From an uncultured Gammaproteobacteria bacterium (GTDB lineage: Bacteria > Patescibacteriota > Microgenomatia > Daviesbacterales > UBA10151): 64,000 bases of DNA. This document shows, in pieces, positions 1 through 64,000 of the stretch. The notes beneath the pieces are model-generated. The model saw only the letters and a program-made list of their open reading frames with translations, searched no databases and was not told where the DNA came from. The stretch spans positions 107,724 through 171,723 of the forward strand of contig CAZWRN010000001.1 of assembly GCA_964636275.1 (NCBI GenBank). Reading direction: 5' to 3'. How positions within the stretch are numbered: the first letter of the stretch is position 1; each line of letters opens with the position of its first letter. A program made the translations under genes and the position numbers.

Positions 1-45
1 AATACACCTTTTTTTAAGAAAGTAGAAAAGCCCTGGGGGTATGAA

Positions 46-405
46 ATGATTTTTACTCCAGAGGATTTACCTTACACTGGGAAGCTAATGCATATTAATG
101 CTGGGAAAAGATTGTCACTTCAGGTGCATGACGTAAAACAAGAGACGCAGATTTTAGTGAGTGGGCAATGCAATTCGATCGTTGAAAATCCACAAGGGGA
201 AATGATCACCTTTGAAATGGAGATGCATAAAGGTTACACCATGATGGTTGGGCAAAAACATCGGTTACAAGCAGTTACCGACTGTGATGTATTTGAAGTT
301 TCAACACCAGAACTTGGAAATACCTATCGTCTGGAAGATGATTATTCGAGAAAAACTGAAACAGAAGAGATGCGTAAAGATCCCAATCGGGGTTGGCAGA
401 GTTAA
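46..405 (+). CDS. cupin-domain protein
   Basis: 119 aa ORF; conserved-His beta-barrel pattern typical of small cupins (family resemblance, not confirmed). Confidence 0.45.
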   Translation: MIFTPEDLPYTGKLMHINAGKRLSLQVHDVKQETQILVSGQCNSIVENPQGEMITFEMEMHKGYTMMVGQKHRLQAVTDCDVFEVSTPELGNTYRLEDDYSRKTETEEMRKDPNRGWQS

Positions 406-969
406 TTAGGTAAAAAGTAGCTTCGGTGTCTGCTTTTTGTAATTTTGATAAGATTCCCCAAAATGTTTTTCTAATAGTGGTTCTTCCGCTTTGATGGATT
501 TATTGAAATACCAATAAATTAATCCAACTGTAATTATTAGATAACTATTTAGAGCGAGGAAAAAGCCAAAGGCTGCAAGTAGTAATCCGGCATATATCGG
601 ATTGCGAGAGTATTTAAAAGGACCTTCGGTATGAAGTTTGGTTTGATAATCTTTATGACCAGTATTGGCTGGTGCCCAGAATTTTCCCATGTAGATTCTT
701 GCCCAGCTAGCAAAGAGAGAGCCTATCATTGTGATTAAAATACCTACAATTGTGACAACATCTTCATACTCAGTAATCAAATAATAATCTTTAAAGTATA
801 AAATAATGGCTAAAATACCTGCTCCCATGGTGATTGTGCCGGTAATCAAGTGCAACGGGTCTTTAATCCAAGAGATCCTTTCTTTAAATGAGCGTGGATC
901 AGTCATACTCCAAATGATGCGTTGTGATGTAAATAAACTAAGAAGGATTAAGGTAACAAAGATCTTCAT
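406..969 (-). CDS. isoprenylcysteine carboxyl methyltransferase (ICMT/PEMT)-family membrane methyltransferase
   Basis: Polytopic membrane ORF; C-terminal 'RNPIYAGLLL..FG' motif characteristic of the ICMT/phospholipid methyltransferase family. Confidence 0.55.
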   Translation of the reverse strand: MKIFVTLILLSLFTSQRIIWSMTDPRSFKERISWIKDPLHLITGTITMGAGILAIILYFKDYYLITEYEDVVTIVGILITMIGSLFASWARIYMGKFWAPANTGHKDYQTKLHTEGPFKYSRNPIYAGLLLAAFGFFLALNSYLIITVGLIYWYFNKSIKAEEPLLEKHFGESYQNYKKQTPKLLFT

Positions 970-980
970 ACTTTTAAAAA

Positions 981-1511
981 TTATCTGCGGTAAAAATAGA
1001 ACTCACCTCCTATTTTATCATCTTTTGTTTTGCGTTCCAGTTTTTTAAATTCTTTCCAATTTGCAAAAGGGAAAGATTGTAAAATTACTACCGAGTTTTT
1101 TTTAAGTTCTTTTTGTAATTTTTCTTCCAATCGGTTTATTCCTTGAGGTAGGAGATAAATGAATACTATGTCTGCAGGGAAATATGCTCTGTCAAATAAA
1201 TTGCCATGGTAAAAATGTGCATTTGGTAATTTTTGCTTCCAGGCTTGGTATCTAGAATACCAAACACGTATCCACGATTGTTCTATTCCATAACTATCCG
1301 CCCCCAATTTCGCAGCTTCTAACACAACTCGGCCATCTCCCGATCCTAGTTCATAAAAGGTTTTGCCTTTTTTGACTCCTGCAGATTTTAAGACTTCATT
1401 AATTTTCCCACTCGCTGTACTTATAAATGGGGCATCTGATCCTGCAAACCAGGATAGTCCCAACAAAGACCCAAAAATTAAAAATAAGGCGATAAAGAGG
1501 GTGTTTTCCAT
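981..1511 (-). CDS. class I SAM-dependent methyltransferase, N-terminal TM anchor
   Basis: 'ELGSGDGRVVLEAAKLGADSYGIE' glycine-rich SAM-binding motif I; N-terminal hydrophobic helix. Confidence 0.6.
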   Translation of the reverse strand: MENTLFIALFLIFGSLLGLSWFAGSDAPFISTASGKINEVLKSAGVKKGKTFYELGSGDGRVVLEAAKLGADSYGIEQSWIRVWYSRYQAWKQKLPNAHFYHGNLFDRAYFPADIVFIYLLPQGINRLEEKLQKELKKNSVVILQSFPFANWKEFKKLERKTKDDKIGGEFYFYRR

Positions 1512-1516
1512 AAGTA

Positions 1517-2524
1517 TTATTTACCAAGAATTTTTAATAAGAAAAATTTTAATTTGGAAAATTTATCTATAGATGTAAAGGCCCAATATAAGGGATCGTT
1601 AATAACCAGATCATAAGTTCCTAAATATTCGACAAGTTTGCCGCCATAACCTGATTTAAAACGGTGGAATCCATACCAGGGATCTTTTGGATCTGGCTCA
1701 GGGCCTAAAGCTCCCCACATATCAAAGCTTTGTAGCCCTTTGGTTTTACCAAATTTAATCACTTCCCAGGCGAGCAGATTGTTGGCCATTACCTCTTTAT
1801 GCTCGATCGAAGACCCCCCGTATGGGTAATAGAGGGTATCCTTAAAGGTATAAAGCATCCAGGCTGACAATGGTTTCTTTTGATAATAAGCGATTGCCAC
1901 CTGAGCCATCCCGGCATCACGTAAAGTTTCCCAGGCCAGGGTATGATACTTTTCGTTGTGACTATGAAAACCTTGTCTTTGTGTGGTGTCAAAGTGAAGT
2001 TTCAAAAAAGCTTTAAAAGCCTTGTCAGTATCAGATATTTCGACCTTCACTCCGCGTTTTTCAGCCAGACGGATGTTATAGCGGGTTTTGGAATGCATAT
2101 TTTTAAGTAATTCTTCTTCTGTGGGGGTAATATCGAGGACAAAATTGTATTTTGTAAACAAAGGTTTAGGTGAGGGTTGGAATTTGGGATAAACTGAGTA
2201 AGGAGCCAGATCGGCTTCAATATTTGGTTCCAGTTTGATGAAAGCGCAGTCATATTCAGCACTTATCTGTTCGAGTGCTTTGGCTAAATCCTTGGTAGGG
2301 AGAGGTCCCTTGGGCATGTAACCTACCTTTTTGCCCAGAAAAGGAATGGAGTGGAGTGTCATCTGAAAAGCAGTTGTTAGCTGGTCATTGGTAAATAGGC
2401 CATAACGGAGTAAAGGTAATCCAAGTTTTTTGCGGAATTCACCCCATTCCCACGATTGAATGACATGAGTTACTGTTTGGTTGTACTGGATACGGTGGGA
2501 ATCATCGAGAAGACGCAGATCCAT
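1517..2524 (-). CDS. FemAB-family peptidoglycan interpeptide-bridge aminoacyltransferase
   Basis: 'HRFKSGYGG', 'MWGALGP' and overall FemX/FemAB-like pattern. Start probably at internal Met (MDLRLLDD); the ORF-track start at 2665 extends over an N-terminal stretch of uncertain reality. Confidence 0.6.
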   Translation of the reverse strand: MDLRLLDDSHRIQYNQTVTHVIQSWEWGEFRKKLGLPLLRYGLFTNDQLTTAFQMTLHSIPFLGKKVGYMPKGPLPTKDLAKALEQISAEYDCAFIKLEPNIEADLAPYSVYPKFQPSPKPLFTKYNFVLDITPTEEELLKNMHSKTRYNIRLAEKRGVKVEISDTDKAFKAFLKLHFDTTQRQGFHSHNEKYHTLAWETLRDAGMAQVAIAYYQKKPLSAWMLYTFKDTLYYPYGGSSIEHKEVMANNLLAWEVIKFGKTKGLQSFDMWGALGPEPDPKDPWYGFHRFKSGYGGKLVEYLGTYDLVINDPLYWAFTSIDKFSKLKFFLLKILGK

Positions 2525-2667
2525 TGCCTTATTGTAGAGCGTAAAGCGTTTAGCGTAAAGCGTGAAGAGGAAGGTAAAAGTTTGGATTTGTTTAGAATTT
2601 AGTATTTTTGACGAAATACAACTCATAGTAGTAATTCTAAGGATTTGATGATATAATAACGTCAATT

Positions 2668-3279
2668 ATGGACGCTGAAAGAAAAAGTTTAGTTGCTACC
2701 GCTTTAGTTGGTTTGGTGGTACTGGCAATTATTGTTGGTTCCATTTATTATTTAATCCAATTTATTCGCAATCGAAATACAACCAATGTAGCAAACAATC
2801 AAGTTGAAGTGAGTGCCTCACCTGTAGCTAGTGGAGGGGTAATAGTTTCACAGGGTGAAAATACCAACCAACCTACCGGTGATGATAAATCTTACAATGC
2901 TGGAGATTTCCAGATTGCTTATCCTAAAAATTGGGGAGTTTTGACTTGTTCAAACTCTTCTAATATTGAGCTAGATCCAACCAATGGTCAGGACAATCTA
3001 AAAGTGGCTTGTTCTACAGCTGTAAAGCCAGTTACTATCATCAAGGATGCTACCGGCTGTGCCAATGGTGAAATGATTGATGTGGGTTCATTTAAAGTTG
3101 TCCGAACTAAAGCTACTGAAGGTGGATACACTCGTTATGAATGGTGCACAAAAACAGTACCAGCTTTGTATATTACTCACCGAGTTTCCAATGACGGATC
3201 TCCTGCTACTTCAAAAGATGATTTTTCCAAACAGGTCGAAGATCTGATCATGAAGCTGACCTTCGCTCGTGGTTCCTAA
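2668..3279 (+). CDS. hypothetical N-terminally anchored exported protein (tandem paralog 1 of 3)
   Basis: N-terminal TM helix; shares 'D(D)KSY...YP.NW/YPEN' motif with the next two ORFs. Confidence 0.45.
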   Translation: MDAERKSLVATALVGLVVLAIIVGSIYYLIQFIRNRNTTNVANNQVEVSASPVASGGVIVSQGENTNQPTGDDKSYNAGDFQIAYPKNWGVLTCSNSSNIELDPTNGQDNLKVACSTAVKPVTIIKDATGCANGEMIDVGSFKVVRTKATEGGYTRYEWCTKTVPALYITHRVSNDGSPATSKDDFSKQVEDLIMKLTFARGS

Positions 3280-3325
3280 TTTCCCAACTCTATACTACCT
3301 ACTAAATACAATATATACTAATATC

Positions 3326-3901
3326 ATGCGTGGTTTTTCTAGTGTATTGTTAATTTTTATTGTCCTTCTGATGGGATTAGGAGTTGTCAGCTACTTTTTT
3401 TATAAACAACAACCAATTTCAGATATTCAGCAAATAAATCCCTCACCTATGATTTCTGAAAGCCCGTCCGTATCTCCTGTAAAGAATGAACAAATGGTCG
3501 ATGATGGTAAATCTTATACTTCAAAAGGTCATCTGTATACTTTTAATTACCCAGAAAACACTCAGAAGGATTTAAAAGTCGGGTGTGGAGGGCCTAAAAT
3601 TAGTCGCGGAAACAGTCAGATTATTGTTTGTGATTATGGTTATGGTGCATCTTCGGGTGCAGCAGAATTAGCAAAAATGTTTAGTCAGGGTAGAAAAGTT
3701 ATTAGCTCAAATGAGGCAACTGTATCAGGTGTTATTGGAACAAAGCTAGTTGTTGATGCTGATGGGAAAGAAGCGACATATTTGTTGTTTGATTATGATA
3801 AAGCCAAAAATGGACAACCTGTGACTGTGAGTATATATTTTTCTGGAGATGATAAAGAGTTGTTAGATGAAGTAATCAAAAGTTTTCAATTTATTCGTTA
3901 A
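3326..3901 (+). CDS. hypothetical exported protein (tandem paralog 2)
   Basis: ATG at 3326 (MRGFSSVLL..) followed by TM helix; 'DDGKSYTSKGHLYTFNYPENTQ' motif shared with neighbours. Confidence 0.45.
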   Translation: MRGFSSVLLIFIVLLMGLGVVSYFFYKQQPISDIQQINPSPMISESPSVSPVKNEQMVDDGKSYTSKGHLYTFNYPENTQKDLKVGCGGPKISRGNSQIIVCDYGYGASSGAAELAKMFSQGRKVISSNEATVSGVIGTKLVVDADGKEATYLLFDYDKAKNGQPVTVSIYFSGDDKELLDEVIKSFQFIR

Positions 3902-4522
3902 ATGCAAAAAGGATTTTCAGTATTGATGTTGGCTTTTCTTGTAGCAATACTGGCCTTGCTGGGCGGGGGGGGATATTATTTTCTTCATCAGCAAAAAATT
4001 GCTTCCATAAATTCATTTGCAGAGTGTAGCCAATATTTTACTGCTGTCGATAATGGGGATGAGCTTAATTGTGATACTCCCAGACAGCGCTTTTCTAAGC
4101 CTGATTTGGAGGAGGTGCCAACTTTACCAGAAGCTTCAATATCTGCCTCTGAGCGAAATCCTGGATGGGTAATGTTTTCAGGTCACACTGCTTATGGTGG
4201 TGAGAAAAAGTTTTCTATAGAATACCCCGGTGAGTGGTATCGGGAAGGTAGGGTTTTATATCCGGATGGTAAAGATGCAGAGTTTAGAGTTTGGCTTGGA
4301 AGTGGTGGGAGAGGAATGGCGGAGCATATAACATCACGGATGGTGAAAAAAAGTTTTAATGGAATTGAAGCGCGCTATTATTGGGATAAATCGCTAGGAT
4401 ACGCTTCCTTTAGCATTGAGAATATTGCCTATATTTTTGAATTTGTGGATATTCCTGAAGGGGAAAATGCTTATTATGAGAAAATTTTTATCAAAATGCT
4501 TAATACTTTTAAAAAAATCTAA
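3902..4522 (+). CDS. hypothetical exported protein (tandem paralog 3)
   Basis: N-terminal TM helix; 'KFSIEYPGEWY' motif; directly abuts paralog 2. Confidence 0.45.
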   Translation: MQKGFSVLMLAFLVAILALLGGGGYYFLHQQKIASINSFAECSQYFTAVDNGDELNCDTPRQRFSKPDLEEVPTLPEASISASERNPGWVMFSGHTAYGGEKKFSIEYPGEWYREGRVLYPDGKDAEFRVWLGSGGRGMAEHITSRMVKKSFNGIEARYYWDKSLGYASFSIENIAYIFEFVDIPEGENAYYEKIFIKMLNTFKKI

Positions 4523-4528
4523 TTAAAC

Positions 4529-5239
4529 TTAACTTCCTGGAGCTTTATCGATCAGATAAATATCAACGTATCTCGCACTCCAGCCGGCTGTTTTAGCATC
4601 GTCAAATCCTAGATCAATAATATTCCCTTTAATAGCCCCACCGGTGTCTCCGGCGACTGCTTTACCATAGCCAGGTACATAGACATTGGAGCGTAGTTTG
4701 ATGACACTGGGATCTACCGCTATCACGCCTTTGCCGGCACGCATGCCGATAGCAGTCCATTCGTTGCAGCCAGCACAGTGTTGGTCGTAGTGAGTGGCGT
4801 AGACACGCATTTTTTTCCAATAGCGGATTTCGCCTTCCGGTGTTTGGAGAGTTTTCCAGACTATTTTAGTGCCACGGCCGATGATTTCTGGGGTAGGTTT
4901 TTCAATTTCAGTTTTAACGGCCACTCGGTCAAATTCTTTACCGTCATAATAGGTAATTTTGATGGTTTTGATCTTTTTACCATCTTTACCTTCCTGAAGC
5001 GTCGTTTCGATGCCAGCTTCAGTTTCTGGATCATCTTTATACTCTTTTTCATATTCTATCTTGGCAGATTCCGTGGCATATTTCTCTTCAAATTTGGTTT
5101 CAGTCTTGACCGGTTGAGTGATCTCGAGTGTTTCTTTGGGATCTAAATTTGGGGGATCAAAAGTCCCGCTTTCAGCGGCAAAGGCGGTCATATTGAGTGT
5201 TAGTAGAGAACTAACAGCCATGTTGACAACTTTATCCAT
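4529..5239 (-). CDS. 3D-domain (MltA/RlpA-like) cell-wall-binding protein
   Basis: C-terminal 'YATHYDQHCAGCNEWTAIGMRAGKGVIAVDPSVIKL..VYVPGYGKAVAGDTGGAIKGNIIDLGFD' matches the 3D domain (three conserved Asp). Signal peptide at internal Met (MDKVVNMAVSSLLTL); the longer track ORF (to 5383) is probably an upstream overcall. Confidence 0.6.
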   Translation of the reverse strand: MDKVVNMAVSSLLTLNMTAFAAESGTFDPPNLDPKETLEITQPVKTETKFEEKYATESAKIEYEKEYKDDPETEAGIETTLQEGKDGKKIKTIKITYYDGKEFDRVAVKTEIEKPTPEIIGRGTKIVWKTLQTPEGEIRYWKKMRVYATHYDQHCAGCNEWTAIGMRAGKGVIAVDPSVIKLRSNVYVPGYGKAVAGDTGGAIKGNIIDLGFDDAKTAGWSARYVDIYLIDKAPGS

Positions 5240-5417
5240 TATTGGTTTAAAAGGTATTTTCTCGAGTATGCACTCGAAAAATAAATATTTTAACTGTAAA
5301 AACTCTACCGGATTGGATGAGAGAATGCAACTTGACAGGTTATGAGTGTGTGAAAATAGTGACACGCAATACGAGATACGCAAAATGAACGATAATTAAT
5401 TGCGTGTTGCCTATTCG

Positions 5418-7364
5418 CTAGCTATTAAGCCAGTCGTCGTCGTCTTTGAGTGCTCGCTTGTCGATATCATCATCAAAACTATCATTGTATTTATCAGACA
5501 GATAGGAATCTGAATCGCGGTAGCTCATATTTTGATCGATCAATCCAGTTGGAATTGATCCAAGAAATCGAGAGGGAATAGCACCGGATCGGGTACCAAA
5601 GTACAAACGGGAACGGGTGTAGGTCATGTAAAGTTTTTCTTTCGCTCGGGTGATCCCAACATAGGCGAGGCGACGTTCTTCTTCCATCTCGGTGGGATTG
5701 AGCATTGAGCGGGAGTGTGGGAAAAGTCCTTCTTCCATGCCAACTAAGAAAACGCTTGGAAACTCTAAACCTTTGGAGGCATGGATGGTCATGAGGGTGA
5801 CTGCTTGTTGCTGCTCTTTCAAAGCTAATCCAGGCATCTGGTTGTCTTGGATCAGGGCAACATTTTCCATAAACTCGACTAAGATAGGAAATTCCTCAGC
5901 TACAGAGCGAAGCTCTTTAACGTTTTCAATTCGCATCTTGCCTTGCTCAGAGCCATCATCCAGATAATTGAGATAGTCTGTCGCAGATAAGATGAGATCT
6001 AGAATGTCTCGGGTAGTCATTCGAGGTTCCTGCACATCATGTTCGGTTTTTTTAGTTTCGCCGAACTCGGATGTTTCGATCGTTTCAGGGATGATTCCAC
6101 TGGTAGCGGTGAGAAAGCGCTGCATCCGGCCTTTACCGATTTTTTCGATTCTTTTTTTAGCTACTGAATCACCAGGATTTTCAACCAGTCGGAGATAGGC
6201 CAAGATATCTTTAATCTCTTTTCTCTGATAAAATTGGACACCACCTACTAAACGATACGGTAATCCTGCTTTAAGGAAAATTTCCTCAATCGAACGAGAC
6301 TGAGCATTGGTTCGATAAAGTACAGCAAAGTCTGACAAAGGTTTGCCAGAATTTTTGACTTCATCTAAGACAAAAATTGCTTCCTCCACTTCATTGCCGG
6401 CTTGGTAAAGAGTGATTTTTGGACCAGATTTTTGTTCAGTCCAAAGTTTTAAAATAGGATGAGATTTATTTTCGGCAATCACAGCATGAGCGGCATCTAA
6501 AATAGTTTGAGTTGATCGATAATTTTGTTCAAGGTTAAAAACTTTGGCTTCGGGGTAATCTTTTTTGAAATTGACGATATTGCGAAAATCAGCTCCTCGG
6601 AAGCCATAAATAGCCTGTGAAGCATCTCCAACAACACAGAGGTTGCGGTATCTTTTGGCCAGTTGCTTGATCAAATTGTATTGAGCAGCATTGGTGTCTT
6701 GGTATTCATCAACCAAGATGTATTTAAACTGTTGTTGGTACTGGGCTAGTTTTTCTGGTTGAGTGTGGAAAAGCTGATTGGTCATCATCAGGAGATCATC
6801 AAAATCCAGAGCCTGGTTGCGACGTAAAATCTTTTGGTACTCGATGTAGACTTTAGCAACTGTTTCCTGGAAATAGCCTCGGGCGTACTGTGGATATTCC
6901 ATTTCAGAGATGAGTTCATTTTTAGCCGAGGAGATGGTATAGCGGATTGAGTTTGGATTAAACTTTTTCTGGTCAATTGCTAACACACTCATAGCCTCTT
7001 TGACGGCATCCTGGGCATCGCCTTCATCATAAATAGAGAAGCCTGGTTTGAGTCCGAGCAAATATCCTTCGCGGCGCAAGATTTTGGCACAGATTGAGTG
7101 GAAAGTTCCCATCAGAGGCTGAACAGAGGTTTTACCAATCAGGTGCAAAATACGCTCTTTCATTTCACCGGCAGCTTTGTTGGTAAAGGTAACTACCATA
7201 ATTTGATCTGCTGGTATTTTTTTTTCAGAGATCAAGTAGGCGACCCGGAAGGTTAAGACACGTGTTTTTCCGGAACCAGCACCAGCTAGAATAAGTTCAG
7301 GACCTTCAGTAGTTTTAGCAGCTTGTTGTTGGATCGGGTTTAGACCATCGAGTAAGTCGGGCAT
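5418..7364 (-). CDS. pcrA: UvrD/PcrA-type ATP-dependent DNA helicase
   Basis: Walker A 'AGAGSGKTRVLT', 'VDEYQDTN', 'GDASQAIYGFRGA', 'TIHASKGLEF' superfamily-1 helicase motifs. Likely start at MPDLLDGLNP. Confidence 0.85.
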   Translation of the reverse strand: MPDLLDGLNPIQQQAAKTTEGPELILAGAGSGKTRVLTFRVAYLISEKKIPADQIMVVTFTNKAAGEMKERILHLIGKTSVQPLMGTFHSICAKILRREGYLLGLKPGFSIYDEGDAQDAVKEAMSVLAIDQKKFNPNSIRYTISSAKNELISEMEYPQYARGYFQETVAKVYIEYQKILRRNQALDFDDLLMMTNQLFHTQPEKLAQYQQQFKYILVDEYQDTNAAQYNLIKQLAKRYRNLCVVGDASQAIYGFRGADFRNIVNFKKDYPEAKVFNLEQNYRSTQTILDAAHAVIAENKSHPILKLWTEQKSGPKITLYQAGNEVEEAIFVLDEVKNSGKPLSDFAVLYRTNAQSRSIEEIFLKAGLPYRLVGGVQFYQRKEIKDILAYLRLVENPGDSVAKKRIEKIGKGRMQRFLTATSGIIPETIETSEFGETKKTEHDVQEPRMTTRDILDLILSATDYLNYLDDGSEQGKMRIENVKELRSVAEEFPILVEFMENVALIQDNQMPGLALKEQQQAVTLMTIHASKGLEFPSVFLVGMEEGLFPHSRSMLNPTEMEEERRLAYVGITRAKEKLYMTYTRSRLYFGTRSGAIPSRFLGSIPTGLIDQNMSYRDSDSYLSDKYNDSFDDDIDKRALKDDDDWLNS

Positions 7365-7468
7365 TAGGAGCTTAGTGTAGCATAAAAAAAAGTCCTTGGG
7401 CGACCAGGTAATGATACTATATATAGTAGCTTGACCATTTAGATTCACAATATGTTAGACTTGCAGCA

Positions 7469-7840
7469 ATGAAAACAAAATACTTACTATTATCTGTAGT
7501 AATTCTCATGGTTATTTTAGCGGGATGGTATATAGTGAAAGAGAAAAGTACAGAAGAGATAAGCAATAAAGATGTTGTTCCTAGCGCAGTAACTGTTGTA
7601 CCAGAGGGTAATTTTAGTTATGAATGCCAAGCTGGGAAAAGTCCTTTTGATGTTTTAGATGAAAAAGCTGAGGTTGAGTATGACGAAAGTTCGTTTGGTA
7701 AATTGGTTACTTCCATAGGTGGAAAGTCACAGGGAGATGGGAAGTATTGGTTGTATTCAATTGATGATAAAGAAGCGACCATGGGAGCATCTGCTTATAT
7801 ATGTAATGGAAGTGAAGAGATTAAATGGGAATTGAAGTAA
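7469..7840 (+). CDS. hypothetical exported protein
   Basis: N-terminal TM/signal segment; no recognisable catalytic motif. Confidence 0.4.
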   Translation: MKTKYLLLSVVILMVILAGWYIVKEKSTEEISNKDVVPSAVTVVPEGNFSYECQAGKSPFDVLDEKAEVEYDESSFGKLVTSIGGKSQGDGKYWLYSIDDKEATMGASAYICNGSEEIKWELK

Positions 7841-7880
7841 TTAGTAAGTAGTCGGTAGGTTGTAGTAAGTAGGTATAGGT

Positions 7881-8411
7881 ATGAATAATTTAAAGATGCT
7901 GCCAGTTTTATTGGTTTTTCTTGGGGTTGCTATGCGACTACTTCCTCATCCTGCCAATTTTGCGCCGATCACTGCAATTGCTTTATTTGGAGGGATGTAT
8001 TTACCTAGAAAGTACGCTTTCATTTTGCCAATTGCTGCCGTTTTTCTGAGTGATCTGTGGTTGGGGTTTGATTTTGGTTCGATGTGGGCAGTGTATGGGA
8101 GCTTTTTGTTGAGTGGATTGATTGGTTTATATATCCGAAAACACAAATGTGTATCTACCGTGGTTTTAGGTTCAGTGACTGCTTCAGTGGCTTTTTTTCT
8201 GATTACCAACTTTGCTGTTTGGATTGGTACTTCGATGTACTCCAAAGATCTCGCTGGATTTATTAATTGCTATGTTGCAGCGATTCCTTTTTATCGGAAT
8301 ACTCTGATGGGAGATTTGTTTTTTACGGGGCTATTTGTCGGGGGATATGAGTTGGTACAGTATTTTCTGAAAGACTTCTACCCAAAGATGTTATCGGGGC
8401 AAGATAAATAA
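7881..8411 (+). CDS. polytopic membrane protein, possibly an ECF-transporter S-component-like protein
   Basis: 5-6 predicted TM helices, 'HPANFAPITAIALFGGMYL' N-terminal helix. Assignment by resemblance only. Confidence 0.35.
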   Translation: MNNLKMLPVLLVFLGVAMRLLPHPANFAPITAIALFGGMYLPRKYAFILPIAAVFLSDLWLGFDFGSMWAVYGSFLLSGLIGLYIRKHKCVSTVVLGSVTASVAFFLITNFAVWIGTSMYSKDLAGFINCYVAAIPFYRNTLMGDLFFTGLFVGGYELVQYFLKDFYPKMLSGQDK

Positions 8412-8675
8412 TCAGAATAACAATACTATTAGTATTATAAAAAAAGCTATTATTTTTCCAAATCTATTGATGATAAAAGGTAGCTGCTTAAGCAGAAAGT
8501 AGATTGGTAAAGTGAAAATGATGCCTGAGCCAATCAATATTATTGGGATGTAATAGATCAATAAAACGAAACTAAATCCAGGAAACCAATCTTTTCCAAA
8601 AAGCACCAGGATAAAAAAACCAATAGCCATTGAGATAAAAAATGATAAGGTTGCTAGACCAATTGTTGCAATCAT
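8412..8675 (-). CDS. small hydrophobic membrane protein
   Basis: 87 aa, three hydrophobic helices; no homology recognised. Confidence 0.3.
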   Translation of the reverse strand: MIATIGLATLSFFISMAIGFFILVLFGKDWFPGFSFVLLIYYIPIILIGSGIIFTLPIYFLLKQLPFIINRFGKIIAFFIILIVLLF

Positions 8676-8765
8676 AAGTACATCTTAGCATAGAGAGATT
8701 GTTTCGTATGACATACAATATCTAGTAGAGATTTACTTAAAGATACTACTAGTCAAAACCAAAAA

Positions 8766-9041
8766 TTGGTGTTACGATATTTGTCCTGTATGGTTACTTT
8801 ACTTGATTTTTGGGCTCCTTGGTGTGGTCCCTGCAAAATAATGAATCCAGTCATAGATGAACTTGAAAAAGAGTTAAAACTTCAGGTTGATCGTATAAAT
8901 GTCGATGAAGCGCCAGATAAAGCCCAGCAGTATGGAGTGATGAGTATTCCCACCTATGTGATTTTAAAAGATGGTAAAGAAGTAGGTCGAAAAATTGGTG
9001 TTACCCCAAAAGCTGAACTCGCCAAACTTCTTCAAAGCTAA
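8766..9041 (+). CDS. trxA: thioredoxin (N-terminally minimal)
   Basis: 'DFWAPWCGPCK' active site, 'MSIPTYVILKDGKEVGRKIG'. About 83-91 aa, lacking the usual beta1/alpha1 segment. Confidence 0.8.
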   Translation: MVLRYLSCMVTLLDFWAPWCGPCKIMNPVIDELEKELKLQVDRINVDEAPDKAQQYGVMSIPTYVILKDGKEVGRKIGVTPKAELAKLLQS

Positions 9042-9065
9042 TTTTCATTTGTTAAAATATCCTTT

Positions 9066-9398
9066 ATGCAGCGGGATGAAGCTTTTTTTAAGCAGGGATT
9101 CAAAAATCGAGTTATTCAAATTAGCCTGCAAATACCACAGGGTAAAGTGACTACTTATGGCTCCATTGCTACTCTGGCTGGAGTTCCGCGTGGAGCTCGG
9201 ATGGTTGGAGGAATTTTACACTACAATTCAGATGAATTTAACTTGCCTTGGCAGAGAGTCGTAAATCGAGTTGGTTTTATTTCGACTAGGTGTGAAGATC
9301 ATCGAAGACAGGAACAAAAAACTATTTTAGAGATGGAGGGGATAGAGGTTGGTGATGACTTCGTGATAGACTTAGACAAGTACGGATGGTGGGGATAA
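9066..9398 (+). CDS. alkyltransferase-like (ATL) protein; MGMT DNA-binding domain with active-site Cys replaced
   Basis: 'TYGSIATLAGVPRGARMVGGIL' HTH and 'LPWQRVVN' in place of the MGMT 'PCHRV' motif (Cys to Trp, as in Atl1/YbaZ, and His to Gln). Confidence 0.65.
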   Translation: MQRDEAFFKQGFKNRVIQISLQIPQGKVTTYGSIATLAGVPRGARMVGGILHYNSDEFNLPWQRVVNRVGFISTRCEDHRRQEQKTILEMEGIEVGDDFVIDLDKYGWWG

Positions 9399-9541
9399 GG
9401 ATAAATTCGAAATCCTAAACCCTAAATTCGAAATAAATTCAAAATATTAAAATTTAAATTATTAAAAACCGTTTTGAATTTTTAAATTTGAATTTAATAT
9501 TTGTTTTTAGATTTCGATATTCGTGCTTTGTATTTAAATTT

Positions 9542-10207
9542 ATGAAGAAGCTTTGGATTATTGCTAATTTTAAATCTAACCTATCTTTGGCGCAGACTAT
9601 TGAATGGGTAGAAGCTGTAGGACCCAAACTTGAGCGTAGAGAAGATATTGTTGTGGGTTTTTGCCCGCGTTTTTCAGCTTTGAGTGAAGCTTCTAAAACA
9701 GTTAAAGTCAATAACTTTCCTTTGCTGGTTGGAGCACAAAATATTTCACCTTTTGCCGAAGGAGCATTTACTGGTGAAGAGGCGGCTGTGTTTTTAAAGG
9801 GAATGATTGATTTTTCTTTGATTGGTCATTCAGAAAGGCGTCAGCATTTTGCTGAAACAGATGAGATGGTTGCAGAGAAAGTTAAAAGGGTAAGGGAACA
9901 GGAAATCATGCCAATGGTATGTGTGCAAGATGCTGAAACACCTGTGCCAAGTGGTTGTGAAGTCATAGCCTACGAACCAGTTTTTGCTATAGGAACTGGT
10001 ACTCCAGATACACCTGAGAATGCCGAAAAAGTGGCTAAGCAATTGGTTGGTATGCATCAAGGAATTAATGTTTTGTATGGAGGAAGTGTCAATAAAGAAA
10101 ATTGTGCCGCTTTTGTAAAACAGGAACATATTAGTGGTTTGCTTATTGGAAAAGCCTCTTTAGAGGCCGATCAATTTGTGGCAATTGTCAACGCGTGTTC
10201 TGCGTAG
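9542..10207 (+). CDS. tpiA: triosephosphate isomerase
   Basis: 'IANFKSN', 'IGHSERR', 'YEPVFAIGTG', 'YGGSV' TIM signatures; start at MKKLWII. Confidence 0.85.
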   Translation: MKKLWIIANFKSNLSLAQTIEWVEAVGPKLERREDIVVGFCPRFSALSEASKTVKVNNFPLLVGAQNISPFAEGAFTGEEAAVFLKGMIDFSLIGHSERRQHFAETDEMVAEKVKRVREQEIMPMVCVQDAETPVPSGCEVIAYEPVFAIGTGTPDTPENAEKVAKQLVGMHQGINVLYGGSVNKENCAAFVKQEHISGLLIGKASLEADQFVAIVNACSA

Positions 10208-10247
10208 TACAGTTAATAGACCCGTTTTACTATTCGGCTAAATATTT

Positions 10248-11444
10248 ATGGATTTTGAACTTAAAAAACTCAACATGAAGTCTCCAGGGGAAGTTAAAAA
10301 ACGTTCCCAATCAAAAAAAAGTTGGTTATTTATTTGTATCAGTCTGGTCATAATAATAGGTTTGTTTGTGTGGTTTATGAATAATTCGACAGGGAAGCAG
10401 GTGTTTGAATTTGCTTTGTCGGCAGCTAGTGGTCCGTCAATTAAGTCTACTGATGATCGGGTAAATATTTTGCTGCTTGGATTGGCAGGCGGAAAACATG
10501 ATGGCGCGACGTTGACTGATTCAATAATTATAGCTTCATATTCTTTAAAAAGTCATAAAGTGACAATGATATCTGTCCCTCGAGATTTGTGGCTGGATGG
10601 TATTAGTGAGAAAGTAAATGCAGCTTATCAGGAAGGTGAAGAACGTCCTGAAGGAGGATTAGCTTTTGCTTCAGACAAGATTGATGACATTATTGGTATT
10701 CCGATCCATTATGCAGTCCGAATAGATTTTGCCGGCTTTGCTAAAGCGGTTGATCTTGTTGGTGGAATTGATGTTGAAGTCCCAAAAACATTTGATGATT
10801 TTAACTATCCAATTACCGGTAAAGAAGAGGATTTGTGTGGTTTAGTGGAGAAAGAGATGGATATTACTGAGGAACAGGCGAAAATACTGAAGCTAAAACC
10901 GGGTAAACAAAACCTGTTGGTAGATAGTACAGATAAAATAGCTAGTCAGGCGGCCGATTTTGCCTGTCGTTTTGAACATCTGCATTTTAATAAGGGAGTT
11001 ACTCATATGGATGGGGAAACTGCTTTAAAATTTGTTCGTTCTCGAATGGGCACCAATGGTGAAGGGTCAGATTTTGCCAGATCCCGAAGACAGCAATTGG
11101 TGATACAAGCTTTTCGAGAAAAAGCTTTGTCACTCGATACTTTGTTCAATCCGTCTAAAATAGGTGGTCTGTTGAATACCTTTGGAGAAAGTGTTGATAC
11201 AAATATTCCTAAAAGTGATTATTTGGATTTTTATGATATTGCTAAAAATGTTAAAGGTGTAGATACAATTGTTTTAGGAGATCTGGGTGATGGTAAAAGT
11301 GTCTTAGTAGTTGGAGATGTTTCAAAATATGGTCGTTTTGTAATGGTTCCACCTCAAAATGATTACGCCCCCTTACAACAATATGTCAAAGCCAAATTGG
11401 ACGAAGATAGTAAAGAATCTACAGCCTCCGCTCAACCTAAGTAA
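10248..11444 (+). CDS. LytR-CpsA-Psr (LCP) family cell-envelope phosphotransferase
   Basis: N-terminal TM; 'NILLLGLAGGKHDGATLTDSIIIASY...MISVPRDLW' LCP core. Confidence 0.75.
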   Translation: MDFELKKLNMKSPGEVKKRSQSKKSWLFICISLVIIIGLFVWFMNNSTGKQVFEFALSAASGPSIKSTDDRVNILLLGLAGGKHDGATLTDSIIIASYSLKSHKVTMISVPRDLWLDGISEKVNAAYQEGEERPEGGLAFASDKIDDIIGIPIHYAVRIDFAGFAKAVDLVGGIDVEVPKTFDDFNYPITGKEEDLCGLVEKEMDITEEQAKILKLKPGKQNLLVDSTDKIASQAADFACRFEHLHFNKGVTHMDGETALKFVRSRMGTNGEGSDFARSRRQQLVIQAFREKALSLDTLFNPSKIGGLLNTFGESVDTNIPKSDYLDFYDIAKNVKGVDTIVLGDLGDGKSVLVVGDVSKYGRFVMVPPQNDYAPLQQYVKAKLDEDSKESTASAQPK

Positions 11445-11539
11445 GTTCGTGTTAGAATGCAGAATATAGTATATAGAATGCAGTTGGTGATTAATGTTTT
11501 TGCTATATTCTAAACTCAATATTCTATATTCTTTTACGT

Positions 11540-12199
11540 ATGCCGATTATTTTATTTCATGGAAATGGTTTGACTGCAATATCAAGAGCTGTTTCAGCTT
11601 GGCGAGCAAAATTTGACCCGCTAGCTATAAGTGAATTTAATGGGAAAAATCAGTCGATAGAACAGGCAGCTATGGGCATAGGGACGATGGATTTATTTTC
11701 AGATGCTAGATTGGTAATTTTGGAAAATTTCAATGAAAAAACTGATCTGTCATTATTAAAGTCCGATGCTACTACGACGGTATTAATCAGGGCCCAAAAG
11801 CCACTTTCAGCAACCACCTTAATGTTAAAATCGGCCAAAGCTCTAAACGCTCAAATACAGGAGTTTTCTGAATCAGATGAAGTCTCAATATTTCCTTTTT
11901 TGGATCTTTTAGGAGAAAAAAAACAGTTTGCATATACACAGCTGGAAAAAGTATATGCCGAATACGGAGGGCAATATATATTAACTATGTTGTATTATTT
12001 CTATCGACGAATGTTAATAAATCCTGACAAAATGTCGCCCTATATGGTCAAAAAACTTCAAAAGCAGAAAGATAATTTCCCAATTGATAAAATTAAACAA
12101 CTTTATAAATTCACTTTAGAAACTGATTTCCAAATCAAGTCAGGTCTTATTGATGAACGTATAGGATTAACACTTATTGTAAATAAGATATTAGATTAG
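11540..12199 (+). CDS. holA: DNA polymerase III delta subunit (short form)
   Basis: N-terminal 'ILFHG.' and C-terminal 'TDFQIKSGLIDERIGLTLIV' resemble the HolA N and C domains. Only 219 aa. Confidence 0.5.
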   Translation: MPIILFHGNGLTAISRAVSAWRAKFDPLAISEFNGKNQSIEQAAMGIGTMDLFSDARLVILENFNEKTDLSLLKSDATTTVLIRAQKPLSATTLMLKSAKALNAQIQEFSESDEVSIFPFLDLLGEKKQFAYTQLEKVYAEYGGQYILTMLYYFYRRMLINPDKMSPYMVKKLQKQKDNFPIDKIKQLYKFTLETDFQIKSGLIDERIGLTLIVNKILD

Positions 12200-13152
12200 A
12201 GTGTTGTTAATAACAGGTCAGAATCTTTCTTATCTATAAAACCATCTTTGTTTAAATCAGATTTTTTCATTTCAGAGGTACTGTCATTTGCAACTTGTTT
12301 GCCATCATTTTGAGTGATGATAGCCAGATCTAGTGAATTTATTTTCCCATCACTATTGAGATCATAGGGGTTGGAAGAGTTAGAATTTTGTTGAGAATCC
12401 AATTCTGGTAATACTCCTTTAAGATTGATGTTTTGACCAATTGTTAATGGTGGTAGTAGGGTTGATTCCCCAATTGGTAAATTCAATTCAACTTGTGACT
12501 GCAAAGAACCCTTTTTAATTATGATTAATGCCGGAGTATTTTTTTCAATTAGAAAGGGAGCTGATAAATCGCTTGTTCGAAGTTCTTTAAGTGGGATAAT
12601 AAAATTTCCAGCGGTGCTAGTAAATGTCGTCATTTCAGATGCCCCATCTATATGAAGAGTGACCAGCGCTTCATCAATCGGATTGAGATTGGTATTTAAC
12701 ACACTACCACGAAGTGGTTTATTGGGTGTTGAATTTTCCAAAAAATTTGCCGTTTTAAAAGATAAGGCATTTTCGGGATATTTGACCCCATTTGCAAGAA
12801 CTTGATAATAATAATTTGTCTCTGGTTTTAGATTACGCAATGTTACGAAGTGAACCTGTCGATTTCGAGATTCTTTATTGTCTCGATTGTCGTTGGCAAT
12901 TTCAGTTAGCTGATTATTTGTTCCATATGCGACTTGTCCGAGCGTTGGTGTTTCAGTCCACCAAGTAATGGTTACCTGATCAGCTAATACATTTGTGATC
13001 AAGATCTCTGTTGGATTGTATAGAGTCCTATGTTTGTTTGATATATTTTGCTGATAAAAATACAGAAATATCCCTAAAATGAGGGCAGTTATAAGAAGTG
13101 AAAGCCCCAAAAGTGTGGGTATTTTGGTGGTTTTATGTCCAACAAACTCCAT
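12196..13152 (-). CDS. N-anchored surface protein with FN3/purple-acid-phosphatase-N-like domain and dockerin-type Ca-binding repeats
   Basis: 'VTITWWTETPTLGQVAYG...NYYYQV' FN3-like; C-terminal 'DLNSDGKINSLDL' and 'DLNKDGFIDKKD' dockerin/EF-hand-like repeats. Last gene of the pilN/pilO operon. Confidence 0.5.
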   Translation of the reverse strand: MEFVGHKTTKIPTLLGLSLLITALILGIFLYFYQQNISNKHRTLYNPTEILITNVLADQVTITWWTETPTLGQVAYGTNNQLTEIANDNRDNKESRNRQVHFVTLRNLKPETNYYYQVLANGVKYPENALSFKTANFLENSTPNKPLRGSVLNTNLNPIDEALVTLHIDGASEMTTFTSTAGNFIIPLKELRTSDLSAPFLIEKNTPALIIIKKGSLQSQVELNLPIGESTLLPPLTIGQNINLKGVLPELDSQQNSNSSNPYDLNSDGKINSLDLAIITQNDGKQVANDSTSEMKKSDLNKDGFIDKKDSDLLLTTL

Positions 13153-13502
13153 TATTGGCTTCCTCCTGGCACGGCAGATGCTGATGCATTGACCGGAATT
13201 AATCCTGAAGGGAAAGGTAGTGGTGTAGCAACCGGACTGACTGTCGGTTGAGCTGAACGGGTTGAATTATTGCTAAACCTATTTTTTCCGGTGGATGAGA
13301 TGGTCAATTCTTCTACTGGAGTGACCTCTTTAATCTGGTCTATTACCTTAGAATCAAAATTGGGATTTAATGGAGATAAAAGTGTAGAGAGTTTTGGATT
13401 TACTTCGATACTTGGTCTGGTATGGATAATATCTGCAATAATCCAAATTATTATGACCACAAAGGTGACGATGATAACTATTAAAAATTGTCGGTTATTC
13501 AT
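13152..13502 (-). CDS. small N-anchored Pro-rich protein (pilus-operon member, PilP-like position)
   Basis: TM helix then Pro/Ser-rich tail; translationally coupled (ATGA overlaps) to flanking genes. Confidence 0.35.
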   Translation of the reverse strand: MNNRQFLIVIIVTFVVIIIWIIADIIHTRPSIEVNPKLSTLLSPLNPNFDSKVIDQIKEVTPVEELTISSTGKNRFSNNSTRSAQPTVSPVATPLPFPSGLIPVNASASAVPGGSQ

Positions 13503-13503
13503 A

Positions 13504-14106
13504 TTAATTTTTTAAATAATAGGCCTTTGCATTTACCACCATTAAAATCATACCTCCATCGAGACGGTTCATACTGATTGATTTAATACTAATTAAACGC
13601 TCAATCTTCTTTAAACTCTCAAGAATTCCACCCAGCTGGTTGTAAGTGCCTTGGATACTAAAAGAAAGTTCGGCTTCTTGAATAGCTGCGGTTTTATTAG
13701 GATTTGTATTTAATGGTTCCAAAGTGACCGGTTGAAATTGTATTCCTGCCACTGTGGCTTCATACCGAGTTATAAGAGAGCCAAGTACAGCTGATATTAC
13801 GGGTAAGTCTGGTTGATTGGGGATTAGATTGGTCAGCTTGGTTTTTACACTGGGGTCAAGTGATTCATAATTAGCTCTCCCTTTAGCTAAACTTTCCCGT
13901 TTTTCCACTACACTTGTCAGGATATTTTTCTGCTCATCAACACTTTTTTGTAGTGCAAGTATTGTTATTACTGTTGGTCTGATGGCATATAATGCAAAAA
14001 TAGAGATAGCTATTAAATTGAAAATTGTAGTTGCATAAGAACGAACAAATTTATTTCTTGCTATTGGCTTAACATAAGTATAGTAGCGTGAGTATTTTGA
14101 CTGCAT
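13504..14106 (-). CDS. PilO-like type IV pilus assembly protein
   Basis: Single N-terminal TM, coiled-coil, C-terminal alpha/beta domain; size and architecture typical of PilO; adjacent to the PilN-like gene. Confidence 0.45.
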   Translation of the reverse strand: MQSKYSRYYTYVKPIARNKFVRSYATTIFNLIAISIFALYAIRPTVITILALQKSVDEQKNILTSVVEKRESLAKGRANYESLDPSVKTKLTNLIPNQPDLPVISAVLGSLITRYEATVAGIQFQPVTLEPLNTNPNKTAAIQEAELSFSIQGTYNQLGGILESLKKIERLISIKSISMNRLDGGMILMVVNAKAYYLKN

Positions 14107-14705
14107 TATTTTCGGCGTGCTCCTCCAGATAAACTAAATAAGATTTCTTGTTTATCGTAGTTTAAAGAGTCCAGTGCAATATCTTTAAATAGTTTATTAC
14201 CTTGTGCATCCTGTAGGTTACGCAGTTTTTTTATAAATAGGCCTAAATCGTTTACAGAAGTTGTCTGACCAGAAAGTTTGATGCCTAGATATTCATTTTG
14301 ACCGTCGTTTGAATCTAGATTCAGACTGTTTATCCTGACACTGGGAGGTATTTCAGTAGATAAATTATTAAAGATTCGAGTCCAGTCTGGGGTATTAGCA
14401 TAGACTGTCCCGATAGTTTGTAACTTACTTTGAGTTTGATTTATTAAAGCCTCATCGGCGATCATTCCTTCGATGAAAGGCAGATCTTTGTTGATACTCG
14501 TTTTGATATTGTCCAAATCATAATCGAGTTTAAAGCGGAAAAGGAACGCCGATACGACAATAATTTCGGTAAAGATTACGATATAACGCCCATAAGATAC
14601 AATCCAGCGTAAAAAACGGGTTGGGAGAGATGGTGGGATCTCATTTGGATGAAGTAGATTGAGTTTCAGCCGAAGCTGATTTTTTGGGGCAGCGCTTTTT
14701 GACAT
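14106..14705 (-). CDS. PilN-like type IV pilus assembly protein
   Basis: Cytoplasmic N-terminus with 'KLNLLHP' (PilN 'INLLP' PilM-binding motif), TM, periplasmic domain. Confidence 0.5.
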   Translation of the reverse strand: MSKSAAPKNQLRLKLNLLHPNEIPPSLPTRFLRWIVSYGRYIVIFTEIIVVSAFLFRFKLDYDLDNIKTSINKDLPFIEGMIADEALINQTQSKLQTIGTVYANTPDWTRIFNNLSTEIPPSVRINSLNLDSNDGQNEYLGIKLSGQTTSVNDLGLFIKKLRNLQDAQGNKLFKDIALDSLNYDKQEILFSLSGGARRK

Positions 14706-14822
14706 ACACGAAAACCTCCTTTGGAAAGAAGGCTATATTCATTGTAGATCTTTAAGGATAAAAAGGTAAGATGTTAAGCAGGCATTTAGTAAGTAGTAAG
14801 TAGGGTATGTGTATGGTATATA

Positions 14823-15230
14823 GTGGGGATGCAGATGATAAAAAAAGTGGCTTTGGCTGTATTTAAAGATAAGAAATTGTTGTGTGTCCGTAGTCACAAA
14901 AATGCTGAGGTGTTTTATTGCTTAGGGGGAACGGTGAAAGAGGGGGAGACTGATGAAGATGCATTGCGTAGAGAAGTTAGAGAAGAAGTGGGGTGTGAAG
15001 TTGGCGAACGAATTGAGTTGTTGGAAACGTTTGAAGATTGGGCTCATGGAAAAGAAGACACCATAGTGCAGATTAAATTGTATCGAGCGGATTTGATGGG
15101 CACTCCTCAGCCAAGCTCGGAGATAGCAGAGATCGATTATTTAAATTCACAAACCGATCCTAAAAAATTATCAGCCATTGCGATAAATCAGATGTTCCCC
15201 TGGTTAGAAGGTAAAGGATTCATCGAATAA
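14823..15230 (+). CDS. NUDIX hydrolase
   Basis: Nudix box 'GGTVKEGETDEDALRREVREEVGCEV' (GX5EX7REUXEEXGU). Confidence 0.75.
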   Translation: MGMQMIKKVALAVFKDKKLLCVRSHKNAEVFYCLGGTVKEGETDEDALRREVREEVGCEVGERIELLETFEDWAHGKEDTIVQIKLYRADLMGTPQPSSEIAEIDYLNSQTDPKKLSAIAINQMFPWLEGKGFIE

Positions 15231-15347
15231 CAGGGGTAAAGATATACTTTTTGGACGAATTAATCCTGAATTAACATGAGAAGTTACAAATAAATTATTC
15301 TATATTTAAGGTTGTTTCTCACTCGCTCGAAAAATATTAAGGGATGA

Positions 15348-15593
15348 TTATTTAGCTGGAGTAGCAAGGAGTTTTGAAAGTCGAGATTTAAGTCGTGCCG
15401 CCTTGTTTGGGTGGATCAATTTAGTTTTAGCAGCTTTATCCAGGTTGGATGAAACTTGTTTTAGATTGTCGGCATCAGGCATTCGGCGCATGGTTTTGAC
15501 CAGGGATTTCATAACCTGTTTTTTAAGATCGTTTTGTGAAGTGCGCCTCTTGTCGCGACGCATTTTCTTTTTAGATGACTTTAGTAACGGCAT
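15348..15593 (-). CDS. rpsT: 30S ribosomal protein S20
   Basis: 'KSSKKKMRRDKRR...LIHPNKAARLKSRLSKLL' matches S20; start at MPLLKSS. Confidence 0.75.
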   Translation of the reverse strand: MPLLKSSKKKMRRDKRRTSQNDLKKQVMKSLVKTMRRMPDADNLKQVSSNLDKAAKTKLIHPNKAARLKSRLSKLLATPAK

Positions 15594-15643
15594 AACTTGT
15601 GAAGTGTACCATATAGCTAGGCTCAAGTGCAAGCTAAAGGATT

Positions 15644-15813
15644 AATAATCAAGTAACAAGATCCAAGTCTTCCAGAGAAAGTCAAAACTCAAAAGGCAAA
15701 AAGCAAAAATACAATTAAAAAGTGAGAAATTTTGACTTACGATTTGTATTTTTGACTTCTAACTTTTACTCTTTAATTTTTTTGTATCTTGGTGATTGTT
15801 TCTTGTATCTTTG
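15644..15813. repeat. palindromic intergenic element (CAAGATACAA/TTGTATCTTG family), copy between divergent rpsT and murJ
   Basis: Left arm TAATAATCAAGTAACAAGATCCAAG; right arm TTTGTATCTTGGTGATTGTTTCTTGTATCTTTG ends 28 nt before the murJ ATG. Confidence 0.55.
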
Positions 15814-15841
15814 CCTGGATTGCTTGATAATTTAGACACTT

Positions 15842-17473
15842 ATGGTGAAATCACTTTTTAATCTTTTAAATGCCAGACAGACTACTATTTTATCTGGGGC
15901 GACTATTTTGATGGTAGCCGTCTTTTTATCTAGGTTTTTGGGATTGATTCGTGACCGGTTGCTGGTGCACAACTTTTCTACTTCAGAAGCCAGTGTCTTT
16001 TTTGCAGCTTTTAAACTGCCTGACTTGATGTTTCAATTGCTCATTTTAGGGACACTCTCAGTAGCATTCATTCCTGTTTTTACTGAATATCTAAATAAAG
16101 ATGGAGAGAAAGAGGCCTTTTCCTTTGCATCCAATATTCTCAATCTCTCATTGGTGGTGTTTGGTGTTTTGGCACTAGTATGTTTGTTTTTTGTGAGCCA
16201 TATCAATAGTATATTTGTTCCAGGATTTGTTGGTGAACAAAAAATATTAACGGATCAGCTGACGAGGATTATTTTGGTTGCACAGTTGATTTTAGTTGTT
16301 GGTTCGTTTTTTATCGGTTTGTCTCAGTCTTATCAACGATTTTTGGTGCCTGCATTGGCACCGCTTTTCTACAATGTGGGTATCATTTTCGGAATTGCAG
16401 TCTTATCGCAGTATTTTGGAATTATGGGTCCGGCTATTGGTGTGGTTTTAGGATCTTTGATGCATGTATTGGTTCAGATACCTTTAATTCGTTCACTTGG
16501 ATATAAATATACTTTTAGTCTGGATTTTCTAAATAAAGGAGTGAGAGAGGTATTCAAGCTGATGAGTGTGCGAAATATCGGTTTGGCCGCTGAACAAATC
16601 TCTGATGCAATTGGTTTTGCTCTGGCTACCCTGATCTCTTTTTCAGCTCCGACATTGTTGACATTTGCCCAGCATTTATCAGCGGTCCCGGTAGGTCTTT
16701 TTGGAGCGACTATTGCTCAGGCGGCTTTACCAGTGTTGTCTCGCGAACATGCCAAAGGAGAAACTGAATCTTTTAAAATTACGCTTTTGACAACCATGCA
16801 TCAGATTTTATTTTTGACTCTGCCGGCGACAGCAATGTTAATTGTGCTGCGTATACCAATCGTTCGATTGACCTTTGGTGCATCACAGTTTAATTGGGAT
16901 GACACTGTCTTAACAGGGCGGACGGTGGCTTTTTTGGCATTAGGTTTGGCGGCTTATTCGGTAACACTGCTTTTGGTCAGAGGTTTTTATGCACTGAAAG
17001 ACACAAAGACTCCGGTGATTGTTTCTTTAGTTACAGTGGTTACCAATATTGTTCTTAGTGTCTTTTTTGTACAGGTATTTCATTTAGATGTCTGGAGTTT
17101 AGGGTTGGCTTACTCTTTTTCAACCACAGTGTCGGTAGTATTATTGCTGGGCTTTTTATCAAAAAAGCTGCACGGATTTGATCGTAGGATGCTGGTACTT
17201 CCAGCGGTGAAAATGGCTTTAGCGGCTGTGGCCGCGGCTTTGGCTCTTTATATCCCGATTAAATTATTGGACCAGTTGGTATTTGATACGACCAGAACTG
17301 TCAATTTGATCGTGCTTACTTCGATTGCTTCTACCGCAGGTTTGAGTATTTACCTATTTTTAGTTTGGATGATGGATGTTAAAGAGTTGAATACCTATGT
17401 GGATTTGTTGAAAAAGTTGGGAAAGCTGCGTTTTAAAAGCCAAGAGATTGTGAATGATACAGGAAACCCCTAA
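15842..17473 (+). CDS. murJ: lipid II flippase MurJ/MviN
   Basis: 14-TM protein, 'RDRLLVHNFS...AFKLPDLMFQLLILGTLSVAFIPVF' MurJ N-terminal signature. Confidence 0.85.
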   Translation: MVKSLFNLLNARQTTILSGATILMVAVFLSRFLGLIRDRLLVHNFSTSEASVFFAAFKLPDLMFQLLILGTLSVAFIPVFTEYLNKDGEKEAFSFASNILNLSLVVFGVLALVCLFFVSHINSIFVPGFVGEQKILTDQLTRIILVAQLILVVGSFFIGLSQSYQRFLVPALAPLFYNVGIIFGIAVLSQYFGIMGPAIGVVLGSLMHVLVQIPLIRSLGYKYTFSLDFLNKGVREVFKLMSVRNIGLAAEQISDAIGFALATLISFSAPTLLTFAQHLSAVPVGLFGATIAQAALPVLSREHAKGETESFKITLLTTMHQILFLTLPATAMLIVLRIPIVRLTFGASQFNWDDTVLTGRTVAFLALGLAAYSVTLLLVRGFYALKDTKTPVIVSLVTVVTNIVLSVFFVQVFHLDVWSLGLAYSFSTTVSVVLLLGFLSKKLHGFDRRMLVLPAVKMALAAVAAALALYIPIKLLDQLVFDTTRTVNLIVLTSIASTAGLSIYLFLVWMMDVKELNTYVDLLKKLGKLRFKSQEIVNDTGNP

Positions 17474-17569
17474 GTTAGTAAGTAGGCTTTAGTAAGTAGT
17501 TTGTAGGTAAGGATAAACCGAATTCTAAACTAGATACAAAATACCAGATACTATATACTTTTTTATACT

Positions 17570-18064
17570 ATGAAACTTCTTTATGTTACTGGTAATCCTG
17601 CGAAGCTTCGAACTGCACAAAATTTTTTGCAGGGGATGGGGGTTGAAGTGGAGCAGGGAATTGTTGATGTGAGTGAGATCCAGTCGGAATCCATTGAAGA
17701 AATTGCTTTGGATAAAGCTAGGAAATCTTTTAAAATCCTGCAGCAGCCTTTGATAGTGAATGATTCTGGTTGGTTTTTTTTGGGACTGAATGGTTTTCCT
17801 GGTCCTTTCATGAAGTATGTGAATGATTGGTTTACCGCGGAAAATTATTTAGATTTAACCCGCAATCTGACCGATCGTCGGGTAATTTTAAAACAAGTTA
17901 TTGTCTGGACAGATGGGAAAGAGTACAAAGTGTTTGAACACGATACGCATTGTTTTTTGCATCGAGAAATTAAAGGGAATAGCCCAAGGATGTCCGACAA
18001 TTTAGTTGGACCCAAAGAAGATGGAACGACTTTTGGCGAGATGACGGAGAAACAAGATTTTTAA
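17570..18064 (+). CDS. non-canonical purine NTP pyrophosphatase (Ham1/RdgB family)
   Basis: 'LLYVTGNPAKL', 'NDSGWFFLGLNGFPGPFMKYV' Ham1 motifs. Confidence 0.7.
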   Translation: MKLLYVTGNPAKLRTAQNFLQGMGVEVEQGIVDVSEIQSESIEEIALDKARKSFKILQQPLIVNDSGWFFLGLNGFPGPFMKYVNDWFTAENYLDLTRNLTDRRVILKQVIVWTDGKEYKVFEHDTHCFLHREIKGNSPRMSDNLVGPKEDGTTFGEMTEKQDF

Positions 18065-18258
18065 CTTGATGGTGAGGATGCTGTGTGGAAAGAATTGGTG
18101 GCCTTTTTAAAAAAATCTTCAGTTTGATATAAATCTGAGCCTAAAGTACAATACAGCTTGGATGTGGGAAGTTGGAGATGGGAAATGGGATTTGTTTTGA
18201 ATCGCACTTCTCACTTCAAAAGTCTAGTTACGCACCTCTCACATCGCATTTCTCGAAC

Positions 18259-20028
18259 ATGAATATCAGAAATTTCTCAATTATTGCTCATGTGGATCAT
18301 GGTAAATCGACTTTGGCCGATCGTCTTTTAGAGATGACTGGTACTGTGTCTAAAGATAAATTGCAGGAGCAGATGCTGGATTCTTTGGAGCTGGAAAGAC
18401 AGCGGGGAATTACTATTAAATTGGCTCCAGTGCGTTTGAAGTACCAGTATGAAGGTGAAGAGTATTTGCTCAATTTAATCGATACCCCAGGCCATGTGGA
18501 TTTTTCTTATGAAGTTTCCAGAGCCTTGGCTGCTGTAGAAGGCGCTATTATTTTGGTGGATGCGACACAGGGAATTCAGGCTCAAACATTGTCGCATGGA
18601 TTGTCAGCGATGGAACAAAACCTGACCTTGATCCCGGTAATCAATAAAATTGATTTACCAAATGCGGATGTAGAGAAATACACCAAACAACTGGTAGAAA
18701 CTTTTGGTTTTCGGGAGGATGAGATTATTTTAGCTTCTGGGAAAAGTGGGATTGGAGTCGAAGAGATCTTAAAAGCTGTAGTAGAAAGAATTCCGGCTCC
18801 TAAACAGGAAGTGGACAAGCCGCTGAAAGCGCTGATCTTTGATTCGTATTTTGATTCTTATAAAGGTGTAGTGGCTCAAGTACGTGTTATGGAAGGAAAG
18901 GTTCCTGGTAACCAAGCGCCAATCAACTTTTTGGGAACTCATTCAACTGCCAATATTGTCGAGTTTGGTTTTTTTGGTCCAGCATTGACCCCGGTAAATT
19001 CTTTACAAGCCGGCGAAATTGGATACATTGCTACAGGAATTAAAGAGTCAGACCGGGTTCGGGTGGGCGATACTATTGCCACCTCTTTTGATGAAGGACA
19101 GCTACCCGGATATAAAGAGGTAAAGCCAATGGTCTATGTTGGACTGTATCCGATTGAAACTGGGGATTATTTTGAACTGAAAGAGGCGTTGGCGAAATTT
19201 AAACTTAATGATCCGGCATTTTCCTATGAACCAGAGCAGTCAGCGGCTTTGGGATCTGGGTTTAGATGTGGATTTTTAGGCCTATTGCATGCTGAAGTAG
19301 TCCAGGAAAGACTGGCTGAGGAGTTTAATGTAAATCTGCTGGCGACCGCACCTTCGGTGGAATACTTAGTAAACGATTTGCCGGTGAATAATCCAGCGGA
19401 GCTTGATTTGTCCAATATGAAAGATATTAAGGAGCCTTGGGTGAAACTGATTGTCTTTACGCCACAAAGCTATATTGGACCGATTATGGAACTGGTACAG
19501 GAGAAAAGGGGTAAATTTATCAATATGCAGCATTATGGTGTCCAGGTGGAGCTGACTTATGAAATGCCTTTGGCCGAGATGATTACTGATTTTTACGATA
19601 AACTGAAATCTGTTTCATCGGGCTATGCGTCTTTAGATTGGGATTTTATCGAGTTTCGCGCGGTAGATGGGGTGCGTCTGGATATTTTGGTCGGTGGAGA
19701 AAAAGTAGATGCTTTGTCTATTATTACGGTTCGTCAGCGAGCTGAAAGTCTTGGTCGCAAACTGGTAGAAAAGTTGAAGGAAGTATTACCACAGCAAAAT
19801 TTTGCCATCGCCCTGCAGGCGGCTATTGGAGGCAATATTATTGCCAGGGAAACAATATCTCCATTTCGAAAAGATGTCTTGATGCATGGAAGTAAGATGG
19901 TGGGTGGAGGAGACTATAGTCGAAAGAGGAAACTTTTGGAAAAACAGAAAAAGGGAAAAAAGAAGATGAAGATGATCGGTCGAGTCGAAATTCCGCAGGA
20001 GGCTTTTCTAACGATTTTGAAAAGTTAA
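18259..20028 (+). CDS. lepA: elongation factor 4 (LepA)
   Basis: 'IRNFSIIAHVDHGKSTLADRLL', 'DTPGHVDF', 'NKIDL' and LepA C-terminal domain. Start at MNIRNF (ATG 18259). Confidence 0.9.
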   Translation: MNIRNFSIIAHVDHGKSTLADRLLEMTGTVSKDKLQEQMLDSLELERQRGITIKLAPVRLKYQYEGEEYLLNLIDTPGHVDFSYEVSRALAAVEGAIILVDATQGIQAQTLSHGLSAMEQNLTLIPVINKIDLPNADVEKYTKQLVETFGFREDEIILASGKSGIGVEEILKAVVERIPAPKQEVDKPLKALIFDSYFDSYKGVVAQVRVMEGKVPGNQAPINFLGTHSTANIVEFGFFGPALTPVNSLQAGEIGYIATGIKESDRVRVGDTIATSFDEGQLPGYKEVKPMVYVGLYPIETGDYFELKEALAKFKLNDPAFSYEPEQSAALGSGFRCGFLGLLHAEVVQERLAEEFNVNLLATAPSVEYLVNDLPVNNPAELDLSNMKDIKEPWVKLIVFTPQSYIGPIMELVQEKRGKFINMQHYGVQVELTYEMPLAEMITDFYDKLKSVSSGYASLDWDFIEFRAVDGVRLDILVGGEKVDALSIITVRQRAESLGRKLVEKLKEVLPQQNFAIALQAAIGGNIIARETISPFRKDVLMHGSKMVGGGDYSRKRKLLEKQKKGKKKMKMIGRVEIPQEAFLTILKS

Positions 20029-20068
20029 TTGCCTTGATATTTCAGCCTCAAGTATAGATAATAGCCTC

Positions 20069-20932
20069 ATGCAATTTTTACGAATTATTCCTGTTCGTTT
20101 GTGGTTGATAGGGATTGTGGTAATTCTACTGATATTAGCAGCGTATCAGACATTTATTGGAGATCGTAGAGGAGTCAATATTGAGACAAATTCTCCTGAA
20201 CCAATGCCAAGCTATGAATATTCACCACCTCCATCATCTGTTCCGGCTGTTTCTGCCTCACCAGCAGCATCAGCTAAAGCGAGTATAAAACCATCGACCA
20301 AAACATCTGCGAGCTCTGTTGTTACCGTTTCACCTAGTCCTTCAGCTGCTGCGACTACATCTACATCAAGTTCTAATGGACAAAATAATATTTCAGTGCA
20401 GTTAACAAGTATTGATCCTGCAAATCCGGCCTTTGGAACTCAGATGACTATACGAGGTTCTGGTTTTGGTTCAAGCCAGGGTGTTTACAACGTTTACTAC
20501 AATGGGCAGGCTCAGCCTTATGGAGGGATTCAAAGCTGGTCAGATACCGAAATTAAAACCAATAGCCCTTTTTTTGCCAGTGGAGCTGAATATCAGCTGG
20601 AAGTTCAAACAGCTGATGGTCGCAAAAGTAACAGGATAAAGGTGAAATCCGGCGATGGACAGCCGTATGTAGATAGCTTTTCGCCGGGAAGTGGAGCCAA
20701 AGCAGGACAGGAGTTAGTATTAAAAGGTGGTCGTTTCGGATCACAGGGTCAGGTGAATTTTTTCCAAAATTATCCCAATGTTTCTGGTAGTGGGCAGATC
20801 ACTTTTTGGAGTGATACTGAGATTCGTCTGACGATACCAAACAATTTAGAGTCGGGTAAGGAGTATGGGATTGAAGTTGTCAGCGGTGGTGGTGGACATA
20901 GCTCTTTTAAGTATTATACGTTGGGTAGTTGA
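20069..20932 (+). CDS. surface protein with S/T/A/P-rich linker and two IPT/TIG-like domains
   Basis: N-terminal TM; Ser/Ala/Pro/Thr-rich tract; two repeats of 'P..G..G..(l/i)..G..FG..G' beta-sandwich pattern. Confidence 0.45.
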   Translation: MQFLRIIPVRLWLIGIVVILLILAAYQTFIGDRRGVNIETNSPEPMPSYEYSPPPSSVPAVSASPAASAKASIKPSTKTSASSVVTVSPSPSAAATTSTSSSNGQNNISVQLTSIDPANPAFGTQMTIRGSGFGSSQGVYNVYYNGQAQPYGGIQSWSDTEIKTNSPFFASGAEYQLEVQTADGRKSNRIKVKSGDGQPYVDSFSPGSGAKAGQELVLKGGRFGSQGQVNFFQNYPNVSGSGQITFWSDTEIRLTIPNNLESGKEYGIEVVSGGGGHSSFKYYTLGS

Positions 20933-22182
20933 ACCAGATATTTTTCTGTCTCTTTTTTGTGAAGTGAATAATATAAATACCCTAAGTTAAATATCATTAC
21001 AATTCCGCCTAATGCAACCGCAATTTGGGGTCCAAAATATTCAGTGACCAATCCAATTTGAAAAGAGCCGATTGGTTGCATGCCTAAAAGACATAAAGTG
21101 AATATACTCATCACCCGGCCTCGTAGATGATGTTCTGTTTTATGTTGAATTGCTGAATTTACAAGTGAGTTTTGCAAAGCGAGTCCCATTCCACAAAAAA
21201 ATAGGGCAGGTAGGGCAAAATTAAAAGTATTGGTAAAAGAAAAAGCGATGATGGCAATAGAAAAAACCACACTTCCGGCTAAGATCAGAGTTTCAACTTT
21301 AAATCTTTGGTAAAATCCTACAATAATCAAAGTAGAAATAATTGCCCCGGCACCTGCTACTGAATACAATATACCCAATCCCGCGGCATTAGAATGAAAA
21401 ACTTGTTCGGAAATAATCGGCAGCATGGTGGTGTAGGGCCAGCCAAAGATGCTGGAAATAGCCACAAAGATGAGTAGTGCACGGATATAACTATGTTTTC
21501 GAGCGTAATTTACGCCGATTTTTATGGATCGCAACGGGTGATGATGAACTTTGGGAATATCGGATTTGACCTTCATGAAATAAACGGCGACTAATGGTCC
21601 CAGAAAACTCAATCCGTTGAGCATAAATGCCCAACCCGTGCCAATCGTTGCAATTAGTAATCCGGCTATGGCTGGGCCTAATACTCTAGCAGCATTAAAT
21701 GAGCCCATATTTAAAGCGATTGCTGAAGGAAGATGTTCACTTCCAACCATTTCGACTGTAAAAGCTTGTCTGGCTGGGGTGTCTATGGCATTTACAATAC
21801 CGCTGAGAAATGTGAGTAGGCCAACCGACCAGACACTAGCATGGCCGCTTAAAGCTAAAAGACCAAGAGCAACTCCAAAAAAAAGTTGCCCAGCTTGTGT
21901 CCAAATCAAAACTTGTCTTTTTTGGAAACGATCAACAATCACTCCGCCAATCAGGGCAAATAACAAAATAGGTAAAAAGCCTAATGCGGTCACAAAACCC
22001 ACCATGAAAGCTGAACCTGTTAGTTCATAAATCAACCATCCTTGAGCTACTGTTTGCAACCAGTTTCCAATTAGTGAGATCAGTTGTCCCAAAAAATAAG
22101 CTCGATAATGTTTATGTCCCAGAGCAGGAAAGAATTGTTTGATGTAGGATTTTATACTATTTTTACCCCAGATTTTTCCCAT
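20914..22182 (-). CDS. MFS transporter
   Basis: 12 TM helices, MFS loop 2-3 motif 'GGVIVDRFQKRQVL'. Confidence 0.75.
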   Translation of the reverse strand: MGKIWGKNSIKSYIKQFFPALGHKHYRAYFLGQLISLIGNWLQTVAQGWLIYELTGSAFMVGFVTALGFLPILLFALIGGVIVDRFQKRQVLIWTQAGQLFFGVALGLLALSGHASVWSVGLLTFLSGIVNAIDTPARQAFTVEMVGSEHLPSAIALNMGSFNAARVLGPAIAGLLIATIGTGWAFMLNGLSFLGPLVAVYFMKVKSDIPKVHHHPLRSIKIGVNYARKHSYIRALLIFVAISSIFGWPYTTMLPIISEQVFHSNAAGLGILYSVAGAGAIISTLIIVGFYQRFKVETLILAGSVVFSIAIIAFSFTNTFNFALPALFFCGMGLALQNSLVNSAIQHKTEHHLRGRVMSIFTLCLLGMQPIGSFQIGLVTEYFGPQIAVALGGIVMIFNLGYLYYSLHKKETEKYLVQLPNV

Positions 22183-22325
22183 AATAAATTAAGTTTCCAA
22201 GAAACAATGTATCAAGTACAAAATTAAAGGTGGCCGAATTGATGAATCCTGAAACGAAAGAGGATACCAGACCGTCTATATTTACTATACACCTCTGACA
22301 CTTTTAAGTGTCAAGGAATTATTGA

Positions 22326-22429
22326 TTAATAATCAAGATACAATTTACCAAGATACAAATAAAATTTAGGTTATCAAATGATCAATTTTAAATTGTTTGT
22401 TTTTTGTATCTTGTTTCTTGATTATTATT
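22326..22429. repeat. palindromic intergenic element, copy upstream of the small ORF/hrcA region
   Basis: Left arm TTAATAATCAAGATACAATTTACCAAGATACAAA; core TCAAATGATCAATTTTAAATTG; right arm TTTTGTATCTTGTTTCTTGATTATTATT. Confidence 0.6.
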
Positions 22430-22552
22430 TTTGGGGTTGACAGATATTTTTCAAAAAAGGTATTGTAAGAACTCGGGCTTTTTGACAAAATTCTTACATA
22501 GAATCTAGGAAAAATGTTGTTATAACAATCTAAAAGGAGTATATTATAGTTA

Positions 22553-22822
22553 ATGCCGCTTGAAATAAAACAGTCAGTTGAAAAAAATAAAAAAGAAGAT
22601 GAGAAAAGTCTGGTAGAGCATTTAGTGGAACTTCGAAATATTGTCGGACGAGTGATGTCAGGGGATATTGAAAGTGGTAGTGGGGTGAGCAATACCGTGG
22701 GACATCGTCGGTTTGATCCGCAAAATCAAACAGCTCGGCAGACTGTGGTCACGAGTGGCACGTCAACTTCCGATGACTCCAGTTCATCCACAAATGATTC
22801 CTCTCAAAGCAACTCTAAGTAA
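22553..22822 (+). CDS. small hypothetical protein with Ser-rich tail
   Basis: Strong RBS 'AAAGGAG' 9 nt upstream of the ATG; possible promoter TTGACA..TATTGT about 100 nt upstream. No homology recognised. Confidence 0.35.
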   Translation: MPLEIKQSVEKNKKEDEKSLVEHLVELRNIVGRVMSGDIESGSGVSNTVGHRRFDPQNQTARQTVVTSGTSTSDDSSSSTNDSSQSNSK

Positions 22823-22901
22823 TTTTCTTCACGTGTTTTACTTCAATGCAACAGATATGAAAATTTGCTTTTAGACATGGTTTTTTGGATCAAGAGGTCT
22901 C

Positions 22902-22938
22902 TTGACAGGTATTAGCACTCGCGGTATTATATTGCTAA
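22902..22938 (+). promoter_or_regulatory. sigma-70-like promoter overlapping a CIRCE-like HrcA operator upstream of hrcA
   Basis: TTGACA (22902-22907), 17 nt, TATTAT (22925-22930). 'TTAGCACTC-N9-TATTGCTAA' (22912-22938) matches CIRCE TTAGCACTC-N9-GAGTGCTAA, with the left half perfect and the right half 6/9. Confidence 0.6.
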
Positions 22939-22977
22939 TCCTTCGACTTCGCTCAGGATAAATCTTAAAGAAAATGC

Positions 22978-23709
22978 ATGGATTTAACTGACAGACAAAG
23001 AGAGCTTTTAAAGGCGATAGTCGAATTGCACGTTAAAACAGGCGAATCAGTTGGGTCAGAAGCGGTTGAGAGAGAAGCCAATTTAGGTGTTTCCCCAGCC
23101 ACTATTCGTAATGAAATGGTACGACTGACAGAGATGGGTTATCTGAGACAGCCACATACTAGTGCTGGTCGTGTGCCGACCTCCATGGGATACAAAATAT
23201 ATATCCAGGAGTTGATGAAGGAGCGCCAAGTTCCGGTGATGGCAGAAGTTCAGATGAAACAGCAGATGTGGCAGCGTCGCCACAAAGAGCAGCAGATGTT
23301 TCGGGAAGCTGCTAAAGCTTTGGCCAATCGGTGTCAGATGCTAGCAATGGCGATCACAGAAGATGGCGATCTTTATTACGCAGGGACATCCTATATTTTG
23401 GATTTTCCGGAGTTTGAAGATATCGATGTCACCAGATTTGTTCTGAGCCTTTTTGATGAATATCCGACTTTGCAAAATATTATTGGTAAAGCAGTCGGAC
23501 CAGATCCGATGCATATTTTATTTGGCGAAGATCTGGGAATAGAAAATCTACTGCCAACTGGATTTGTTTTCTGCCGATTTAAAGGTAGAAATGAAGAAAA
23601 AAGTGGTGTGGTTGGGGTAATCGGACCAGCTCGGATGAACTTTCCGGTGGTTTTACCCTATGTTCGTTACACCGCAAATGTGTTAGAAGATGCATTGAAG
23701 AGCTATTAG
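22978..23709 (+). CDS. hrcA: heat-inducible transcription repressor HrcA (short)
   Basis: N-terminal wHTH 'LTDRQRELLKAIVELHVKTGESVGSEAV...SPATIRNEMVRLTEMGYLRQPHTSAGRVPT'; CIRCE-like operator immediately upstream; followed by grpE-dnaK-dnaJ. Confidence 0.75.
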   Translation: MDLTDRQRELLKAIVELHVKTGESVGSEAVEREANLGVSPATIRNEMVRLTEMGYLRQPHTSAGRVPTSMGYKIYIQELMKERQVPVMAEVQMKQQMWQRRHKEQQMFREAAKALANRCQMLAMAITEDGDLYYAGTSYILDFPEFEDIDVTRFVLSLFDEYPTLQNIIGKAVGPDPMHILFGEDLGIENLLPTGFVFCRFKGRNEEKSGVVGVIGPARMNFPVVLPYVRYTANVLEDALKSY

Positions 23710-23718
23710 GAGAAAATG

Positions 23719-23826
23719 GATCAAGTAACAAGATACAAGTACCAAGATATAAGTACCAAACAATATTTAATTGGTAAATTGATCAGATTTCAAATTGTTT
23801 GGAATATTTGATTAATTGTTTCTTGG
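23719..23826. repeat. palindromic intergenic element, copy upstream of grpE
   Basis: Left arm GATCAAGTAACAAGATACAAGTACCAAGATATAAG; core AAATTGATCAGATTTCAAATTG; right arm TTTGGAATATTTGATTAATTGTTTCTTGG. Confidence 0.6.
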
Positions 23827-23840
23827 AAAGCTTAAAACTT

Positions 23841-24449
23841 ATGGCTAAGAATGACCAACAGCAAACTGAAGAAGAACTAACTGATGATGTAGCTCCTCAT
23901 GCGGAAAATGTTGAAAGCAAACAGTTGGCAGAAGACAGTAAAAAGACTAAGGGACAGGATTGTGAATGTGAAGATTGCAGCTGTGGTACTTGTGATTGTG
24001 AAGATTGTGATAAGTGTCAGAAAATTAAAGCTGAACTTGAGGAGATGACAACCAAATACAAACGGGCTTTGGCTGATTATCAAAATCTGGAAAAACGGGT
24101 AGCAGAGGGAAGAAGTGAACTGGCTGCCTGGGCTGGATCAGAAGTGATTAAAAAGATTTTACCAGTCATGGATCATTTTGATAAAGCTTTGAGTGGAGTG
24201 AGTGAGGATGAGGCGAAGTCAGGGTGGTTTAAAGGGGTGAAAATGAGTGTATTACAGCTTCAGCAGGTAATGCAAAGTGAAGGGTTGGAACAGATTGAAA
24301 CAGACGGACAATTTGATCCCACCCTTCACGAAGCGGTAGACACGAAAGAAGGTAAGGATGGTCAGATTTTAGAAGTAGTTGAAAAAGGCTGGAAGCTTAA
24401 TGGTAAAATAGTGAAGCCAGCCAGGGTGGTAGTTGGGAAAAAGGGATAA
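23841..24449 (+). CDS. grpE: nucleotide exchange factor GrpE with N-terminal Cys-rich insert
   Basis: 'VMDHFDKAL' and GrpE coiled-coil/beta-domain; 'DCECEDCSCGTCDCEDCDKC' cluster near the N-terminus. ATG at 23841 preferred over the TTG at 23799 that lies inside an intergenic repeat. Confidence 0.8.
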   Translation: MAKNDQQQTEEELTDDVAPHAENVESKQLAEDSKKTKGQDCECEDCSCGTCDCEDCDKCQKIKAELEEMTTKYKRALADYQNLEKRVAEGRSELAAWAGSEVIKKILPVMDHFDKALSGVSEDEAKSGWFKGVKMSVLQLQQVMQSEGLEQIETDGQFDPTLHEAVDTKEGKDGQILEVVEKGWKLNGKIVKPARVVVGKKG

Positions 24450-24487
24450 TAAGGAAATCCTTCGACTCGCTAACGCTCGCTCAGGAT

Positions 24488-24520
24488 GACAAATCAATTT
24501 GAAATTATATTTGATTTGTC
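24488..24520 (+). promoter_or_regulatory. perfect 10-bp inverted repeat between grpE and dnaK
   Basis: GACAAATCAA-N13-TTGATTTGTC. No U-tract follows, so it is not a classical terminator; candidate processing/stability hairpin or operator. Confidence 0.4.
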
Positions 24521-24541
24521 AAAAAACGAAAGGAATTATAT

Positions 24542-26461
24542 ATGGCTAAGATTATAGGAATAGATTTAGGTACAACAAATAGTGCGATGGCGGTGATGGA
24601 GGGTGGTAAACCCAAAGTTATCCATTCTGCAGAAGGCGCAAATACGATTCCTTCTGTGGTAAACCCGGTTAAAAGTGTGGTGGGTACTCCAGCCAAAAGA
24701 CAAGCGATTGTCAATCCAAAAGAGACAATCTTCTCCGTTAAGCGTCTGATGGGTCGAAAGCTGGATGATCCAGAAGTTCAGCGAGATCTGAAATGGCTGC
24801 CTTATGAAGTCAAAGCCGGTAAAAACGGTATGGCTGTAGTGTCTGTAGATGGTAAAGAATATACTCCACAAGAGATTTCAGCGATGGTGCTAAGTAAGAT
24901 CAAAGCTGATGCTGAGGCTTATTTGGGAGACAAAGTTACGGAAGCTGTCATTACCGTTCCTGCATACTTTGATGACTCCCAAAGACAGGCTACCAAGCAG
25001 GCAGGTGAGATTGCGGGGCTTAATGTTCAAAGGATCATCAATGAACCAACTGCTGCTGCATTGGCTTATGGTTTGGATAAACAAAACGCTCATACTATTG
25101 CTGTGTATGATCTTGGGGGCGGTACTTTTGATGTATCTATCCTTGAGCTGGGCGATGGTGTATTTGAAGTAAAGTCAACCAATGGTGACACTCACTTGGG
25201 TGGTGACGATTTCGATCAAGTGATTATTGACTATATTGCTGAAGAATTTAAGAAAGAGAGTGGTGTAGATCTCAAAAATGATAAACAAGCTTTGCAAAGA
25301 CTCAAAGATGCAGCTGAAAAAGCGAAAATCGAGCTGTCTTCTTCTCAGGAAACAGATATTTCTATCCCATTTGTGACAGCTGATGCTACCGGTCCTAAAC
25401 ATATCGATATGAAGCTGTCTCGAGCCAAGCTGGAAGCTTTGGTTCAGGGACTGATTGATAAATCATTTGATGCGGTTAAAGCGGCTTTAGCTGATGCCAA
25501 AATTGATGCCTCCAAAGTCGATGAAGTGGTGTTGGTTGGGGGTATGACCAGAATGCCAGCCGTACAAGCAGCAGTGGAGAAATTCTTTGGTAAAGAGCCA
25601 CATAAAGGTATTAATCCTGATGAAGTGGTAGCTATCGGTGCTGCAATTCAGGGAGGTGTCTTGGGGGGTGAAGTCAAAGATGTATTGCTGCTCGATGTGA
25701 CCCCTCTGACTTTGGGGATTGAAACACTGGGGGCTGTAAGTACACCGTTGATCCCTCGCAACAGTACTATTCCAACTTCAAAATCTGAAACTTTCTCGAC
25801 CGCGGCTGACAATCAGACCTCAGTGGAGATCAATGTGCTCCAAGGTGAAAGACAGATGGCAGCTGACAACAAATCTTTGGGTCGCTTTATGCTGGATGGT
25901 ATTCCACCAGCCCCTCGAGGAACTCCTCAGGTTGAAGTGACTTTTGATATCGATGCTTCCGGAATTTTGCATGTATCAGCCAAAGAGAAAACTACTGGTA
26001 AAGAGCAAAAAATCACTATTACCGGATCAACTGGTCTTGATAAAGATGAAGTTGAGCGAATGACCAAAGAAGCGGAAGCTCATGCTGAAGAAGATAAAAA
26101 GAAAAAAGAGGAGATTGAGACCCGAAATACGGCTGAACAGATCGTCTATACAGCTGAAAAAAGCCTGAAAGATGCTGAAGGTAAGATCGGTGATGATCTG
26201 AAAAAAGAAGTTGAAGAGAAGATTCAAGCAGTTAAAGATGCCAAAGAAGGTCCAATTGATGAATTAAAAGCCAAAGCAGATGCACTAGGTGAAAGTATGC
26301 AAAAAATCGGTGCTGAGATGTATAAAAACCAGCAACCAGCTGACAGTCAACAGTCTACAGCTGAAACAGGATCCGAAGAGCCAAAAACTGAATCCAATGA
26401 TGTTAAAGACGAAGCAGTTGAAGGCGAAGTAGTGGAAGAAGAGAAGAAAAAGGAAGAATAA
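24542..26461 (+). CDS. dnaK: chaperone DnaK (Hsp70)
   Basis: '[10 protein letters not shown]', 'DLGGGTFD', '[10 protein letters not shown]' Hsp70 signatures; acidic EEKKKEE C-terminus. Confidence 0.95.
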
Positions 26462-26471
26462 AGATTTAAGA

Positions 26472-26690
26472 TTGATGATTAAAAATGGGGAAATTGTGGT
26501 TAATAATTTTGTAAGAAGAGCTGGGCGTTGGCAGAAAGTTAATTGGCCGCCACAATTGCCTGAGTATGTTCTTGATAACTACCGTCAAGTAGGTTTTGGA
26601 ATGCAATATGTTAGCACGTTAAGGGTGTTGGATGGAGCATTACGAATTTATGTAGGCGTTCCAATAGAAAAAAGCTCGAAATTAACTTAA
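26472..26690 (+). CDS. hypothetical small protein
   Basis: 72-aa ORF between dnaK and an intrinsic terminator; no motif recognised. Confidence 0.25.
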   Translation: MMIKNGEIVVNNFVRRAGRWQKVNWPPQLPEYVLDNYRQVGFGMQYVSTLRVLDGALRIYVGVPIEKSSKLT

Positions 26691-26737
26691 GAAAAATTGA
26701 GTCAAAAAAGGAACTATAATTATTGTATCATATAAAC

Positions 26738-26759
26738 CTCGGGAGACCGGGGTTTTTTT
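26738..26759 (+). terminator. intrinsic terminator downstream of dnaK/small ORF
   Basis: CCTCGG-GAGA-CCGGGG stem with GNRA loop followed by TTTTTTT. Confidence 0.5.
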
Positions 26760-26840
26760 AAAGTTACAAGTCGCAAGAATCAAGTTGCAAGGAAAATATC
26801 CTTGACTCTAGACTCTTGTCACTGAGACACTACTAGATGT

Positions 26841-27761
26841 ATGGCTAAAAGAGATTTTTATGAAGTATTAGGAATAAAAAAAGGGGCTTCTGAACAGGAG
26901 ATCAAGTCAGCGTACCGTAAATTGGCACGTCAGCACCATCCGGATGTTGATAAATCACCAGGTGCAGCTGATAAATTTAAAGAGATCTCTGAAGCGTATC
27001 AGGTACTTTCGGATCCTCAGAAAAAACAAACCTACGATCAGTTTGGTCATGCTGCTTTTGACCGAGGAGCTGGTGGTTTTGGGGGTGGGGGAAATCCCTT
27101 TGGTGAAGGTTTTAATCCTTTCGGACAGGGCGGATTTTCCTATCAGTGGTCGCAAAATGGTGGTGGGGAGGACTTTGGTTTTTCAGATCCATTTGATCTT
27201 TTCAATCAAATTTTTGGTATGTCAGGTGGAGGCTTTGGACCTAGACGACCCACCTATCAGCTGCAAATCAGTTTTGATGATGCGATAAAGGGGGCTGAGA
27301 AAGAAATTGAAGTTCAGTCACAATCTAGAGATGGCAAAATCGATCGTAAAAGGATGAAGGTGAAGATTCCAGCCGGGGTTGATGATGGTACCAGAATGCG
27401 TTTTGGCGAGATGGATATCGTTTTTAGGGTCCAAAAAAGCACTAAATTTATCCGAGAAGGAGCTGATATTTTCACTGAAGCCAAACTGGGTATTCCTCAG
27501 GTGGTGTTGGGAGATACTATTTCAGTCGAAACTGTGCAGGGTAAAGTGAGTATTAAAGTTCCCTCTGGTACCCAACCAGGATCCTTGATTCGGATTAAAG
27601 GTAAAGGAGTTGCTAATTTGTCCCGAGGAGGTATGGGAGATCATTATGTCAGAGTCCGTCTTGAAGTGCCTGCAGATGTCAGTGGTGAAGAGAAAAAACT
27701 GTATGAACAGCTGGCTGCACTAAAATCTGCTAAAGGTAAGAAAAAAGCTGGCTGGTTTTAA
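26841..27761 (+). CDS. dnaJ: DnaJ-family co-chaperone lacking the zinc-finger domain (CbpA/type-II-like)
   Basis: J domain 'DFYEVLGI...[11 protein letters not shown]', G/F-rich region, C-terminal beta-sandwich domains; no CxxCxGxG repeats. Confidence 0.8.
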
Positions 27762-27790
27762 ATCATAAATAAATCAAACGAAGGTGTAAA

Positions 27791-28270
27791 ATGGCAATAG
27801 ACAGACTTCATCAGATAATCCGACAAAGATCAGGTGAGGGTGATGCTAAGTTATATATAACTGATCCACCAACGCTTTTAGAACAAATCCCTGGCGCTTA
27901 TTATCGGTTGATTTCCGCCAACAGTTCACCAGGCAGAGGTATCGATCCAGGAATTTTTATCCATCTAAATAAGTCTGTTTTGTTACAGCGTACTCCATTG
28001 GATTTAGATCTCCAAGATTTTTTAATCGCTCAAGTTTTATGGGATTTAAAAGTTGATATGCCCGAATTGTCAGGTTTGACATCAACTACTGTAGGAGAAA
28101 TAGAAGCGGGAGGTACTATTTTTAGGATTAATCCCTGGGTAGATGTTAGTCGGCCCGGTAGTAATGGTCGTTTAATTCAAGAATACAGAGCCTTATCTCA
28201 AACAAAGAATAAAATTGGTGTCTTAGCCACAGTTAGACGAATGGTATCCTTTTTAAATTATAGTTGTTGA
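27791..28270 (+). CDS. hypothetical protein
   Basis: 159-aa ORF with good coding look; no recognisable motif. Confidence 0.35.
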   Translation: MAIDRLHQIIRQRSGEGDAKLYITDPPTLLEQIPGAYYRLISANSSPGRGIDPGIFIHLNKSVLLQRTPLDLDLQDFLIAQVLWDLKVDMPELSGLTSTTVGEIEAGGTIFRINPWVDVSRPGSNGRLIQEYRALSQTKNKIGVLATVRRMVSFLNYSC

Positions 28271-29629
28271 TCAGCGTGAAAAGACGAGGTCTAACAGTTG
28301 GTTGTATTCTTCGGTCATTTGAGCGTATTTTCGGGCTTCATTGGCTTCTGATTCTGAGAAAGTTTCATCTTTTTGGCTTTTAGCCAGGGCTTTAGTAGCA
28401 AAAGCCTTTTGTTCATTTACGATTGTTATCATCCGCTGGATTTTAGTTTGGTCTTTTTCAGATCCTACCCATTGGGGTAAGTTGGAACTTTCCTGATTGA
28501 GATAGGTGAGTTCATCTTGCCAATATTTGATAGCTTCGGCTTTTTCTTCCGGAGTTGTTTTAGCAGGGAGTGGGGTAGCTTTTGTTTTAGGTTGAATGTT
28601 AAGATTTGCTTTTCCTAGCTCCATATATAATTGAGTTTGGTAGCCATCTTTGATAGTTATTGTAATCATTCGGCCGATACTGCCATTTTTTTCTAAAATG
28701 ATTTCATGATCACCGGTGGTTAGATCTTCACTGATAAATGGGGTTTTCCCCACAGGTTTACCATCAATAGTTATTTGTACCTCAGACGGATTGGAAGTGA
28801 TTTTTACCCCTTTTCCTTCAGTTAAACTGATCATTTCGCCGGCATTGACCTCTTTATGGAGATCGCGAGATATGGTCATCATATAGCCCCGAACGAGGGT
28901 TACTGTGCCTTCCCATTCCACCGCATTTGGATCAGTGGTTTTGAGGTTGATTTTATATTCTCCTGGAGCAATTTTTTCATCAAAGTAAGGGGTTTCGCCC
29001 TTTTGTTCACCGTTTATAAAGACGGTAGCTTTTGGTTCAGATCGAATATCCAATCCTGAGGGACGTCTTGATTCCTGGTAATCATCTATAAGCTGGGTAA
29101 AAGATTGTTTTAATGACTCATTGGCCAGAGCCGTTTTGACCGTCTGTTGGCCAAAAAAGACGAGTGAGCCGATGAGACCCAGCAATACAACGAGTCCTAT
29201 GAACCAGTAATTACCAGTTTTTATAACGAGTGATCCGACTGCCTGATCATGCCAGGCTTGTCTTTTATCATTCTTCAAAATTGCCAGATATCCAAATCCA
29301 AAAAGGAGCGAAGAAAACATATACCCAATGGTTTGACGAAACATAATTCGTTTCCAAGCGAGTGTGGTGCCATCCAGGCCAGTAATTTTAATTCCGGTTA
29401 ATAGTTTGCCTAGCGTACCCCCAAACCATCGAGTCATAAAGATCTGATAGAGCAAGCCCACAGGAGAAAGAAGCACCAGAAGTAAAAGAAACAGATTGGT
29501 AACTAATTCTGGAATATCTGCACTTTTAACTGTTAAATTTATAAAATAAAAAGCTATTGCCATCGCAATGAGAGTATCTATAAAAGATGCCTGCAGTCGA
29601 TGGAAAAAGTGAGCTTCTTTATGATTCAT
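28271..29629 (-). CDS. RDD-family membrane protein fused to two PEGA domains and a coiled-coil tail
   Basis: N-terminal RDD domain ('RQAWHD'), TM helices, then 'VFINGEQKGETPYFDEKIAPGEYKI' and 'VQITIDGKPVGKTPF..GDHEIILEKNG' PEGA repeats. Start likely MNHKEAHFF. Confidence 0.55.
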   Translation of the reverse strand: MNHKEAHFFHRLQASFIDTLIAMAIAFYFINLTVKSADIPELVTNLFLLLLVLLSPVGLLYQIFMTRWFGGTLGKLLTGIKITGLDGTTLAWKRIMFRQTIGYMFSSLLFGFGYLAILKNDKRQAWHDQAVGSLVIKTGNYWFIGLVVLLGLIGSLVFFGQQTVKTALANESLKQSFTQLIDDYQESRRPSGLDIRSEPKATVFINGEQKGETPYFDEKIAPGEYKINLKTTDPNAVEWEGTVTLVRGYMMTISRDLHKEVNAGEMISLTEGKGVKITSNPSEVQITIDGKPVGKTPFISEDLTTGDHEIILEKNGSIGRMITITIKDGYQTQLYMELGKANLNIQPKTKATPLPAKTTPEEKAEAIKYWQDELTYLNQESSNLPQWVGSEKDQTKIQRMITIVNEQKAFATKALAKSQKDETFSESEANEARKYAQMTEEYNQLLDLVFSR

Positions 29630-30674
29630 TGGTGTATTTTCCTTTGATTTTGTCGTAGGCGATAGTCCAAACAGAGGCTTTAAAAGCCTGAACAACAGCT
29701 CCAAGTATGACCATGATTGGAATTAAAATAGCTGTAGCAGCCACTGCTAGACCGATCAGCACGGGAGAGATCTCTTTGGTCATAAAGTACCCAATAAAGC
29801 TAGGAGCAATGGCGGCTATTAAAAGGAATACTGGTACCATGGTTACTATGATTGCAGCAAAGGTATTAACAATTCCTAATATCAAAGAGGCGCCCTTTTT
29901 CTTTTTAGCGATCTTAAATCCATTCCAAAAAGCTTGTTTGGCACTTAGATCAGAGATAGCAACTTCGCGATACCCCCAAATAATGCCTACTGAGATCAAT
30001 AAAGCGTAGTAAAGTAGTGGAATGAGTCCAAGAATCCCCAGAACCAATACAATCCCTTTAACTGTGAAATTACCTAAAATCATACCTAATGTAAATAAAA
30101 ATCCATAGATAAAAGCTATGGTAAAAACAATTAACCAAGGAATAATATCTAACCAGATAAAAGACTTAATATGTTTAAAACCAGATTCTGAAGCTTCTGC
30201 GATGGTGGTTTTACTGTGTTTGTAGGCGCTATAAACGCTTTCAATCAAGGAAGCGTGAGCCCAGGCTCGGTAAATGACACTAATCAGAATGCCCACTACA
30301 ATCAGAAATAAAATTTCTCCAGCTAGGATCATGTAATAATGTTTGGGGATTCGATTGAGTATTTCTATCCCCAGTAGCTGAAAAGGACCAATCGAATCTC
30401 CTAGTACCTGAGCCATTTCAGCACTTGAAGAAGCTTCTGGTATTCCTTGGTTGAATAGTTTTTGCAGGCTTTCTGAGTCTCCGCTGGATGATGAGTTGAA
30501 ATTGGAAGAACCAGCAGCGGTGGCTGCGACTGCTGCGCCAAAAATCCAGGTTACTTTATGATTTTTAATGATTTGCCAGGATTTTGAGTAGAGGTCAGAG
30601 ATTTCCCAGTCTTTTTGCGATGGTTTTTCGTCTACTAAGTGAAAATCAGTTTTTTCTTCTTTATCGTCAGACAT
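29619..30674 (-). CDS. polytopic membrane protein (unknown family)
   Basis: About 7 TM helices; acidic cytoplasmic N-terminus; no family motif recognised. Confidence 0.45.
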   Translation of the reverse strand: MSDDKEEKTDFHLVDEKPSQKDWEISDLYSKSWQIIKNHKVTWIFGAAVAATAAGSSNFNSSSSGDSESLQKLFNQGIPEASSSAEMAQVLGDSIGPFQLLGIEILNRIPKHYYMILAGEILFLIVVGILISVIYRAWAHASLIESVYSAYKHSKTTIAEASESGFKHIKSFIWLDIIPWLIVFTIAFIYGFLFTLGMILGNFTVKGIVLVLGILGLIPLLYYALLISVGIIWGYREVAISDLSAKQAFWNGFKIAKKKKGASLILGIVNTFAAIIVTMVPVFLLIAAIAPSFIGYFMTKEISPVLIGLAVAATAILIPIMVILGAVVQAFKASVWTIAYDKIKGKYTNES

Positions 30675-30676
30675 TT

Positions 30677-30776
30677 AATAATAATTTACCAAGAAACAAA
30701 TTCTAAGATACAAACAAAAAAAATTAATTAATTTTCAAATTTTTGGATGACTTGTTGCTTGTATCTTGATCATTAA
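30677..30776. repeat. palindromic intergenic element, copy between divergent membrane-protein and RDD genes
   Basis: Left arm TAATAATAATTTACCAAGAAACAAATTCTAAGATACAAACAA; right arm CTTGTTGCTTGTATCTTGATCATTAA. Confidence 0.55.
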
Positions 30777-30839
30777 CTTAAATGTAGCTGATGATTTGAT
30801 CTGTTGACAAGTAAGCAGTTTTTTGGTCAACTTAGATTA

Positions 30840-31766
30840 ATGCCTAATACTTCTGGGGGTTGGTACAAAGCCACAATCTTACGACGTTTCTTCGCTGTTT
30901 TTATTGATGGTGTCATTATTTCTATTGCTGCTGGTTTATTGACTAGTATCGTTCCACAGGATGCAACGTATCAATCTGGATTCCAATCAGTTATTTCGTT
31001 GCTGGGGTGGTTGTATGCGGTACTTTTTATCTGGCTTAAAGGGGCTACTTTAGGAAAGATGGCGATGGGTATTCAGGTAGTTAAAACCGACGGACGAAAG
31101 CTCAATTTATGGGAGGCTTTTTTACGGGAGGTAATTGGTAAATTTATTTCAGCTATAGTTTTTATGCTGGGATATTTGTGGGTACTTTGGGATAAAAATC
31201 GTCAGGCCTGGCATGATCATATTGCGGGTACCTATGTGGTTACTAAAATCCCGAATGATGGGAAAAATCCTGGTTGTTTGGTGATGCTGATCATTGGAGC
31301 CGTTGCTTTTGTTCCTATTGTAGCTATTTTAGCTGCAGTAGCAGTGCTTGCTATTAATCCCCTAGAACTCACCAGACAGTCTCGTGATGCAGCTCGATTG
31401 AGTGATGGGGCTATCTTGGCTAAAGTAATTAATGAAGAACACATGCAAAATCAAACTGATTTTTGTTCTGGTGCTGCTTCATGCACGGGTAAGTCTAATC
31501 AGGATTCAGCGGTTTTGGACGGAACCGGCTGGGTGAAGATGGTGATACCTGTTTCAGCTATTCCAGATCCTATGAATAAAGGACCAATGCTCCCTATAGA
31601 TCCGATAAATGATGCCACCTATTTTTATACTTATTGTTCAGATGGACAAAATTGGGAGATCGATTTTCAGCTCGAATCAGAGAAATATAAATCCAAAATG
31701 CTTGAGGATGGTGGAGATAGTGATATTTATTATGAAGTCGGTTCGGATATGACCTTGTGTAAATAA
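30840..31766 (+). CDS. RDD-family membrane protein with Cys-containing extracellular C-terminal domain
   Basis: 'RRFFAVFIDGVIISIAAGLL...NRQAWHDHIAGTYVV' RDD domain; ATG 30840 preferred over upstream TTG. Confidence 0.6.
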   Translation: MPNTSGGWYKATILRRFFAVFIDGVIISIAAGLLTSIVPQDATYQSGFQSVISLLGWLYAVLFIWLKGATLGKMAMGIQVVKTDGRKLNLWEAFLREVIGKFISAIVFMLGYLWVLWDKNRQAWHDHIAGTYVVTKIPNDGKNPGCLVMLIIGAVAFVPIVAILAAVAVLAINPLELTRQSRDAARLSDGAILAKVINEEHMQNQTDFCSGAASCTGKSNQDSAVLDGTGWVKMVIPVSAIPDPMNKGPMLPIDPINDATYFYTYCSDGQNWEIDFQLESEKYKSKMLEDGGDSDIYYEVGSDMTLCK

Positions 31767-31846
31767 TCCTAGTTTCTTCGTTCTTCACAACTTGACTTTT
31801 TGAGGCTGACGGGCTAGAATGATCTTAACTTAACCTCTTAGAGATT

Positions 31847-31875
31847 GGGTGGACCTGAGGTCCGCCCCTTTTTTT
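31847..31875 (+). terminator. intrinsic terminator downstream of the RDD gene
   Basis: GGGTGGACC-TGAG-GTCCGCCC (one G-U wobble) followed by CTTTTTTT. Confidence 0.6.
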
Positions 31876-31964
31876 AAGAAAGGAAAAAGAAAGTATAAAG
31901 TACAAATTATAAAGGATAAAACCAGTTTTATAATTTATCGTTTATACTTCATAATTTAAATACT

Positions 31965-33368
31965 ATGGCTACACAAGCACGAACTGAATTTGCAGCTGCA
32001 ATCAATCAAATAGCTTCCGAAAAGGGAGTTGAGCCTTCTGTGATCATTGATGCGATCAAACAAGCTGCTTTAGCTGCTTACCGCAAAGATCTGTCTTTCC
32101 GCAATGAACCGGTACCCGAAGATTTAGAGGAGCTGGAAGTTCGTTTAGACGGCGCAACTGGTGAGATCTCTATCTATCGTGGTGAAGAAAATATTACTCC
32201 TCCGGGTTTTGCCCGAATTGCGGCTCAAACAGCTAAGCAGGTTATTACCCAAAAACTGCATGAAGCTGAAAAAGGGGCAATTGTAGATGAATATGAGCAA
32301 AAAGTTGGCACCGTGATCTCGGGAAATGTTCAAAGACAAGAAGGAAATACTTATTTTGTTGATTTGGGCCGGGCTGAAGGTGTTTTGCCTCCATCTGAAC
32401 AGGTTCGAGGTGAATACTACGGCCAGAATCAGCGGATGAAATTTTTCATCAAAGAGATCCGTGAGACCAACCGAGGCCCTGAAGTGGTAGTTTCCCGAGC
32501 TGATGCTGGTTTGGTTAAAGGGCTGTTTGCTTTGGAAGTTCCCGAGATCCAGTCTAATGCCGTTGAGATCAGGGAAATTGCTCGTGAAGCTGGGGGACGT
32601 TGCAAAGTAGCAGTAGCTTCTAGTCAGGATGGGATTGATCCAGTCGGTTCATTGGTTGGTCAAAAAGGTGTCCGGGTACAGGCTGTTATCAATGAATTGG
32701 GTGAGGAAAAAATTGATATTATTTTACACTCTGGTGATCCAGCCAGGTTTATAGCTGCTGCTTTATCTCCAGCTAAAGATGTTGAAGTTGAGCTCAATGA
32801 AGAAGAAAAAACTGCTAAAGTCAAAGTTTCTGACAATCAGCTGTCTTTGGCGATCGGTAAAGGTGGTCAAAATGTCCGATTGGCTGCTAAACTGACTGGT
32901 TGGAAGATTGATATTGAAGGTACCGGTATGAATTCAGATGGTACAACTCCAGAACCTCGAGAAAATGCAGAAGAGAAAAAGTCCGAAGAGGTAAAAGCTG
33001 ATGAGGAAGTGAAAGGTGAAACTCCTTCTGAGGCTGTTGAGCATGTAGAAGAGGCTATTGATGGAGCAACTAAAGAAGAAAGTGTTGATGGAGCTACCCA
33101 GGAAGAGCCGACTTCTGAAGAAGCAGGCGAAGCTGTAGCTGATGCTGAAGCAGATATGGCTGCAGATCCGGAAATGAATGACAAATCTGAAGGTGATTTG
33201 ATGGCTTCAGGTGAACAGTCAGATACCGGTGTTTCTGAGTCCGCTGGAGATGGTTCGACAAGCTCACCACAAGATGTTGCTGTCACTGATGAAAGTGAAT
33301 TTGATAAAATAGAAGAAGAGAGAAATGCAAAAGAAGCAGAAGCCAAGGCTGATACTGAAGAGAAATAG
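31965..33368 (+). CDS. nusA: transcription termination/antitermination factor NusA with about 150-aa acidic C-terminal tail
   Basis: NusA NTD, S1 ('GNVQRQEGNTYFVDLG'), two KH domains ('GQNVRLAAKLTGWKIDI'); long D/E-rich tail. Confidence 0.9.
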   Translation: MATQARTEFAAAINQIASEKGVEPSVIIDAIKQAALAAYRKDLSFRNEPVPEDLEELEVRLDGATGEISIYRGEENITPPGFARIAAQTAKQVITQKLHEAEKGAIVDEYEQKVGTVISGNVQRQEGNTYFVDLGRAEGVLPPSEQVRGEYYGQNQRMKFFIKEIRETNRGPEVVVSRADAGLVKGLFALEVPEIQSNAVEIREIAREAGGRCKVAVASSQDGIDPVGSLVGQKGVRVQAVINELGEEKIDIILHSGDPARFIAAALSPAKDVEVELNEEEKTAKVKVSDNQLSLAIGKGGQNVRLAAKLTGWKIDIEGTGMNSDGTTPEPRENAEEKKSEEVKADEEVKGETPSEAVEHVEEAIDGATKEESVDGATQEEPTSEEAGEAVADAEADMAADPEMNDKSEGDLMASGEQSDTGVSESAGDGSTSSPQDVAVTDESEFDKIEEERNAKEAEAKADTEEK

Positions 33369-33419
33369 TTTTATGTTTAAAAAGTAATCAAACATTTTTA
33401 AAATAAACCTCTCCAGTAC

Positions 33420-33441
33420 CCGCCGTTCAGGCGGTTTTTTA
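33420..33441 (+). terminator. intrinsic terminator between nusA and the four-helix-bundle gene
   Basis: CCGCC-GTTCA-GGCGG followed by TTTTTTATT. Confidence 0.6.
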
Positions 33442-33480
33442 TTATTAGGGAATAGAGATTAGTAATTAGGGATTAGTTAG

Positions 33481-33894
33481 ATGGAAGAGCAGAGATTTGA
33501 GAGTTATAAAAAATTAATAGTTTGGCAGAAATCAATCTATTTAGTTGAGCTTATTTATGGTTTAACTAGTGATTTTCCTAAAAACGAATTGTTTGGTTTA
33601 ATTTCTCAAATAAAAAGGTGTTCAATTTCGATACCATCAAATATTGCTGAAGGTTTTGGAAGAAGATCACAAAAAGAATATTTGCAGTTTTATTCTATTG
33701 CTTATGGTTCAGCTTTGGAATTGGAAACACAAATTTTAATTGCTAAGAAGCTTGGCTTTGGAAGTTTAAATAGTTACCAAAAGATTGAAAATTTACTAAC
33801 TGAAATAATAAAAATTTTATACGTTATGATTTATAAGAATAACAGTGGTTTTAAAGTGACAAGTATCAAAACTAATTACTATGGAAATATCTAG
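33481..33894 (+). CDS. four-helix-bundle protein (TIGR02436-like; '23S rRNA intervening sequence protein' family)
   Basis: 'LIVWQKSIYLVELIYGLTSDFPKNELFGLISQIKRCSISIPSNIAEGFGRRSQKEYLQFYSIAYGSALELETQ' matches this family. Confidence 0.7.
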   Translation: MEEQRFESYKKLIVWQKSIYLVELIYGLTSDFPKNELFGLISQIKRCSISIPSNIAEGFGRRSQKEYLQFYSIAYGSALELETQILIAKKLGFGSLNSYQKIENLLTEIIKILYVMIYKNNSGFKVTSIKTNYYGNI

Positions 33895-35332
33895 ACCACC
33901 AATTGTTACTATTTTAGGCCATGTTGATCATGGAAAGACCACTTTACTGGATTATATCCGGAAAGCTTCAGTTGCTGCCAAAGAGCATGGAGGTATTACC
34001 CAGGCTATCGGTGCTTACCAGGTGACTCACGATGGCAAATTAATCACTTTTATTGATACTCCCGGGCATGCTGCCTTTGAAAAAATGCGGTCTCGGGGTG
34101 CTCAGGTAGCAGATATAGCTGTTTTGGTCGTGGCTATTGATGATGGAATTATGCCTCAGACAGTGGAGGCTATCAAACATATCAAAAAAGCCGGTGTAGC
34201 GATGGTTGTAGCTGTGAATAAGATCGATATTCCGGGAATCAATAAAGTTGCCCAAATGGAAAAGCTGAAAAAGCAGCTGTCAGATCATGAGGTTTTGATC
34301 GAAGAATACGGCGGAGATGTGCCGATCGTCCAACTTTCAGCTAAAAGTGGCGAAGGAGTAGACAAACTATTAGAGATTATTCAGCTGGTATCTGAAGTAA
34401 ATGAGTTTAAAGGTGATCCTACTTTGCCTGCAACTGGGGTAGTGATTGAATCCAATATTGATAAGTTTAAAGGGCCTATCGCTACAGTAATCATTCGCAA
34501 TGGTACTTTAAAGAAAAATCAGACCGTTAAAATTGCTGGAGCAAGCAGTAAGATTCGGACTTTAGTAAATTATCTGGGTAAGCAGCTGGACGAAGCTGGG
34601 CCGTCAACTCCGGTTGAGATTTTAGGTTTGGAGGTTGTTCCTCCAGTTGGAGGAGTGATGGGTGATGAATCAGCTGCTATGGAGGCTAAACAAGGTCAAA
34701 TTCAGTCACTATTGGAGAAATTAAAATCCAAAGATAAGGCAGTTCTGAATGTTGTGGTCAAAGCTGATAAACAGGGCTCTTTGGAAGCTATTGAAGGGGC
34801 TCTGGAGGCTTTTAATGATGAACGGGAAGTGGTGAAAGTGATTGATAAAGCGACTGGTGATATTACTGACAAGGATATCAGTCTGGCTGCTTCTACCGGT
34901 GCTATTGTGATTGGTTTTGGAGTTAAAGTGGTGCCAAGTGCCAATAAAATTGCTGAAGTAGAGGGGGTTTTGGTCAGGACTTATACAATTATTTATGAAT
35001 TGATTGAAGAGCTAGAAGATGTTGTCGAAGGAATGCTCAAAGTGGGGGCTTTGGAAGAGATCTTTGGTACAGCACAAATTATTGCTGAATTCCCATTTGG
35101 AAAGACGGAGAAAATTGCTGGATGTAAGGTATTGGACGGTCAGATCACAAAAGGGCCTAAAGTTAAAGTAGTACGTGGTGAGGAGGTCATCGGTGAAGGC
35201 AAAATCAAATCTTTGAAAAAAGTTCGTGACGAGGTCACCAGAGTCGAAAAAGGCGATGAATGCGGCATAATGTTTGATTCACCCATTGAGTTTCTCCCAG
35301 GAGATCTGATTCAATCATTTAGAACACTTTAA
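33881..35332 (+). CDS. infB: translation initiation factor IF-2 (minimal, G-domain onward)
   Basis: Starts directly at G1 motif 'RPPIVTILGHVDHGKTTLLD', 'DTPGHAAF', 'NKID'; IF-2 domains II-IV follow. Only 483 aa. Confidence 0.9.
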   Translation: MEISRPPIVTILGHVDHGKTTLLDYIRKASVAAKEHGGITQAIGAYQVTHDGKLITFIDTPGHAAFEKMRSRGAQVADIAVLVVAIDDGIMPQTVEAIKHIKKAGVAMVVAVNKIDIPGINKVAQMEKLKKQLSDHEVLIEEYGGDVPIVQLSAKSGEGVDKLLEIIQLVSEVNEFKGDPTLPATGVVIESNIDKFKGPIATVIIRNGTLKKNQTVKIAGASSKIRTLVNYLGKQLDEAGPSTPVEILGLEVVPPVGGVMGDESAAMEAKQGQIQSLLEKLKSKDKAVLNVVVKADKQGSLEAIEGALEAFNDEREVVKVIDKATGDITDKDISLAASTGAIVIGFGVKVVPSANKIAEVEGVLVRTYTIIYELIEELEDVVEGMLKVGALEEIFGTAQIIAEFPFGKTEKIAGCKVLDGQITKGPKVKVVRGEEVIGEGKIKSLKKVRDEVTRVEKGDECGIMFDSPIEFLPGDLIQSFRTL

Positions 35333-35366
35333 TATTATCCTATAATTTGTTTTTTAGCCTCAGAGA

Positions 35367-35375
35367 TGGTATAAT
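35367..35375 (+). promoter_or_regulatory. extended -10 promoter (TGgTATAAT) upstream of the DHH-like gene
   Basis: TGnTATAAT match 85 nt upstream of ATG 35460, immediately before a palindromic intergenic element. Confidence 0.35.
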
Positions 35376-35382
35376 AGTAAGT

Positions 35383-35454
35383 AATTGATCAAGTATCCAA
35401 GACACAAGTATCCAAAAAGGTTTGTATCTTGGAATTTGTTTCTTGATTATTAAT
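35383..35454. repeat. palindromic intergenic element (short-spacer copy) immediately 5' of the DHH-like gene
   Basis: TAATTGATCAAGTATCCAAGACACAAGTATCCAAAAAGG / TTTGTATCTTGGAATTTGTTTCTTGATTATTAAT; ATG 6 nt after the right arm. Confidence 0.6.
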
Positions 35455-35459
35455 ATAAA

Positions 35460-37142
35460 ATGGCTGATTATTCAAACCTTTTAGGTGATTTTCCCTCTAA
35501 ACTTGCTTCAAGTAAGCGTATTTTGCTGGCTCTTTCCAAAGATTTGAGCGTAGATTCGTTGGGTTCAGCATTAGCAATGGCTTTAGCTTTGCAAAAGGCT
35601 GGTAAGACGGTATCAGTGGTGAGTGAAGGGACTCCATTGGTCTCACATTCTAATTTATTTGGAATTGGTGAGGTGAAAAATAGTGTCCCTACTTCTGGTG
35701 AAGGTAACTTTGTAATAAAACTGGATGGGGTAGTAGACCCCTCAGGTCAGATGAATACTGTGCCAGCTTTGGAAAAACTTGATTGGAACCCAGAGGGATC
35801 AGCTTTAAACTTAGTTTTCCATGTTGTACCAGGCCAGAGATTTGAGCCGACAAATGTGTCTTATGGCCATGAAACAAGTGGTTTTGACCTGATTATTACA
35901 ATCGATGCTGATTCTTTGGACGAATTAGGCCAGATTTATCTGAAAAATGCTGCACTTTTTAGTAAATCGACGATTGTAAATATTGACAATGAAGCTTCAA
36001 ATAGCCAGTTTGGCAATATCAATATCGTTGATCCGCAGGCTTCCTCTTTGTCTGAAATGACTGTTCATATCCTCAAGCAACTCAATCTTGAGATGGATCA
36101 AGATATCGCTTCCAACCTAGTTGCTGGTATCTATGCTGCAACCCACAATTTGACTCAGCGAGTGAGTCCGGATACTTTCGCGGCCGTTGCTACTGCAATG
36201 CAGTCGGGTGGTAAATTGCCAGAAGGGGGAGTTGTTAGTCAGCAACCAGCTGTCAGCAATCAGCCTTCAGCAAACTCAGCTCCGCAGGAACCTGCAGTAG
36301 AAGCCCAACCAATTGTTCAGGCCCCGATTGCTCAGGAAATCAATCAGATTCAGTTTAATAACCTGCCTTCAGCTGTCAGCGATCAGCCTTCAGCAACTCC
36401 AGCTCCGCAGGTTGTAGAGCCACCAGTAGCTGTTGCTCCTCAGCCAGCTATAAATCCAGAGCCAGTTCAAACACCTGTTCAGCCAGCTGTAGAAGCTCCG
36501 GCAAATGATCTGTATAGTAATCCTTTCCTAAACCCAGGTGGTCAGTCTTTTGGTGCTCCATTAAATCAGCCTCCAGCTGTCAGCGATCAGCCATCAGCAA
36601 CTCCAGCTCCGCAGGTACCAGCTGCTGCATCAGCGAGTGATCCGTTTGGGGCTCCAGCTAGTGGACCAACTTTCAATTTTGGTTCATTTGGAGATAGTCA
36701 GCTATCAGCTGTCAGCAATCAGCCTTCAGCAAACTCAGCTCCGCAGGTGCCAGTAGCTGCTCAACCAGTTCCTGTTCAGGAAGAAAAAGTCGATGTTAGT
36801 GGTCTTTTAAATACTATTCAGCAGGCCAATAAACCAGATAGTGCCTATGATTTAAAACAGATATTTAATGTTGAACAGATGCCAGAAACTCCAGTGGTAG
36901 GAAATACGACGCATGATTCAGCAGTGGTTCAGCCATCAGCTGTCAGCGATCAGCCATCAGCCATCCCAACTCCGCAGACTCCAGTAGATCAAACACAACC
37001 TGTTCAGGATAGTAAACCAGAGTCTTCACCGGAAGAAAAACCAGCTGGTGAAGCAGTTGATTCAGTAAATACAGAAGCGGAAGCCAATCCAACCCCAGAT
37101 TGGTTAGTCCCCAAAATATTCAAAGGCGGATCTTTAGGATAA
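35460..37142 (+). CDS. DHH-family (NrnA-like) phosphoesterase homolog with degenerate catalytic motifs fused to a Q/P/S-rich repeat tail
   Basis: N-terminal about 240 aa resembles the DHH domain, but motif I is 'DLSVDSLGS' (for H.nPDGD.lGS) and motif III is 'DAD' (for DHH). The C-terminal 300 aa has 5-6 copies of '(Q)PSAVSDQPSA(T/N)(P/S)APQ'. Confidence 0.5.
   Translation: MADYSNLLGDFPSKLASSKRILLALSKDLSVDSLGSALAMALALQKAGKTVSVVSEGTPLVSHSNLFGIGEVKNSVPTSGEGNFVIKLDGVVDPSGQMNTVPALEKLDWNPEGSALNLVFHVVPGQRFEPTNVSYGHETSGFDLIITIDADSLDELGQIYLKNAALFSKSTIVNIDNEASNSQFGNINIVDPQASSLSEMTVHILKQLNLEMDQDIASNLVAGIYAATHNLTQRVSPDTFAAVATAMQSGGKLPEGGVVSQQPAVSNQPSANSAPQEPAVEAQPIVQAPIAQEINQIQFNNLPSAVSDQPSATPAPQVVEPPVAVAPQPAINPEPVQTPVQPAVEAPANDLYSNPFLNPGGQSFGAPLNQPPAVSDQPSATPAPQVPAAASASDPFGAPASGPTFNFGSFGDSQLSAVSNQPSANSAPQVPVAAQPVPVQEEKVDVSGLLNTIQQANKPDSAYDLKQIFNVEQMPETPVVGNTTHDSAVVQPSAVSDQPSAIPTPQTPVDQTQPVQDSKPESSPEEKPAGEAVDSVNTEAEANPTPDWLVPKIFKGGSLG
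36238..36990 (+). repeat. intragenic dispersed 45-nt repeat CAGCTGTCAGCGATCAGCC(A/T)TCAGCAACTCCAGCTCCGCAGG (5 copies), encoding 'AVSDQPSATPAPQ'
   Basis: Copies at about 36250, 36366, 36576, 36708 and 36940 inside the DHH-like gene; related copies at 41935 (Lon-like gene) and 43275 (rnj). Confidence 0.7.
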
Positions 37143-37254
37143 TCTCCGCTTAATCTATAAGCTTGCAACTTTTTTCAAGATCTGTTAGAATTTGAAAGTT
37201 CGATTGGAATTACTTCTTGGTATCGAAGTTTTTCCGTAACTAAACATAAAACTG

Positions 37255-37320
37255 AATTAACAGAAAAGAAAGGAGATACCACCTAGTCACTAGACTCTAG
37301 CGACTAGTCACTAATTAGAA
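37255..37320 (+). promoter_or_regulatory. rpsO 5' leader with nested CTAG-containing palindromes (candidate S15 autoregulatory structure)
   Basis: 'CCTAGTCACTAGACTCTAGCGACTAGTCACTAATTAG' directly before the rpsO ATG, with direct and inverted TAGTCACTA repeats. Confidence 0.35.
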
Positions 37321-37590
37321 ATGCCATTAGATCCAAAAGTAAAACAACAAATAATTGATAAATTCGCTACTCACAAAGGCGATACTGGTTCTCCTGAAGT
37401 GCAGGCTGCACTTTTGACAGAGCAGATCAAAAACCTCACTGACCATTTAAAACAGCACACTCATGACGTTCACTCACGCCGAGGGTTGCTTTCTATGGTT
37501 AACAAACGACGACGACTGTTACAGTATCTTTTGAAGAAAGATCAGGACAGATATCAAGCTGTTATTTCAAAACTAGGCCTCTCTAAATAG
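37321..37590 (+). CDS. rpsO: 30S ribosomal protein S15
   Basis: '[51 protein letters not shown]' S15 signature. Confidence 0.9.
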
Positions 37591-37825
37591 TTTTCATGTC
37601 TCCTGATATACACAATTCACCAAAAGACAGAATTAGACCCCCAGTGGCTGGCCATCTTTTAGAAATCTACTCAAGGCGGAGTTTTATGGATAAAATCAAT
37701 AGATTGATGTTTCGTTTGGCATTAGCAGCAGCTGTTTATGATACTACAGCGCGAGTGATTGATCCCCGATATTCCCTTAAAACTATGAGTACTCCATTTA
37801 GGAGAAGGTTTTTTCCAAATTCAAG

Positions 37826-38434
37826 ATGAGTTTTCCTATTAAAACTTTTGATAATACAGATTTTATTGCCCCTTCTTGGGAGGAAATGGGGGATGTCAAT
37901 TTTGAACTGATTAAAAAAGTTCGAGAATCAGGTAAAAAATATGACCGGGTCATCGCCCTATCTAAAGGAGGGTTAACCTGGGCACGGGCTTTTGTTGATG
38001 GTTTAGCGATGGATGAACTGAGTAGTTTGCGAATAAAGCTGTATAAAGGTATTGGTGAGAAAGCAGTGGAACCGGAAATCGTCGAGCCTTTGACGTTAGA
38101 TATCTCCGGTCAAACAGTTTTGCTCTTTGATGATGTGGTTGATACCGGGGAAACCTATGAATTTGCTAAAAAGTTGTTGGCTGAAAAGTATGGAGCCAAG
38201 CAGGTCGATACTGCAGCTTTATTTTACAAACCTCATTCAGTGATTACTCCCGACTTTTTTGTCGGAGAAACGACTGCCTGGATTGTCTTCCCTCATGAAA
38301 TACATGAATTTGTGGTTGAAACAGGGAAGAAATGGTTAAAACAAGGACTGACTGAGGGAAATATTTTAAATAGGTACAAAGAATTAGATTTGCCTTATGA
38401 ACAAGTCCACTATTATTTAAGTGAACTCAGTTAG
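37826..38434 (+). CDS. type I phosphoribosyltransferase-family protein
   Basis: PRPP-binding motif 'VLLFDDVVDTGETYEFA'. Confidence 0.65.
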   Translation: MSFPIKTFDNTDFIAPSWEEMGDVNFELIKKVRESGKKYDRVIALSKGGLTWARAFVDGLAMDELSSLRIKLYKGIGEKAVEPEIVEPLTLDISGQTVLLFDDVVDTGETYEFAKKLLAEKYGAKQVDTAALFYKPHSVITPDFFVGETTAWIVFPHEIHEFVVETGKKWLKQGLTEGNILNRYKELDLPYEQVHYYLSELS

Positions 38435-38539
38435 ATTCTGGACCACATATTCTTAGAATAATTCTTTGGAATTTTTGTAGCCAGAATGACAAATTTTTTG
38501 AAAATTTGAGCTTGAAAATTGAAAATTACTATCCTGTAG

Positions 38540-38568
38540 TTGCAAAAAGAGGATAGGTGGAGTATAAT
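38540..38568 (+). promoter_or_regulatory. near-consensus sigma-70 promoter for pnp, followed by about 210-nt structured leader
   Basis: TTGCAA, 17 nt, TATAAT. Leader 38575-38783 contains hairpins, e.g. GTTAATCTTTGGTATTAAC. Confidence 0.5.
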
Positions 38569-38783
38569 CGTTTTGTGAGAGTGAGATGGGAGATTGGAAA
38601 TTGCAGTTAATCTTTGGTATTAACTCCAGTTACACAGTTTCTTCATCCCTCTTTGAAAAGACGAGTCTCAATTGGTGGGTAGTATTTAGCAGCTAGTTGC
38701 TCTACAATACTCATACTTAATTATTATCGAGAAGATGCTTAAATAAAGATACTGTACTTCTTGTCACTCGTAGAATTTTAGAA

Positions 38784-41132
38784 ATGCAAAAAGTTATTAC
38801 AAAACAAATTGAAATAAACGGAAAGACTTTGAAACTGGAAACAGGGAAACTTGCTCTGCAAGCAGATGCAGCAGTTTTAGCAACTCAGGGAGAGACAGTT
38901 GTTTTGGCGACCGTTGCAACAAAGCCATTAAAAGAATCAATTGGTTATTTCCCCCTCAGTGTTGAATATGTTGAAAAACATTATGCTTCCGGAAGAATTA
39001 CTCCCCAGAAATTTATCAAAAGAGAAGGTCGTCCATCTGAAAAATCTATCTTGTCTGGTCGAGCAATTGATCGTTCTATCAGACCACTTTTTCCAAAAGA
39101 TTTTGAAAATGAAGTCCAAGTGATCATTACTGTTTTGTCTTATGACTCTATCAATGATCCGGTGATGTTGGCTATGACTGCTGCTTCAGCTGCTTTGTCG
39201 ATCTCGTCAGTACCATGGGCAGGTCCTTTGGCTGGTGTTCGAGTTGGTGAATACGAAGGTGAATTGGTGGTTGATCCAGAGATGTCTCATCTTCCAGACT
39301 TAACTTTGGAAGTTGTAGTAGCTTCATCCAAAGAATTAGTTCCAATGATTGAGGCCAAAGCTAAACAGGCCAAAGATGAGCGAGTATTTGAAGCTTTACA
39401 GCTGGCTCACAGTGCAGCTCAGCCAATCATTGATCTGATCAATGACTTTACTAAAGAAGCTGGTAAAGAGAAACAATCTTATAAATCCAACTTAGATGGT
39501 GTTGATGAAGAGCTTTTGAATACGGTGAAAAAAGATGTTGAAGAGCGCATCACCAAAGCGTTGTTTGATACCGAGCACACCTGGCATGATTCGACCGCTT
39601 CTCAGATCAAAGAAGAGGTTACTACCGAATACGCTGAACAGCTGACATCCAACCAGATCTCAACTGTTTTTGACAAGGTCGCTAAACAGATCATGAGTGA
39701 CACTATTTTGCACAAAGGCAAACGTGTTGATGGCAGAAAGATGGAAGAGATCCGCGAGATCACAATGGAAGTTGGTTTGCTTCCACGGGCTCATGGATCA
39801 GCTTTGTTCCAAAGAGGTGCTTCACAGTCTCTGTCTATTGCCACAGTTGGTCCACTTTCAGTGTCACAAACTTTGGAAGGTATGGAAGGCGAAGGCAAAA
39901 AGAGATTTATGCATTATTACAATATGAGTATCAATCCTTTTGCTTCAGGTGAAGTAAAAAGATTGGGTTCTCCAAACAGACGTGATATTGGTCATGGCAA
40001 TTTAGGTGAGATCTCTTTAGTTGGTGTACTTCCTTCAGAACAAGAGTTTCCTTATGCTATCCGAGTAGTTTCTGAGATTTTGGGAGCCAATGCTTCCACT
40101 TCACAGGCAGCTATTAGCGGTTCTACTTTGGCTATGTTAAATGCTGGTATTCCTATTGAACCAGTTGCAGGTATTGCTTTGGGTCTGATCACTGATCACA
40201 GCGATGATAAAAAATTCCAGGTGATCACCGACATGCAGGCAACTGAAGATTTTTATGGTGAGATGGATTTTAAAGTAGCTGGTACTGTCAATGGTATTAC
40301 AGGTATTCAGATGGATACCAAGCTGCATGGTCTGACCTTTGACATTATAAAAGAAGCTTTGCGACAGGGTAAACAGGCTCGTGAAGCAATATTGGCTAAA
40401 ATGCGGGAAGTGATGCCTCAGGCCAATGAACTGTCTAAATACGCTCCCAAGATTGAAATTACTCATATTCAGCCAGATCAGATCGGTATGTTGATTGGGC
40501 CAGGTGGTAAAAATATCAACGGTATTATTGCTGAGACCGGTGCTCAGATCGATATTGAAGATGATGGTACTGTGATGGTTTCTTCGATGGATAGTGTTGC
40601 AATCCAGGCTGCTTTGGACAAGATTACAGGTATGTTTAAAAAAGTGATGCCTGATGAAGAGTATGAAGGTAAAGTAGTTCGAATTGAACCATTTGGTGCA
40701 TTTGTCGAGATTTTGCCTGGTAAAGATGGATTGGTACATGTGTCTCAGATGGCTCCTGAACGAGTTGAAAGACCAGAAGATGTAGTTGAACTAGGTCAGG
40801 TTGTAAAGGTGAGAGTGGTCGATGTAGATAATATGGGTAAGATCTCTCTTTCAATGCTTTTTGGAGCTGATCGAAAGCCAGAATCTGAAAGACGCCCAAG
40901 TGGTGGAGACCGAGGTGGACGGGGAGGTTTTGGAGGCGATCGTGGAGGCAGTCGAGGTGGTTTTGGTGGTGGAAGTGACAGAGGCGGACGCGGCGGAGAT
41001 CGCGGTGGCTTTGGAGGTGGATCCAGATCTGGTGGCGGTATGAGACGTGGTTTTGGTGGTGGAAGTGACAGAGGCGGACGCGGCGGAGATCGCGGTAGCC
41101 GAGGTGGCAATCGAGGCGGATTTAGTAGATAA
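38784..41132 (+). CDS. pnp: polyribonucleotide nucleotidyltransferase (PNPase) with C-terminal RGG/GGDRGG repeat tail
   Basis: Two RNase PH domains, KH, S1 ('GKVVRIEPFGAFVEIL'); about 85-aa 'GGDRGGRGGFGG' tail encoded by a 44-nt tandem duplication (40962-41005 and 41047-41090). Confidence 0.95.
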   Translation: MQKVITKQIEINGKTLKLETGKLALQADAAVLATQGETVVLATVATKPLKESIGYFPLSVEYVEKHYASGRITPQKFIKREGRPSEKSILSGRAIDRSIRPLFPKDFENEVQVIITVLSYDSINDPVMLAMTAASAALSISSVPWAGPLAGVRVGEYEGELVVDPEMSHLPDLTLEVVVASSKELVPMIEAKAKQAKDERVFEALQLAHSAAQPIIDLINDFTKEAGKEKQSYKSNLDGVDEELLNTVKKDVEERITKALFDTEHTWHDSTASQIKEEVTTEYAEQLTSNQISTVFDKVAKQIMSDTILHKGKRVDGRKMEEIREITMEVGLLPRAHGSALFQRGASQSLSIATVGPLSVSQTLEGMEGEGKKRFMHYYNMSINPFASGEVKRLGSPNRRDIGHGNLGEISLVGVLPSEQEFPYAIRVVSEILGANASTSQAAISGSTLAMLNAGIPIEPVAGIALGLITDHSDDKKFQVITDMQATEDFYGEMDFKVAGTVNGITGIQMDTKLHGLTFDIIKEALRQGKQAREAILAKMREVMPQANELSKYAPKIEITHIQPDQIGMLIGPGGKNINGIIAETGAQIDIEDDGTVMVSSMDSVAIQAALDKITGMFKKVMPDEEYEGKVVRIEPFGAFVEILPGKDGLVHVSQMAPERVERPEDVVELGQVVKVRVVDVDNMGKISLSMLFGADRKPESERRPSGGDRGGRGGFGGDRGGSRGGFGGGSDRGGRGGDRGGFGGGSRSGGGMRRGFGGGSDRGGRGGDRGSRGGNRGGFSR

Positions 41133-41139
41133 TTGAGAC

Positions 41140-41817
41140 GTGCAAAAATTCAGACAGCTTTTTTTCCATAAAACTTTTCAACTTTTAATTATATTGGTGG
41201 TTCTGACTAGTATTTTAGTACTGACTACTATTTTGAGACCCGATGTTTTTCAAGAGATGTTTAGTAAAATAAATGTTTTTGCTTCAGATATTGCTTCTGG
41301 TAAATTGTGGAAAGAAAAAAGCCAAGCCAGGGTATATTTAGCGGATGGATCTTTGAAAGTAAACTTTCAGATTAGTACAGTCGATCAGTCAGCGGTAAAA
41401 GCCTTCAATCAAAAATTGGGAGTTTCAGATGAATATTTACAGGGAGTAGCGATTAAAATCGATAGTGAATCGCAGCAAAAACTGCAATCATTTTTACCTG
41501 TCAATTTAACCTTGGAAATTGAAGATGATCGGATTATCTTCCAAAATGGCATAATTGCTGGGTTTGCTTCATCACTAGTGACAAAAACAATGGAGTATGC
41601 AACTGGTTCGTCAAAGCTGAAAATTTCCCATTACTCACCGACCGAGTTCTTGCTTGATATCACAGATCCAGAGCCATTATTGCAGGAAGCAACAGCCTCG
41701 GGAAAGTTTGTTTTATCGGATAAACTATTACCGCTCTATCCAATATTAGAGAGAGTGAGTACAATAGAAATGAGTGTAAATGGTAAAAGTGTTAGTGGAG
41801 AAGTGAAGTTGAAATAA
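41140..41817 (+). CDS. hypothetical N-anchored protein
   Basis: N-terminal TM; 4-nt gap after pnp suggests co-transcription. Confidence 0.4.
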   Translation: MQKFRQLFFHKTFQLLIILVVLTSILVLTTILRPDVFQEMFSKINVFASDIASGKLWKEKSQARVYLADGSLKVNFQISTVDQSAVKAFNQKLGVSDEYLQGVAIKIDSESQQKLQSFLPVNLTLEIEDDRIIFQNGIIAGFASSLVTKTMEYATGSSKLKISHYSPTEFLLDITDPEPLLQEATASGKFVLSDKLLPLYPILERVSTIEMSVNGKSVSGEVKLK

Positions 41818-41858
41818 TGTCAAATACTACCAATGTCAAATGACAAATGCCCAATCAT

Positions 41859-41886
41859 TAGACATTAGACATTAGACATTAGACAT
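41859..41886. repeat. (TAGACAT)x4 heptanucleotide tandem repeat upstream of the Lon-like ATPase gene
   Basis: Four perfect units, 10 nt before ATG 41897; a candidate slipped-strand (phase-variable) promoter/leader spacer. Confidence 0.7.
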
Positions 41887-41896
41887 TTAATACATT

Positions 41897-43054
41897 ATGG
41901 ATAATTCTGCCCAAAATAATCAGCAACAACAGCCATCAGCCGTCAGCGATCAGCTATCAGCCAACCAAGCTCAGCAAGGTCCGATTTCTACAGCAGTGGT
42001 CGATAAACTAGTTACCTCACAAAATCCCAGTCAGATTGTGGATAAACTGAAGGCTAAAGTGGCGGCAGCGCAGTTGCCTGCTGATGTTTTGGAAAAAATC
42101 CAAGATGAGGTGAGTCGGATTGAGCTGGTATTTGCCAGAAAAGAGTTTAATCCCGAGCTGGACCGGCAGATCAAATATATTGATTTTATTTGTGAATTAC
42201 CATGGAATAAAGTCGGCCAAGACAATCTGGATTTAAATCATGCCAAACAGATTTTGGAAAAAAATCATCACGGTCTAGAACCCTTAAAAGCTCGGATTTT
42301 GGAATATCTGTCGATTTTGATCTTAAATAAGCAGAAAGGTTTGACACCAAAGCAGCCGGTATTGGCTTTTGTGGGGTTAGCGGGGTCCGGAAAAACGACG
42401 ATCGCTTTTTCGATAGCCGAAGCTTTGGGAAGACCGATCATTCGTATTCCATTTGGTGGTCTTGGTTCAGCACTTCAGTTGCGTGGTGAATCCCGGGTGA
42501 AGTCTGAAGCTGAGCCGGGGATGATCGCGAAAGCGATGAAAAAAGCTCAGGTGAAAAATCCGGTTATCTTGATCGATGAGATCGATCGTGTGACCGATTC
42601 AGCCAGGACGGATATAATGGGGGTTTTAATTGAGCTTTTGGATCCAGAGCAGAATATGGCTTTTACCGATCATTATGTCGGTTTCCCTTTCGATCTGTCA
42701 CAAGTATTATTTGTCGCTACCGCCAATAACACTGGCAATGTGGCTACAGCGGTACTAGATCGTCTGGAACTCATAGAGATGCCTTTTTATACTGATGAAC
42801 AAAAAGTGGTGATTGGTAGAGATTATCTGCTGCCGCAGGCCTTAAAAAATGCCGGTTTGGATCCACAAACGGTCCAGATCAGCAATGAGATGTGGAGCCA
42901 GATTGTGCGTCCACTGGGGTTTGATGGCGGAATTCGTTCTTTAAAGCGCAATATTACCAATATGACTGGGAAAATTGCCCGGATGGTAGTCGAAGGAAAC
43001 AAGGGACCGTTTGTAATAAATGAACAGAACTTAGCCCAGTATTTGAATATATAG
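41897..43054 (+). CDS. Lon-like AAA+ ATPase module without LON N-domain or protease domain; Q-rich N-terminal extension
   Basis: Aligns with the Lon ATPase segment: 'YIDFICELPWN', 'HHGLEPLKARILEYL', Walker A 'GLAGSGKTT', Walker B 'VILIDEIDRV', sensor-2 'GIRSLKR'. Ends 'NLAQYLNI*' where Lon continues into the protease domain. Confidence 0.75.
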   Translation: MDNSAQNNQQQQPSAVSDQLSANQAQQGPISTAVVDKLVTSQNPSQIVDKLKAKVAAAQLPADVLEKIQDEVSRIELVFARKEFNPELDRQIKYIDFICELPWNKVGQDNLDLNHAKQILEKNHHGLEPLKARILEYLSILILNKQKGLTPKQPVLAFVGLAGSGKTTIAFSIAEALGRPIIRIPFGGLGSALQLRGESRVKSEAEPGMIAKAMKKAQVKNPVILIDEIDRVTDSARTDIMGVLIELLDPEQNMAFTDHYVGFPFDLSQVLFVATANNTGNVATAVLDRLELIEMPFYTDEQKVVIGRDYLLPQALKNAGLDPQTVQISNEMWSQIVRPLGFDGGIRSLKRNITNMTGKIARMVVEGNKGPFVINEQNLAQYLNI

Positions 43055-43055
43055 A

Positions 43056-43146
43056 GATTAGGAAGTAAGATACAATAACCAAGAAACAAGTTATCCAATT
43101 AAGGAATATAGTTTAACTATTTGCATCTTGATTATTGTTTTCTTGG
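43056..43146. repeat. palindromic intergenic element, copy 5' of rnj
   Basis: Left arm GATTAGGAAGTAAGATACAATAACCAAGAAACAAG; right arm TTTGCATCTTGATTATTGTTTTCTTGG. Confidence 0.6.
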
Positions 43147-43157
43147 AAGACTTATTT

Positions 43158-44996
43158 ATGAAATCATTTAAACCACAACAACAGACTAATACGCAAAACG
43201 TAACACGCAATACGAGTACTCAAAAACCAACCATATACCATAATCCGCAGCCAGCGGGGGGAAATACTGTGCAGCAATCAGCTATCGGCTCTCAGCCATC
43301 AGCAAAAAACAGTAATCAGAATCAGCAGAAGAATCAACCAATGGGTGATACAGTGCGACTGATTCCATTGGGTGGTGTAGGCGATGTGACTAAAAACATG
43401 TATGTATATGAGTATAAAAATGACATCGTCATCGTCGACTGTGGTGTATCTTTTCCGGAAGAGAGTATGCCGGGGGTCGATTTGGTAATTCCGGATATTA
43501 GTTATTTGCGAGATAAAAAATCTAAAATCCGTGGTATTGTGATCACTCACGGGCACGATGATCATTATGGAGCGTTGCCATATATCTGGCCAGAGCTGGA
43601 TGTGCCCATTTACTCTCAAAAACTGACCTGTGGACTGATTCGTTCTAAATTCAGTGAGCACAAATTGCCAAAAGACAAGATCAAGGAGATGAAAATTACT
43701 GATACTGTTCAGTTGGGCGCCTTTAAAATTTCGGTATATCAGGTTTCTCATTCGGTCCCAGATTCAACAGGAGTGGTTTTGGAGACGCCAGTAGGCACTA
43801 TTATCCATCAGGCTGACTTTAAAATAGATTGGACACCGGTAAATGGACAGGTCCCCGATGTGGGTCGGGTAGCTGAGTTGGGACGAAAAGGGGTACTGAT
43901 GATGACTATTGATTGTCTTCGCAGTGAAAAGCCTGGTTATACTATTTCCGAAAAAACCATTCAGCCAACATTTGAAAAAATTGAAGCTGAGACCAGGGGG
44001 CAGTTGATCATTACCCTGATTACCTCCAATATCACCCGGATTCAGCAGGCTATAAATGTGGCTGTTCAGTCGGGTAGAAAAGTGGCATTTGTCGGTAGAA
44101 GCATGGAAAACAATGTTCAGGTGGCCAGAGATTTGGGCTATCTGCATGTTCCACCTGGAGTAGTGATCAATCAGGAAGAGGTTAGGCGATTTGCCCCAGA
44201 AAAACTAATGATTATTATTGCGGGTTCTTTGGGTCAGCCAGGTTCAGCCTTATCGCGGGCTGCTCATGGTGATCACAAAAATATTCGAATTAGTCCCACT
44301 GATACAGTTGTTTTTAGTGCCGATCCGATGCCGTCAGCTGAAATGTCTCAGGGGATGATAATTGATGCTTTAGCCAGAATTGGTTGTAAAGTGTATTATT
44401 CACGATTAACCGAAGATTTGCATGTTTCAGGTCACGCAGCCCAGGAAGAGTTGAAGCTGATGATCAATCTGGCTAAACCAAAAAACCTGATGCCTATGGG
44501 TGGTAATTTCCGTCACATGAGGGCATTTTCCGATATGGTCAAAGAGATGGGGTATAAAGACAACCAGATCTTTGCGTTAAAAGAGGTACAGGCAATTGAG
44601 ATCGGTCGTGATAAAGCCCGAATCGGTGAAAGAATCCGGGAAGAAAATGTCTATGTGGATGGGTTAGGGGTTGGAGATGTAGGGCAAATTATTTTGCGAG
44701 ACAGGCAGTTGATGAGTGAAGAGGGCGTGGTGGTGGTGATCGCTCGGGTTGATATGAAAACTGGCAAGTTGGAAGGTGAGCCGGATGTGATGTCCCGAGG
44801 ATTTGTCTTTGGTGAAAGTGGTCAGGATATTACTGGTGCTGCTAAAGAGATAGTTAAAAGTATCTTCTCAGGTCTTCATAGCGGACCGACAGATTTTAAA
44901 TATATTCGCCATGAAGTGGAAGACAATTTAGGCAAGTTTTTCTACGAAGAAACCAAACGCAAACCGTTGATTTTGACAACGGTTGTAGAGATTTAA
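43158..44996 (+). CDS. rnj: ribonuclease J with Q/N-rich N-terminal extension
   Basis: Metallo-beta-lactamase 'ITHGHDDHYGALPY', beta-CASP and C-terminal domain. ATG 43158 (MKSFKPQQ) preferred; the upstream TTG lies in an intergenic repeat. Confidence 0.9.
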   Translation: MKSFKPQQQTNTQNVTRNTSTQKPTIYHNPQPAGGNTVQQSAIGSQPSAKNSNQNQQKNQPMGDTVRLIPLGGVGDVTKNMYVYEYKNDIVIVDCGVSFPEESMPGVDLVIPDISYLRDKKSKIRGIVITHGHDDHYGALPYIWPELDVPIYSQKLTCGLIRSKFSEHKLPKDKIKEMKITDTVQLGAFKISVYQVSHSVPDSTGVVLETPVGTIIHQADFKIDWTPVNGQVPDVGRVAELGRKGVLMMTIDCLRSEKPGYTISEKTIQPTFEKIEAETRGQLIITLITSNITRIQQAINVAVQSGRKVAFVGRSMENNVQVARDLGYLHVPPGVVINQEEVRRFAPEKLMIIIAGSLGQPGSALSRAAHGDHKNIRISPTDTVVFSADPMPSAEMSQGMIIDALARIGCKVYYSRLTEDLHVSGHAAQEELKLMINLAKPKNLMPMGGNFRHMRAFSDMVKEMGYKDNQIFALKEVQAIEIGRDKARIGERIREENVYVDGLGVGDVGQIILRDRQLMSEEGVVVVIARVDMKTGKLEGEPDVMSRGFVFGESGQDITGAAKEIVKSIFSGLHSGPTDFKYIRHEVEDNLGKFFYEETKRKPLILTTVVEI

Positions 44997-45075
44997 GCCC
45001 CCATGGCATTAATGCATAGCTGGGATTTATTGAAAATTGTATTTTGTACTTTTTTATAAAAGTACAAAAAATCGT

Positions 45076-45205
45076 CACGCAGGAAAGTCGGCCTAAATAT
45101 GTTCAGTCGCTTAACGGGGGAATGTCTGCCCCCTCCGGCAAAGCCGGACCTCCCCCTGTTGCGCTCCCTCTCAAATTTTTAACGGCCTTTGTTTCAATGC
45201 GTGAC
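45076..45205. ncRNA. candidate structured RNA: about 130-nt GC-rich (about 58% GC) element closed by an 8-bp terminal helix; identity unknown
   Basis: GTCACGCA (45076-45083) pairs with TGCGTGAC (45198-45205). Internal hairpins GGGGG-AATGTCTG-CCCCC and TCCGGC-AAA-GCCGGA plus a competing GGGGG/CCCCC pairing. Sits between rnj and the peptidase gene. Strand not determined. Confidence 0.3.
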
Positions 45206-45258
45206 TTTCTTTAATGTTTATTGTTGAATTGTGTATTTGTTAAAGGTAAAGTAAAAAA

Positions 45259-46290
45259 ATGGAAAATAATTCACTAACCGCTATAAGAGGTGTTAAAGTT
45301 GGTCATTCTACGCATCCGGATAAACTTACTGGGTGCACTTTTATTTCTTTTGATGAAGAATATCCTGTGGCGTACAAATCATATGGGGGTGCGCCCGGCA
45401 CATATGCTACTGAAAATCTGAATAATGGAATGTCGTTTGCTTTGAGAAATGGATTGTTCATAGCGGGTGGAAGTTTGAATGGTCTTACTTCCGCTGCTTC
45501 AATTATTGATAGATTAGTTCAAAAAAAATCTGGATTAAAAGTGGGAAATACTTGGTTACCCGCAATTAGCGGAGCTATTGTTTGGGACTTAGGCGTTGAA
45601 ATTTCTCAATATGATTTCAATTATGGAAAAGAAGCAGTTGATAATTTATCTAATGAACCTGTTAAAAATGGCAATGTGGGAGCAGGTACCGGTACTACTG
45701 TGGGTAAGTTTCAATATTTAGAAAAAGGCATCAGTAGTGGAGCGATGAAATCTGGTGTCGGTTCAGCCAGGGTTGACCTAGGAAATGGGATTATGATTTG
45801 CGCCTTATCCGTCGTTAATGCATTGGGCAACATTGTAAATAGGGATGGTACTGTTCTGGCGGGTAATAGAAATGAAGAAGGTGGATTTACTGATTTTGAT
45901 GAAGTCGGTAATTTTGTTACAACAAAAAAATCAAATACTACTATATCTGTCGTAGGAATAAATGTTGATTTAAAAAATAGAGAAGCATATGAAAGAATCG
46001 CTCACTTTGGTGCGCAAGGTCAGATTAGAGCTATAAATCCCGTCCAAACTTCAATTGATGGAGATACGGTTTTTGTTTTTTCTTCAAAAGAGATTAGTAA
46101 CCCGCTTAATTCTTTTGGTAAATACTGGCAAACTCCTGCTTGGCCAGAATTTACCATTGACATGATTGGTTACGTAGCATCTAAAGCAGTACAACTAAGT
46201 ATTTACGATGCCTGTACTTCTGCAGAAACAATTGATTTTAAAGGAGCATACAAAGGAATTATTCCCTCGGCTGCAGATTATAGAAAATGA
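45259..46290 (+). CDS. P1/S58 (DmpA/ArgJ-fold) family peptidase
   Basis: 'GVKVGHSTHPDKLTGCTFISF' N-terminal pattern and Gly-rich core typical of the DmpA L-aminopeptidase family. Confidence 0.6.
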   Translation: MENNSLTAIRGVKVGHSTHPDKLTGCTFISFDEEYPVAYKSYGGAPGTYATENLNNGMSFALRNGLFIAGGSLNGLTSAASIIDRLVQKKSGLKVGNTWLPAISGAIVWDLGVEISQYDFNYGKEAVDNLSNEPVKNGNVGAGTGTTVGKFQYLEKGISSGAMKSGVGSARVDLGNGIMICALSVVNALGNIVNRDGTVLAGNRNEEGGFTDFDEVGNFVTTKKSNTTISVVGINVDLKNREAYERIAHFGAQGQIRAINPVQTSIDGDTVFVFSSKEISNPLNSFGKYWQTPAWPEFTIDMIGYVASKAVQLSIYDACTSAETIDFKGAYKGIIPSAADYRK

Positions 46291-46306
46291 GTGTATAATC
46301 ACAGCT

Positions 46307-46780
46307 ATGGTTAAAGCACTTCTGTTCGATTTCTCCCGCGTTTTGTTATTTCCCAAAGGTTCAGATCCGGTTGAGTCTCTCAACGGGAAATATCGTGAGC
46401 TGCTGGAGCAGGGGGAGTTTGATTTTTTTGAGCATTACCGGCTCAATGAAGAGTTGATGGACTTTATTTATAAGCTCCAAGATGACTACGAACTGTTTCT
46501 TTTTACCAGCGAAACTATCCAGGAAGCACCGGAGTTGAAAGAAGAACTAAGTGTATTCAAGCGAATTTTTTCTGGAACCAGGATGAATCTGGATAAAAAA
46601 GAGCCGGTAGCTTATGAAACAATCGCTCGTGAGATTGGGGCTGATATCGAAGAGATTGTTTTCATTGATGATTCGATGCTCAATCTGACAGCGGCTGCTC
46701 AGGCTGGGATGCAGGTGATCCACTATCAAAACAATGAACAGCTGTTTGATACTTTTAAAATCCTGGCTATCGTCCCCTAA
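46307..46780 (+). CDS. HAD-superfamily hydrolase
   Basis: Motif I 'LLFDFSRVL' (DxD variant) and C-terminal 'FIDDS' motif IV; start at MVKALLFDF. Confidence 0.55.
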   Translation: MVKALLFDFSRVLLFPKGSDPVESLNGKYRELLEQGEFDFFEHYRLNEELMDFIYKLQDDYELFLFTSETIQEAPELKEELSVFKRIFSGTRMNLDKKEPVAYETIAREIGADIEEIVFIDDSMLNLTAAAQAGMQVIHYQNNEQLFDTFKILAIVP

Positions 46781-46824
46781 ATCATTTTAAACATAAAATA
46801 CTCACATAAAACCCATAGTCAATG

Positions 46825-46833
46825 TGGTATACT
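46825..46833 (+). promoter_or_regulatory. extended -10 promoter (TGgTATACT) at the start of an about 200-nt structured leader upstream of ftsK
   Basis: TGnTATACT match; downstream leader has several perfect hairpins (GAGATTCTT...AAGAATCTC; CTCGC-ATAC-GCGAG). Confidence 0.35.
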
Positions 46834-47041
46834 AAGTATATCCTATGTTAGCTGCCCGCTACCGTATTTATCCATCTTTTCAAAGCGAGATTCTTTTTCT
46901 GAGTGGAGCGAAGAATCTCTGAACTTGTTTCAGGACTTGTCCTCGCATACGCGAGAGATCCTTCATTTCATTCAGGATAAGCTCCTGGCATGATTGATAT
47001 TCTGATGACAGGAGAAGAAAATTGCAGTAAGATTAATTACT

Positions 47042-49207
47042 ATGGCGAGACGAAAATCTATTTATTCATTGCCCAAGCTCAAACTAAAGCCTAAAACGGC
47101 TTTAGCCATCTCTACTTTTGGATCATTTTTCCTGGCTCTTGTCACATTAGCTTCCTTTGCGGCTCCGACATCTTTTCTGTCTTTTTGGCGAGATTACCTG
47201 TTTACCAATCTGGGAACTACGGCGGTGTTAACTCCGGTGGTGTTGGCTTTATCTGGCTTGGTTTTGCATAAAGTTAAATGGAAGATTGGCCAGATGAATG
47301 TTTTGGTGGGGTTGATTACGATAATGGTCGCTTTAATGGGTTTATTAGGCGCTGCGAGCGAACGAGTAGGGGGAGCTTTAGGTACTTTTATCTGGAGTCA
47401 GTTGGTAGAGATACTCAGTGCGCCATTTAGTGCAGTAGTTTTAATTGGGGTGCTAGGTATCGGATTAGTGGTCATGCTTCAAGCTTCGTTTGATCAGATA
47501 GTCGGATTTTTTGGAGCGCTATTTGGTATTACTAAAACGGTTGGAAGTGTGGCCGGTAAAGGGGTGGGGGCTTTGGGCAAGGCCAATCAGTTTATTCCAA
47601 AAGTCGGAGAGATGAAATTAAGAGGTATAGATGAGCCGGTTGCTCCAAAGGTTGTGGCTAAACAGCCGGTTAAAGAAGCGATAATGGCCGAGACTTTAGT
47701 TCAAAATGTCGCTGGTCAAAGTAAAGTTTGGCGTTATCCACCATTGTCACTCTTGTCTGATAAAGGTGGAGCTCCAGCCGATAGAGGAGATGTCAAAAAG
47801 AATGCTAGTGTGATCGAAAGAATGTTGGAATCTTTTGGTATTCAGGCCAGGGTAGCTGAAGTAAATGGTGGACCAGCTGTGACACAGTATGCTCTGGATA
47901 TTGCGGCTGGAACTAAGATTACAAAAATAGCCAATTTACAGCATGATATCGCCTTGTCACTGGCTACTCGTACTGGAACAGTTCGTATTGAAGCCCCTAT
48001 TCCAGGTAAATCTTTAGTTGGTATTGAAGTACCAAATGCTTCTTTGGAAGTAGTGATGTTAAAGACCGTCGTAGCTTCAGATGAGATGAAAAAACACAAA
48101 TCCAAGCTGGCTGTAACTTTAGGTAAAGATACAGGGTCCAATCCAATCATTGTTGATATCGACAAAATGCCGCATATGTTGATTGCGGGTACCACTGGTT
48201 CTGGTAAATCTGTTTTGATGCATGCTTTGCTGACGTCACTTTTATTTAGAAATTCTCCAGATGAGTTGAAGTTGATTTTGATCGATCCAAAGCGAGTGGA
48301 AATGGCCAATTATAACGATATTCCGCATCTTTTGACCCCTGTTATAGTCGAACCAGAGAAAATTCTGTCGGCTCTAAAATGGGCTACAGCCGAGATGGAT
48401 AGGCGTTATAAACTTTTTCAACAAGTTGGTGTTAGAAATATTCAGTCATACAATGAGATGTCTGGTTTTCAAGCGTTGCCATATATTGTGATTTTTATTG
48501 ATGAGCTGGCAGATTTGATGATGTTTGCGCCAGTTGAAGTAGAGGATGCCATTACCCGTTTAGCTCAGTTGGCTCGAGCGGTTGGCATTCATTTGGTGAT
48601 TGCGACTCAGCGACCTTCGGTGGATGTTATTACCGGTTTGATGAAAGCCAATATCCCTTGTAGGATCGCTTTTAATGTCTCTTCGATGATTGATTCCCGG
48701 GTGATTATTGATGGGCCTGGAGCTGAGAAATTACTTGGGCGGGGAGATATGCTTTATATGCCCCCAGATGCATCAAAGCCGATGCGTATTCAGGGTGTCT
48801 ATGTGACAGATCAGGAGATTAGGGATCTGGTTAGTTATTTGAAGAGTCAGGGAGTTGATCCGGCTTACGCTGATGAGATCGTCAATCAAAAAGTCACTGT
48901 CAAAGGAAAAGCGATTGGAGGAGGAGCAGATGATGATGGGGATAAAGATCCGTTGTTTGATGAAGCTGTGAAAACAGTTTGCCAATATGACCGCGCTTCG
49001 GCTTCTTTGCTGCAACGTCGTTTGAAAGTAGGATATGCTCGGGCCGCTCGTATTATTGATGAATTGGAAATGGCTGGGGTGATTGGAGCTGGTGAGGGAA
49101 GTAAACCTCGTGAAGTACTGGTGCGTAATGCCAATGAATTTTTAAATGGTGGATCTAGTGGTGGAGAGGATGACCCAATGGGCAACCCCCAACCCCAGCA
49201 GTATTAA
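47042..49207 (+). CDS. ftsK: DNA translocase FtsK/SpoIIIE
   Basis: N-terminal TM domain, 'LIAGTTGSGKSV' Walker A, 'IVIFIDELADLM', C-terminal gamma winged-helix 'LLQRRLKVGYARAARIIDELE'. Confidence 0.9.
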   Translation: MARRKSIYSLPKLKLKPKTALAISTFGSFFLALVTLASFAAPTSFLSFWRDYLFTNLGTTAVLTPVVLALSGLVLHKVKWKIGQMNVLVGLITIMVALMGLLGAASERVGGALGTFIWSQLVEILSAPFSAVVLIGVLGIGLVVMLQASFDQIVGFFGALFGITKTVGSVAGKGVGALGKANQFIPKVGEMKLRGIDEPVAPKVVAKQPVKEAIMAETLVQNVAGQSKVWRYPPLSLLSDKGGAPADRGDVKKNASVIERMLESFGIQARVAEVNGGPAVTQYALDIAAGTKITKIANLQHDIALSLATRTGTVRIEAPIPGKSLVGIEVPNASLEVVMLKTVVASDEMKKHKSKLAVTLGKDTGSNPIIVDIDKMPHMLIAGTTGSGKSVLMHALLTSLLFRNSPDELKLILIDPKRVEMANYNDIPHLLTPVIVEPEKILSALKWATAEMDRRYKLFQQVGVRNIQSYNEMSGFQALPYIVIFIDELADLMMFAPVEVEDAITRLAQLARAVGIHLVIATQRPSVDVITGLMKANIPCRIAFNVSSMIDSRVIIDGPGAEKLLGRGDMLYMPPDASKPMRIQGVYVTDQEIRDLVSYLKSQGVDPAYADEIVNQKVTVKGKAIGGGADDDGDKDPLFDEAVKTVCQYDRASASLLQRRLKVGYARAARIIDELEMAGVIGAGEGSKPREVLVRNANEFLNGGSSGGEDDPMGNPQPQQY

Positions 49208-49232
49208 TTTAGATTTGTGATATTCTATATAT

Positions 49233-50468
49233 ATGTCAAGTTCTCCAGAACAAACTCGTGATATTCAAAGAGAGATTGTGTATGGAAGTATAAGGAATCA
49301 AGTAAGCAGGGAACTATTAAGAAAAGAAGTGCCTGATGATATTACCTTTAATAAGCGAGAGTATGGTAATCGGCAGAAGCAAATGAATTTTAGCCTGTTG
49401 CTTCAGAATGAAGGTGGCAATATTTATTCCTATCTGCTTGGGATTGCTGCAACAGCAAAAAATCCTAATCAATTATCAAACGCAATAAGTTCTTTTGGTG
49501 TTTTATCTTCGTTGAGGCGTTACTCTCAGCAAGGCAGAGATCAAGTCGACCAAGCAGAAAATGAATTTCTTGGAAAAACATATCCTCCGGTCGAAGCTAC
49601 TGCTGTTGCACGGTCTATGGAGGGTACATTGCTATCAATTTGGAACAAAACAAAACATCATGAAGGTATTTTGGTTGATTACATTAATCAGGAACTCACG
49701 CCGTTTAATAATAAAGAGCAGATAAATAAATATATGATTGAAAGTTTTATTCTGACTCTAATTGATAAAAATATTCCGGTTGAGTTTAAAAAGTTTTTAC
49801 TTAGACGATTTGAATCTTTGAGTTTTGGAAATTCATCTTATACAGGGGTTGATGGTCAATTTGGTGCTTCGGCTAGTATTTGGAAAAATGTTGATGCTTC
49901 ATGGGTACTGCCAGAACTTTTTGGTGCAAAGGGGTTTAATGGAGATCCAAGAGATAGAGAGATTGCTGAGCTTAGATATAAATTGCGCCAGTTTCAAAAT
50001 AAAGAAGATGGTGTCGATACAATAGATGCTCAGAAAGCTGAGAGTCAGAGATTAGAAGATGAAATAAGTCAATTGCGGAATCAATTGGAAGAAAAACAAA
50101 GGAGAGTAGATCAGCTCACTTCAGATAATTACCGTTTACAACAAAGTAATGCCGGGCTTAAAGAAGAAAATGCTCGTCTACGCCATGAAAGCACTGCAAC
50201 TGTTCGTGAACCTGCTCGAAGATCTCCTTGGGATGTCTTGGGTATAGATCGTCAAATGTGGGAAAAAGCCAATCAGAATAAAGATACTTCAGCGATGAGG
50301 CAGATGCTTAATACTGCTCGCAGGCCACTATTGATGAAATATCACCCAGACCAACATCCTAGTGTTAGAACTGATCCAGTGGTTAAAGAATTGATGGATG
50401 AGAGAGCAAAGGAGATCAATAAAGCTGTTGATGATTTGGTTGTGATTTATAAATTGCCTCGAGTTTAG
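49233..50468 (+). CDS. J-domain protein: unknown 300-aa N-terminal domain, coiled coil, C-terminal J domain
   Basis: C-terminal 'WDVLGI....LLMKYHPDQH' with HPD tripeptide; heptad-rich 'ISQLRNQLEEKQRRVDQLTSDNYRLQQSNAGLKEENARLRHE'. Confidence 0.55.
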   Translation: MSSSPEQTRDIQREIVYGSIRNQVSRELLRKEVPDDITFNKREYGNRQKQMNFSLLLQNEGGNIYSYLLGIAATAKNPNQLSNAISSFGVLSSLRRYSQQGRDQVDQAENEFLGKTYPPVEATAVARSMEGTLLSIWNKTKHHEGILVDYINQELTPFNNKEQINKYMIESFILTLIDKNIPVEFKKFLLRRFESLSFGNSSYTGVDGQFGASASIWKNVDASWVLPELFGAKGFNGDPRDREIAELRYKLRQFQNKEDGVDTIDAQKAESQRLEDEISQLRNQLEEKQRRVDQLTSDNYRLQQSNAGLKEENARLRHESTATVREPARRSPWDVLGIDRQMWEKANQNKDTSAMRQMLNTARRPLLMKYHPDQHPSVRTDPVVKELMDERAKEINKAVDDLVVIYKLPRV

Positions 50469-51757
50469 CTGTTAATAAGTTTATAACCCCTGGTGCGGAT
50501 GGTGAGGATTTCAAAATCTGATTTTTGTTTTTTTAATTTGGCTCGGACTCTGGCAACCAGACGATCCATCGCCCAGTCAGATACTTCCAGCGCTTCTTCT
50601 TCATCAGTCCAAACTGCTTCAATGATCTGATCCCTCTCACAGACTTGATTGAGATTTTTTTGTAAAAAAGTAAACAGAGCTAATTCTTTTTTGGTAAATT
50701 CAATACCGTTGTCTGCAGTTTGTGGCAGAGTGTGTGTTTTGATATAACTCCCCAAAAATGTGGTAAAAATCTGGTAGCCATGAGAGGTCTTTGTAACAAA
50801 ACCCGTTTCTTCCAGGTATCTTTGATGTTTTATTTCGGTTGAAATTGCTGATCCTTCGATCATTTTTTTGAGAAGTTGCTGTTCGTCTGCCGTCAAACTT
50901 TCCCACAGTTCTTCGGCTTGCAGCATGATCCTTTCATCTTCAGTGATTTTTTGTATCACTTTTTCAAAAGGCAGCTGGTGATTTTCATTCAAGATAATTA
51001 GAGCAAGCTGCAAGAAACGGGTATGTCCACCTACCAGTTCAAATAGCTGTTTTTTTTGGTTGGTAGTTAGTTTGAGACCGTAGCGTACTTGATAAGTATC
51101 CAAAAGGACTTCCTGATCTGATTGAGACGCTGGTTTTAAAAATATTGGTTTAGTAAAAGATGATAGAAAGGTTTTTTTGAGTTTGGGAATTAGATCTTCT
51201 AGAGGCCTAAAACAGGTGATCACAAATGATAGATGAGGATTCATTGAATCCTGTAACCCTTTTAAATTCGCAAAAAAGTTTTCAGTTGCTACCTGCTGCA
51301 TTCTGTCGAAACGAATGAGGAAGATAGTTGGCAAAAAGCCCAACTCAATGATCTTACTGAGAGTTTTGCGAATATTTTCAATCAACATAAACTGGTCATT
51401 AATCTGGATACTGTTTAAGAAAAGATCCTGAATGTCTTTTTTGGTTTCTAGGGGAATGGTGGAACTATCCACCGCATCAACAATTCTTTTAAAAGTCAGA
51501 ATCCAAAAAGGGAAGATTTCTCTTTCTACCATGTCATTTAAATCGACTGGTATGAATAAATGTTTTTTCTTATCTTGAATAAAGGTTTCCTGGATTTTTT
51601 GTTGGTATATGAAAAAACGCAGAAAATTGGAGATGCCGACTCGCTTCATTCCAATCAAAATGACTGAATGGCGGTTTTTTATTTCATGACCGAGCTCGGC
51701 TGCATCAGTTTGTCTAAAATAAAGCGGATAAAGAGTTTCTAATATATACTCTTCCAT
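50465..51757 (-). CDS. P-loop NTPase-like (degenerate Walker A) regulator with C-terminal OmpR/PhoB-type winged-helix domain
   Basis: C-terminal 'IIEAVWTDEEEALEVSDWAMDRLVARVRAKLKKQKSDFEILTIRTRGYKLI' matches trans_reg_C. N-terminal 'ILIGMKRVGISNF' (GxxxxG-I-S, Lys missing) and 'LFIPVDLNDM' resemble Walker A/B of AAA_16/STAND ATPases. Confidence 0.5.
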   Translation of the reverse strand: MEEYILETLYPLYFRQTDAAELGHEIKNRHSVILIGMKRVGISNFLRFFIYQQKIQETFIQDKKKHLFIPVDLNDMVEREIFPFWILTFKRIVDAVDSSTIPLETKKDIQDLFLNSIQINDQFMLIENIRKTLSKIIELGFLPTIFLIRFDRMQQVATENFFANLKGLQDSMNPHLSFVITCFRPLEDLIPKLKKTFLSSFTKPIFLKPASQSDQEVLLDTYQVRYGLKLTTNQKKQLFELVGGHTRFLQLALIILNENHQLPFEKVIQKITEDERIMLQAEELWESLTADEQQLLKKMIEGSAISTEIKHQRYLEETGFVTKTSHGYQIFTTFLGSYIKTHTLPQTADNGIEFTKKELALFTFLQKNLNQVCERDQIIEAVWTDEEEALEVSDWAMDRLVARVRAKLKKQKSDFEILTIRTRGYKLINS

Positions 51758-51801
51758 GGGCGAAATTGTACTGCAAAGCTAGGTGTAAAGCAAACCAGAT
51801 A

Positions 51802-51895
51802 AGAATTTCTAAGTACTCTAATTGCTAATTACTAAACAAATCCCAAAAATCAAATTTCTAATATTCATTATTTAGATATTAGAAATTAGTAATTC
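51802..51895. repeat. second dispersed intergenic repeat family (AGAATTTCTAAGTACTCTAATTGCTAAT ... TTAGAAATTAG), copy 1
   Basis: 27-nt near-identical match to 60034-60060 plus a degenerate TTAGAAA tail; lies in the 5' region of the minus-strand ATPase-wHTH gene. Confidence 0.55.
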
Positions 51896-51901
51896 GAACT
51901 T

Positions 51902-52222
51902 TTAATTCTTTTCACCCCAGTCTGCGAGGTCTTGAAAGATCTTTTTTAAGGTGAGACCTTTAGGGGTCAGGGTGTATTCGACATGTAAAGGGATTTCGGT
52001 AAAAACTTTTCTTGAGACAATTCCATCATTTTCCAATTCTTGTAGCCTTTGGGATAAAGTTTTTGGACTGATTGTATCCAGGGCTCGTTGTAGCTCACCA
52101 AATCTTTTTTTGCCTTCAAACAAATTGTGTAATATTAGCATGGTCCATTTACTGCCAATTATTTTAAGTGTTTTGGCTACAGCACAGTCATTATCTGTAA
52201 ATCCAGTATTATTTTTCTGCAT
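51902..52222 (-). CDS. HxlR-family (MarR-like) transcriptional regulator
   Basis: 'CAVAKTLKIIGSKWTMLILHNLFEGKKRFGELQRAL..ISPKTLSQRLQELENDGIV' HxlR signature. Confidence 0.7.
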   Translation of the reverse strand: MQKNNTGFTDNDCAVAKTLKIIGSKWTMLILHNLFEGKKRFGELQRALDTISPKTLSQRLQELENDGIVSRKVFTEIPLHVEYTLTPKGLTLKKIFQDLADWGEKN

Positions 52223-52321
52223 ATAAAGATTATAGCACAATACTACAAAAAATGAAGTAACTTTATATAAATCTATGACTTTACACTTTTTGTGTGATCT
52301 GTTAAATTGATCTAACTTCTT

Positions 52322-52807
52322 ATGGATACCACCAAAATTGTCGTTGCAGTCGTATTACTCTTTCTTCTAGGAGGCGGGGCTTATTTCTATTTTCAAAATC
52401 AGAACATGAATACAGGTATGACTAATGACTCCATGATGCAGTCAATGGCTCCTCAAGCTTCAGTTATGCCATCTATGAATCCATCTGATCATACTATGAT
52501 GGCTTCCGACTCTGGATCGACTGATTCTCAGGTTAAGGAGTTTGTTGTTGAAGGCAGCAACTTTAAATTTCTCCCGGCAACTATTACCGTAAATAAAGGT
52601 GATACTGTAAAAGTCATTTTTAAAAATACCGGTGGATTTCATGATTTTGTTGTAGATGAGTTTGCAGGTGCTAAGACTAAACAAATAGGTGCCAATGCTG
52701 AGGAAACTATTGAGTTTGTCGCCGATAAAGCTGGTACTTTTGAATATTACTGTTCTGTAGGAAACCATCGAGGGATGGGAATGGTTGGCAAATTGATTGT
52801 TAAATAA
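52322..52807 (+). CDS. cupredoxin (plastocyanin/amicyanin-like blue copper protein), N-anchored
   Basis: Type-1 Cu ligands 'GGFHDF' (His) and 'YYCSVGNHRGMGM' (Cys-x4-His-x2-Met); N-terminal TM. Confidence 0.65.
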   Translation: MDTTKIVVAVVLLFLLGGGAYFYFQNQNMNTGMTNDSMMQSMAPQASVMPSMNPSDHTMMASDSGSTDSQVKEFVVEGSNFKFLPATITVNKGDTVKVIFKNTGGFHDFVVDEFAGAKTKQIGANAEETIEFVADKAGTFEYYCSVGNHRGMGMVGKLIVK

Positions 52808-52861
52808 ATAACTTCTTCTTTTAATAAAATTCCGGAAAAATTGTTTTCAAAATAAATTAAT

Positions 52862-53491
52862 TTAGAAGTAAGGGTCAGTGCTTGGTTTGGGGAGGCCTTC
52901 TGATTTGGGTTCTTGGGTAGCTTCTGCTATGACTGAGCTGTAAGAAGGTAGTGGGGCATTATTATCTTCGGCCATTTCAACAGCGCTTTCTTCTTTGACT
53001 ATTTCTGGATCTTTATCCTCAACGATCTGAGAAGTTGGAGATGAGTATAGAGATTCTTTATTGGCTACTTCTTCAAGGAGAGAATCGATTGGGCCTAAGG
53101 CCGTGTTAAATCTTTTTTCCTCTTCAATTCGGCGTTTTTCTTCAATTTGAGTTTCAGCAGCTGTTTTAAATGTATTAAACTGGGTATTTGAAAGCTGGGT
53201 ATAGGCTAGAATTGCTTTTTCAGCTGTGCCTTCACCCACATGTTTAAGATTGGTGAAAAGCATCACATAGGAGTCGCTGCCGGATGCAGGTAGTTTGCTA
53301 TGACTGATTTCGATCTGATAATTATCTAAATCCATTCGATAATGATCCTGAATCGAGCTGGGGTCAAATTTATTAAGATCTGTATGTACTACTTCCAACT
53401 TACCGCTCTCTATGAGAGTGACTAGTTTTTTAATGTAATTTTCAGCTTTTTGGTAATCACCTCGAGGAGGATTGGGAGCGGCAGTATCCAT
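52862..53491 (-). CDS. hypothetical protein
   Basis: 209-aa ORF, charged coiled-coil centre; no motif recognised. Confidence 0.35.
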   Translation of the reverse strand: MDTAAPNPPRGDYQKAENYIKKLVTLIESGKLEVVHTDLNKFDPSSIQDHYRMDLDNYQIEISHSKLPASGSDSYVMLFTNLKHVGEGTAEKAILAYTQLSNTQFNTFKTAAETQIEEKRRIEEEKRFNTALGPIDSLLEEVANKESLYSSPTSQIVEDKDPEIVKEESAVEMAEDNNAPLPSYSSVIAEATQEPKSEGLPKPSTDPYF

Positions 53492-53586
53492 GTCACAACT
53501 GTAATATGTGAAAATTTTGGTGTCAACTAGGTCGGATAAGATCTGATGAGATCGGATTAGATCGGAGATGTCCAGCGTTTCACAAA

Positions 53587-54252
53587 TTGAGGATGCTGGG
53601 TTATACTATGCCTATGCGGACTGTTGGTCAGATACTGAAAGAAGCGCGTGAGAACAAGCTATACACCCTTGATGATGTGGAAAAGCATACTAAAATCCGT
53701 AAAGAGATGCTTCAGGCATTGGAGCGAGATGATTTCGAGAAACTCCCTCCGCTGACTTTTATTCAGGGATTTATTAAAAATTACGGCAAGTTTTTAGGCT
53801 TGGATGCCAATAAATTGCTGGCTGTTTTTCGCAGAGACTATGAAGCGCAAAAACATCCACCGATGGTCATGGAGAGTTTGAAAAAGCCGGTAGGAAATAA
53901 AAAGTTTTTTATTCAGCCAAGTCATCTGATCGGCCTGACTGTGGTGTTGATTGTGCTGGGTTTTTTTGCATATTTGTGGGTAGAGTACCGGCAGTTTGCT
54001 GGTGCGCCTGAACTGCTTTTAAATAGTCCTGTTGAGGGCCAGACAGTGGATATACCATCAGTTGTGGTGGAAGGGCAGACAGATCCGGATGCTAAAGTGA
54101 AGATCAATGATCAGGATATTGGAGTCGATCAGGATGGAAAGTTTCGGGAGGAGATCAAGCTGGCGGGGTCTTCCAACGAGATTACAGTGACATCTACTTC
54201 AAAATTTTCTCAGACTTCCACCGAGAAACGAACCGTTTTTGTGAAAAAGTAG
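53587..54252 (+). CDS. RodZ-like HTH-TM cytoskeleton-associated protein
   Basis: N-terminal XRE-type HTH ('TVGQILKEARENKLYTLDDVEKHTKIRKEMLQALE'), central TM, C-terminal beta domain. Confidence 0.55.
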   Translation: MRMLGYTMPMRTVGQILKEARENKLYTLDDVEKHTKIRKEMLQALERDDFEKLPPLTFIQGFIKNYGKFLGLDANKLLAVFRRDYEAQKHPPMVMESLKKPVGNKKFFIQPSHLIGLTVVLIVLGFFAYLWVEYRQFAGAPELLLNSPVEGQTVDIPSVVVEGQTDPDAKVKINDQDIGVDQDGKFREEIKLAGSSNEITVTSTSKFSQTSTEKRTVFVKK

Positions 54253-54293
54253 TAGTTTATTAAGTAGACTATAGTAAGTAGGCGGTAGGTAAA

Positions 54294-54629
54294 ATGGAAT
54301 TTATTTTCTTACTATATTCTCTTTGCTATATACTATATACTATATACCAATCTATGACACCAGTTGAAATTGCTTTAATTATTTTAATAACCATCTGGTC
54401 AATTATTTTTATCGTGATTGGCATTGCAGTGCTGATCGTATTTTTGTCAGTTCGTCGGGCGATGAAAAAAGTGGATACTATTTTAGATCGGACAGAGGAG
54501 CTCGCCAATAAAGCTGACTTGCCATCCAAGCTGATCACTGCATCTATTGTCGGATTTATGGCCAAAAATGGTTATGGCACGATTAAAAAAATTATTGCTA
54601 CCTTGGCTGCTCTTAAAAATAGTAAATAG
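54294..54629 (+). CDS. small membrane protein (possibly DUF948-like)
   Basis: One or two TM helices followed by an amphipathic helix. Confidence 0.35.
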   Translation: MEFIFLLYSLCYILYTIYQSMTPVEIALIILITIWSIIFIVIGIAVLIVFLSVRRAMKKVDTILDRTEELANKADLPSKLITASIVGFMAKNGYGTIKKIIATLAALKNSK

Positions 54630-54859
54630 GAGGTTTTATGTCTATCCCCGAAGCAAAAAGGAGATATCGAGAGGCTGTTGAGGCGATGTCTCAGCCAGAT
54701 CCTGAATTGTTAATTCAATTAAGTCGAAAAGGAGTCGGATTGCCTTGGTATCTAGAAATCGGTAATCTTGTATCTTCTATTCACCGGGGAAATATCCGAA
54801 AAACTCGGCTTTGGTAATTCAAACTTCTCTTAGCAGTATTATTTTGGTATCATTCACGC

Positions 54860-56716
54860 ATGACTTCGCAGGAATTACGTCAAAAATATCTGGATTTTTT
54901 TAAAGCTCGAGATCATCAGGAGATCACACCAGCAAAGCTGGTATTGCAAGATGATCCGACTACTTTGTTTACTTCTTCTGGTATGCAGCCTTTAGTGCCT
55001 TTTTTACTGGGAGAGAAACATTCTCAAGGAGATAAATTGGTTGACTCACAGCCATCTTTCCGGGCTGAAGATATGGATGAAGTTGGTGACAATAGACATA
55101 CCACTTTTTTTGAGATGTTGGGAAATTGGGGTCTGGGAAGTTATTTCAAAAAAGAGCAATTACCTTGGATTTGGGAATTTCTGACTAAAGAAGTTGGGTT
55201 ACAGGAAGATAAACTACATGTTTCCGTCTTTGAGGGAAACGATTTTGTGCCAAAGGATACTGAAAGTCGGGATATCTGGCGGTCTTTGGGAGTTTCAGAA
55301 GAACATATTCATGAATATGGAGTAAATAAAAATTGGTGGTCTCGCTCGGGGACACCCGACAAGATGCCGGTGGGGGAGATTGGTGGACCAGACAGTGAGA
55401 TTTTTTATGACTTTGGGGTGGAGAGGAAGTTTCATGAGAATTCGCAGTGGAAAGATGAAGAGTGTCATCCCAATTGTGATTGTGGTCGTTTTATGGAGAT
55501 AGGGAACTCGGTGTTTATCCAGTATAAAAAAGTTGGGGATGGACAATTTGAGGAACTAGCTCAGCGTAATGTAGATTTTGGGGGTGGATTAGAGCGAATG
55601 GTTGCGGCTTCAGAAAATGAGCCAGATATATATATGACTTCATTCTTTAAACCCATTTTTGACAGAATGGAAAATGAGATAACCGGGCCAGTGAATAATT
55701 CTAGTGAAAGATTAAAAAGCACGAGAGTTGTTATTGATCATGTAAGAGCTGCTAGTTTTTTAATTGTAAATGGTGTTGTCCCTGCGAATAAGTTACAAGG
55801 TTATGTATTAAGAAGGTTATTGAGGAGAGCAGCTGTAAAATTGATTCAACTTGGTGGTGGTTCTGGGCAGCATCTGAATTGGATGGCCGAAGTTGCATGG
55901 TCAGTTATGGAACAATACAACGAGACTAATTATTTTACAAAAGATAGTAGGAAATTGGTTGAAAATATTATTTCAGAAGAGATGTCAAAGTTTTCAAAGA
56001 CAATGGATAAAGGATTGAAAGAGGTAGAAAAGATTGAACAAATTGATGCTAAAAAAGCGTTTGATCTTTATCAGACTTTTGGTTTTCCGATTGAAATTAC
56101 TGCTGAGCTTTTTCAACAAAAAGGTCAGCAAATAGATATGTCAGCTTTTCAAGCCGAGTTTGATTCCCACAAAGAGTTGTCGCGAACTGCTTCAGCTGGA
56201 ATGTTTGCCGGGGGGCTGGCGGGGCATTCGGATGTGGAGGTGAAGTATCATACAGCGACTCATTTGTTGCATCAGGCGCTACGAGATGTATTGGGTCAGA
56301 CTGTTTTTCAAAAAGGCTCTAATATTACGCCAGAAAGACTGCGGTTTGATTTCTCTTTTGATCGGAAAGTAACACCTGAAGAGCTTCAGAAAGTAGAGGA
56401 AATCATTAATAACAAAATCAAAGCTGATCTGAAAGTAGAGCGCAGTTACATGACTTATGATGAAGCGATGGGGATGAATGCCATTGGTCTGTTTGGAGAT
56501 AAATACGACAAGACAAAAGTCAGTATTTACGCCATGGGTCCCAATGATCCAATGGCTCCGGAGTCAAAAGATCAAAGGGCTCGGGGAGGATATTATTCAC
56601 TCGAATTTTGTGGTGGACCACATGTAGAGCACACCAATCAAGTTGGAGGTATTAAACTGGTTAAAGAAGAAGCGGTGTCGGCTGGAGTGAGGCGAATCAG
56701 AGCTGAGCTTATTTAA
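54860..56716 (+). CDS. alaS: alanine--tRNA ligase (catalytic + editing domains, no C-Ala domain)
   Basis: 'HTTFFEMLGNWGLGSYFK' class-II AlaRS core; editing-domain 'HTATHLLHQALR' and 'CGGPHV'. 618 aa with no C-terminal DHHA1/C-Ala domain. Confidence 0.9.
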   Translation: MTSQELRQKYLDFFKARDHQEITPAKLVLQDDPTTLFTSSGMQPLVPFLLGEKHSQGDKLVDSQPSFRAEDMDEVGDNRHTTFFEMLGNWGLGSYFKKEQLPWIWEFLTKEVGLQEDKLHVSVFEGNDFVPKDTESRDIWRSLGVSEEHIHEYGVNKNWWSRSGTPDKMPVGEIGGPDSEIFYDFGVERKFHENSQWKDEECHPNCDCGRFMEIGNSVFIQYKKVGDGQFEELAQRNVDFGGGLERMVAASENEPDIYMTSFFKPIFDRMENEITGPVNNSSERLKSTRVVIDHVRAASFLIVNGVVPANKLQGYVLRRLLRRAAVKLIQLGGGSGQHLNWMAEVAWSVMEQYNETNYFTKDSRKLVENIISEEMSKFSKTMDKGLKEVEKIEQIDAKKAFDLYQTFGFPIEITAELFQQKGQQIDMSAFQAEFDSHKELSRTASAGMFAGGLAGHSDVEVKYHTATHLLHQALRDVLGQTVFQKGSNITPERLRFDFSFDRKVTPEELQKVEEIINNKIKADLKVERSYMTYDEAMGMNAIGLFGDKYDKTKVSIYAMGPNDPMAPESKDQRARGGYYSLEFCGGPHVEHTNQVGGIKLVKEEAVSAGVRRIRAELI

Positions 56717-56958
56717 GCAATTGAATCTGGTTCGACAGGTGTTATTTTAACTCGTTGAGGTTTATTAGAAAAATTTTCCCGTAATCGTTCAAGAGCTCTT
56801 AAATGGCTGGTTTGCATACTCAGAGGAGCGATTTTTGGTTCAATTCCTTCTAGAACTTGAAATTTAGGTTTATCTGGAGATGTCACAGAGCTATTTTATC
56901 AGTTGTAGCTTCAATTTTCAAAAAGAGAGTACATTTGCTTTTCACTTTTTCACACCTG

Positions 56959-56967
56959 TGGTATGAT
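56959..56967 (+). promoter_or_regulatory. extended -10 promoter (TGgTATGAT) upstream of the 57021 gene
   Basis: TGnTATGAT match about 55 nt upstream of the ATG; followed by hairpin CTGCC-TGCCCAA-GGCAG. Confidence 0.35.
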
Positions 56968-57020
56968 AATTTAGTTACAGTTTCAGACTGCCTGCCCAAG
57001 GCAGATCGTATTTTGCCATC

Positions 57021-59234
57021 ATGAAATTTCTTGATTCAATTTTAAACTCATTACCAATTCCAAAAAAGAATGAACCTGTAGAGTACTACTTTGGTTTGAA
57101 TATCAGTCCGAGTATGGTGTATGGCTGTGTCTGGGGGATCCGAAGCGGTAAGCTGCATGTACTAAGCTCTTCAAAAACAGTCTATGAATCGGAAAAAGAC
57201 CTGATTGAAGCTGCCAATTATGTTTTGGATGAAGCATTGGCCGATTTTCAGCCTGAACCAGCTAAGATTTTATTTGGTGTGCCGGATGACTGGTTGGCAG
57301 ATGATGATCTGAAGCCGGAATACCTTAAAACATTGAAACAGCTGGTTAAAGAGCTAGATGTAGTCCCGTTGGCTTATGTGGCATCAACCAATGCAATTGC
57401 CCATCTGATAGCGAGGCAGACCGGTGTGCCTTTGACGGCAATATTAGTTCATATTTCTGATCCGGTGACAGTGTCGGTGGTGAAAACAGGCAAAGTTCAG
57501 GGTACTAAGCAGGTTAAAAAGAGTGATCATCTGGCCAAAGATATTGAAAAAGCTTTGATGAATTTTACCGAAGTTGAGGTGATGCCATCTAAGATTATTA
57601 TTTATGGTGATGATAAAGTTGGCAAATACAAAGAAGATCTGACATCTTATGCTTGGATGACACAGTTGCCTTTTTTGCATTTGCCAAAAATTGAGGATTT
57701 GGACCCAGGTATTGTAGTTCAGGCAGTTGCTTACGCCGGAGCTTCCGAGATAGATCCAGAAGTGCATGTCTTATCCCAAAATATTGTTGAGGATGTTAAA
57801 TCAGCTGGTAAAACCAAACCATTACATCTAGATATGGAATCGCATCATGGGCGACATCAAACAAAAGATAAACATGGTCTGGATAATGTGGGTTTTGTGA
57901 CAGGAGATATTGCTGATAAAAATCAGGAGATGCTAATGGAAGATGAAGAGTTGGGCGGAGGAGAAGATGTTGATGTTTATGGTCGGGCTGTCCCAATGCG
58001 TCACAACTCACATTCAGTTAAAGAGTCACATCTATCAGAAGTCCCAGCGTTGTCTGCAGGCTCTAAAATGGGTATGCCGGTCGGTATTTTAGGGCTTTTG
58101 GGTGGAAGTACCAAGCTTTTGATTATCCCGCTTATTTTACTGGTACTGGTTGGGGTTTATCTATATTTCCAAAAGGCAAAAGTGACGGTATTTGTGGACC
58201 TTAAAACAGTGGAGAATACTACCACTGTCACAGCCGACCCTAAAGTGAGTACGGTTGATGAACCAAATAAGATTATTCCTGGTGAAATGGTGTCTGCTGA
58301 GGTTTCAGGAAATGATAAAGGTCAGGCAACAGGTAAAAAACAGGTTGGTGATGCTGCTAAAGGAAAGGTGATTATTTACAATGCGACGGATAAATCATTG
58401 GTAATTGATAAAGGAACGACTCTCACCAATGATAAAGGTCTCAAGTTTACATTGGATGGAAGCGTTCAAGTTGCATCAAAATCGGCTAGTGCGGCTGATC
58501 CCCCGACCAAATCGAGTTTAGTGGACGCAACAGCTGCGGTAATTGGCCCGGATAGTAATATTCCGGCTGGGGGAGATCTGAGTGTGGGTGGGTTTAATAA
58601 GTCTGATGTTGTAGCCAAAGTCGATACTGCATTTAGTGGCGGTGTCTCCAAAGATGTGACTGTGGTCACGGCAGATGATCAAAATAGGCTGTTGGCCAAA
58701 GTATTGGCTGATCTGAAAAAACAGGCAAAAGATGAACTTCAATCAAAAATGACTGGAGATGTCAAAGTATTGGAAGAAGCGTTGAGCGACACTGTTATTA
58801 AAAAGACCTTTTCAAAGAATGTCGGGGATCAAGCTAGTGATTTTACCTTGAACCTGACTGTGAAATTGCTGGGTACATCATATAAAGATAGTGATCTGAA
58901 ATCAATTGTATCCAAATTGGTTCAGGTAGATGTGCCAGCTGGGTATGATCTTGATCTGAGTCAAACTGAAACTCAAGCCGATGTGTCTAAAGTTGAAAAA
59001 GATGGTAGATTGGTTTTTTCGGCTAAATTTAAAGCCAAGCTGATGCCCAAGTTTGATTTAGAACAACTTAAAAAAGATATTGTGTTTAAAAGTGCTTCTC
59101 AGGCAGCGGATAGGTTGAAGCAAATTGAAAATGTTATTGGTTCAGATATTGAATTTAAACCTGATTTACCAGGACCGTTGGAGAGATTACCAATACTGAC
59201 AAAAAATATAGATTTAGAAGTTACAGCTAAATAA
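57021..59234 (+). CDS. bitopic membrane protein: FtsA/PilM-like actin-fold N-terminal cytoplasmic domain, TM, about 360-aa beta-rich extracellular domain
   Basis: N-terminal 'YYFGLNISPSMVYGCVWGIRSGKLHVL' resembles the PilM/FtsA 'GIDIGsssik' phosphate-1 region; TM at about aa 352-384. Confidence 0.45.
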   Translation: MKFLDSILNSLPIPKKNEPVEYYFGLNISPSMVYGCVWGIRSGKLHVLSSSKTVYESEKDLIEAANYVLDEALADFQPEPAKILFGVPDDWLADDDLKPEYLKTLKQLVKELDVVPLAYVASTNAIAHLIARQTGVPLTAILVHISDPVTVSVVKTGKVQGTKQVKKSDHLAKDIEKALMNFTEVEVMPSKIIIYGDDKVGKYKEDLTSYAWMTQLPFLHLPKIEDLDPGIVVQAVAYAGASEIDPEVHVLSQNIVEDVKSAGKTKPLHLDMESHHGRHQTKDKHGLDNVGFVTGDIADKNQEMLMEDEELGGGEDVDVYGRAVPMRHNSHSVKESHLSEVPALSAGSKMGMPVGILGLLGGSTKLLIIPLILLVLVGVYLYFQKAKVTVFVDLKTVENTTTVTADPKVSTVDEPNKIIPGEMVSAEVSGNDKGQATGKKQVGDAAKGKVIIYNATDKSLVIDKGTTLTNDKGLKFTLDGSVQVASKSASAADPPTKSSLVDATAAVIGPDSNIPAGGDLSVGGFNKSDVVAKVDTAFSGGVSKDVTVVTADDQNRLLAKVLADLKKQAKDELQSKMTGDVKVLEEALSDTVIKKTFSKNVGDQASDFTLNLTVKLLGTSYKDSDLKSIVSKLVQVDVPAGYDLDLSQTETQADVSKVEKDGRLVFSAKFKAKLMPKFDLEQLKKDIVFKSASQAADRLKQIENVIGSDIEFKPDLPGPLERLPILTKNIDLEVTAK

Positions 59235-59339
59235 TAATAATCAAGATACAAGTAACAAGTATCCAAATAATTAGAAAATTGATCAATTTTTAAATTGGTT
59301 TTTGTTTGTTTCTTGGGATTTGTTTCTTGGATATTAATT
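59233..59339. repeat. palindromic intergenic element, copy 5' of the sortase gene
   Basis: Left arm TAATAATAATCAAGATACAAGTAACAAGTATCCAAA; core AAAATTGATCAATTTTTAAATTGG; right arm TTTGTTTGTTTCTTGGGATTTGTTTCTTGGATATTAATT. Confidence 0.6.
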
Positions 59340-59383
59340 TGTATTTCCTCTAACGGTAGACGGAGCCCACGAGGGGGATTCTT

Positions 59384-60028
59384 ATGATTATTAAAGGTCT
59401 ATCGTTACTATTTTTAGGAATAGGTGTTTTCATATTGATGCAAGTTGTGTTGCCTTTTTTGGAGTTTAAATCCTGGGAGCTGTTTGCTTTTGAAGAAGAG
59501 AGTGTATTGGCCAATCCTCTAAGTGGTGATGGGACAGGATTGGTCTCTGGCGTGAGTATTGAGGAGCATGATGCTTTTCCAGCGTTTATTTCCAATACAG
59601 TGAGTCCGGCCAACCTGCCATATAAAGAGTTTAAAGTCAGTATCCCTAAGATAAAGTTGGACAATATTGTTGCCAAAGTATGGAGTAATGATTTTGAAAA
59701 AACATTGGCTCAACTTCCGGGAAGTGCATTACCAGGAGAAAAAGGCAATGTATTTATCACCGGACATTCTTCGTTACCGCAGCCGATGGGAGATCGACAT
59801 GCTTGGTTTGTAAATCTGCCCAATCTTAAGAAAGGGGATAACGTCTATTTGAATGCTGCCGGACAGCAGTTTACATATATAGTAGAGGGGTTGAAGATTG
59901 TCGATCCCAAAGATACCAGTGTTTTAAATCCACCTGATAGTCGGGGAAGATATCTGACTTTGATGACTTGTGTCCCCCCAGGATTTAATACGAAAAGATT
60001 GATTGTATTGGCAAAGCTGAAAAGCTAG
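59384..60028 (+). CDS. sortase
   Basis: N-terminal TM; catalytic His 'FITGHSS', Cys 'TLMTCVPPG' (TLxTC), Arg 'TKRLIVLA'. Confidence 0.75.
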   Translation: MIIKGLSLLFLGIGVFILMQVVLPFLEFKSWELFAFEEESVLANPLSGDGTGLVSGVSIEEHDAFPAFISNTVSPANLPYKEFKVSIPKIKLDNIVAKVWSNDFEKTLAQLPGSALPGEKGNVFITGHSSLPQPMGDRHAWFVNLPNLKKGDNVYLNAAGQQFTYIVEGLKIVDPKDTSVLNPPDSRGRYLTLMTCVPPGFNTKRLIVLAKLKS

Positions 60029-60030
60029 TG

Positions 60031-60162
60031 TTAGAATTTCTAAGTACTCTAATTCCTAATATCTAAATAAGATCCAAATCTCAAGACGCTAAATACTTTT
60101 AGGATAATTTAGTTAGAAATTAGAAATTAGAAATTAGAAATTAGAAATTAGAAATTAGAAAT
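60031..60162. repeat. second dispersed intergenic repeat family, copy 2, ending in (TTAGAAA)x7 heptanucleotide tandem repeat (60113-60161)
   Basis: TTAGAATTTCTAAGTACTCTAATTCCTAAT, then seven perfect TTAGAAA units ending 4 nt before the ruvX ATG. Confidence 0.7.
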
Positions 60163-60165
60163 TTT

Positions 60166-60558
60166 ATGAAATATCTTGGTGTTGATTATGGATTAAAAAA
60201 GATTGGTCTAGCGGTATCTGAAGGACAAATTGCTTCACCATTGCGAGTGATTGCTATCTCTAGTCTAAAAGATGGTTTAGAAAAGCTAGCTCATGAGATA
60301 AAAAAAGAAGATATACAAAGAGTTGTCATCGGAATATCTGATGGTAAGATGGGTAAGATAACCCACCAGTTTGCAAATGAGCTAAAAAAAAGATATCAGA
60401 CGACACCAGTAGAGGTGATTGAAACTGATGAAACATTGAGTTCATTCGATGCTCAAGAGTTGATGATTACTCTCGGAACTTCCCAAAAAGATCGACAGGA
60501 AGAGGATGCATATTCGGCGATGTTGATTTTACAGCGGTTTCTTGATAGTTTGAGTTAG
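60166..60558 (+). CDS. ruvX: Holliday-junction resolvase-like RuvX/YqgF
   Basis: 'YLGVDYGLKKIGLAVSEG' YqgF N-terminal signature; RNase H-like fold, 130 aa. Confidence 0.85.
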   Translation: MKYLGVDYGLKKIGLAVSEGQIASPLRVIAISSLKDGLEKLAHEIKKEDIQRVVIGISDGKMGKITHQFANELKKRYQTTPVEVIETDETLSSFDAQELMITLGTSQKDRQEEDAYSAMLILQRFLDSLS

Positions 60559-60684
60559 ACGATAGATGATAGAAAATTGAAGATAGGGGTAGATGATGGA
60601 TTATAGAAAATAAAATTTGATCTATCTGCTATTCTCAATCTTCCACAACTATTTTCTACTATCTATTTACTATTTTCTAGAGTT

Positions 60685-61683
60685 ATGGCTATTAAAAAGA
60701 AAAATCCGATATTTTTTCTATTATTTTTGGCGGTTTTGATCCTAGTATTAACCATTGGAGGATACAAGTGGTACCAGACTTATCAATTTTCCCCAGTTGA
60801 CCCCGATGCTCAGGCTAAAAACTTTGTAGTTGAAGAAGGCGAGACTCCGACTGATGTGGCGGTGCGACTACAAGAAGATCAAATAGTCCGCTCTTCAAAA
60901 GTGTTTTTACAAACTTACATGCAACAAACCGATGAAATTGTACTGCAACCGGGTGTTTATAAAGTATCAGCTGCAATGACCCCGCAGCAGTTGGTAGATG
61001 CTTTTAGGCAAAGTTCAGCCGACATGAAAGTCACCTTACTTGAAGGTTGGCGGGTGGAGCAGATGGCTCAAAAATTGGAGTCTGTGATGGGTATTCCTCA
61101 GGCTGAATTTTTGAAATTAGCCAAAGAGGGTTATATGTTTCCAGATACTTATTTTTTCAACGATGATACGACCGTACAAGGGGTGGTTTCGGTACTGCAA
61201 AATACTTTTGATAAAAGGGTCACCGACGATCTTCTACAAAAAATTAAAGCTCAAGGTTTAACCGAGGAACAAGGAGTGATCCTTGCTTCATTGGTAGAGA
61301 GGGAAGGTCGAAGTGATAAAGTTCGCCAGGAAGTGGCTAGTATTATGCTAAAACGGCTTAAGATGGGCATGAAGTTGGATATAGATGCCACTGTCAGATA
61401 TGCGATGGATACTGCAGCTTATAAAACCAATCCTAAAATGACCAATTGGTGGGGAGCTATTACCCAGGAAGATTATTCTGGAGTGAAATCGCCGTATAAT
61501 ACCTATTTAAATACTGGGTTACCTCCTGGACCGATTTGTAACCCCTCTTTAGCATCTTTAAAAGCGGTAGCCAATGCAGACCCTACAACTCCGTATGTGT
61601 ATTATTATCACGATTCTCAGGGCAATTCATATTATGCTAAGACTTTGGAAGAACACGTTCAAAATCATCAGAGTCATCCATAA
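60685..61683 (+). CDS. mltG: endolytic murein transglycosylase MltG (YceG-like)
   Basis: N-terminal TM, 'PGVYKV', 'YNTYLNTGLPPGPICNPSLASLKAV' YceG signature. Confidence 0.85.
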   Translation: MAIKKKNPIFFLLFLAVLILVLTIGGYKWYQTYQFSPVDPDAQAKNFVVEEGETPTDVAVRLQEDQIVRSSKVFLQTYMQQTDEIVLQPGVYKVSAAMTPQQLVDAFRQSSADMKVTLLEGWRVEQMAQKLESVMGIPQAEFLKLAKEGYMFPDTYFFNDDTTVQGVVSVLQNTFDKRVTDDLLQKIKAQGLTEEQGVILASLVEREGRSDKVRQEVASIMLKRLKMGMKLDIDATVRYAMDTAAYKTNPKMTNWWGAITQEDYSGVKSPYNTYLNTGLPPGPICNPSLASLKAVANADPTTPYVYYYHDSQGNSYYAKTLEEHVQNHQSHP

Positions 61684-61726
61684 TGAGATAAATTATTTGG
61701 TTTTTGTGGGTATTGGTTTTTTTAAA

Positions 61727-62458
61727 TTAGTCGTGCAGACGTTGTTCTCGTTTAACCTCACAGTTGTTACAACGGAGAGTTTGAGGTGAATAAATTTGAG
61801 CTGTTTGATCCGAAACCCGGATTATTACCTGATTGTTTTCCATGAGTTCGATTGTTTCTGGATTATTGTCAGCAGTCATTTCACCTGGACCACGAACGAT
61901 ATCTAGAATAATTTTATCATCAGCCGTAAATTCTAAAGGAGATATTGTGGTGACTGTGTTATTAAATACTATCCGAAAATTTTCTTTAAATGTAGTCTTA
62001 GTAATACTTTGGTAATAGCCCGTCGATCCAAAGGGAGTGGAGGCAACAATGCCATCTCCTATAATGAGGTAGTCTGTAACTTTTTCACCATTTTTCATCA
62101 GGTTAAAACGTACTGCATGATAGGCTGATTTATTGCGGATGACGATGTCATTGAGCGCAATTAAAGTATTACCATCAAAGTTAGTTTCCAATTTCGGTTG
62201 GGTGGTGATTTCAATTTGATCGTTTTTCAAAAGTTGTAATAAATGATTGGTTTCATGTTCTGAGCATTTTTTACAAACCTTTGAATCTCGGATCGGAAGT
62301 TTGGGGATATTAGGATACTGCCTTTCGGCTGCCAGGAGTGTACCATCCCCACCATAGGTGATTAATACATCCGGATGTTCATTTACGATCTCAAAACCAA
62401 GTTTTTGAGCTATATCTGAAATATCCTGAGCATTTTTGCCGTATAGTTGAATTTTCAT
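61727..62458 (-). CDS. nadK: NAD+ kinase
   Basis: 'ITYGGDGTLLAA' GGDGT motif, 'ASTPFGSTGYYQSI'. Confidence 0.85.
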   Translation of the reverse strand: MKIQLYGKNAQDISDIAQKLGFEIVNEHPDVLITYGGDGTLLAAERQYPNIPKLPIRDSKVCKKCSEHETNHLLQLLKNDQIEITTQPKLETNFDGNTLIALNDIVIRNKSAYHAVRFNLMKNGEKVTDYLIIGDGIVASTPFGSTGYYQSITKTTFKENFRIVFNNTVTTISPLEFTADDKIILDIVRGPGEMTADNNPETIELMENNQVIIRVSDQTAQIYSPQTLRCNNCEVKREQRLHD

Positions 62459-62523
62459 GGTTTCTTAACTACCCTCACCCCAACCCTCTCCCTTAAAGGT
62501 AGAGGGAGATAATGTAAGGGTTA

Positions 62524-62817
62524 TCAAAAGTTTTGGTTGACTTCTTCTTTGAGTTTTTTGTAATCATCTGAAAAATCTGGTGAGACTTGTTTTTTGATTT
62601 CAGCTGGTAGATCGGTATTTTTATCTATGGGTGGTTCGGATGGAAGGGGTGATGGGCTTGGCTCAACATTGGTTGTTAAAGGAACTTCTCTAGGAGCTGA
62701 GGCATTTTTAAGATTGTTGGCCTTAGGAGTAGAAAGATAATAAATACCGACTCCAGTGGCTATAGAGATGATGACCACGATAATGATTGATTTGAGATTC
62801 ATATTATTTTGATACAA
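62524..62817 (-). CDS. small N-anchored Pro-rich protein
   Basis: TM helix then P/S-rich segment; overlaps next gene by 14 nt. Confidence 0.3.
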   Translation of the reverse strand: MYQNNMNLKSIIIVVIISIATGVGIYYLSTPKANNLKNASAPREVPLTTNVEPSPSPLPSEPPIDKNTDLPAEIKKQVSPDFSDDYKKLKEEVNQNF

Positions 62818-63334
62818 GTGCTTCTACCAATTTCTGAGATTTGTCGACTTTACCGGCTAAAATATCGATGTCATTGGCTAGCTGATTGATCTTACTGGTG
62901 ACATTGGCTTTAATATTGGCTTCGCCTGAGAGATCGAAAATATAATGTTTGGCTGCCTGAAAGGCAACTGCTTCATGAGCATAGGTAATCCAGTAACGGG
63001 CATTTTCAACCGGATCTGATAAGTCGCGTGTGATCCCGTCAGCCTGTCTCTCCTGAATGCCTTCTCGAAAAACATATTCGTTGAGGATCTCACCTTGTCT
63101 GGTCATTTTAGCCTCAAGCACATCGGTTTGATATTTGTTTAGGGCTGCAACTTTTTGTTCAAATTCAGCCAGTTTTTTCTGATTCTCAGGAGAATAGTTT
63201 TTAACTCGCATGTTGTAGACTTCGCGTTGTTCTCTCAAGATGTCATCGGGGGTGGTGCGGGCGGAAACAGTCGGTAGGTTGTAGGTGGTAGTGAGTAGAG
63301 TGAGAAAGCCAAGGATCAGGAGCATTTTTTTCAT
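62804..63334 (-). CDS. hypothetical secreted protein
   Basis: Signal-peptide-like N-terminus 'MKKMLLILGFLTLLTTTYN'; helical. Confidence 0.35.
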   Translation of the reverse strand: MKKMLLILGFLTLLTTTYNLPTVSARTTPDDILREQREVYNMRVKNYSPENQKKLAEFEQKVAALNKYQTDVLEAKMTRQGEILNEYVFREGIQERQADGITRDLSDPVENARYWITYAHEAVAFQAAKHYIFDLSGEANIKANVTSKINQLANDIDILAGKVDKSQKLVEALVSK

Positions 63335-63387
63335 AGAAGATTATTATAGTTCATAATGACCGATTTGGAAAATATTTTCTTTTAAAA

Positions 63388-64000
63388 ATGAGCTGCTGTG
63401 TTAAAATAGCTGCACTCGATGGGCTATATACCTAAAATTAATGGTTATTCATTAACAGATTTTCATGATTTTGAGGAGTGTAAATTCCGGTTTTTTGTCC
63501 GACATCATTTGGACCATAAATATGAAATAGCCAAAGGAAGTGATCAGTTGGCCCTTGGAGTATTACTCGACCGGGCGATTAAAGAGGTTCATCGCAATAA
63601 AGATAAAGGTTCTTATAAAGCACCAATAGATCGGTTGGTGAAATCCGTCAGATATGCGGAAAAACTGATCAGGGAAGAAGAAAAAAATAGTCCGAAATGC
63701 CCGAATTTTTCGACTGCGGTGGTGGAATATTTTACTGAAGACGTTATTAAAACTGCTGAATTTTTATTTCATAATTTCTGTACCCAGTTGCAAGGTAACT
63801 TTAAAGAAGCAATCTTTGATGTGGGGTTTTGTAAATGGAATCTCAAAGTGGGAAATGAGGAGTTTGTCTTGTGGGGAGGTCCAGATACTGTAGAGATGGG
63901 AAAGGACGGGGTACCTGAAGTGATTGACTATAAATCCCGCCAAAATATTTCGAGAGGCAAAGATGGGATGGATATGGATCTGATGCCAAAGCTTTATATG
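63388..64000 (+). CDS. PD-(D/E)XK-family nuclease (partial; runs off window end)
   Basis: Open frame from ATG 63388 to the window end (not in the supplied track); contains 'GGPDTVEMGKDGVPEVIDYKS', the classic D...E-x-K RecB/Cas4-like motif. Confidence 0.4.

Follow-up and report, generated by a model that had tools for sequence, protein, structure and literature searches.

What is a PilN-PilO pair doing in a stretch of DNA where the usual partners of such proteins are not found beside it? For CPR bacteria, type IV pili are believed to play a central part in host attachment and DNA uptake, and the locus considered here, part of a 64-kb sequence from a Daviesbacteria-like CPR genome that we refer to as the window, encodes this pair together with two further envelope proteins. 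The answer that we favor, and regard as rather probable, is that the four proteins make up the extracytoplasmic alignment module of a machine of the type IV pilus (T4P) kind, with the last of them acting as an envelope tether and with PilM and the motor encoded elsewhere. The ORF list of the window places the genes, here called A to D, on the minus strand from 14705 to 12196, at exactly the coordinates first noted for a four-gene unit:

14106 to 14705, minus strand: gene A, 199 aa, PilN family
13504 to 14106, minus strand: gene B, 200 aa, PilO family, with an N-terminal TM helix
13152 to 13502, minus strand: gene C, micro-protein of 116 aa, TM helix at the N-terminus
12196 to 13152, minus strand: gene D, 318 aa, a membrane-anchored surface protein
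14715 to 14720, minus strand: Shine-Dalgarno-like AGGAGG, 9 nt 5' of the gene A ATG, read from the sequence

The genes are tightly packed. At both the A/B (14106) and the C/D (13152) junctions the sequence reads TAATG, a 1-nt overlap of stop and start codons in place of the ATGA overlap originally proposed, and B is separated from C by a single nucleotide (TAA-T-ATG). The stop/start overlaps suggest that the four proteins are produced in matched amounts. As had been predicted, the sole neighbor upstream of gene A is a divergent NUDIX gene on the plus strand (14823-15230; Pfam NUDIX on the identical contig), and no PilM is encoded there; at the other end, gene D meets a convergent holA-like gene (11540-12199), the stop codons of the two overlapping. 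A promoter and terminator scan of positions 11900-15300 was uninformative, with counts within ~2 standard deviations of the shuffled expectation.

Gene A is PilN-like by fold, profile and motif. From a cytoplasmic N-terminus the protein is predicted to run through a single TM helix and a coiled coil into a ferredoxin-like domain made of two alpha-beta-beta units, with the following landmarks:

14646 to 14663, minus strand: LNLLHP (residues 15-20), the form that the canonical INLLP takes here, one residue (H) being inserted before Pro
14532 to 14600, minus strand: predicted PilN TM helix, ~residues 36-58, a hydrophobic stretch within a long helix (29-74) of the AF2 model
14115 to 14384, minus strand: extracytoplasmic ferredoxin-like core of PilN, residues 108-197

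The match to Pfam PilN (PF05137) that the original prediction led us to expect falls short for the window protein itself (E=1.2e-3, 19.3 bits, under the gathering cut-off of 22.8) but holds for its family: 92 of 98 representatives match at E<=1e-3 (best 3.2e-14), and the cassette orthologues in two related loci, L008 and L010, do so at E<=1e-5. Searches of the PDB by sequence, run with the family profile of PilN and with PilO as one sequence, returned only chance matches (PrgI, E=0.14; a surface antigen, E=0.55); going further took a comparison of structures and a broader PilO profile. LNLLHP is invariant or nearly so among 15 close homologues of A, and the family at large has INLLP itself as its consensus, with a strict match in 51/98 members and in 62/98 when one inserted residue is allowed. 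INLLP is the PilM-binding motif of PilN, a role taken from the PilM:PilN structures 2ych and 5eou.

Gene B is PilO. The protein scores 30.4 bits (5e-7) against Pfam PilO (PF04350), over the cut-off of 22, and 35 of 41 members of its family match the same model. Its family profile also finds solved PilO chains, including those of M. xanthus (3jc8, E=1.6e-12) and P. aeruginosa (2rjz, 2.5e-7), as well as 5uvr (1.2e-3). Both assignments made from the first reading of the locus, PilN-like for A and PilO-like for B, are thus borne out, the former by the agreement of fold, family profile and INLLP-type motif.

The two genes that follow are less familiar. The product of gene C matches no Pfam family; its N-terminal TM helix is joined by an external motif that is conserved and a Pro/Ser/Thr-rich tail that varies:

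13353 to 13397, minus strand: conserved motif PKLSTLLSPLNPNFD, gene C residues 36-50

A C orthologue of 57-124 aa lies between B and D in most loci, and the pattern PxLxxLLxP(I/L/V)NPNFD is retained in the Daviesbacteria-type C proteins, minimal 57-aa versions included. The small Pro-rich protein originally described here therefore exists, but its Pro-rich tail is specific to the lineage, and it is the TM helix and the short motif that are conserved. Because it has neither a lipobox nor a folded (beta) domain, C is not PilP, a point against a pilus alignment module.

Gene D is the largest of the four, and its features are as follows:

13054 to 13119, minus strand: N-terminal TM segment, residues 12-33, starting with the conserved (K/R)IPT(L/I)LG
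12778 to 13014, minus strand: FN3-type domain, residues 47-125 (Pfam Pur_ac_phosph_N 4.7e-11, fn3 7e-3)
12448 to 12714, minus strand: second beta-sandwich, CarboxypepD_reg-like, residues 147 to ~235, the C-terminal limit being inferred
12211 to 12366, minus strand: type I dockerin, residues 263-314, with loops DLNSDGKINSLD and DLNKDGFIDKKD

Pfam recovers both the FN3 and the dockerin domain that had been read into this protein, along with the CarboxypepD_reg-like domain, and finds no secretin domain in it. The D family profile matches FN3 domains in the PDB, and the CarboxypepD_reg match (residues 147-188), below cut-off here at 1.2e-3, reaches 7.8e-7 in a relative. Dockerin_1 (PF00404) exceeds its cut-off of 22.9 with 34.2 bits (3e-8); the two loops are Ca-binding F-hand loops as read from the sequence, and the loop motif is present in 107/120 Daviesbacteria-type homologues. 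No cohesin was matched among the window ORFs scanned. A C-terminal hydrophobic run occurs in 0/120 Daviesbacteria-type D proteins, so the D of the window lacks an LPXTG-type signal. The same architecture is found in >150 homologues, and all of those that carry names are Candidatus Daviesbacteria.

Outside the Daviesbacteria, the dockerin is replaced by an Ig domain that is followed by a Pro/Thr stalk and, at the C-terminus, an LPXTG-like anchor. All 29 of these wider-type proteins end, as judged by eye, in xPx(S/T)G followed by ~20 hydrophobic residues and a basic tail; the strict regular expression [LIVMTAY][PAY]x[ST]G matches 23 of them and the NCBIfam model TIGR01167 (LPXTG_anchor) three, the best at 6e-4. 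The scarcity of TIGR01167 matches, like the sub-threshold Pfam score of the window PilN, is an observation that counts against assigning the cassette to a pilus alignment module. Sortase is near ubiquitous in Microgenomates (PMC6744442). Judging from sequence comparison, the C-terminus of D is probably an envelope-attachment module in both variants, and the LPXTG-like C-terminus of the relatives suggests that D is fixed to the envelope of its own cell. Of the two roles originally suggested for D, that of a cell-surface tether thus has comparative support, but that of host attachment, in an organism assumed to be an episymbiont, has none. The N-terminal helix is conserved across both types of D (P12 never varies, and conservation of T13, G16 and G27 reaches 90% or more), KIPTLLG being the consensus among 118 Daviesbacteria-type proteins, and such conservation would be unusual for a mere signal peptide. 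If the N-terminus of the wider type were cleaved, the protein would be no tether but a surface protein of the usual wall-anchored sort.

Where, then, would the rest of a pilus be encoded? The original prediction that pilM, pilB and pilC are not nearby stands: no PilB, PilC, PilT or PilM family is matched by Pfam among the ~45 other window ORFs, neither PilD nor a pilin was found in the 64 kb, and regular-expression scans of the same sequence revealed no prepilin motif and no T2SSE Walker A. Relatives give the same picture. Within 10 kb of the cassette in 32 loci there is no PilB Walker A or prepilin motif, and no PilM, PilB or PilC occurs among the Pfam-scanned genes downstream of D in related loci. 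The one match from the scans of the window and the 32 loci was FtsK-like. In CPR, the proteins PilB, PilT, PilC, PilM, PilN and PilO are both enriched and widely distributed, and PilQ is absent (PMC6744442), and the pilus genes of other CPR genomes usually co-localize (PMC6744442; Saccharibacteria loci, PMC11623550). The cassette departs from this habit, an observation that likewise goes against an alignment module.

One alternative is that the proteins form a type II secretion-like pseudopilus platform for protein export through the wall, with PilN and PilO in the roles of GspL and GspM and D as a GspC-like component. The periplasmic domains of GspL and GspM have the same fold as gene A in our structure comparison, six B-family members match T2SSM_b, and the GspC-GspL-GspM platform has three parts, one of them a bitopic beta-sandwich protein; the topology of D, a TM helix followed by beta-sandwiches, is one that we take to recall GspC. 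In Clostridium perfringens, a monoderm, mutants in pilM, pilN and pilO secrete a matrix protein in smaller amounts (PMC11580942), which fits the same reading. Nevertheless, we consider it improbable. Pfam and PDB profile matches favor PilO over GspM, the NCBIfam GspM model NF040576 reaches just 14.3 bits against a cut-off of 60 (no NCBIfam model reached its cut-off with any of the four cassette proteins), and A is without a fused GspL-type cytoplasmic domain, the 150 best A-family representatives listed being 98-255 aa long and also too short for a PilM-PilN fusion. Furthermore, no secretin, pseudopilin or secretion ATPase is encoded nearby.

The N-O-C-D cassette is present in ~65 independent loci of Daviesbacteria and other Microgenomates, with genes in this order overlapping or abutting in ~27 genome or assembly loci and ~40 metagenome loci (the metagenome scan was queried with a 24-sequence subset of the 98-sequence A-family alignment). 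It nearly always comes directly after MurJ and S20, the immediate upstream neighbor in relatives being S20, SelR or a PsbP-like protein. Rather than the partial operon it was first taken for, the set of four genes is a complete, self-contained cassette in a constant genomic slot across Daviesbacteria and other Microgenomates. Literature searches on dockerins with type IV pili and CPR, on Daviesbacteria pili and on Microgenomatia PilM returned no description of it, and in the literature searched no D-like or C-like partner of PilN/PilO is reported.

The lack of PilM and other core genes in the neighborhood might also mean that the locus is a decaying, non-functional remnant of a pilMNOPQ-type operon. 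We find this very hard to credit, and the conservation of the cassette contradicts it: the genes are kept together in the ~65 loci across a deep lineage, and the PilN subfamily to which A belongs numbers 1165 clusters at 50% identity. In addition, the four ORFs are intact and coupled, and dN/dS against a relative of 86-90% identity is 0.03-0.12 for A, C and D (0.12 for C), the value for B not being computable with dS saturated.

Separation from pilus core genes, which holds in every locus examined, is also what would be seen if PilN and PilO had been co-opted as a motor-independent membrane scaffold that positions or displays a wall-linked D, possibly with a tie to peptidoglycan or glycopolymer assembly. 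Several conserved neighbors are envelope genes: MurJ is constantly adjacent, LCP lies beyond holA, and in relatives the glycosyltransferases GT4 and PMT_2 as well as Wzy_C are close. These neighbors (MurJ, LCP, GT4, PMT_2) fit a non-pilus envelope role too, which tells against an alignment module. Moreover, adhesin-like Ig repeats (NCBIfam Ca_tandemer) are found in 23 wider-type D members. A precedent for co-option is the flagellar motor cage of Campylobacter and Helicobacter, which is reported to be built from PilM/N/O homologues (PMC10823254) and, like the cassette, is a PilN/PilO-type envelope scaffold encoded off the pilus locus. Those bacteria, in contrast, are diderm and flagellated, and there are no flagellar genes here. 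No structure like the flagellar cage is known from CPR.

On balance, we regard such a co-option as unlikely. The INLLP-type motif is kept family-wide, which speaks for a PilM-type partner in the cytoplasm; unrelated housekeeping genes (S20, LepA, holA, TIM) are part of the synteny as well, so that adjacency to envelope genes may simply reflect vertical inheritance; and any tie of the cassette to cell-wall synthesis is an indirect one. We are similarly doubtful that in Microgenomates PilN-PilO has been detached from the motor and become the core of a separate envelope-spanning scaffold, its other parts being the micro-protein of 57-124 aa and an FN3 protein fixed to the wall or S-layer. Were this true, a PilN/PilO/C/D scaffold could organize surface display or wall or glycopolymer assembly beside MurJ, and it would add to the flagellar cage a second co-option of PilMNO, one without precedent in a monoderm CPR lineage.

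We return to the pilus alignment module, which would be present here in the form used by Microgenomates, which are single-membrane CPR bacteria. The cassette is conserved and is separated from other pilus genes. In the mechanism that we envisage, the bitopic PilN (A) and PilO (B) would pair via their coiled coils and ferredoxin-like cores, and an actin-like protein of the PilM type would bind to the cytoplasmic LNLLHP of PilN and link it to the PilB/PilC motor, with the PilM-type protein and the motor both presumably encoded at other genome sites. C would be a lineage-specific single-pass micro-subunit, its gene standing where pilP would be expected. D, whose gene takes the place of pilQ, would hold the membrane by its N-terminal helix with its FN3 and beta-sandwich domains pointing outward, and its C-terminal module may fix it to the envelope by the dockerin in Daviesbacteria or by the Pro/Thr stalk and LPXTG-like anchor in other Microgenomates. 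Anchored at both ends, D would couple the membrane platform of a working pilus to the wall or S-layer.

The closest known relatives of such a module are the type IVa PilM-PilN-PilO-PilP(-PilQ) systems of P. aeruginosa, M. xanthus and T. thermophilus, which share with the cassette the PilN-then-PilO order and an alignment subcomplex of bitopic PilN/PilO with a coiled coil, a ferredoxin-like core and an INLLP-type motif. In these systems two envelope genes, pilP and pilQ, come after pilO, and C and D occupy their positions. The cassette differs in that no pilM is adjacent, C is a TM micro-protein and not a lipoprotein with a beta domain like PilP, and D, which combines FN3 and beta-sandwich domains with a dockerin or LPXTG-like anchor, is not a secretin like PilQ. 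A secretin is not to be expected in Microgenomates because they have no outer membrane. Thermus PilW (pilMNOWQ) presumably offers a parallel, as a lineage-specific accessory gene inserted after pilO, although PilW, as we understand it, works with a secretin and the cassette has none. C. perfringens and Saccharibacteria TM7x (two loci) resemble the cassette in having a single membrane and no secretin, with PilN and PilO as accessory proteins (PMC11623550, PMC6744442). Their pilM, pilN and pilO, however, lie in loci with pilB, pilC, pilT, pilD and pilins, whereas the cassette, with C and D in company of pilN-pilO, follows MurJ/S20 among housekeeping genes.

The cassette supplies candidates for the envelope part of a secretin-less CPR pilus, namely the C micro-subunit and the membrane-anchored D, and in a whole major CPR lineage it has pilN-pilO passed on together, away from pilM and the motor genes. 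Calls of pilus "completeness" that rely on gene clustering will overlook such pairs. It also raises the testable question of whether these PilN and PilO proteins still serve a pilus.

Several other genes drew our attention in the course of this analysis. Two were rejected as PilM candidates: a 351-aa ORF (29619-30674), which is a polytopic membrane protein, and a 363-aa gene upstream of PilN in L008, whose product is a TM-anchored extracellular protein. Three tandem genes at 2668-4522, considered as a second PilN/O-like set, belong to no family and show similarity confined to TM regions. Finally, the PilM-like actin fold noted originally at 57021-59234 is probably real: in the 737-aa protein encoded there, an actin-type fold like that of FtsA/PilM comes before a TM helix and an extracellular domain.

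The four genes of the cassette, A (PilN family), B (PilO family), C (micro-protein) and D (FN3/dockerin surface protein), follow one another in the same orientation on the minus strand:

The cassette and its flanking genes
14823-15230, plus strand: NUDIX gene, divergent, 5' of gene A
14705-14106, minus strand: gene A, ORF of 199 aa
14106-13504, minus strand: gene B, ORF of 200 aa
13502-13152, minus strand: gene C, ORF of 116 aa
13152-12196, minus strand: gene D, ORF of 318 aa
11540-12199, plus strand: holA-like gene, convergent, 3' of gene D

These positions agree with the original prediction, as does a divergent NUDIX gene as the only gene upstream of A, but the ATGA overlaps it described do not: the A/B and C/D junctions read TAATG, with the final base of the stop codon doubling as the first base of the following ATG (a 1-nt overlap), and the B/C junction reads TAA-T-ATG. 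An AGGAGG lies 9 nt 5' of the ATG of A. D (minus strand) and the holA-like gene (plus strand) share 4 nt at their stop codons (12196-12199), leaving no space for a terminator between the two. The window, with a G+C content of ~39 %, includes genes typical of CPR bacteria (FemAB, LCP, sortase, MurJ-context), and the named homologues found for D and for one of its neighbours belong to Candidatus Daviesbacteria.

Based on Pfam, profile, model and motif results, A and B belong to known families, PilN and PilO respectively, as had been proposed. B scores 30.4 bits against Pfam PilO (cut-off 22), a model matched by 35/41 members of its family, and a 41-member B profile retrieves PilO of M. xanthus (3jc8, 1.6e-12) and P. 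aeruginosa (2rjz, 2.5e-7) from the PDB, where a sequence profile of the family of A and the single sequence of B gave only chance matches. A is a diverged PilN: it falls slightly below the Pfam cut-off itself (19.3 versus 22.8 bits), and 92 of 98 sampled family members match the same model. A profile search for this family returned 1165 clusters (50 % identity) from 1.84 billion representatives, the best 150 of which are 98-255 aa long, mostly 175-200 aa. In the AlphaFold model of A (15 homologues; pLDDT 74.8), a disordered N-terminus precedes a long TM/coiled-coil helix and two alpha-beta-beta units. The N-terminal consensus of the sampled family is INLLP, which the PilM:PilN structures 2ych and 5eou identify as the PilM-binding motif of PilN; its Daviesbacteria form, LNLLHP, is almost invariant in close homologues of A. 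A GspL-like fold matches as well, and together with a precedent in Clostridium (PMC11580942) this would suit a secretion-type pseudopilus platform, a role that we consider quite improbable; the profiles prefer PilO to GspM.

We instead favor, with moderate confidence, a type IV pilus type platform composed of a PilN-PilO heterodimer, a C subunit and a D tether, with PilM located elsewhere. Beyond the observed identities, architecture and conservation, such a platform would entail contacts among the products and a connection to a functional pilus. Its membrane-anchored heterodimer would consist of PilN and PilO, and the LNLLHP peptide of PilN would bring in a PilM-type protein whose gene lies elsewhere. 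C would serve as a small additional subunit and D would link the platform to the wall or S-layer; the two would hold the place of the diderm PilP and PilQ by gene order and perhaps by function.

C matches no Pfam or NCBIfam family, yet it is conserved: most cassette loci have an ORF of 57-124 aa between B and D, with an N-terminal TM helix followed by PxLxxLLxP(I/L/V)NPNFD. The Pro-rich character originally ascribed to C is present in its Pro/Ser/Thr-rich tail, but this tail differs among relatives, and the 57-58-aa versions lack it. In D, an N-terminal TM segment is followed by an FN3-type domain (Pur_ac_phosph_N, 4.7e-11), another beta-sandwich (weak CarboxypepD_reg-like match) and, as anticipated, a type I dockerin with two Ca-binding loops (3e-8, over cut-off), an architecture common to >150 proteins. 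The D proteins of Amesbacteria and other Microgenomates are 406-515 aa long; this wider type retains the N-terminal helix, FN3 domain and second sandwich, and continues with a Big_13/Ca-stabilised Ig domain, a Pro/Thr-rich stalk, and a C-terminus whose xPx(S/T)G motif, ~20 hydrophobic residues and basic tail are arranged, to judge from sequence, like a sortase sorting signal. Only 3/29 wider-type proteins match the LPXTG_anchor model, so we term this end LPXTG-like. Among Microgenomates, sortase is nearly universal (PMC6744442). Whereas the wider type has this apparent sorting signal, a C-terminal hydrophobic run occurs in 0/120 Daviesbacteria-type proteins and the dockerin loop motif in 107/120, indicating that the C-terminal module of D has been exchanged between two kinds of putative envelope-attachment device.

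The motif (K/R)IPT(L/I)LG (window 13099-13119; D residues 12-18), strongly conserved in our alignment of D orthologues (A6), opens the hydrophobic segment of D and is conserved, along with G16 and G27, in both dockerin-type and anchor-type proteins. Because these residues are shared by both types, we suspect that the N-terminal helix stays in place and makes contacts inside the membrane. Conservation of this kind is unusual in a signal peptide. In D from outside Daviesbacteria, the Ala preceding SPEETP is almost invariant and could instead mark a signal-peptidase site.

The order N-O-C-D recurs at ~27 loci from homologue look-ups and a genome scan and at ~40 from a metagenome scan, the majority of junctions overlapping or abutting. 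Its slot is almost constant, with LepA, MurJ and S20 preceding the cassette and, in Daviesbacteria, convergent holA, LCP and TIM following it. Relative to an 86-90 % identical relative, A has a dN/dS of 0.03, C of 0.12 and D of 0.06, values that are rough because dS is saturated for all genes; for B it was not computable. That the cassette is a decaying remnant is contradicted by these conservation data. PilN and PilO have already been reported in CPR bacteria (PMC6744442). The literature searched yielded no description of the four-gene unit, and no report of its micro-protein, of an FN3 protein with interchangeable dockerin and LPXTG-like ends, or of a lineage-wide separation of the cassette from pilM and the motor.

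At the 32 loci scanned, the 10 kb around the cassette contained neither a prepilin motif nor a PilB Walker A, and PilM, PilB and PilC were not among the Pfam-scanned genes downstream of D at related loci. None of these was found in the 64-kb window either, bearing out the expectation that pilM, pilB and pilC are not nearby. This distance from other pilus genes is unlike the published CPR picture, in which they mostly cluster together (PMC6744442). The consistent separation, the adjoining MurJ, LCP and glycosyltransferase genes, and the flagellar-cage precedent (PMC10823254) would fit co-option of the PilN-PilO cassette into a non-pilus envelope scaffold, but the INLLP motif has been kept and the neighbours include many unrelated housekeeping genes; we view co-option as unlikely.

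With respect to the PilM expected of a pilus-type platform, the 737-aa protein at 57021-59234 had been put forward as a PilM-like actin fold joined to a TM helix and an extracellular part. It has no Pfam match and no PDB sequence match. Its AlphaFold model (31 sequences) agrees with that arrangement, having a confident actin-like domain (~20-245), a TM helix (365-383) inside a disordered linker, and an extracellular part with likeness to phage baseplate wedge proteins. Foldseek ranks ROK kinases on top. The fold claim for the actin-like domain holds at the level of the model, and the protein is at most a candidate for a specific PilM role. At a related locus, a same-strand gene inserted between S20 and PilN (L008:7499-8590) encodes a 363-aa protein with a weak PsbP_2 match, which was also considered as PilM and rejected, being a TM-anchored extracellular protein.

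Outside Daviesbacteria, same-strand genes after D often encode GT4 glycosyltransferases, PMT_2/PMT-type protein mannosyltransferases and FAD amine-oxidase-like proteins (loci L034-L112, e.g. L048:11750-14992, L089:10200-14576 and L026:13321-14406). It is speculation that the Pro/Thr stalk of D is a glycosylation target. Many MAG records whose cassette and synteny are of this Daviesbacteria/Microgenomates type (L011-L016, L018, L020-L022, L029, L030, L032) bear the title 'uncultured Gammaproteobacteria bacterium'; the label is evidently a placeholder or a taxonomic error.

ARAGORN found zero tRNA or tmRNA genes in window 1-64000. An unannotated polytopic membrane protein of 351 aa (29619-30674) has RDD-domain membrane proteins on either side (28271-29704, with PEGA domains, and 30804-31766), and 52322-52807 encodes a small cupredoxin/plastocyanin-like copper protein of 161 aa. 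Three tandem plus-strand genes (2668-3279, 3269-3901 and 3902-4522) each encode ~205 aa with an N-terminal TM helix and a family-less extracellular part, their mutual similarity being confined to the TM region.

Follow-up and report, generated by a model that had tools for sequence, protein, structure and literature searches.

Short palindromic repeats are a familiar component of bacterial intergenic DNA. The REP, BIME, and REPIN sequences of the proteobacteria are mobilized in trans by RAYT transposases, while MITEs are exemplified by the Correia elements of Neisseria, RUP and BOX of the pneumococcus, and Nezha of the cyanobacteria. The Rickettsia palindromic elements are short repeats inserted in frame into unrelated protein-coding genes. 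The STRR sequences of cyanobacteria are heptamer repeats, and the footprint of cold-shock proteins is approximately 7 nt. In the dnaK operon of Bacillus subtilis, a processing site and a stabilizing stem-loop are located between hrcA and grpE.

Heptanucleotide repeats of the unit TAACTGA have been described in Beggiatoaceae, cyanobacteria, and Bacteroidetes, with one inverted set recorded against 169 direct sets (PMC4679880). An excess of heptamers among long simple sequence repeats (SSRs) is attributed to Mrazek (2007) as cited in the same paper. Regularly spaced 7-nt units are also known from omega/ParB of pSM19035, whose 7-bp WATCACW heptads occur both directly repeated and inverted (PMC9499535), and from HutP, where XAG recurs every 7 nt (XAG-N4) in two three-motif sites flanking a stem (PMC2425495). 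Tandem repeats of the Borgs create disordered protein segments (PMC9879509).

The window analysed here, a 64-kb stretch of DNA from a candidate-phyla-radiation bacterium, carries palindromes that resemble REPINs in being short, imperfect, intergenic, and present in many copies per genome. The replicating unit is likewise an inverted doublet of approximately 100 nt forming a long hairpin, copies are transcribed within operons, their presence differs between relatives, and the mobilizing gene is unlinked. They differ in that no GTAG-type head was found in the arm alignment, and no RAYT, transposase, or other mobilizing gene was found among the 40 Pfam-scanned proteins of the window (approximately 24 ORFs lay outside the scan); moreover, their arms are 7-nt arrays, their host belongs to the candidate phyla radiation, and several unrelated unit vocabularies coexist. 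With MITEs they share terminal inverted repeats, a non-coding length of 70–170 nt, AT-richness, insertion polymorphism, and insertion, with co-transcription, in 5'UTRs and between cistrons, whereas they show no demonstrable target-site duplication, no cognate IS was found among the scanned window proteins, an internal heptad periodicity is present, and arms resemble each other no more closely within a copy than between copies. The TAACTGA, STRR, and long-SSR repeats are similar in their 7-nt unit, their intergenic position mostly a few nt upstream of starts lacking a Shine-Dalgarno (SD) sequence, the presence of some arrays inside ORFs, their patchy phylogenetic distribution, and their unknown function; here, in contrast, the units are imperfect with a core, inverted around a spacer, and of many types per genome. 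As with omega and HutP, a short core recurs at intervals of 7 bp or 7 nt, in both orientations as for omega, but the sequences are others and the arrays are chromosomal, number in the dozens, are split by a spacer of 20–100 nt, and lie mostly off promoters and terminators, with no homologous binder seen in the window and its syntenic loci.

Architecture and placement of the CAAG family

The original prediction described seven palindromic loci sharing one architecture, and all seven were checked and borne out at their coordinates; they are true copies of one short interspersed repeat. Exact matches to CAAGWWACAA number 20 in the window against 0.94 expected (100 shuffles, none of which reached 20), a significant excess, and every match falls within the seven loci or a lone arm at 22198, left arms being always on the plus strand and right arms always on the minus strand. 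An HMM of the arm recovered 16 arms, plus-strand arms again always being on the left. The features of the family are listed below; no strand is assigned to the palindromes.

15642–15815: CAAG-heptad palindrome between rpsS20 (minus strand) and murJ, with a long (approximately 100 nt), divergent centre; arms by HMM at 15642–15672 (plus) and 15781–15811 (minus)
22191–22225, minus strand: lone CAAG-type arm (HMM match 22191–22217) directly 5' of the MFS gene start, reading TTGTACTTGATACATTGTTTCTTGGAAACTTAATTTATT-ATG on the minus strand
22326–22429: CAAG-heptad palindrome, the best of the set, lying between the −35 boxes of two divergent promoters, those of the MFS gene and the small ORF
23719–23829: CAAG-heptad palindrome filling the hrcA-grpE spacer (arm HMM)
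26759–26832: degenerate CAAG-type palindrome, (CAAGnnn)x4 ... (nCTTGnn)x3, between the dnaK terminator and dnaJ
30675–30778: CAAG-heptad palindrome forming the whole predicted 5'UTR of a minus-strand 351-aa gene, upstream of the RDD promoter
35383–35454: short CAAG-heptad palindrome inserted before the ATG of a DHH-family gene, downstream of its extended −10 box (TGGTATAAT)
43058–43148: CAAG-heptad palindrome filling the spacer from the AAA-ATPase gene to rnj (arm HMM)
59233–59338: CAAG-heptad palindrome after the stop codon of a 737-aa gene, upstream of the sortase gene

The arms consist of imperfect 7-nt units set head to tail, with 7 nt between successive CAAG starts; units of the left arm have the form (A)CAAG-N2/3, and those of the right arm are its complement. 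This periodicity was overlooked in the original prediction, as were the other heptad families beside start codons. The units vary at two to three of their seven positions and form two inverted arrays flanking a unique centre; the near-identical units in one direct array that mark heptanucleotide SSRs are not seen in the CAAG family, which is strictly non-coding. The outer ends read TAATAAT, and the ends TAATAATCAAG...CTTGATTATTA are common to several copies. With the copy at 22326, inverted-repeat detection gave arms of 25–27 nt that are 78–84% complementary (84% at 25 nt). A central core, AAATTGATCA(A/G)ATTT(T/C)AAATTG, lies between the arms in three to four copies. Its GATC centre had been ascribed to most copies, which proved too generous: it is present at 22326, 23719, and 59233, a partial core without GATC occurs at 30677, and the centres of 15644, 35383, and 43056 have none. 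The degenerate copy suspected before dnaJ was recovered by the arm HMM and has a fold z of −2.7.

Copies occur in all types of non-coding sequence: 5'UTRs, spacers between cistrons, and the stretch separating divergent promoters. Right arms were said to end 0–45 nt before a start codon, which does not hold for the 22326 copy, with its next ATG 123 nt downstream and the small-ORF promoter (TTGACA-18-TATTGT, 22437–22466) between, nor for the 30677 copy, whose right arm is separated by approximately 60 nt from the true start of the RDD gene (ATG 30840), again with a promoter between. The flanked genes do mostly lack an SD sequence, as had been noted, but so do approximately 54 of the 64 genes of the window, and the sortase gene downstream of 59233–59338 has its own SD-like GAGGGGG. 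Both the proximity to start codons and the missing SD sequences follow from very short spacers and a genome-wide SD-poor or leaderless mode of initiation, and they are not properties of the element. A role of the elements as SD substitutes was likewise rejected, because approximately 85% of genes lack an SD regardless of any array and many look leaderless.

The suggestion that the element donates promoters was not supported by a sigma-70 scan for TTGACA-like and TATAAT-like hexamers 16–18 nt apart and facing the gene. No outward site of at least 9/12 was called in any arm, promoter-like counts equalled shuffle expectation, and the credible promoters lie outside the arms. Most CAAG copies have no promoter overlap, and in two cases the element is found downstream of a promoter, in the 5'UTR; the promoter of the minus-strand 351-aa gene is TTGTCA-18-TACATT at 30810–30781. 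Since the 22326–22429 copy sits between the −35 boxes of two divergent promoters, it is probably untranscribed. No intrinsic terminator, with its G+C-rich stem and following T run, was called at any element, genuine ones being located elsewhere (e.g., 31847, 33420).

Heptad families in the window, its relatives, and other phyla

At least eight heptad-repeat families, the CAAG family among them, occur in the window; they show like behaviour, and one lies inside coding regions. With a self-match cut-off of at least 68%, lag 7 gave 168 scan windows (17 clusters) against none for lags 3–6, 8, and 11; of all spacings tested, lags 7 and 14 alone stand out, the latter a multiple of the former. The other families include the following, the palindromic ones again without strand.

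41818–41896: AATGTCA / TTAGACA family; left arm TGTCAAATACTACCAATGTCAAATGACAAATGCCC, right arm a perfect (TTAGACA)x4 with 11 nt between its end and the ATG; lag-7 self-match 0.93, fold z −3.1
60029–60165: TTTCTAA / TTAGAAA family; right arm a perfect (TTAGAAA)x7 with 4 nt between its end and the ATG; lag-7 self-match 1.00; related copy at 51800–51900
31877–31950: AAAGTAT / ATAATTT heptad palindrome just 5' of nusA; inverted repeat 87% complementary; similar array in the relative L005
7841–7880, plus strand: (TAG-N4)n direct, non-palindromic array filling a stop-to-start spacer
Approximately 14790–14815, 17474–17512, 54253–54293, and 33440–33480: sister copies of (TAG-N4)n
36566–36973, plus strand: three ATCAGCC-type heptad arrays within the DHH coding region, each encoding a QPSAVSDQPSA-like peptide
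41924–41967 (AAA N-terminus) and 43271–43306 (RNase J N-terminus): sister arrays of the ATCAGCC type

Provision of stop codons in all three frames was rejected as the reason for the TAG-N4 arrays, because it would leave the CAAG units unexplained and a period of 4 or 5 nt would do just as well. The ATCAGCC coding arrays occur in three unrelated proteins; no orthologue in the relative L128 has them, whereas the orthologue in L001 does. In being copied in frame as a low-complexity QPSAVSDQPSA segment into three proteins, this family resembles the Rickettsia palindromic elements and the Borg repeats; the likeness is limited to the ATCAGCC family and does not extend to the non-coding CAAG family.

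The CAAG family has multiplied in this lineage only. Approximately 75 kb of syntenic DNA from the relatives L001, L005, L128, and L130 yielded no CAAG arm by HMM against the 16 of the window, and one site each was found in L003/L004 and in L007. The spacer between the AAA-ATPase gene and rnj measures 103 nt in the window, compared to 16 and 5 nt in L128 and L130, respectively; the site between the 349-aa and RDD genes is empty in L005; and the 22326–22429 element is absent in L005 and partly deleted in L003. The DHH 5' region is empty in both L001 and L128, where the same −10 box lies 8 nt from the ATG and the gene looks leaderless. In relatives without the element, then, either the spacer is only 5–16 nt or the gene looks leaderless, and the presence of filled and empty orthologous sites between conserved flanking genes is the insertion polymorphism expected of MITEs. 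For heptad arrays as a whole, 17 lag-7 arrays per 64 kb in the window compare with none per 21.8 kb in L130.

Arrays also change in length and kind. Between the hrcA-grpE copy and its counterpart in L007 (99% GrpE identity) there is a 14-nt (two-heptad) indel, and the 41818 right arm has been homogenized to a perfect (TTAGACA)x4 where L128 has imperfect units, copy-number changes between strains of the type found with heptanucleotide SSRs. A palindromic repeat array occupies the hrcA-grpE spacer in all five lineages examined, three unrelated arrays being represented among them; L001/L005 carry a heptad palindrome unlike that of the window, and the palindrome in L127 has octad units. A metagenome scan for GrpE relatives gave one locus only. 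The dnaJ site of L001 holds an (AATTACA)n...(TAATTTA)n palindrome.

Other stretches are conserved. The 41818 left arm (38 nt, AGACATT family) is identical at 38/38 positions to the same site in L128 and to the non-orthologous hrcA-grpE site in L005, and the region of the lone MFS arm, which is kept without a partner arm, is approximately 93% identical to L003 over its first approximately 137 nt with 4-fold sites at 40%. Given that 4-fold sites between the window and its relatives are 32–50% identical (mutationally saturated), several arms are conserved far above neutral expectation, which points to selection or very recent transfer rather than junk.

Similar palindromes of 7-base units are present in many bacterial phyla, without known function. 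When CAAG-heptad palindromes were sought in other genomes, 85 of 123 matches were extended by at least 2 further in-phase units, compared to 2 of 38 in a scan of viral contigs that served as the empirical null, and chance was rejected on this basis. Outside the matched sites, array-bearing genomes contain 80 lag-7 arrays per 779 kb against 2 per 271 kb in the viral controls. At least five phyla contain palindromes with the CAAG core, which are not a feature of the viral contigs. Besides the window, array-rich genomes are those of L001, Thioalkalivibrio denitrificans ALJD, and Mucilaginibacter MD40, and Flavobacterium psychroterrae is a further cultivable isolate that bears arrays. A literature search for the unit sequences returned nothing relevant. 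A known RNA family was rejected, the window having no Rfam match above the gathering threshold and 18 array-bearing loci of other phyla giving one tRNA only.

Mobility, binding, and folding as possible explanations

The reading we prefer, at a probability of somewhat under one half (approximately 45%), is that of a non-autonomous REPIN/MITE-like repeat acting at the DNA level, which proliferates in the lineage, changes length by 7 nt, and is tolerated in 5'UTRs and intercistronic spacers. The earlier proposal of a MITE/REP-like mobile repeat is thereby upheld in outline by the empty sites, the lineage-specific expansion, and the ends and centre shared among copies. Also in its favour are the over-representation and strict orientation of the arms, the changes in heptad number, the turnover in the hrcA-grpE spacer, the left arm common to non-orthologous sites, the coding arrays in three unrelated proteins, and the differing array densities of genomes. 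Against it stand the conservation of several arms, the constant (A)CAAG core, and the presence of some palindromic array in the hrcA-grpE spacer of every lineage examined, and neither a target-site duplication nor a transposase was demonstrable. No consistent direct repeat flanks the CAAG copies, but the flanks are saturated and too diverged (the same 32–50% at 4-fold sites) for a duplication to be demonstrable; at 30675–30778 a TTAA may be present at both ends, but the empty site of L005 differs by 8 further nt. A linked transposase or marker gene was sought among the ORFs within 2.5 kb of 123 arrays at 119 loci of other genomes and rejected, all-against-all BLASTP giving no family common to more than 5 of the 119. 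Copies may be made at the DNA level by a trans-acting factor or by gene conversion, with replication slippage adding or removing heptads. With spacers that are otherwise only 5–16 nt, any copy that survives would abut a stop or start codon, and its tolerance could be explained by fold-back that keeps the start codon close to the stop codon or to the 5' end. Such tolerance would be set in an organism that initiates mostly without SD sequences, by leaderless or re-initiation modes. The copy in the hrcA-grpE spacer and the lone MFS arm may have been recruited for roles at the mRNA level.

That the elements serve instead as RNA stem-loops, on the model of the one between hrcA and grpE in B. subtilis, appears unlikely. 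As hairpins at 5' ends or between cistrons they would shield mRNA from RNase J or mark processing sites; a related role would be to bring stop and start codons together for re-initiation. The stem-loop reading would agree with the predicted transcription start of the DHH gene and of the minus-strand 351-aa gene at the first base of the hairpin, with left arms starting at the stop codon upstream, with right arms whose ends lie 4–25 nt before the ATG, with the constant presence of a palindrome in the hrcA-grpE spacer, and with an RNase J encoded in the window. The hairpin formation raised by the original prediction was substantiated for three copies, at 22322 (z −4.95), 59232 (−3.9), and 35380 (−3.3), whereas those at 23716 (−1.8), 43055 (−1.9), and 30675 (−0.9) fold weakly and no better than shuffles, and the best hairpin (22326) is the one between divergent promoters. 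A selected RNA hairpin was rejected on two further counts: complementarity between arms is 20.8 within an element compared to 25.9 between elements (p = 0.99), thus giving no sign of compensatory pairing, and sense and antisense folds are equally stable with equal G-U counts. With respect to pairing, strand symmetry, and the position of the best copy outside predicted transcripts, the signature is at the DNA rather than the RNA level.

Rather doubtful, though with more to be said for it, is the possibility, akin to the operator array of a global regulator in the original prediction, that a protein recognizing a short core repeated every 7 nt binds the arms, which would then constitute a regulon-wide layer of control over transcription, or over SD-independent translation and mRNA decay. 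By analogy, the binder might act on DNA in the manner of the ribbon-helix-helix omega/ParB of pSM19035, or on RNA in that of HutP or the cold-shock proteins. The heptad geometry is documented for known systems (PMC9499535; PMC2425495), and the TAACTGA heptamers upstream of SD-less starts have been proposed to bind S1, Csp, or CsrA (PMC4679880). The core (A)CAAG of 4–5 nt is constant, here and in other phyla, while the other two to three positions vary, which fits protein recognition better than pure slippage; other families also keep a core as the rest varies (TAG-N4, TCAGC-N2). Conservation of the arms above neutral expectation, and of the lone MFS arm without a partner, is consistent with this notion. 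Weighing against it, however, at least eight unit sequences coexist in 64 kb, so that many binders would be needed in a small genome; orthologous genes of close relatives lack copies without visible compensation; most copies are off promoters; and there is no sense-strand bias. A tblastn search of the window and syntenic loci returned no match below E = 1 for HutP, omega, TRAP, or CspB, which is weak evidence given that these loci cover a small part of the genome. A broader form of the idea, which we consider quite improbable, would have phased-heptad palindromes as a widespread and undescribed class of element, read by one or more heptad-spacing proteins as a genome-wide control layer. Built on a core such as ACAAG with many unit "dialects" per genome, it would act, for example, on SD-independent translation, mRNA decay, or local DNA structure, and would have been gained and lost across Patescibacteria, Omnitrophota, Gammaproteobacteria, Bacteroidota, and Clostridia.

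Least of all do we favour the arrays as neutral by-products of replication slippage with palindromes made by template switching, functionless and immobile, which seems very improbable. Slippage favours 7-nt units across many bacteria according to Mrazek (2007), cited in PMC4679880, and the perfect (TTAGAAA)x7 and (TTAGACA)x4 runs, the 14-nt indel between near-identical strains, the many unrelated unit sequences, and the octad version in L127 would all be expected of slippage. Slippage alone accords poorly with near-identical, non-periodic sequence at non-orthologous sites across genomes with saturated 4-fold sites, with the non-repetitive centre common to CAAG copies, with a core conserved across phyla, and with the absence of an array from all three convergent (3'-3') spacers of more than 40 nt in the window.

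Heptad repeats in a compact genome

Several heptad families have recently filled small gaps between the genes of this candidate-phyla-radiation bacterium. For annotation, the heptad elements explain the spurious upstream TTG starts, together with most of the longer intergenic spacers of its compact genome. As array-rich and array-free close relatives exist (the window compared to L130), a comparative search for the enzyme or binder is practical. The 7-nt unit ties the elements to the long-unexplained excess of heptanucleotides in bacteria represented by STRR, TAACTGA, and the long SSRs. A type of genome often regarded as streamlined and static thus carries repeat families in active turnover, which remodel 5'UTRs, the spacers between cistrons, and even disordered segments of proteins.

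Heptad arrays in the window

The palindromes of the original prediction, each with a left arm of imperfect 7-nt (A)CAAG units, a centre and a complementary right arm, were found at all seven reported loci. Exact matches to CAAGWWACAA numbered 20, where 100 dinucleotide-preserving shuffles of the window predict 0.94; all of them lie within the seven loci or in one additional lone arm at 22198, and their orientation is strict, the left arm always carrying plus-strand matches and the right arm minus-strand matches. A hidden Markov model (arm HMM) trained on the 14 arms of the seven loci recovered these across the window together with the lone arm (22191-22217) and 26759-26784, and no others, the last being the degenerate copy that had been suspected 5' of dnaJ. 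The feature overlooked earlier is the 7-nt periodicity of the arms (for example CAAGTAA CAAGATA CAAGTAC CAAGATA TAAGTAC), in which the core (A)CAAG is kept and the remaining 2-3 positions vary.

The initial observation is real, yet it is one piece of a larger pattern. In sliding autocorrelation of the window, self-match at lag 7 reached at least 68% in 168 windows, grouped into 17 clusters, and at lags 3-6, 8 or 11 in none, which shows that the periodicity is genome-wide. Most of the non-CAAG arrays are likewise palindromic and end a few nucleotides 5' of an ATG.

Heptad arrays of the window other than the CAAG family
7841, ~14790, 17474, 33440, 54253: TAG-N4 direct arrays
60110-60160: perfect (TTAGAAA)x7, of the TTTCTAA/TTAGAAA family
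41818: AATGTCA/TTAGACA family
5' of nusA: AAAGTAT/ATAATTT family
5' of rpsO: CTAGTCA array
60559: GATAGnn array
11445: AGAATAT array
26326-26361, 36566-36973, 41924-41967, 43271-43306: ATCAGCC-type arrays, within coding regions

The ATCAGCC family encodes a QPSAVSDQPSA-like peptide in disordered parts of three unrelated proteins, namely the DHH protein (three times) and the N-termini of the AAA-ATPase and RNase J. The orthologues at L128, a syntenic locus of a relative, do not have this peptide, and the DHH orthologue of L001, another such locus, carries ATCAGCC-type arrays. The perfect (TTAGAAA)x7 run (60110-60162) stops 4 nt 5' of the ATG of a 130-aa gene; since perfect runs this long are of the slippage-prone kind, changes in copy number could modulate expression of this gene. 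Another array, (TTAGnnA)x5, lies 5' of a 137-aa gene (33481-33894) of the 23S rRNA intervening-sequence protein/bAvd-like family (PF05635, E = 1.4e-37) situated between nusA and infB; in L001 and L005, infB directly follows nusA.

Comparison with related genomes

The source of the window is a candidate-phyla-radiation bacterium, with G+C of ~40% and nearly all genes on the plus strand, and its GrpE and RNase J homologues carry the label Candidatus Daviesbacteria. The genes named initially (MurJ, HrcA, GrpE, RDD, DHH, RNase J and sortase) were correctly identified. Syntenic loci of relatives were collected through GrpE and RNase J homologues of 70-99% identity.

Sites compared between the window and its relatives
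AAA-rnj spacer: 103 nt and filled by the element in the window; 16 nt in L128; 5 nt in L130
349-aa gene/RDD site: element in the window; empty in L005
DHH gene: in the window, the element separates the -10 box (TGGTATAAT) from the ATG; in L001 and L128, TGCTATAAT and the ATG are 8 nt apart
hrcA-grpE spacer: CAAG palindrome in the window and L007; AATGTCA palindrome in L001, L003 and L005; octad palindrome (TTAATCAG)4...(CCGATTAA)4 in L127 (300-410; 79% GrpE identity)

The DHH gene of L001 and L128 looks leaderless. With the arm HMM, no CAAG arm was found in L001, L005, L128 and L130 (~75 kb in all), compared to 16 in the 64 kb of the window, and hence the family has expanded in the window's lineage; arms in relatives were found only at the MFS site of L003 and L004 and between hrcA and grpE in L007. 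This expansion and the empty orthologous sites support, in outline, the earlier idea of a MITE/REP-like repeat. Array length varies as well: a 14-nt (two-heptad) indel separates the window from its 99% relative L007, and at 41818 the right arm reads as a perfect (TTAGACA)x4 in the window, where L128 has imperfect units in a row. Between hrcA and grpE, three different arrays occur depending on the lineage, and the 8-nt units of L127 indicate that the palindromes are not strictly bound to a 7-nt unit.

At 41818, the left arm (38 nt, AATGTCA family) is identical to that of L128 at the orthologous site and also to that of L005 at the non-orthologous hrcA-grpE site, and 4-fold degenerate sites between these genomes are merely 32-50% identical. 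Similarly, the lone arm and MFS leader share ~93% identity with L003, compared to 40% at 4-fold sites. The ~93% applies to the first ~137 nt of the MFS upstream region; a block of ~95 nt within them, 22226-22320, probably comprises the promoter (TTGACA ... TGTATAGT, minus strand) of the MFS transporter gene and its structured 5' leader. This block matches no Rfam family and is absent in L005.

Placement, transcription and folding

The proposal that the elements donate promoters was not supported, as a sigma-70 scan placed no outward promoter in any arm. Promoter-like counts overall equalled the shuffle expectation, and convincing promoters lie outside the elements (22437, 22902, 31792, 37163 and 38540). 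No terminator-like site was called at any element, and none matched Rfam.

Positions of CAAG copies relative to genes
15642: flanked by divergent genes
22326-22429: flanked on both sides by -35 boxes, those of the divergent MFS and small-ORF promoters, and so probably untranscribed
23719, 43058, 59233: between adjacent co-directional genes
26759: between co-directional genes, after the dnaK terminator
30675, 35383: forms the whole predicted 5'UTR

Many copies do adjoin start codons as had been noted, but this is not a special property, because spacers without an element are only 5-16 nt long; none of the three convergent spacers >40 nt in the window holds an array, a sample too small to weigh. 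Nor is the lack of a Shine-Dalgarno (SD) sequence at the flanked genes a property of the elements: it is one of the genome, as ~54 of 64 window genes have none and only ~10 carry an SD-like motif. At many SD-less genes a -10-like box ends 6-9 nt 5' of the ATG (e.g., 20034-20068 and 30806-30839, and on the minus strand 51758-51790, 52223-52245, 53492-53526 and 63335-63360), a spacing which suggests leaderless mRNAs.

RNA folds of some copies were more stable than those of shuffled sequence (z -3.3 to -4.95), and those of other copies were not. Arm complementarity within elements was not above that between elements (mean 20.8 vs 25.9, permutation p = 0.99), sense and antisense folds of 14 elements were equally stable (sums of -296.6 and -297.7 kcal/mol), and their G-U counts were equal. 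These three null results give no sign of selection maintaining a sense-strand RNA hairpin.

At 22902-22950, the hrcA promoter (TTGACA-17-TATTAT) and a CIRCE-like half-site, TTAGCACTC-N9-TATTGCTAA, overlap, the right half of the latter being degenerate. Upstream of hrcA, a conserved 89-aa ORF (22553-22822; no Pfam match) has its own strong promoter, a long leader and a canonical SD (AAGGAG), of which there are few, an arrangement also present in L003 and L005. Upstream of nusA (31792-31875; ~4740-4835 in L001), a conserved promoter (TTGACT-17-TAGAAT) and leader precede a strong terminator-like hairpin (GGGTGGACCTGAGGTCCGCCC, then a T run; no Rfam match) and may constitute an attenuator.

Recurrence across phyla and interpretation

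A scan of 185,579 species genomes with CAAGAWACAA-N30-60-TTGTWTCTTG returned at least 119 loci; the identical scan of 2.9 million viral contigs, serving as empirical null, gave 38 matches. At least two further in-phase CAAG/CTTG units accompanied 85 of 123 genomic matches listed, as opposed to 2 of 38 viral ones, and away from the matched sites, further lag-7 arrays numbered 80 per 779 kb at the genome loci listed and 2 per 271 kb in viruses.

Extended arrays among the matches listed
Patescibacteria: Saccharibacteria, Parcubacteria groups, Roizmanbacteria, Daviesbacteria, Peregrinibacteria
Bacteroidota: Mucilaginibacter, Chitinophagaceae, Flavobacterium
Others: Omnitrophota, Acidiferrobacterales, Thioalkalivibrio, Clostridia and several further groups

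These genomes also contain additional palindromic dialects, or unit sequence types; Thioalkalivibrio, for example, has (GAAGGAT)n...(ATCCTTC)n, and Peregrinibacteria have (TTACGAA)n...(TTCGTAA)n. The close relative L130 lacks lag-7 arrays altogether over 21.8 kb, so being rich in heptad palindromes is a genome-level trait of patchy distribution. No recurrent protein family adjoins the arrays among the array-bearing loci listed, and no transposase was detected among 40 window proteins scanned against Pfam.

The best-supported reading is that the elements are REPIN/MITE-like repeats acting at the level of DNA. Such an element would proliferate within a lineage, change length in 7-nt steps and be tolerated within 5'UTRs and between cistrons, its host being an organism in which SD sequences are rarely used. 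Three observations do not fit a purely selfish or neutral account: the units keep their core and vary in the remainder, arm conservation is far above neutral expectation, and ACAAG-heptad palindromes recur in different phyla. In view of these points the arrays may instead serve as platforms for a putative protein that binds at heptad spacing, and the earlier operator idea may still hold. Spacing of 7 nt or 7 bp is documented for omega/ParB of pSM19035 (PMC9499535) and for HutP (PMC2425495).

The heptad palindromes are rated as combining two known kinds, interspersed palindromic repeats and heptanucleotide SSRs. The closest published heptamers abutting SD-less start codons are the TAACTGA repeats of Beggiatoaceae (PMC4679880); a search of open-access papers for the unit sequences and for heptamer repeats of Patescibacteria turned up no earlier account of palindromic heptads. 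At L104, an array-bearing locus of another phylum (Thioalkalivibrio denitrificans ALJD, NZ_MVBK01000032.1), ten lag-7 arrays occur in 8 kb (including 5292-5468 and 7021-7233) in several dialects (GAAGGAT/ATCCTTC, CAGCCCT and CAAGnnn), and as a cultured isolate this source is convenient for an experimental test of heptad arrays. The interest of the elements rests on their recurrence across phyla and on the unexplained 7-nt rule.

Follow-up and report, generated by a model that had tools for sequence, protein, structure and literature searches.

The hrcA-grpE-dnaK-dnaJ operon

The window, by which we mean the whole analysed stretch of 64,000 nucleotides from an ultra-small uncultured bacterium, contains an operon with the gene order hrcA-grpE-dnaK-dnaJ, all on the forward strand. 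The following features were assigned:

22902..22930, + strand, promoter-like site TTGACA-17-TATTAT with 11/12 matches, upstream of hrcA and overlapping the CIRCE-like element
22912..22938, + strand, CIRCE-like inverted repeat (HrcA operator consensus) with 2 mismatches
22978..23709, + strand, hrcA, 243 aa (PF01628, PF03444)
23841..24449, + strand, grpE, 202 aa plus stop (PF01025, PDB matches, N-terminus common to homologues)
24542..26461, + strand, dnaK, 639 aa, without Cys (open reading frame, Pfam)
26841..27761, + strand, dnaJ, class B, 306 aa, with a J domain carrying HPD, a Gly/Phe-rich region and DnaJ_C, and without zinc finger

The CIRCE-like site is the only match in the window (0.03 expected) and implies that the operon is probably under heat-shock control by HrcA. 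The open reading frame of grpE was called at 23799-24449. The homologues all start with MSKQDDK or MAKNDQ, and because these N-termini begin at ATG 23841 this codon is the real start and TTG 23799 was ruled out. An antisense open reading frame (23877-24083, 68 aa) is not considered a gene either, since it lies entirely within grpE, for which there are hundreds of homologues.

The protein matches PF01025 with 125.2 bits (cut-off 25.8), residues 58-200 covering profile positions 19-165 of 165, and retrieves the GrpE structures 4ANI, 3A6M and 1DKG from the PDB (best E = 2.9e-19). The Pfam scan of the protein gave, besides GrpE, only a sub-threshold match to CLZ. An AlphaFold2 (AF2) model predicts helices at residues 57-118, 122-125 and 128-146, followed by six strands, with a pLDDT of at least 90 in 140 of the 202 residues. 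Mean pLDDT is above 90 in the residue blocks from about 61 onward, 73 in the block 51-60 and below 50 over residues 1-38, which are thus predicted to be disordered. Known GrpE proteins (1DKG, 4ANI, 3A6M) have the same long stalk helix, short helices, beta domain and disordered acidic N-terminal tail, and they share the full-length Pfam match and the hrcA-grpE-dnaK-dnaJ operon with a CIRCE-like operator. The GrpE of the window differs from them by eight Cys at the junction of tail and stalk. The features within the gene are:

23877..23903, + strand, N-terminal tail motif LTDDVAPHA (residues 13-21), kept in the alignment in close relatives with and without Cys
23961..24017, + strand, Cys cluster CECEDCSC-GT-CDCEDCDKC, 8 Cys, residues 41-59 (translation, composition)
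23961..23984, + strand, unit 1, CxCxxCxC (C41, C43, C46, C48), an extra copy missing in relatives with 4 or 5 Cys
23991..24017, + strand, unit 2, CxCxxCxxC (C51, C53, C56, C59), from alignments
23960..24007, + strand, 18-nt direct repeat in two copies (23960-23977 and 23990-24007), 94% identical and 30 nt apart
24009..24194, + strand, long stalk helix, residues 57-118 (AF2 model, hydrophobic heptad pattern)

Composition, inheritance and recurrence of the cysteine cluster

The preliminary description had placed an 8-Cys cluster at 23952-24020, just N-terminal to the long helix of GrpE. Indeed, eight Cys codons span 23961-24017 and belong to the peptide DCECEDCSCGTCDCEDCDKC (GrpE residues 40-59), which directly precedes the helix and runs into it, as the predicted helix starts at residue 57. 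Over 60 non-overlapping open reading frames of the window the Cys frequency is 0.69% and the other frames never have more than 3 Cys per 20 residues; a binomial estimate from this frequency gives a chance of about 6e-13 per 20-residue window for a run of 8 Cys. His is absent from residues 38-62. The spacers between the Cys have a strongly acidic character that metallothioneins and Zn(Cys)4 sites do not usually show.

The two units have a different distribution among relatives. Unit 2 is common to P0002 and P0003 and occurs as variants in P0004, P0005 and L001, and unit 1 falls in a stretch that is gapped over at least 30 columns in all relatives with 4, 5 or 0 Cys. The 18-nt direct repeat, together with a weak period-15 array found by TRF at 23958-24011, indicates that a 10-residue unit was duplicated locally in tandem, which agrees with the local DNA expansion proposed before. 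The 8-Cys form arose when a unit with 4 Cys was duplicated in tandem over 30 nt, and the ancestral unit of the window lineage had 4-5 Cys (CxCxxCxC or CxCxxCxxC).

The cluster was found in several independent data sets. An allele with 8 Cys that is 99% identical comes from JGI sample 3300046786 (P0001, 11 clustered sequences), a diverged 8-Cys form (P0370) is present in ENA data, and a 4-Cys form (P0004) occurs on 14 contigs, of which the four places shown are four different samples or assemblies. Since alleles with 4, 5 or 8 Cys occur in independent metagenomes, a sequencing or assembly artefact, a concern raised in the preliminary description, was ruled out as the source of the cluster. Conservation within the lineage held only in part: forms with 4, 5 and 8 Cys are kept in a part of it, so the cluster is not restricted to a single sequence, but P0006, P0008, P0009 and P0010 lack it, with an identity of 87-100% in the rest of the protein. 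Among forms with a whole-protein identity of 75-99% the Cys positions are kept in MAFFT alignments, which place Cys against Cys by construction. The Cys codons alternate synonymously between TGT and TGC, and the spacers vary (D/E/N/S/Q/K/G). Kept Cys positions with varying spacers and alternating codons argue for selection rather than noise. The linker around the cluster is the fastest-evolving part of the locus; it is rich in indels and has 28-47% DNA identity in comparison with about 88-90% elsewhere in the hrcA-dnaK region. Because the number of Cys is variable and the cluster is missing in such close relatives, it is dispensable, and selection on it may be weak.

Most GrpE proteins indeed have no such cluster, as had been assumed for canonical members: among the 414 GrpEs collected, the part N-terminal of the ADYxN motif is free of Cys in 365 and the part C-terminal of it in 348. 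At least three N-terminal Cys are present in 25/414, with the exact CxCxxCxC in 13, although the profile search that yielded many of these examples was biased toward Cys-bearing N-termini. The 23 of these 25 that have a full C-terminal part form 16 identity clusters, which puts the Cys cluster in at least 16 separate GrpE lineages, and for nearly all 16 a Cys-less GrpE is as close as, or closer than, any other Cys-bearing cluster. Carriers make up about 1-5% of the sampled GrpE lineages and 1/80 of the GTDB species representatives. The number of Cys in cluster-bearing GrpEs ranges from 3 to 14, and in some relatives His is combined with CxC, e.g., HEGHECECDHEK. The CxCxxC(xC) spacing recurs in GrpEs that are just 35-60% identical and have different codon contexts, and a divergent clade known from three members (P0138, P0372, P0373) has VCENC where the helix begins in each of them. 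The 14-Cys cluster of P0093 is a singleton without Cys-bearing relatives among its 119 nearest neighbours and represents a young or isolated case. Outside GrpE, a search for further CxCxxC proteins, as suggested earlier, returned only short, spurious-looking open reading frames and no plausible gene among related loci totalling about 1 Mb.

The operon DnaJ was described before as devoid of the CxxCxGxG zinc finger, and for the window this is correct. Pfam matches PF00226 at residues 5-66 and PF01556 at residues 139-277, uninterrupted on profile positions 3-152, and reports no zinc-finger domain. A C..C.G.G motif is absent from the six-frame translation of the whole window, GrpE and DnaJ included. 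With its HPD J domain, Gly/Phe-rich region and uninterrupted DnaJ_C the protein belongs to the class B J-domain proteins of the CbpA/Sis1 type. A survey covered 80 related GTDB loci. Wherever a Patescibacteria-type operon includes dnaJ (55 cases), its DnaJ has about 290-330 aa, no CxxCxGxG and almost no Cys, whereas the motif is present 3-4 times in the nine outgroup loci (Verrucomicrobia, Chloroflexi, Peptococcaceae, Planctomycetes and others). In every patescibacterial locus examined, the place of dnaJ in the dnaK operon is taken by a class-B protein, while elsewhere a class-A DnaJ is normally found there. A connection of the GrpE cluster with the missing zinc finger, as the earlier title implied, could not be upheld, as 54/55 of these operons combine the zinc-finger-less DnaJ with a Cys-less GrpE. 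From this distribution the class-B DnaJ is an old, phylum-wide trait of Patescibacteria and the GrpE cluster a young and sporadic one that was repeatedly gained or lost. The loci L093, L095 and L096, which were inspected for a zinc-finger DnaJ beside Cys-bearing GrpEs outside Daviesbacteria, have no adjacent dnaJ.

Stalk register and resemblance to known thiol and metal systems

Relative to the stalk, the last Cys of the cluster has a fixed position in five separate clades, being separated from the A of ADY downstream by exactly 19 residue positions. C59 fits heptad position 'a' of the stalk, followed by d 62, a 66, d 69, a 73 and a 80, and its position is occupied by L/F/V in 90% of the Cys-less homologues. 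In five lineages a conserved Leu at the first stalk heptad 'a', predicted to lie at the interface, has been exchanged for the last Cys. C59 and with it C56 are predicted to occupy the first helical turn of the stalk. The earlier idea of a metal or redox sensor is plausible and gains strength from the spacing of the motif and from the heptad register. Bacterial GrpE is regarded as a thermosensor; nothing points to a thermosensor role of the cluster, which had also been considered, over and above the one known for the stalk.

Redox sensing is known from mitochondrial GrpE proteins. Human GRPEL2 forms an inter-protomer disulfide via stalk Cys87 in response to H2O2 (PMC6089081), and this disulfide lowers the affinity for mtHsp70 (PMC12987570). 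Yeast Mge1 is an oxidative sensor as well (PMC3596242). GRPEL2 has its redox-reactive residue on the side of the stalk helix that forms the dimer interface, and C59, for which the same heptad register is predicted, is a candidate for that side. Cys87 presumably aligns with Y80 of the window GrpE, three heptads from C59. GRPEL2 has a single mid-stalk Cys and Mge1 uses Met, whereas the window lineage has 4-8 Cys at the start of the stalk. Their metallothionein-like spacing suggests, by analogy, that the cluster may bind metal besides undergoing disulfide chemistry. An engineered E. coli GrpE R40C reportedly forms an inter-helix disulfide; R40C was not found in our literature search and is not used as evidence here. 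Literature searches gave no description of a Cys-rich or metal-binding GrpE, and neither zinc nor metal occurs as a word in a 2025 review on GrpE-like factors (PMC12987570).

The bacterial metallothioneins with solved structures, SmtA (1JJD, KCACEPCLC) and the Pseudomonas protein 6GV7 (CGCPDCHC), both open with CxCxxCxC, as do C41-C48 of the window GrpE (CECEDCSC), and the relative P0168 has CNCEPCDC where SmtA has CACEPCLC. The cluster differs from SmtA by the lack of His ligands, of the C-terminal Cys/His half and of the zinc-finger-like fold. It has 8 Cys (4-5 in relatives) in contrast to the Cys9His2 ligand set of SmtA (PMC10119931), and is a segment of a larger protein, while SmtA and BmtA are proteins of about 55 aa. 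Searches at E up to 10 gave no matches, neither with three Cys segments against Pfam nor with two against PDB sequences, where composition filtering probably removes such queries. The metallothionein resemblance therefore seems to be one of spacing only. Two other systems are similar in concept only; the spacing and the folds differ and there is no homology. Hsp33 is a chaperone-system protein with a Zn(Cys)4 centre that upon oxidation releases zinc and forms disulfides, and in the zinc hook of Rad50 the CxxC motifs of two protomers share one Zn at the ends of coiled coils. Hsp33 has CxC and CxxC about 30 residues apart; the spacing in the window cluster is different and Pfam found no Hsp33 domain.

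Possible functions of the GrpE cluster

We tentatively propose, at a confidence just short of calling it probable, that the cluster is a metal-thiolate and/or disulfide clasp that joins both stalk helices of the dimer and makes nucleotide exchange sensitive to oxidants or metals. A metallothionein-like Cys module would have been built, and maintained by selection, in the hypervariable linker between the disordered tail and the stalk. Since GrpE is a parallel homodimer through its stalk helices, the two clusters would be brought side by side. In the reduced state the clasp could hold Zn(II) or another soft metal and in the oxidised state it could convert to disulfides. In this way it would fasten the two stalks to each other at their N-terminal end and stiffen them there, which may alter the bending or unfolding of the stalk and the reach of the N-terminal tail. 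Nucleotide exchange by DnaK and substrate release could then become responsive to oxidants or metal status. Buffering of metals or oxidants by an abundant, probably HrcA-controlled protein may be a second benefit. Metal binding, bridging of the subunits and an effect on exchange activity are what we infer from the sequences. The variable number of Cys counts against a finely tuned switch, for which a fixed geometry would be expected.

The buffering could also be the sole function. The cluster would then be a metallothionein-like peptide that sequesters Zn, Cu or Cd or hands them on, or scavenges oxidants, without regulating GrpE. Helicobacter HspA (GroES) and SlyD, with their His/Cys-rich tails, form a precedent. 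Copy numbers of 4, 5, 8 and 14 Cys with rapid gain and loss are typical of a capacity-type adaptation, and the SmtA spacing, the variants with both His and Cys and the CIRCE-like operator with its promoter-like site would fit as well. Still, we consider it unlikely, as a simple buffer has no need for the interface register that the last Cys keeps in five clades, the capacity of a 4-Cys unit is very small and no metal-homeostasis genes were found among the window neighbours scanned. Alternatively, slippage or duplication of TGTGA(A/T)-type repeats in an acidic linker may have been tolerated as a near-neutral, functionless expansion of low complexity. The tandem 30-nt duplication with its TRF array, the rapid, indel-rich evolution of the linker, the absence from close relatives and the low lineage frequency all agree with this. 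Such an expansion would, however, hardly keep Cys columns through synonymous codon changes while the spacers vary, or arrive at CxCxxC(xC) in GrpEs of 35-60% identity from different codon contexts. It would also have to occur in grpE and in no other plausible gene of the related DNA, in a proteome where Cys is rare, and persist in 3/3 known members of one divergent clade, and it therefore seems improbable.

A third option is an iron-sulfur site. A [2Fe-2S] or [4Fe-4S] cluster would then be coordinated by 4-8 Cys, perhaps from both protomers, and GrpE would respond to O2 or iron. Each protomer has four closely spaced Cys beside the dimer axis, Patescibacteria are mostly anaerobic fermenters and the chloroplast J-proteins CDJ3/4 contain Fe-S. 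However, CxCxxCxC is no known Fe-S motif, the number of Cys is highly variable and the context is acidic and disordered, which makes this option very unlikely. That the cluster functionally replaces the missing zinc-finger domain of DnaJ is scarcely credible. The operon DnaJ does lack CxxCxGxG, and the 8 Cys of the window GrpE equal the number in a DnaJ zinc-finger domain; but in 54/55 of the Patescibacteria-type operons surveyed zinc-finger-less DnaJ is paired with a Cys-less GrpE, most Cys-bearing relatives have just 4-5 Cys and the motif differs from CxxCxGxG. Moreover, in DnaJ the zinc finger is part of CTD-I, which binds substrate, a role foreign to GrpE. The zinc-finger-less DnaJ, tempting as the inference was, is a phylum-wide trait of Patescibacteria and no partner of the change in GrpE.

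Returning to the proposed clasp, its many origins with the same spacing are in themselves an argument for function. In its widest form the proposal would be that Patescibacteria and a few other bacteria repeatedly evolved an undescribed zinc-thiolate/disulfide clasp (CxCxxCxC...C) at the first stalk interface position of GrpE, in organisms with a zinc-finger-less operon DnaJ. This clasp would act as a direct redox/metal sensor of the Hsp70 cycle, a counterpart of GRPEL2 Cys87 with Hsp33-like zinc-switch chemistry. We regard this wide form as doubtful. Alleles with 0, 4, 5 and 8 Cys in proteins that are otherwise 87-100% identical form natural matched controls, and so the hypothesis is directly testable with recombinant proteins. 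To our knowledge, GrpE as a redox sensor is known only from mitochondria (Mge1, GRPEL2). If the recurrent Cys cluster at the predicted stalk interface is a true sensor, it would be the first redox or metal control on a bacterial nucleotide-exchange factor.

The cysteine cluster of GrpE

The window protein is a bona fide GrpE starting at ATG 23841; TTG 23799 was ruled out as the start because MSKQDDK/MAKNDQ opens every homologue. Its best named relatives belong to Candidatus Daviesbacteria (Microgenomates group, Patescibacteria/CPR). The preliminary description of eight Cys within 20 residues is correct: residues 40–59 are DCECEDCSCGTCDCEDCDKC, with the Cys codons at nt 23961–24017. At the Cys content of the window (0.69%; 18,912 residues in 60 non-overlapping ORFs), the binomial probability of such a run is ~6e-13 per position, and none of the other ORFs has more than three Cys per 20 residues. 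An 8-Cys allele 99% identical to that of the window (P0001, which stands for a cluster of 11 sequences) comes from an independent metagenome at JGI, and a diverged version, GCDCENCDCGTCECEDCEKC, from ENA data (P0370). A 4-Cys form (P0004) occurs on 14 contigs, its four listed locations being from as many different samples or assemblies, and a GTDB species representative (locus L001) has a 5-Cys form. Since 4-, 5- and 8-Cys alleles occur in independent data, the cluster is neither absent from all orthologues nor a sequencing artefact, the two outcomes that had been named as refuting it.

Cys regions of the window GrpE and of related forms (codon-level comparison)
Window: CECEDCSC-GT-CDCEDCDKC
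P0002: CDCENCEEC
P0003: CDCDNCEKC
P0004: CECENCDC
P0005: CDCESCDCQKC
L001: CECENCDCGEC

The spacers differ between these forms but the Cys columns stay, and TGT and TGC codons interchange. The 8-Cys form arose by tandem duplication of one 10-residue unit, as shown by two copies of an 18-nt direct repeat (94% identical) spaced 30 nt apart; the window region is at least 30 nt longer than every 4-, 5- and 0-Cys form, which supports the suspected local expansion. No stretch of the locus varies more than the one with the cluster. For the related loci L083 (4 Cys) and L091 (0 Cys), DNA identity is ~88–90% from hrcA to dnaK vs 28–47% at the Cys site, and their GrpE C-terminal parts (ADYxN motif to end) are 100% identical as protein. 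A tree built by neighbour joining from the C-terminal domain (~135 residues, low resolution) unites the Cys-bearing sequences in one clade, with the Cys-less P0006, P0007, P0008 and P0011 nested within, which suggests a single gain followed by loss or replacement in this clade.

Operon and DnaJ

The gene lies in a dnaK operon with the following features, to which a second J-like candidate is added.

22902–22930: strong promoter-like site, TTGACA-17-TATTAT (11/12 matches)
22912–22938: CIRCE-like inverted repeat (2 mismatches; 0.03 expected by chance)
22978–27761, + strand: hrcA-grpE-dnaK-(small ORF)-dnaJ operon (ORF and Pfam analysis)
26475–26690, + strand: small ORF, ~71 aa, between dnaK and dnaJ, with a homologue in L084
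26734–26759, + strand: terminator-like hairpin AACCUCGGGAGACCGGGGUU with a U tract after it (-15.4 kcal/mol, z = -3.1)
49233–50468, + strand: 411-aa ORF with KYHPD ~40 residues from the C-terminus in a J-domain helix II/III-like context

The CIRCE-like repeat overlaps the promoter-like site and therefore HrcA very probably controls this operon in response to heat shock. The hairpin, overlooked by a consensus scan, follows the small ORF and precedes dnaJ, and thus dnaJ may be transcribed separately from hrcA-grpE-dnaK. A Pfam search with the small ORF gave no match; its homologue in locus L084 has the same operon slot (36% identity over 63 aa, E = 6e-11). Unrelated 98-aa ORFs lie between dnaK and dnaJ in L091 and between grpE and dnaK in L081, and small genes without known role seem to accumulate in the dnaK operon of these bacteria. 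The relative with P0373 (L095, 6662–9062) has a NUDIX gene between grpE and dnaK, and gene calling splits its dnaK into two overlapping parts of 326 and 333 aa. The split could stem from misassembly, from a frameshift or from decay into a pseudogene.

The hrcA-grpE spacer (23700–23800) contains short direct repeats, AAGATACAAGTACCAAGATATAAGTACCAA; here the window is 35–47% identical to L083 and L091, vs 80–98% between those two. RDD-family membrane proteins, one with PEGA domains, are encoded on both sides of the operon (28271–29704, - strand; 30804–31766, + strand). Synteny of these neighbours, together with an MFS_3 transporter, LepA and a TIG-domain protein, extends to L091 and in part to L085/L086; among genomes of ~88% ANI this neighbourhood is kept. 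The title ‘uncultured Gammaproteobacteria bacterium’ (CAY*/CAZ* MAGs) is common among the GTDB loci L001–L080. The GrpE, DnaK and DnaJ of these MAGs are 50–75% identical to Daviesbacteria proteins and their operons are Patescibacteria-type, and the organism names in these titles look wrong.

The operon DnaJ (306 aa) combines an HPD-containing J domain, a region rich in Gly/Phe and a DnaJ_C that runs without interruption, and CxxCxGxG is absent; it was correctly described as lacking the zinc-finger domain and is a class-B J-protein. All 55 Patescibacteria-type operons with dnaJ among 80 GTDB loci encode the same architecture, with 0–1 Cys and no zinc-finger motifs, vs 3–4 motifs in the outgroup loci (n = 9). 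Class-B DnaJ is also encoded at the P0004 and P0093 loci. The ‘loss’ in the operon DnaJ is thus best regarded as ancient and phylum-wide. Since only one of the 55 operons (L001) has a Cys-bearing GrpE, it is unrelated to the sporadic cluster, and the implied tie between the two is not supported. Pfam gave no J-domain match for ORF 49233–50468, only weak sub-threshold coiled-coil-type matches; this may be a J-like protein that has diverged, or the motif may be there by chance.

Distribution and place in the dimer

The 120 closest GrpE clusters comprise six with the Cys cluster, two with a single Cys and 112 with none. The Daviesbacteria MAG protein P0093 (14 Cys, present in two assemblies) is isolated, as its nearest 119 relatives have 0–1 Cys each. 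Wider sampling, in which representatives at 50% identity were scanned and Cys-bearing N-termini served as a search profile, added many more. Among these are P0130 (11 Cys), P0168 (CNCEPCDCGDNCKC), P0371, P0377, P0381, P0382, P0384, P0380, P0255 and P0179, and a clade of P0138, P0372 and P0373 has 6–7 N-terminal Cys with VCENC kept at the helix start. Variants with His and Cys also exist, e.g., HEGHECECDHEK. GrpE normally lacks such a cluster, as had been stated: 365 of 414 GrpEs have no N-terminal Cys, while at least three occur in 25 and the exact CxCxxCxC in 13, counts affected by the bias of the profile search towards Cys-rich N-termini. Less biased estimates are ~1–5% of lineages (1/80 GTDB loci, 6/120 close relatives, ~6/149 representatives). 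Grouped by identity, the 23 Cys-bearers whose C-terminal part is complete form 16 clusters, nearly all with a Cys-less GrpE as near as, or nearer than, any other Cys-bearing cluster; therefore the trait was gained or lost many times. The proposed search for other CxCxxC-type proteins found the motif outside GrpE only in short, spurious-looking ORFs (~1 Mb of related loci), and it is no general habit of these proteomes.

In an AF2 model built with 113 homologues, residues 1–38 and 40–42 are disordered (pLDDT below 50), mean pLDDT is 51 at residues 41–50 and 73 at residues 51–60, and the stalk helix comprises residues 57–118. The cluster (41–59), placed earlier just N-terminal to the long helix, thus overlaps its start. 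Column statistics gave a clean heptad pattern (a59, d62, a66, d69, a73, a80, d83, a87). Since position 59 is L/F/V in 90% of homologues, C59 is predicted to take the place of the stalk’s first conserved interface residue. The last Cys of five separate clades falls on this very position, exactly 19 residues ahead of the A of the invariant ADY. By tally the last Cys occupies an a or d position in ~10 of 18 clades vs ~5 expected, an enrichment that is no more than suggestive, as indels could shift the register. GrpE dimerizes through parallel stalk helices (PMC6089081), which would place the two clusters of a dimer next to each other.

Possible function of the cluster

The cluster is best explained, we infer, as a thiolate clasp on the paired stalks at their N-terminal end. 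When reduced, the clasp would carry Zn or another soft metal, and oxidation would yield disulfides. It would change how flexible the stalk is and how far the N-terminal tail reaches, so that nucleotide exchange and substrate release would follow redox or metal status. Cys87 of human GRPEL2 presumably aligns with window Y80 (the GRPEL2 sequence used agrees with the published Cys87/Cys97 numbering), and Y80 is a heptad ‘a’ residue that lies three full heptads from C59. Structures of bacterial metallothioneins (1JJD, 6GV7) have CxCxxCxC as their first ligand motif. The bacterial GrpE stalk is a thermosensor that touches the DnaK interdomain linker (PMC12987570). In GRPEL2, H2O2 leads to an inter-protomer disulfide via the stalk Cys87 (PMC6089081), which lowers mtHsp70 affinity, probably through a stiffer stalk (PMC12987570).

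Alternatively, the cluster could be a pure metal or oxidant buffer borne by a stress-induced protein, which would suit the variation in Cys copy number but not the fixed register of the last Cys. Tandem duplication, lability and low frequency would fit a near-neutral low-complexity expansion; the retention of Cys with synonymous changes, the convergent spacing and the specificity of the motif to GrpE argue against this. For an Fe-S site the spacing is atypical, and substitution for the missing DnaJ zinc finger is disfavoured by the lack of co-variation between GrpE cluster and DnaJ type.

The Cys module falls outside BmtA, the DnaJ zinc fingers and Hsp33; profile searches gave no match, His ligands are absent, and the spacing is wrong for the latter two. 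By analogy, it may act as a metallothionein/zinc-switch segment combined with a GRPEL2-type stalk disulfide. Literature searches turned up no paper on a GrpE that is Cys-rich or binds metal; a 2025 review of GrpE-like factors lacks the words ‘zinc’ and ‘metal’ and takes up GRPEL2 Cys87 only (PMC12987570). The cluster is dispensable in close relatives and its function is proposed only. The feature is real, recurrent and precisely placed, and its natural alleles provide controls for easy testing.
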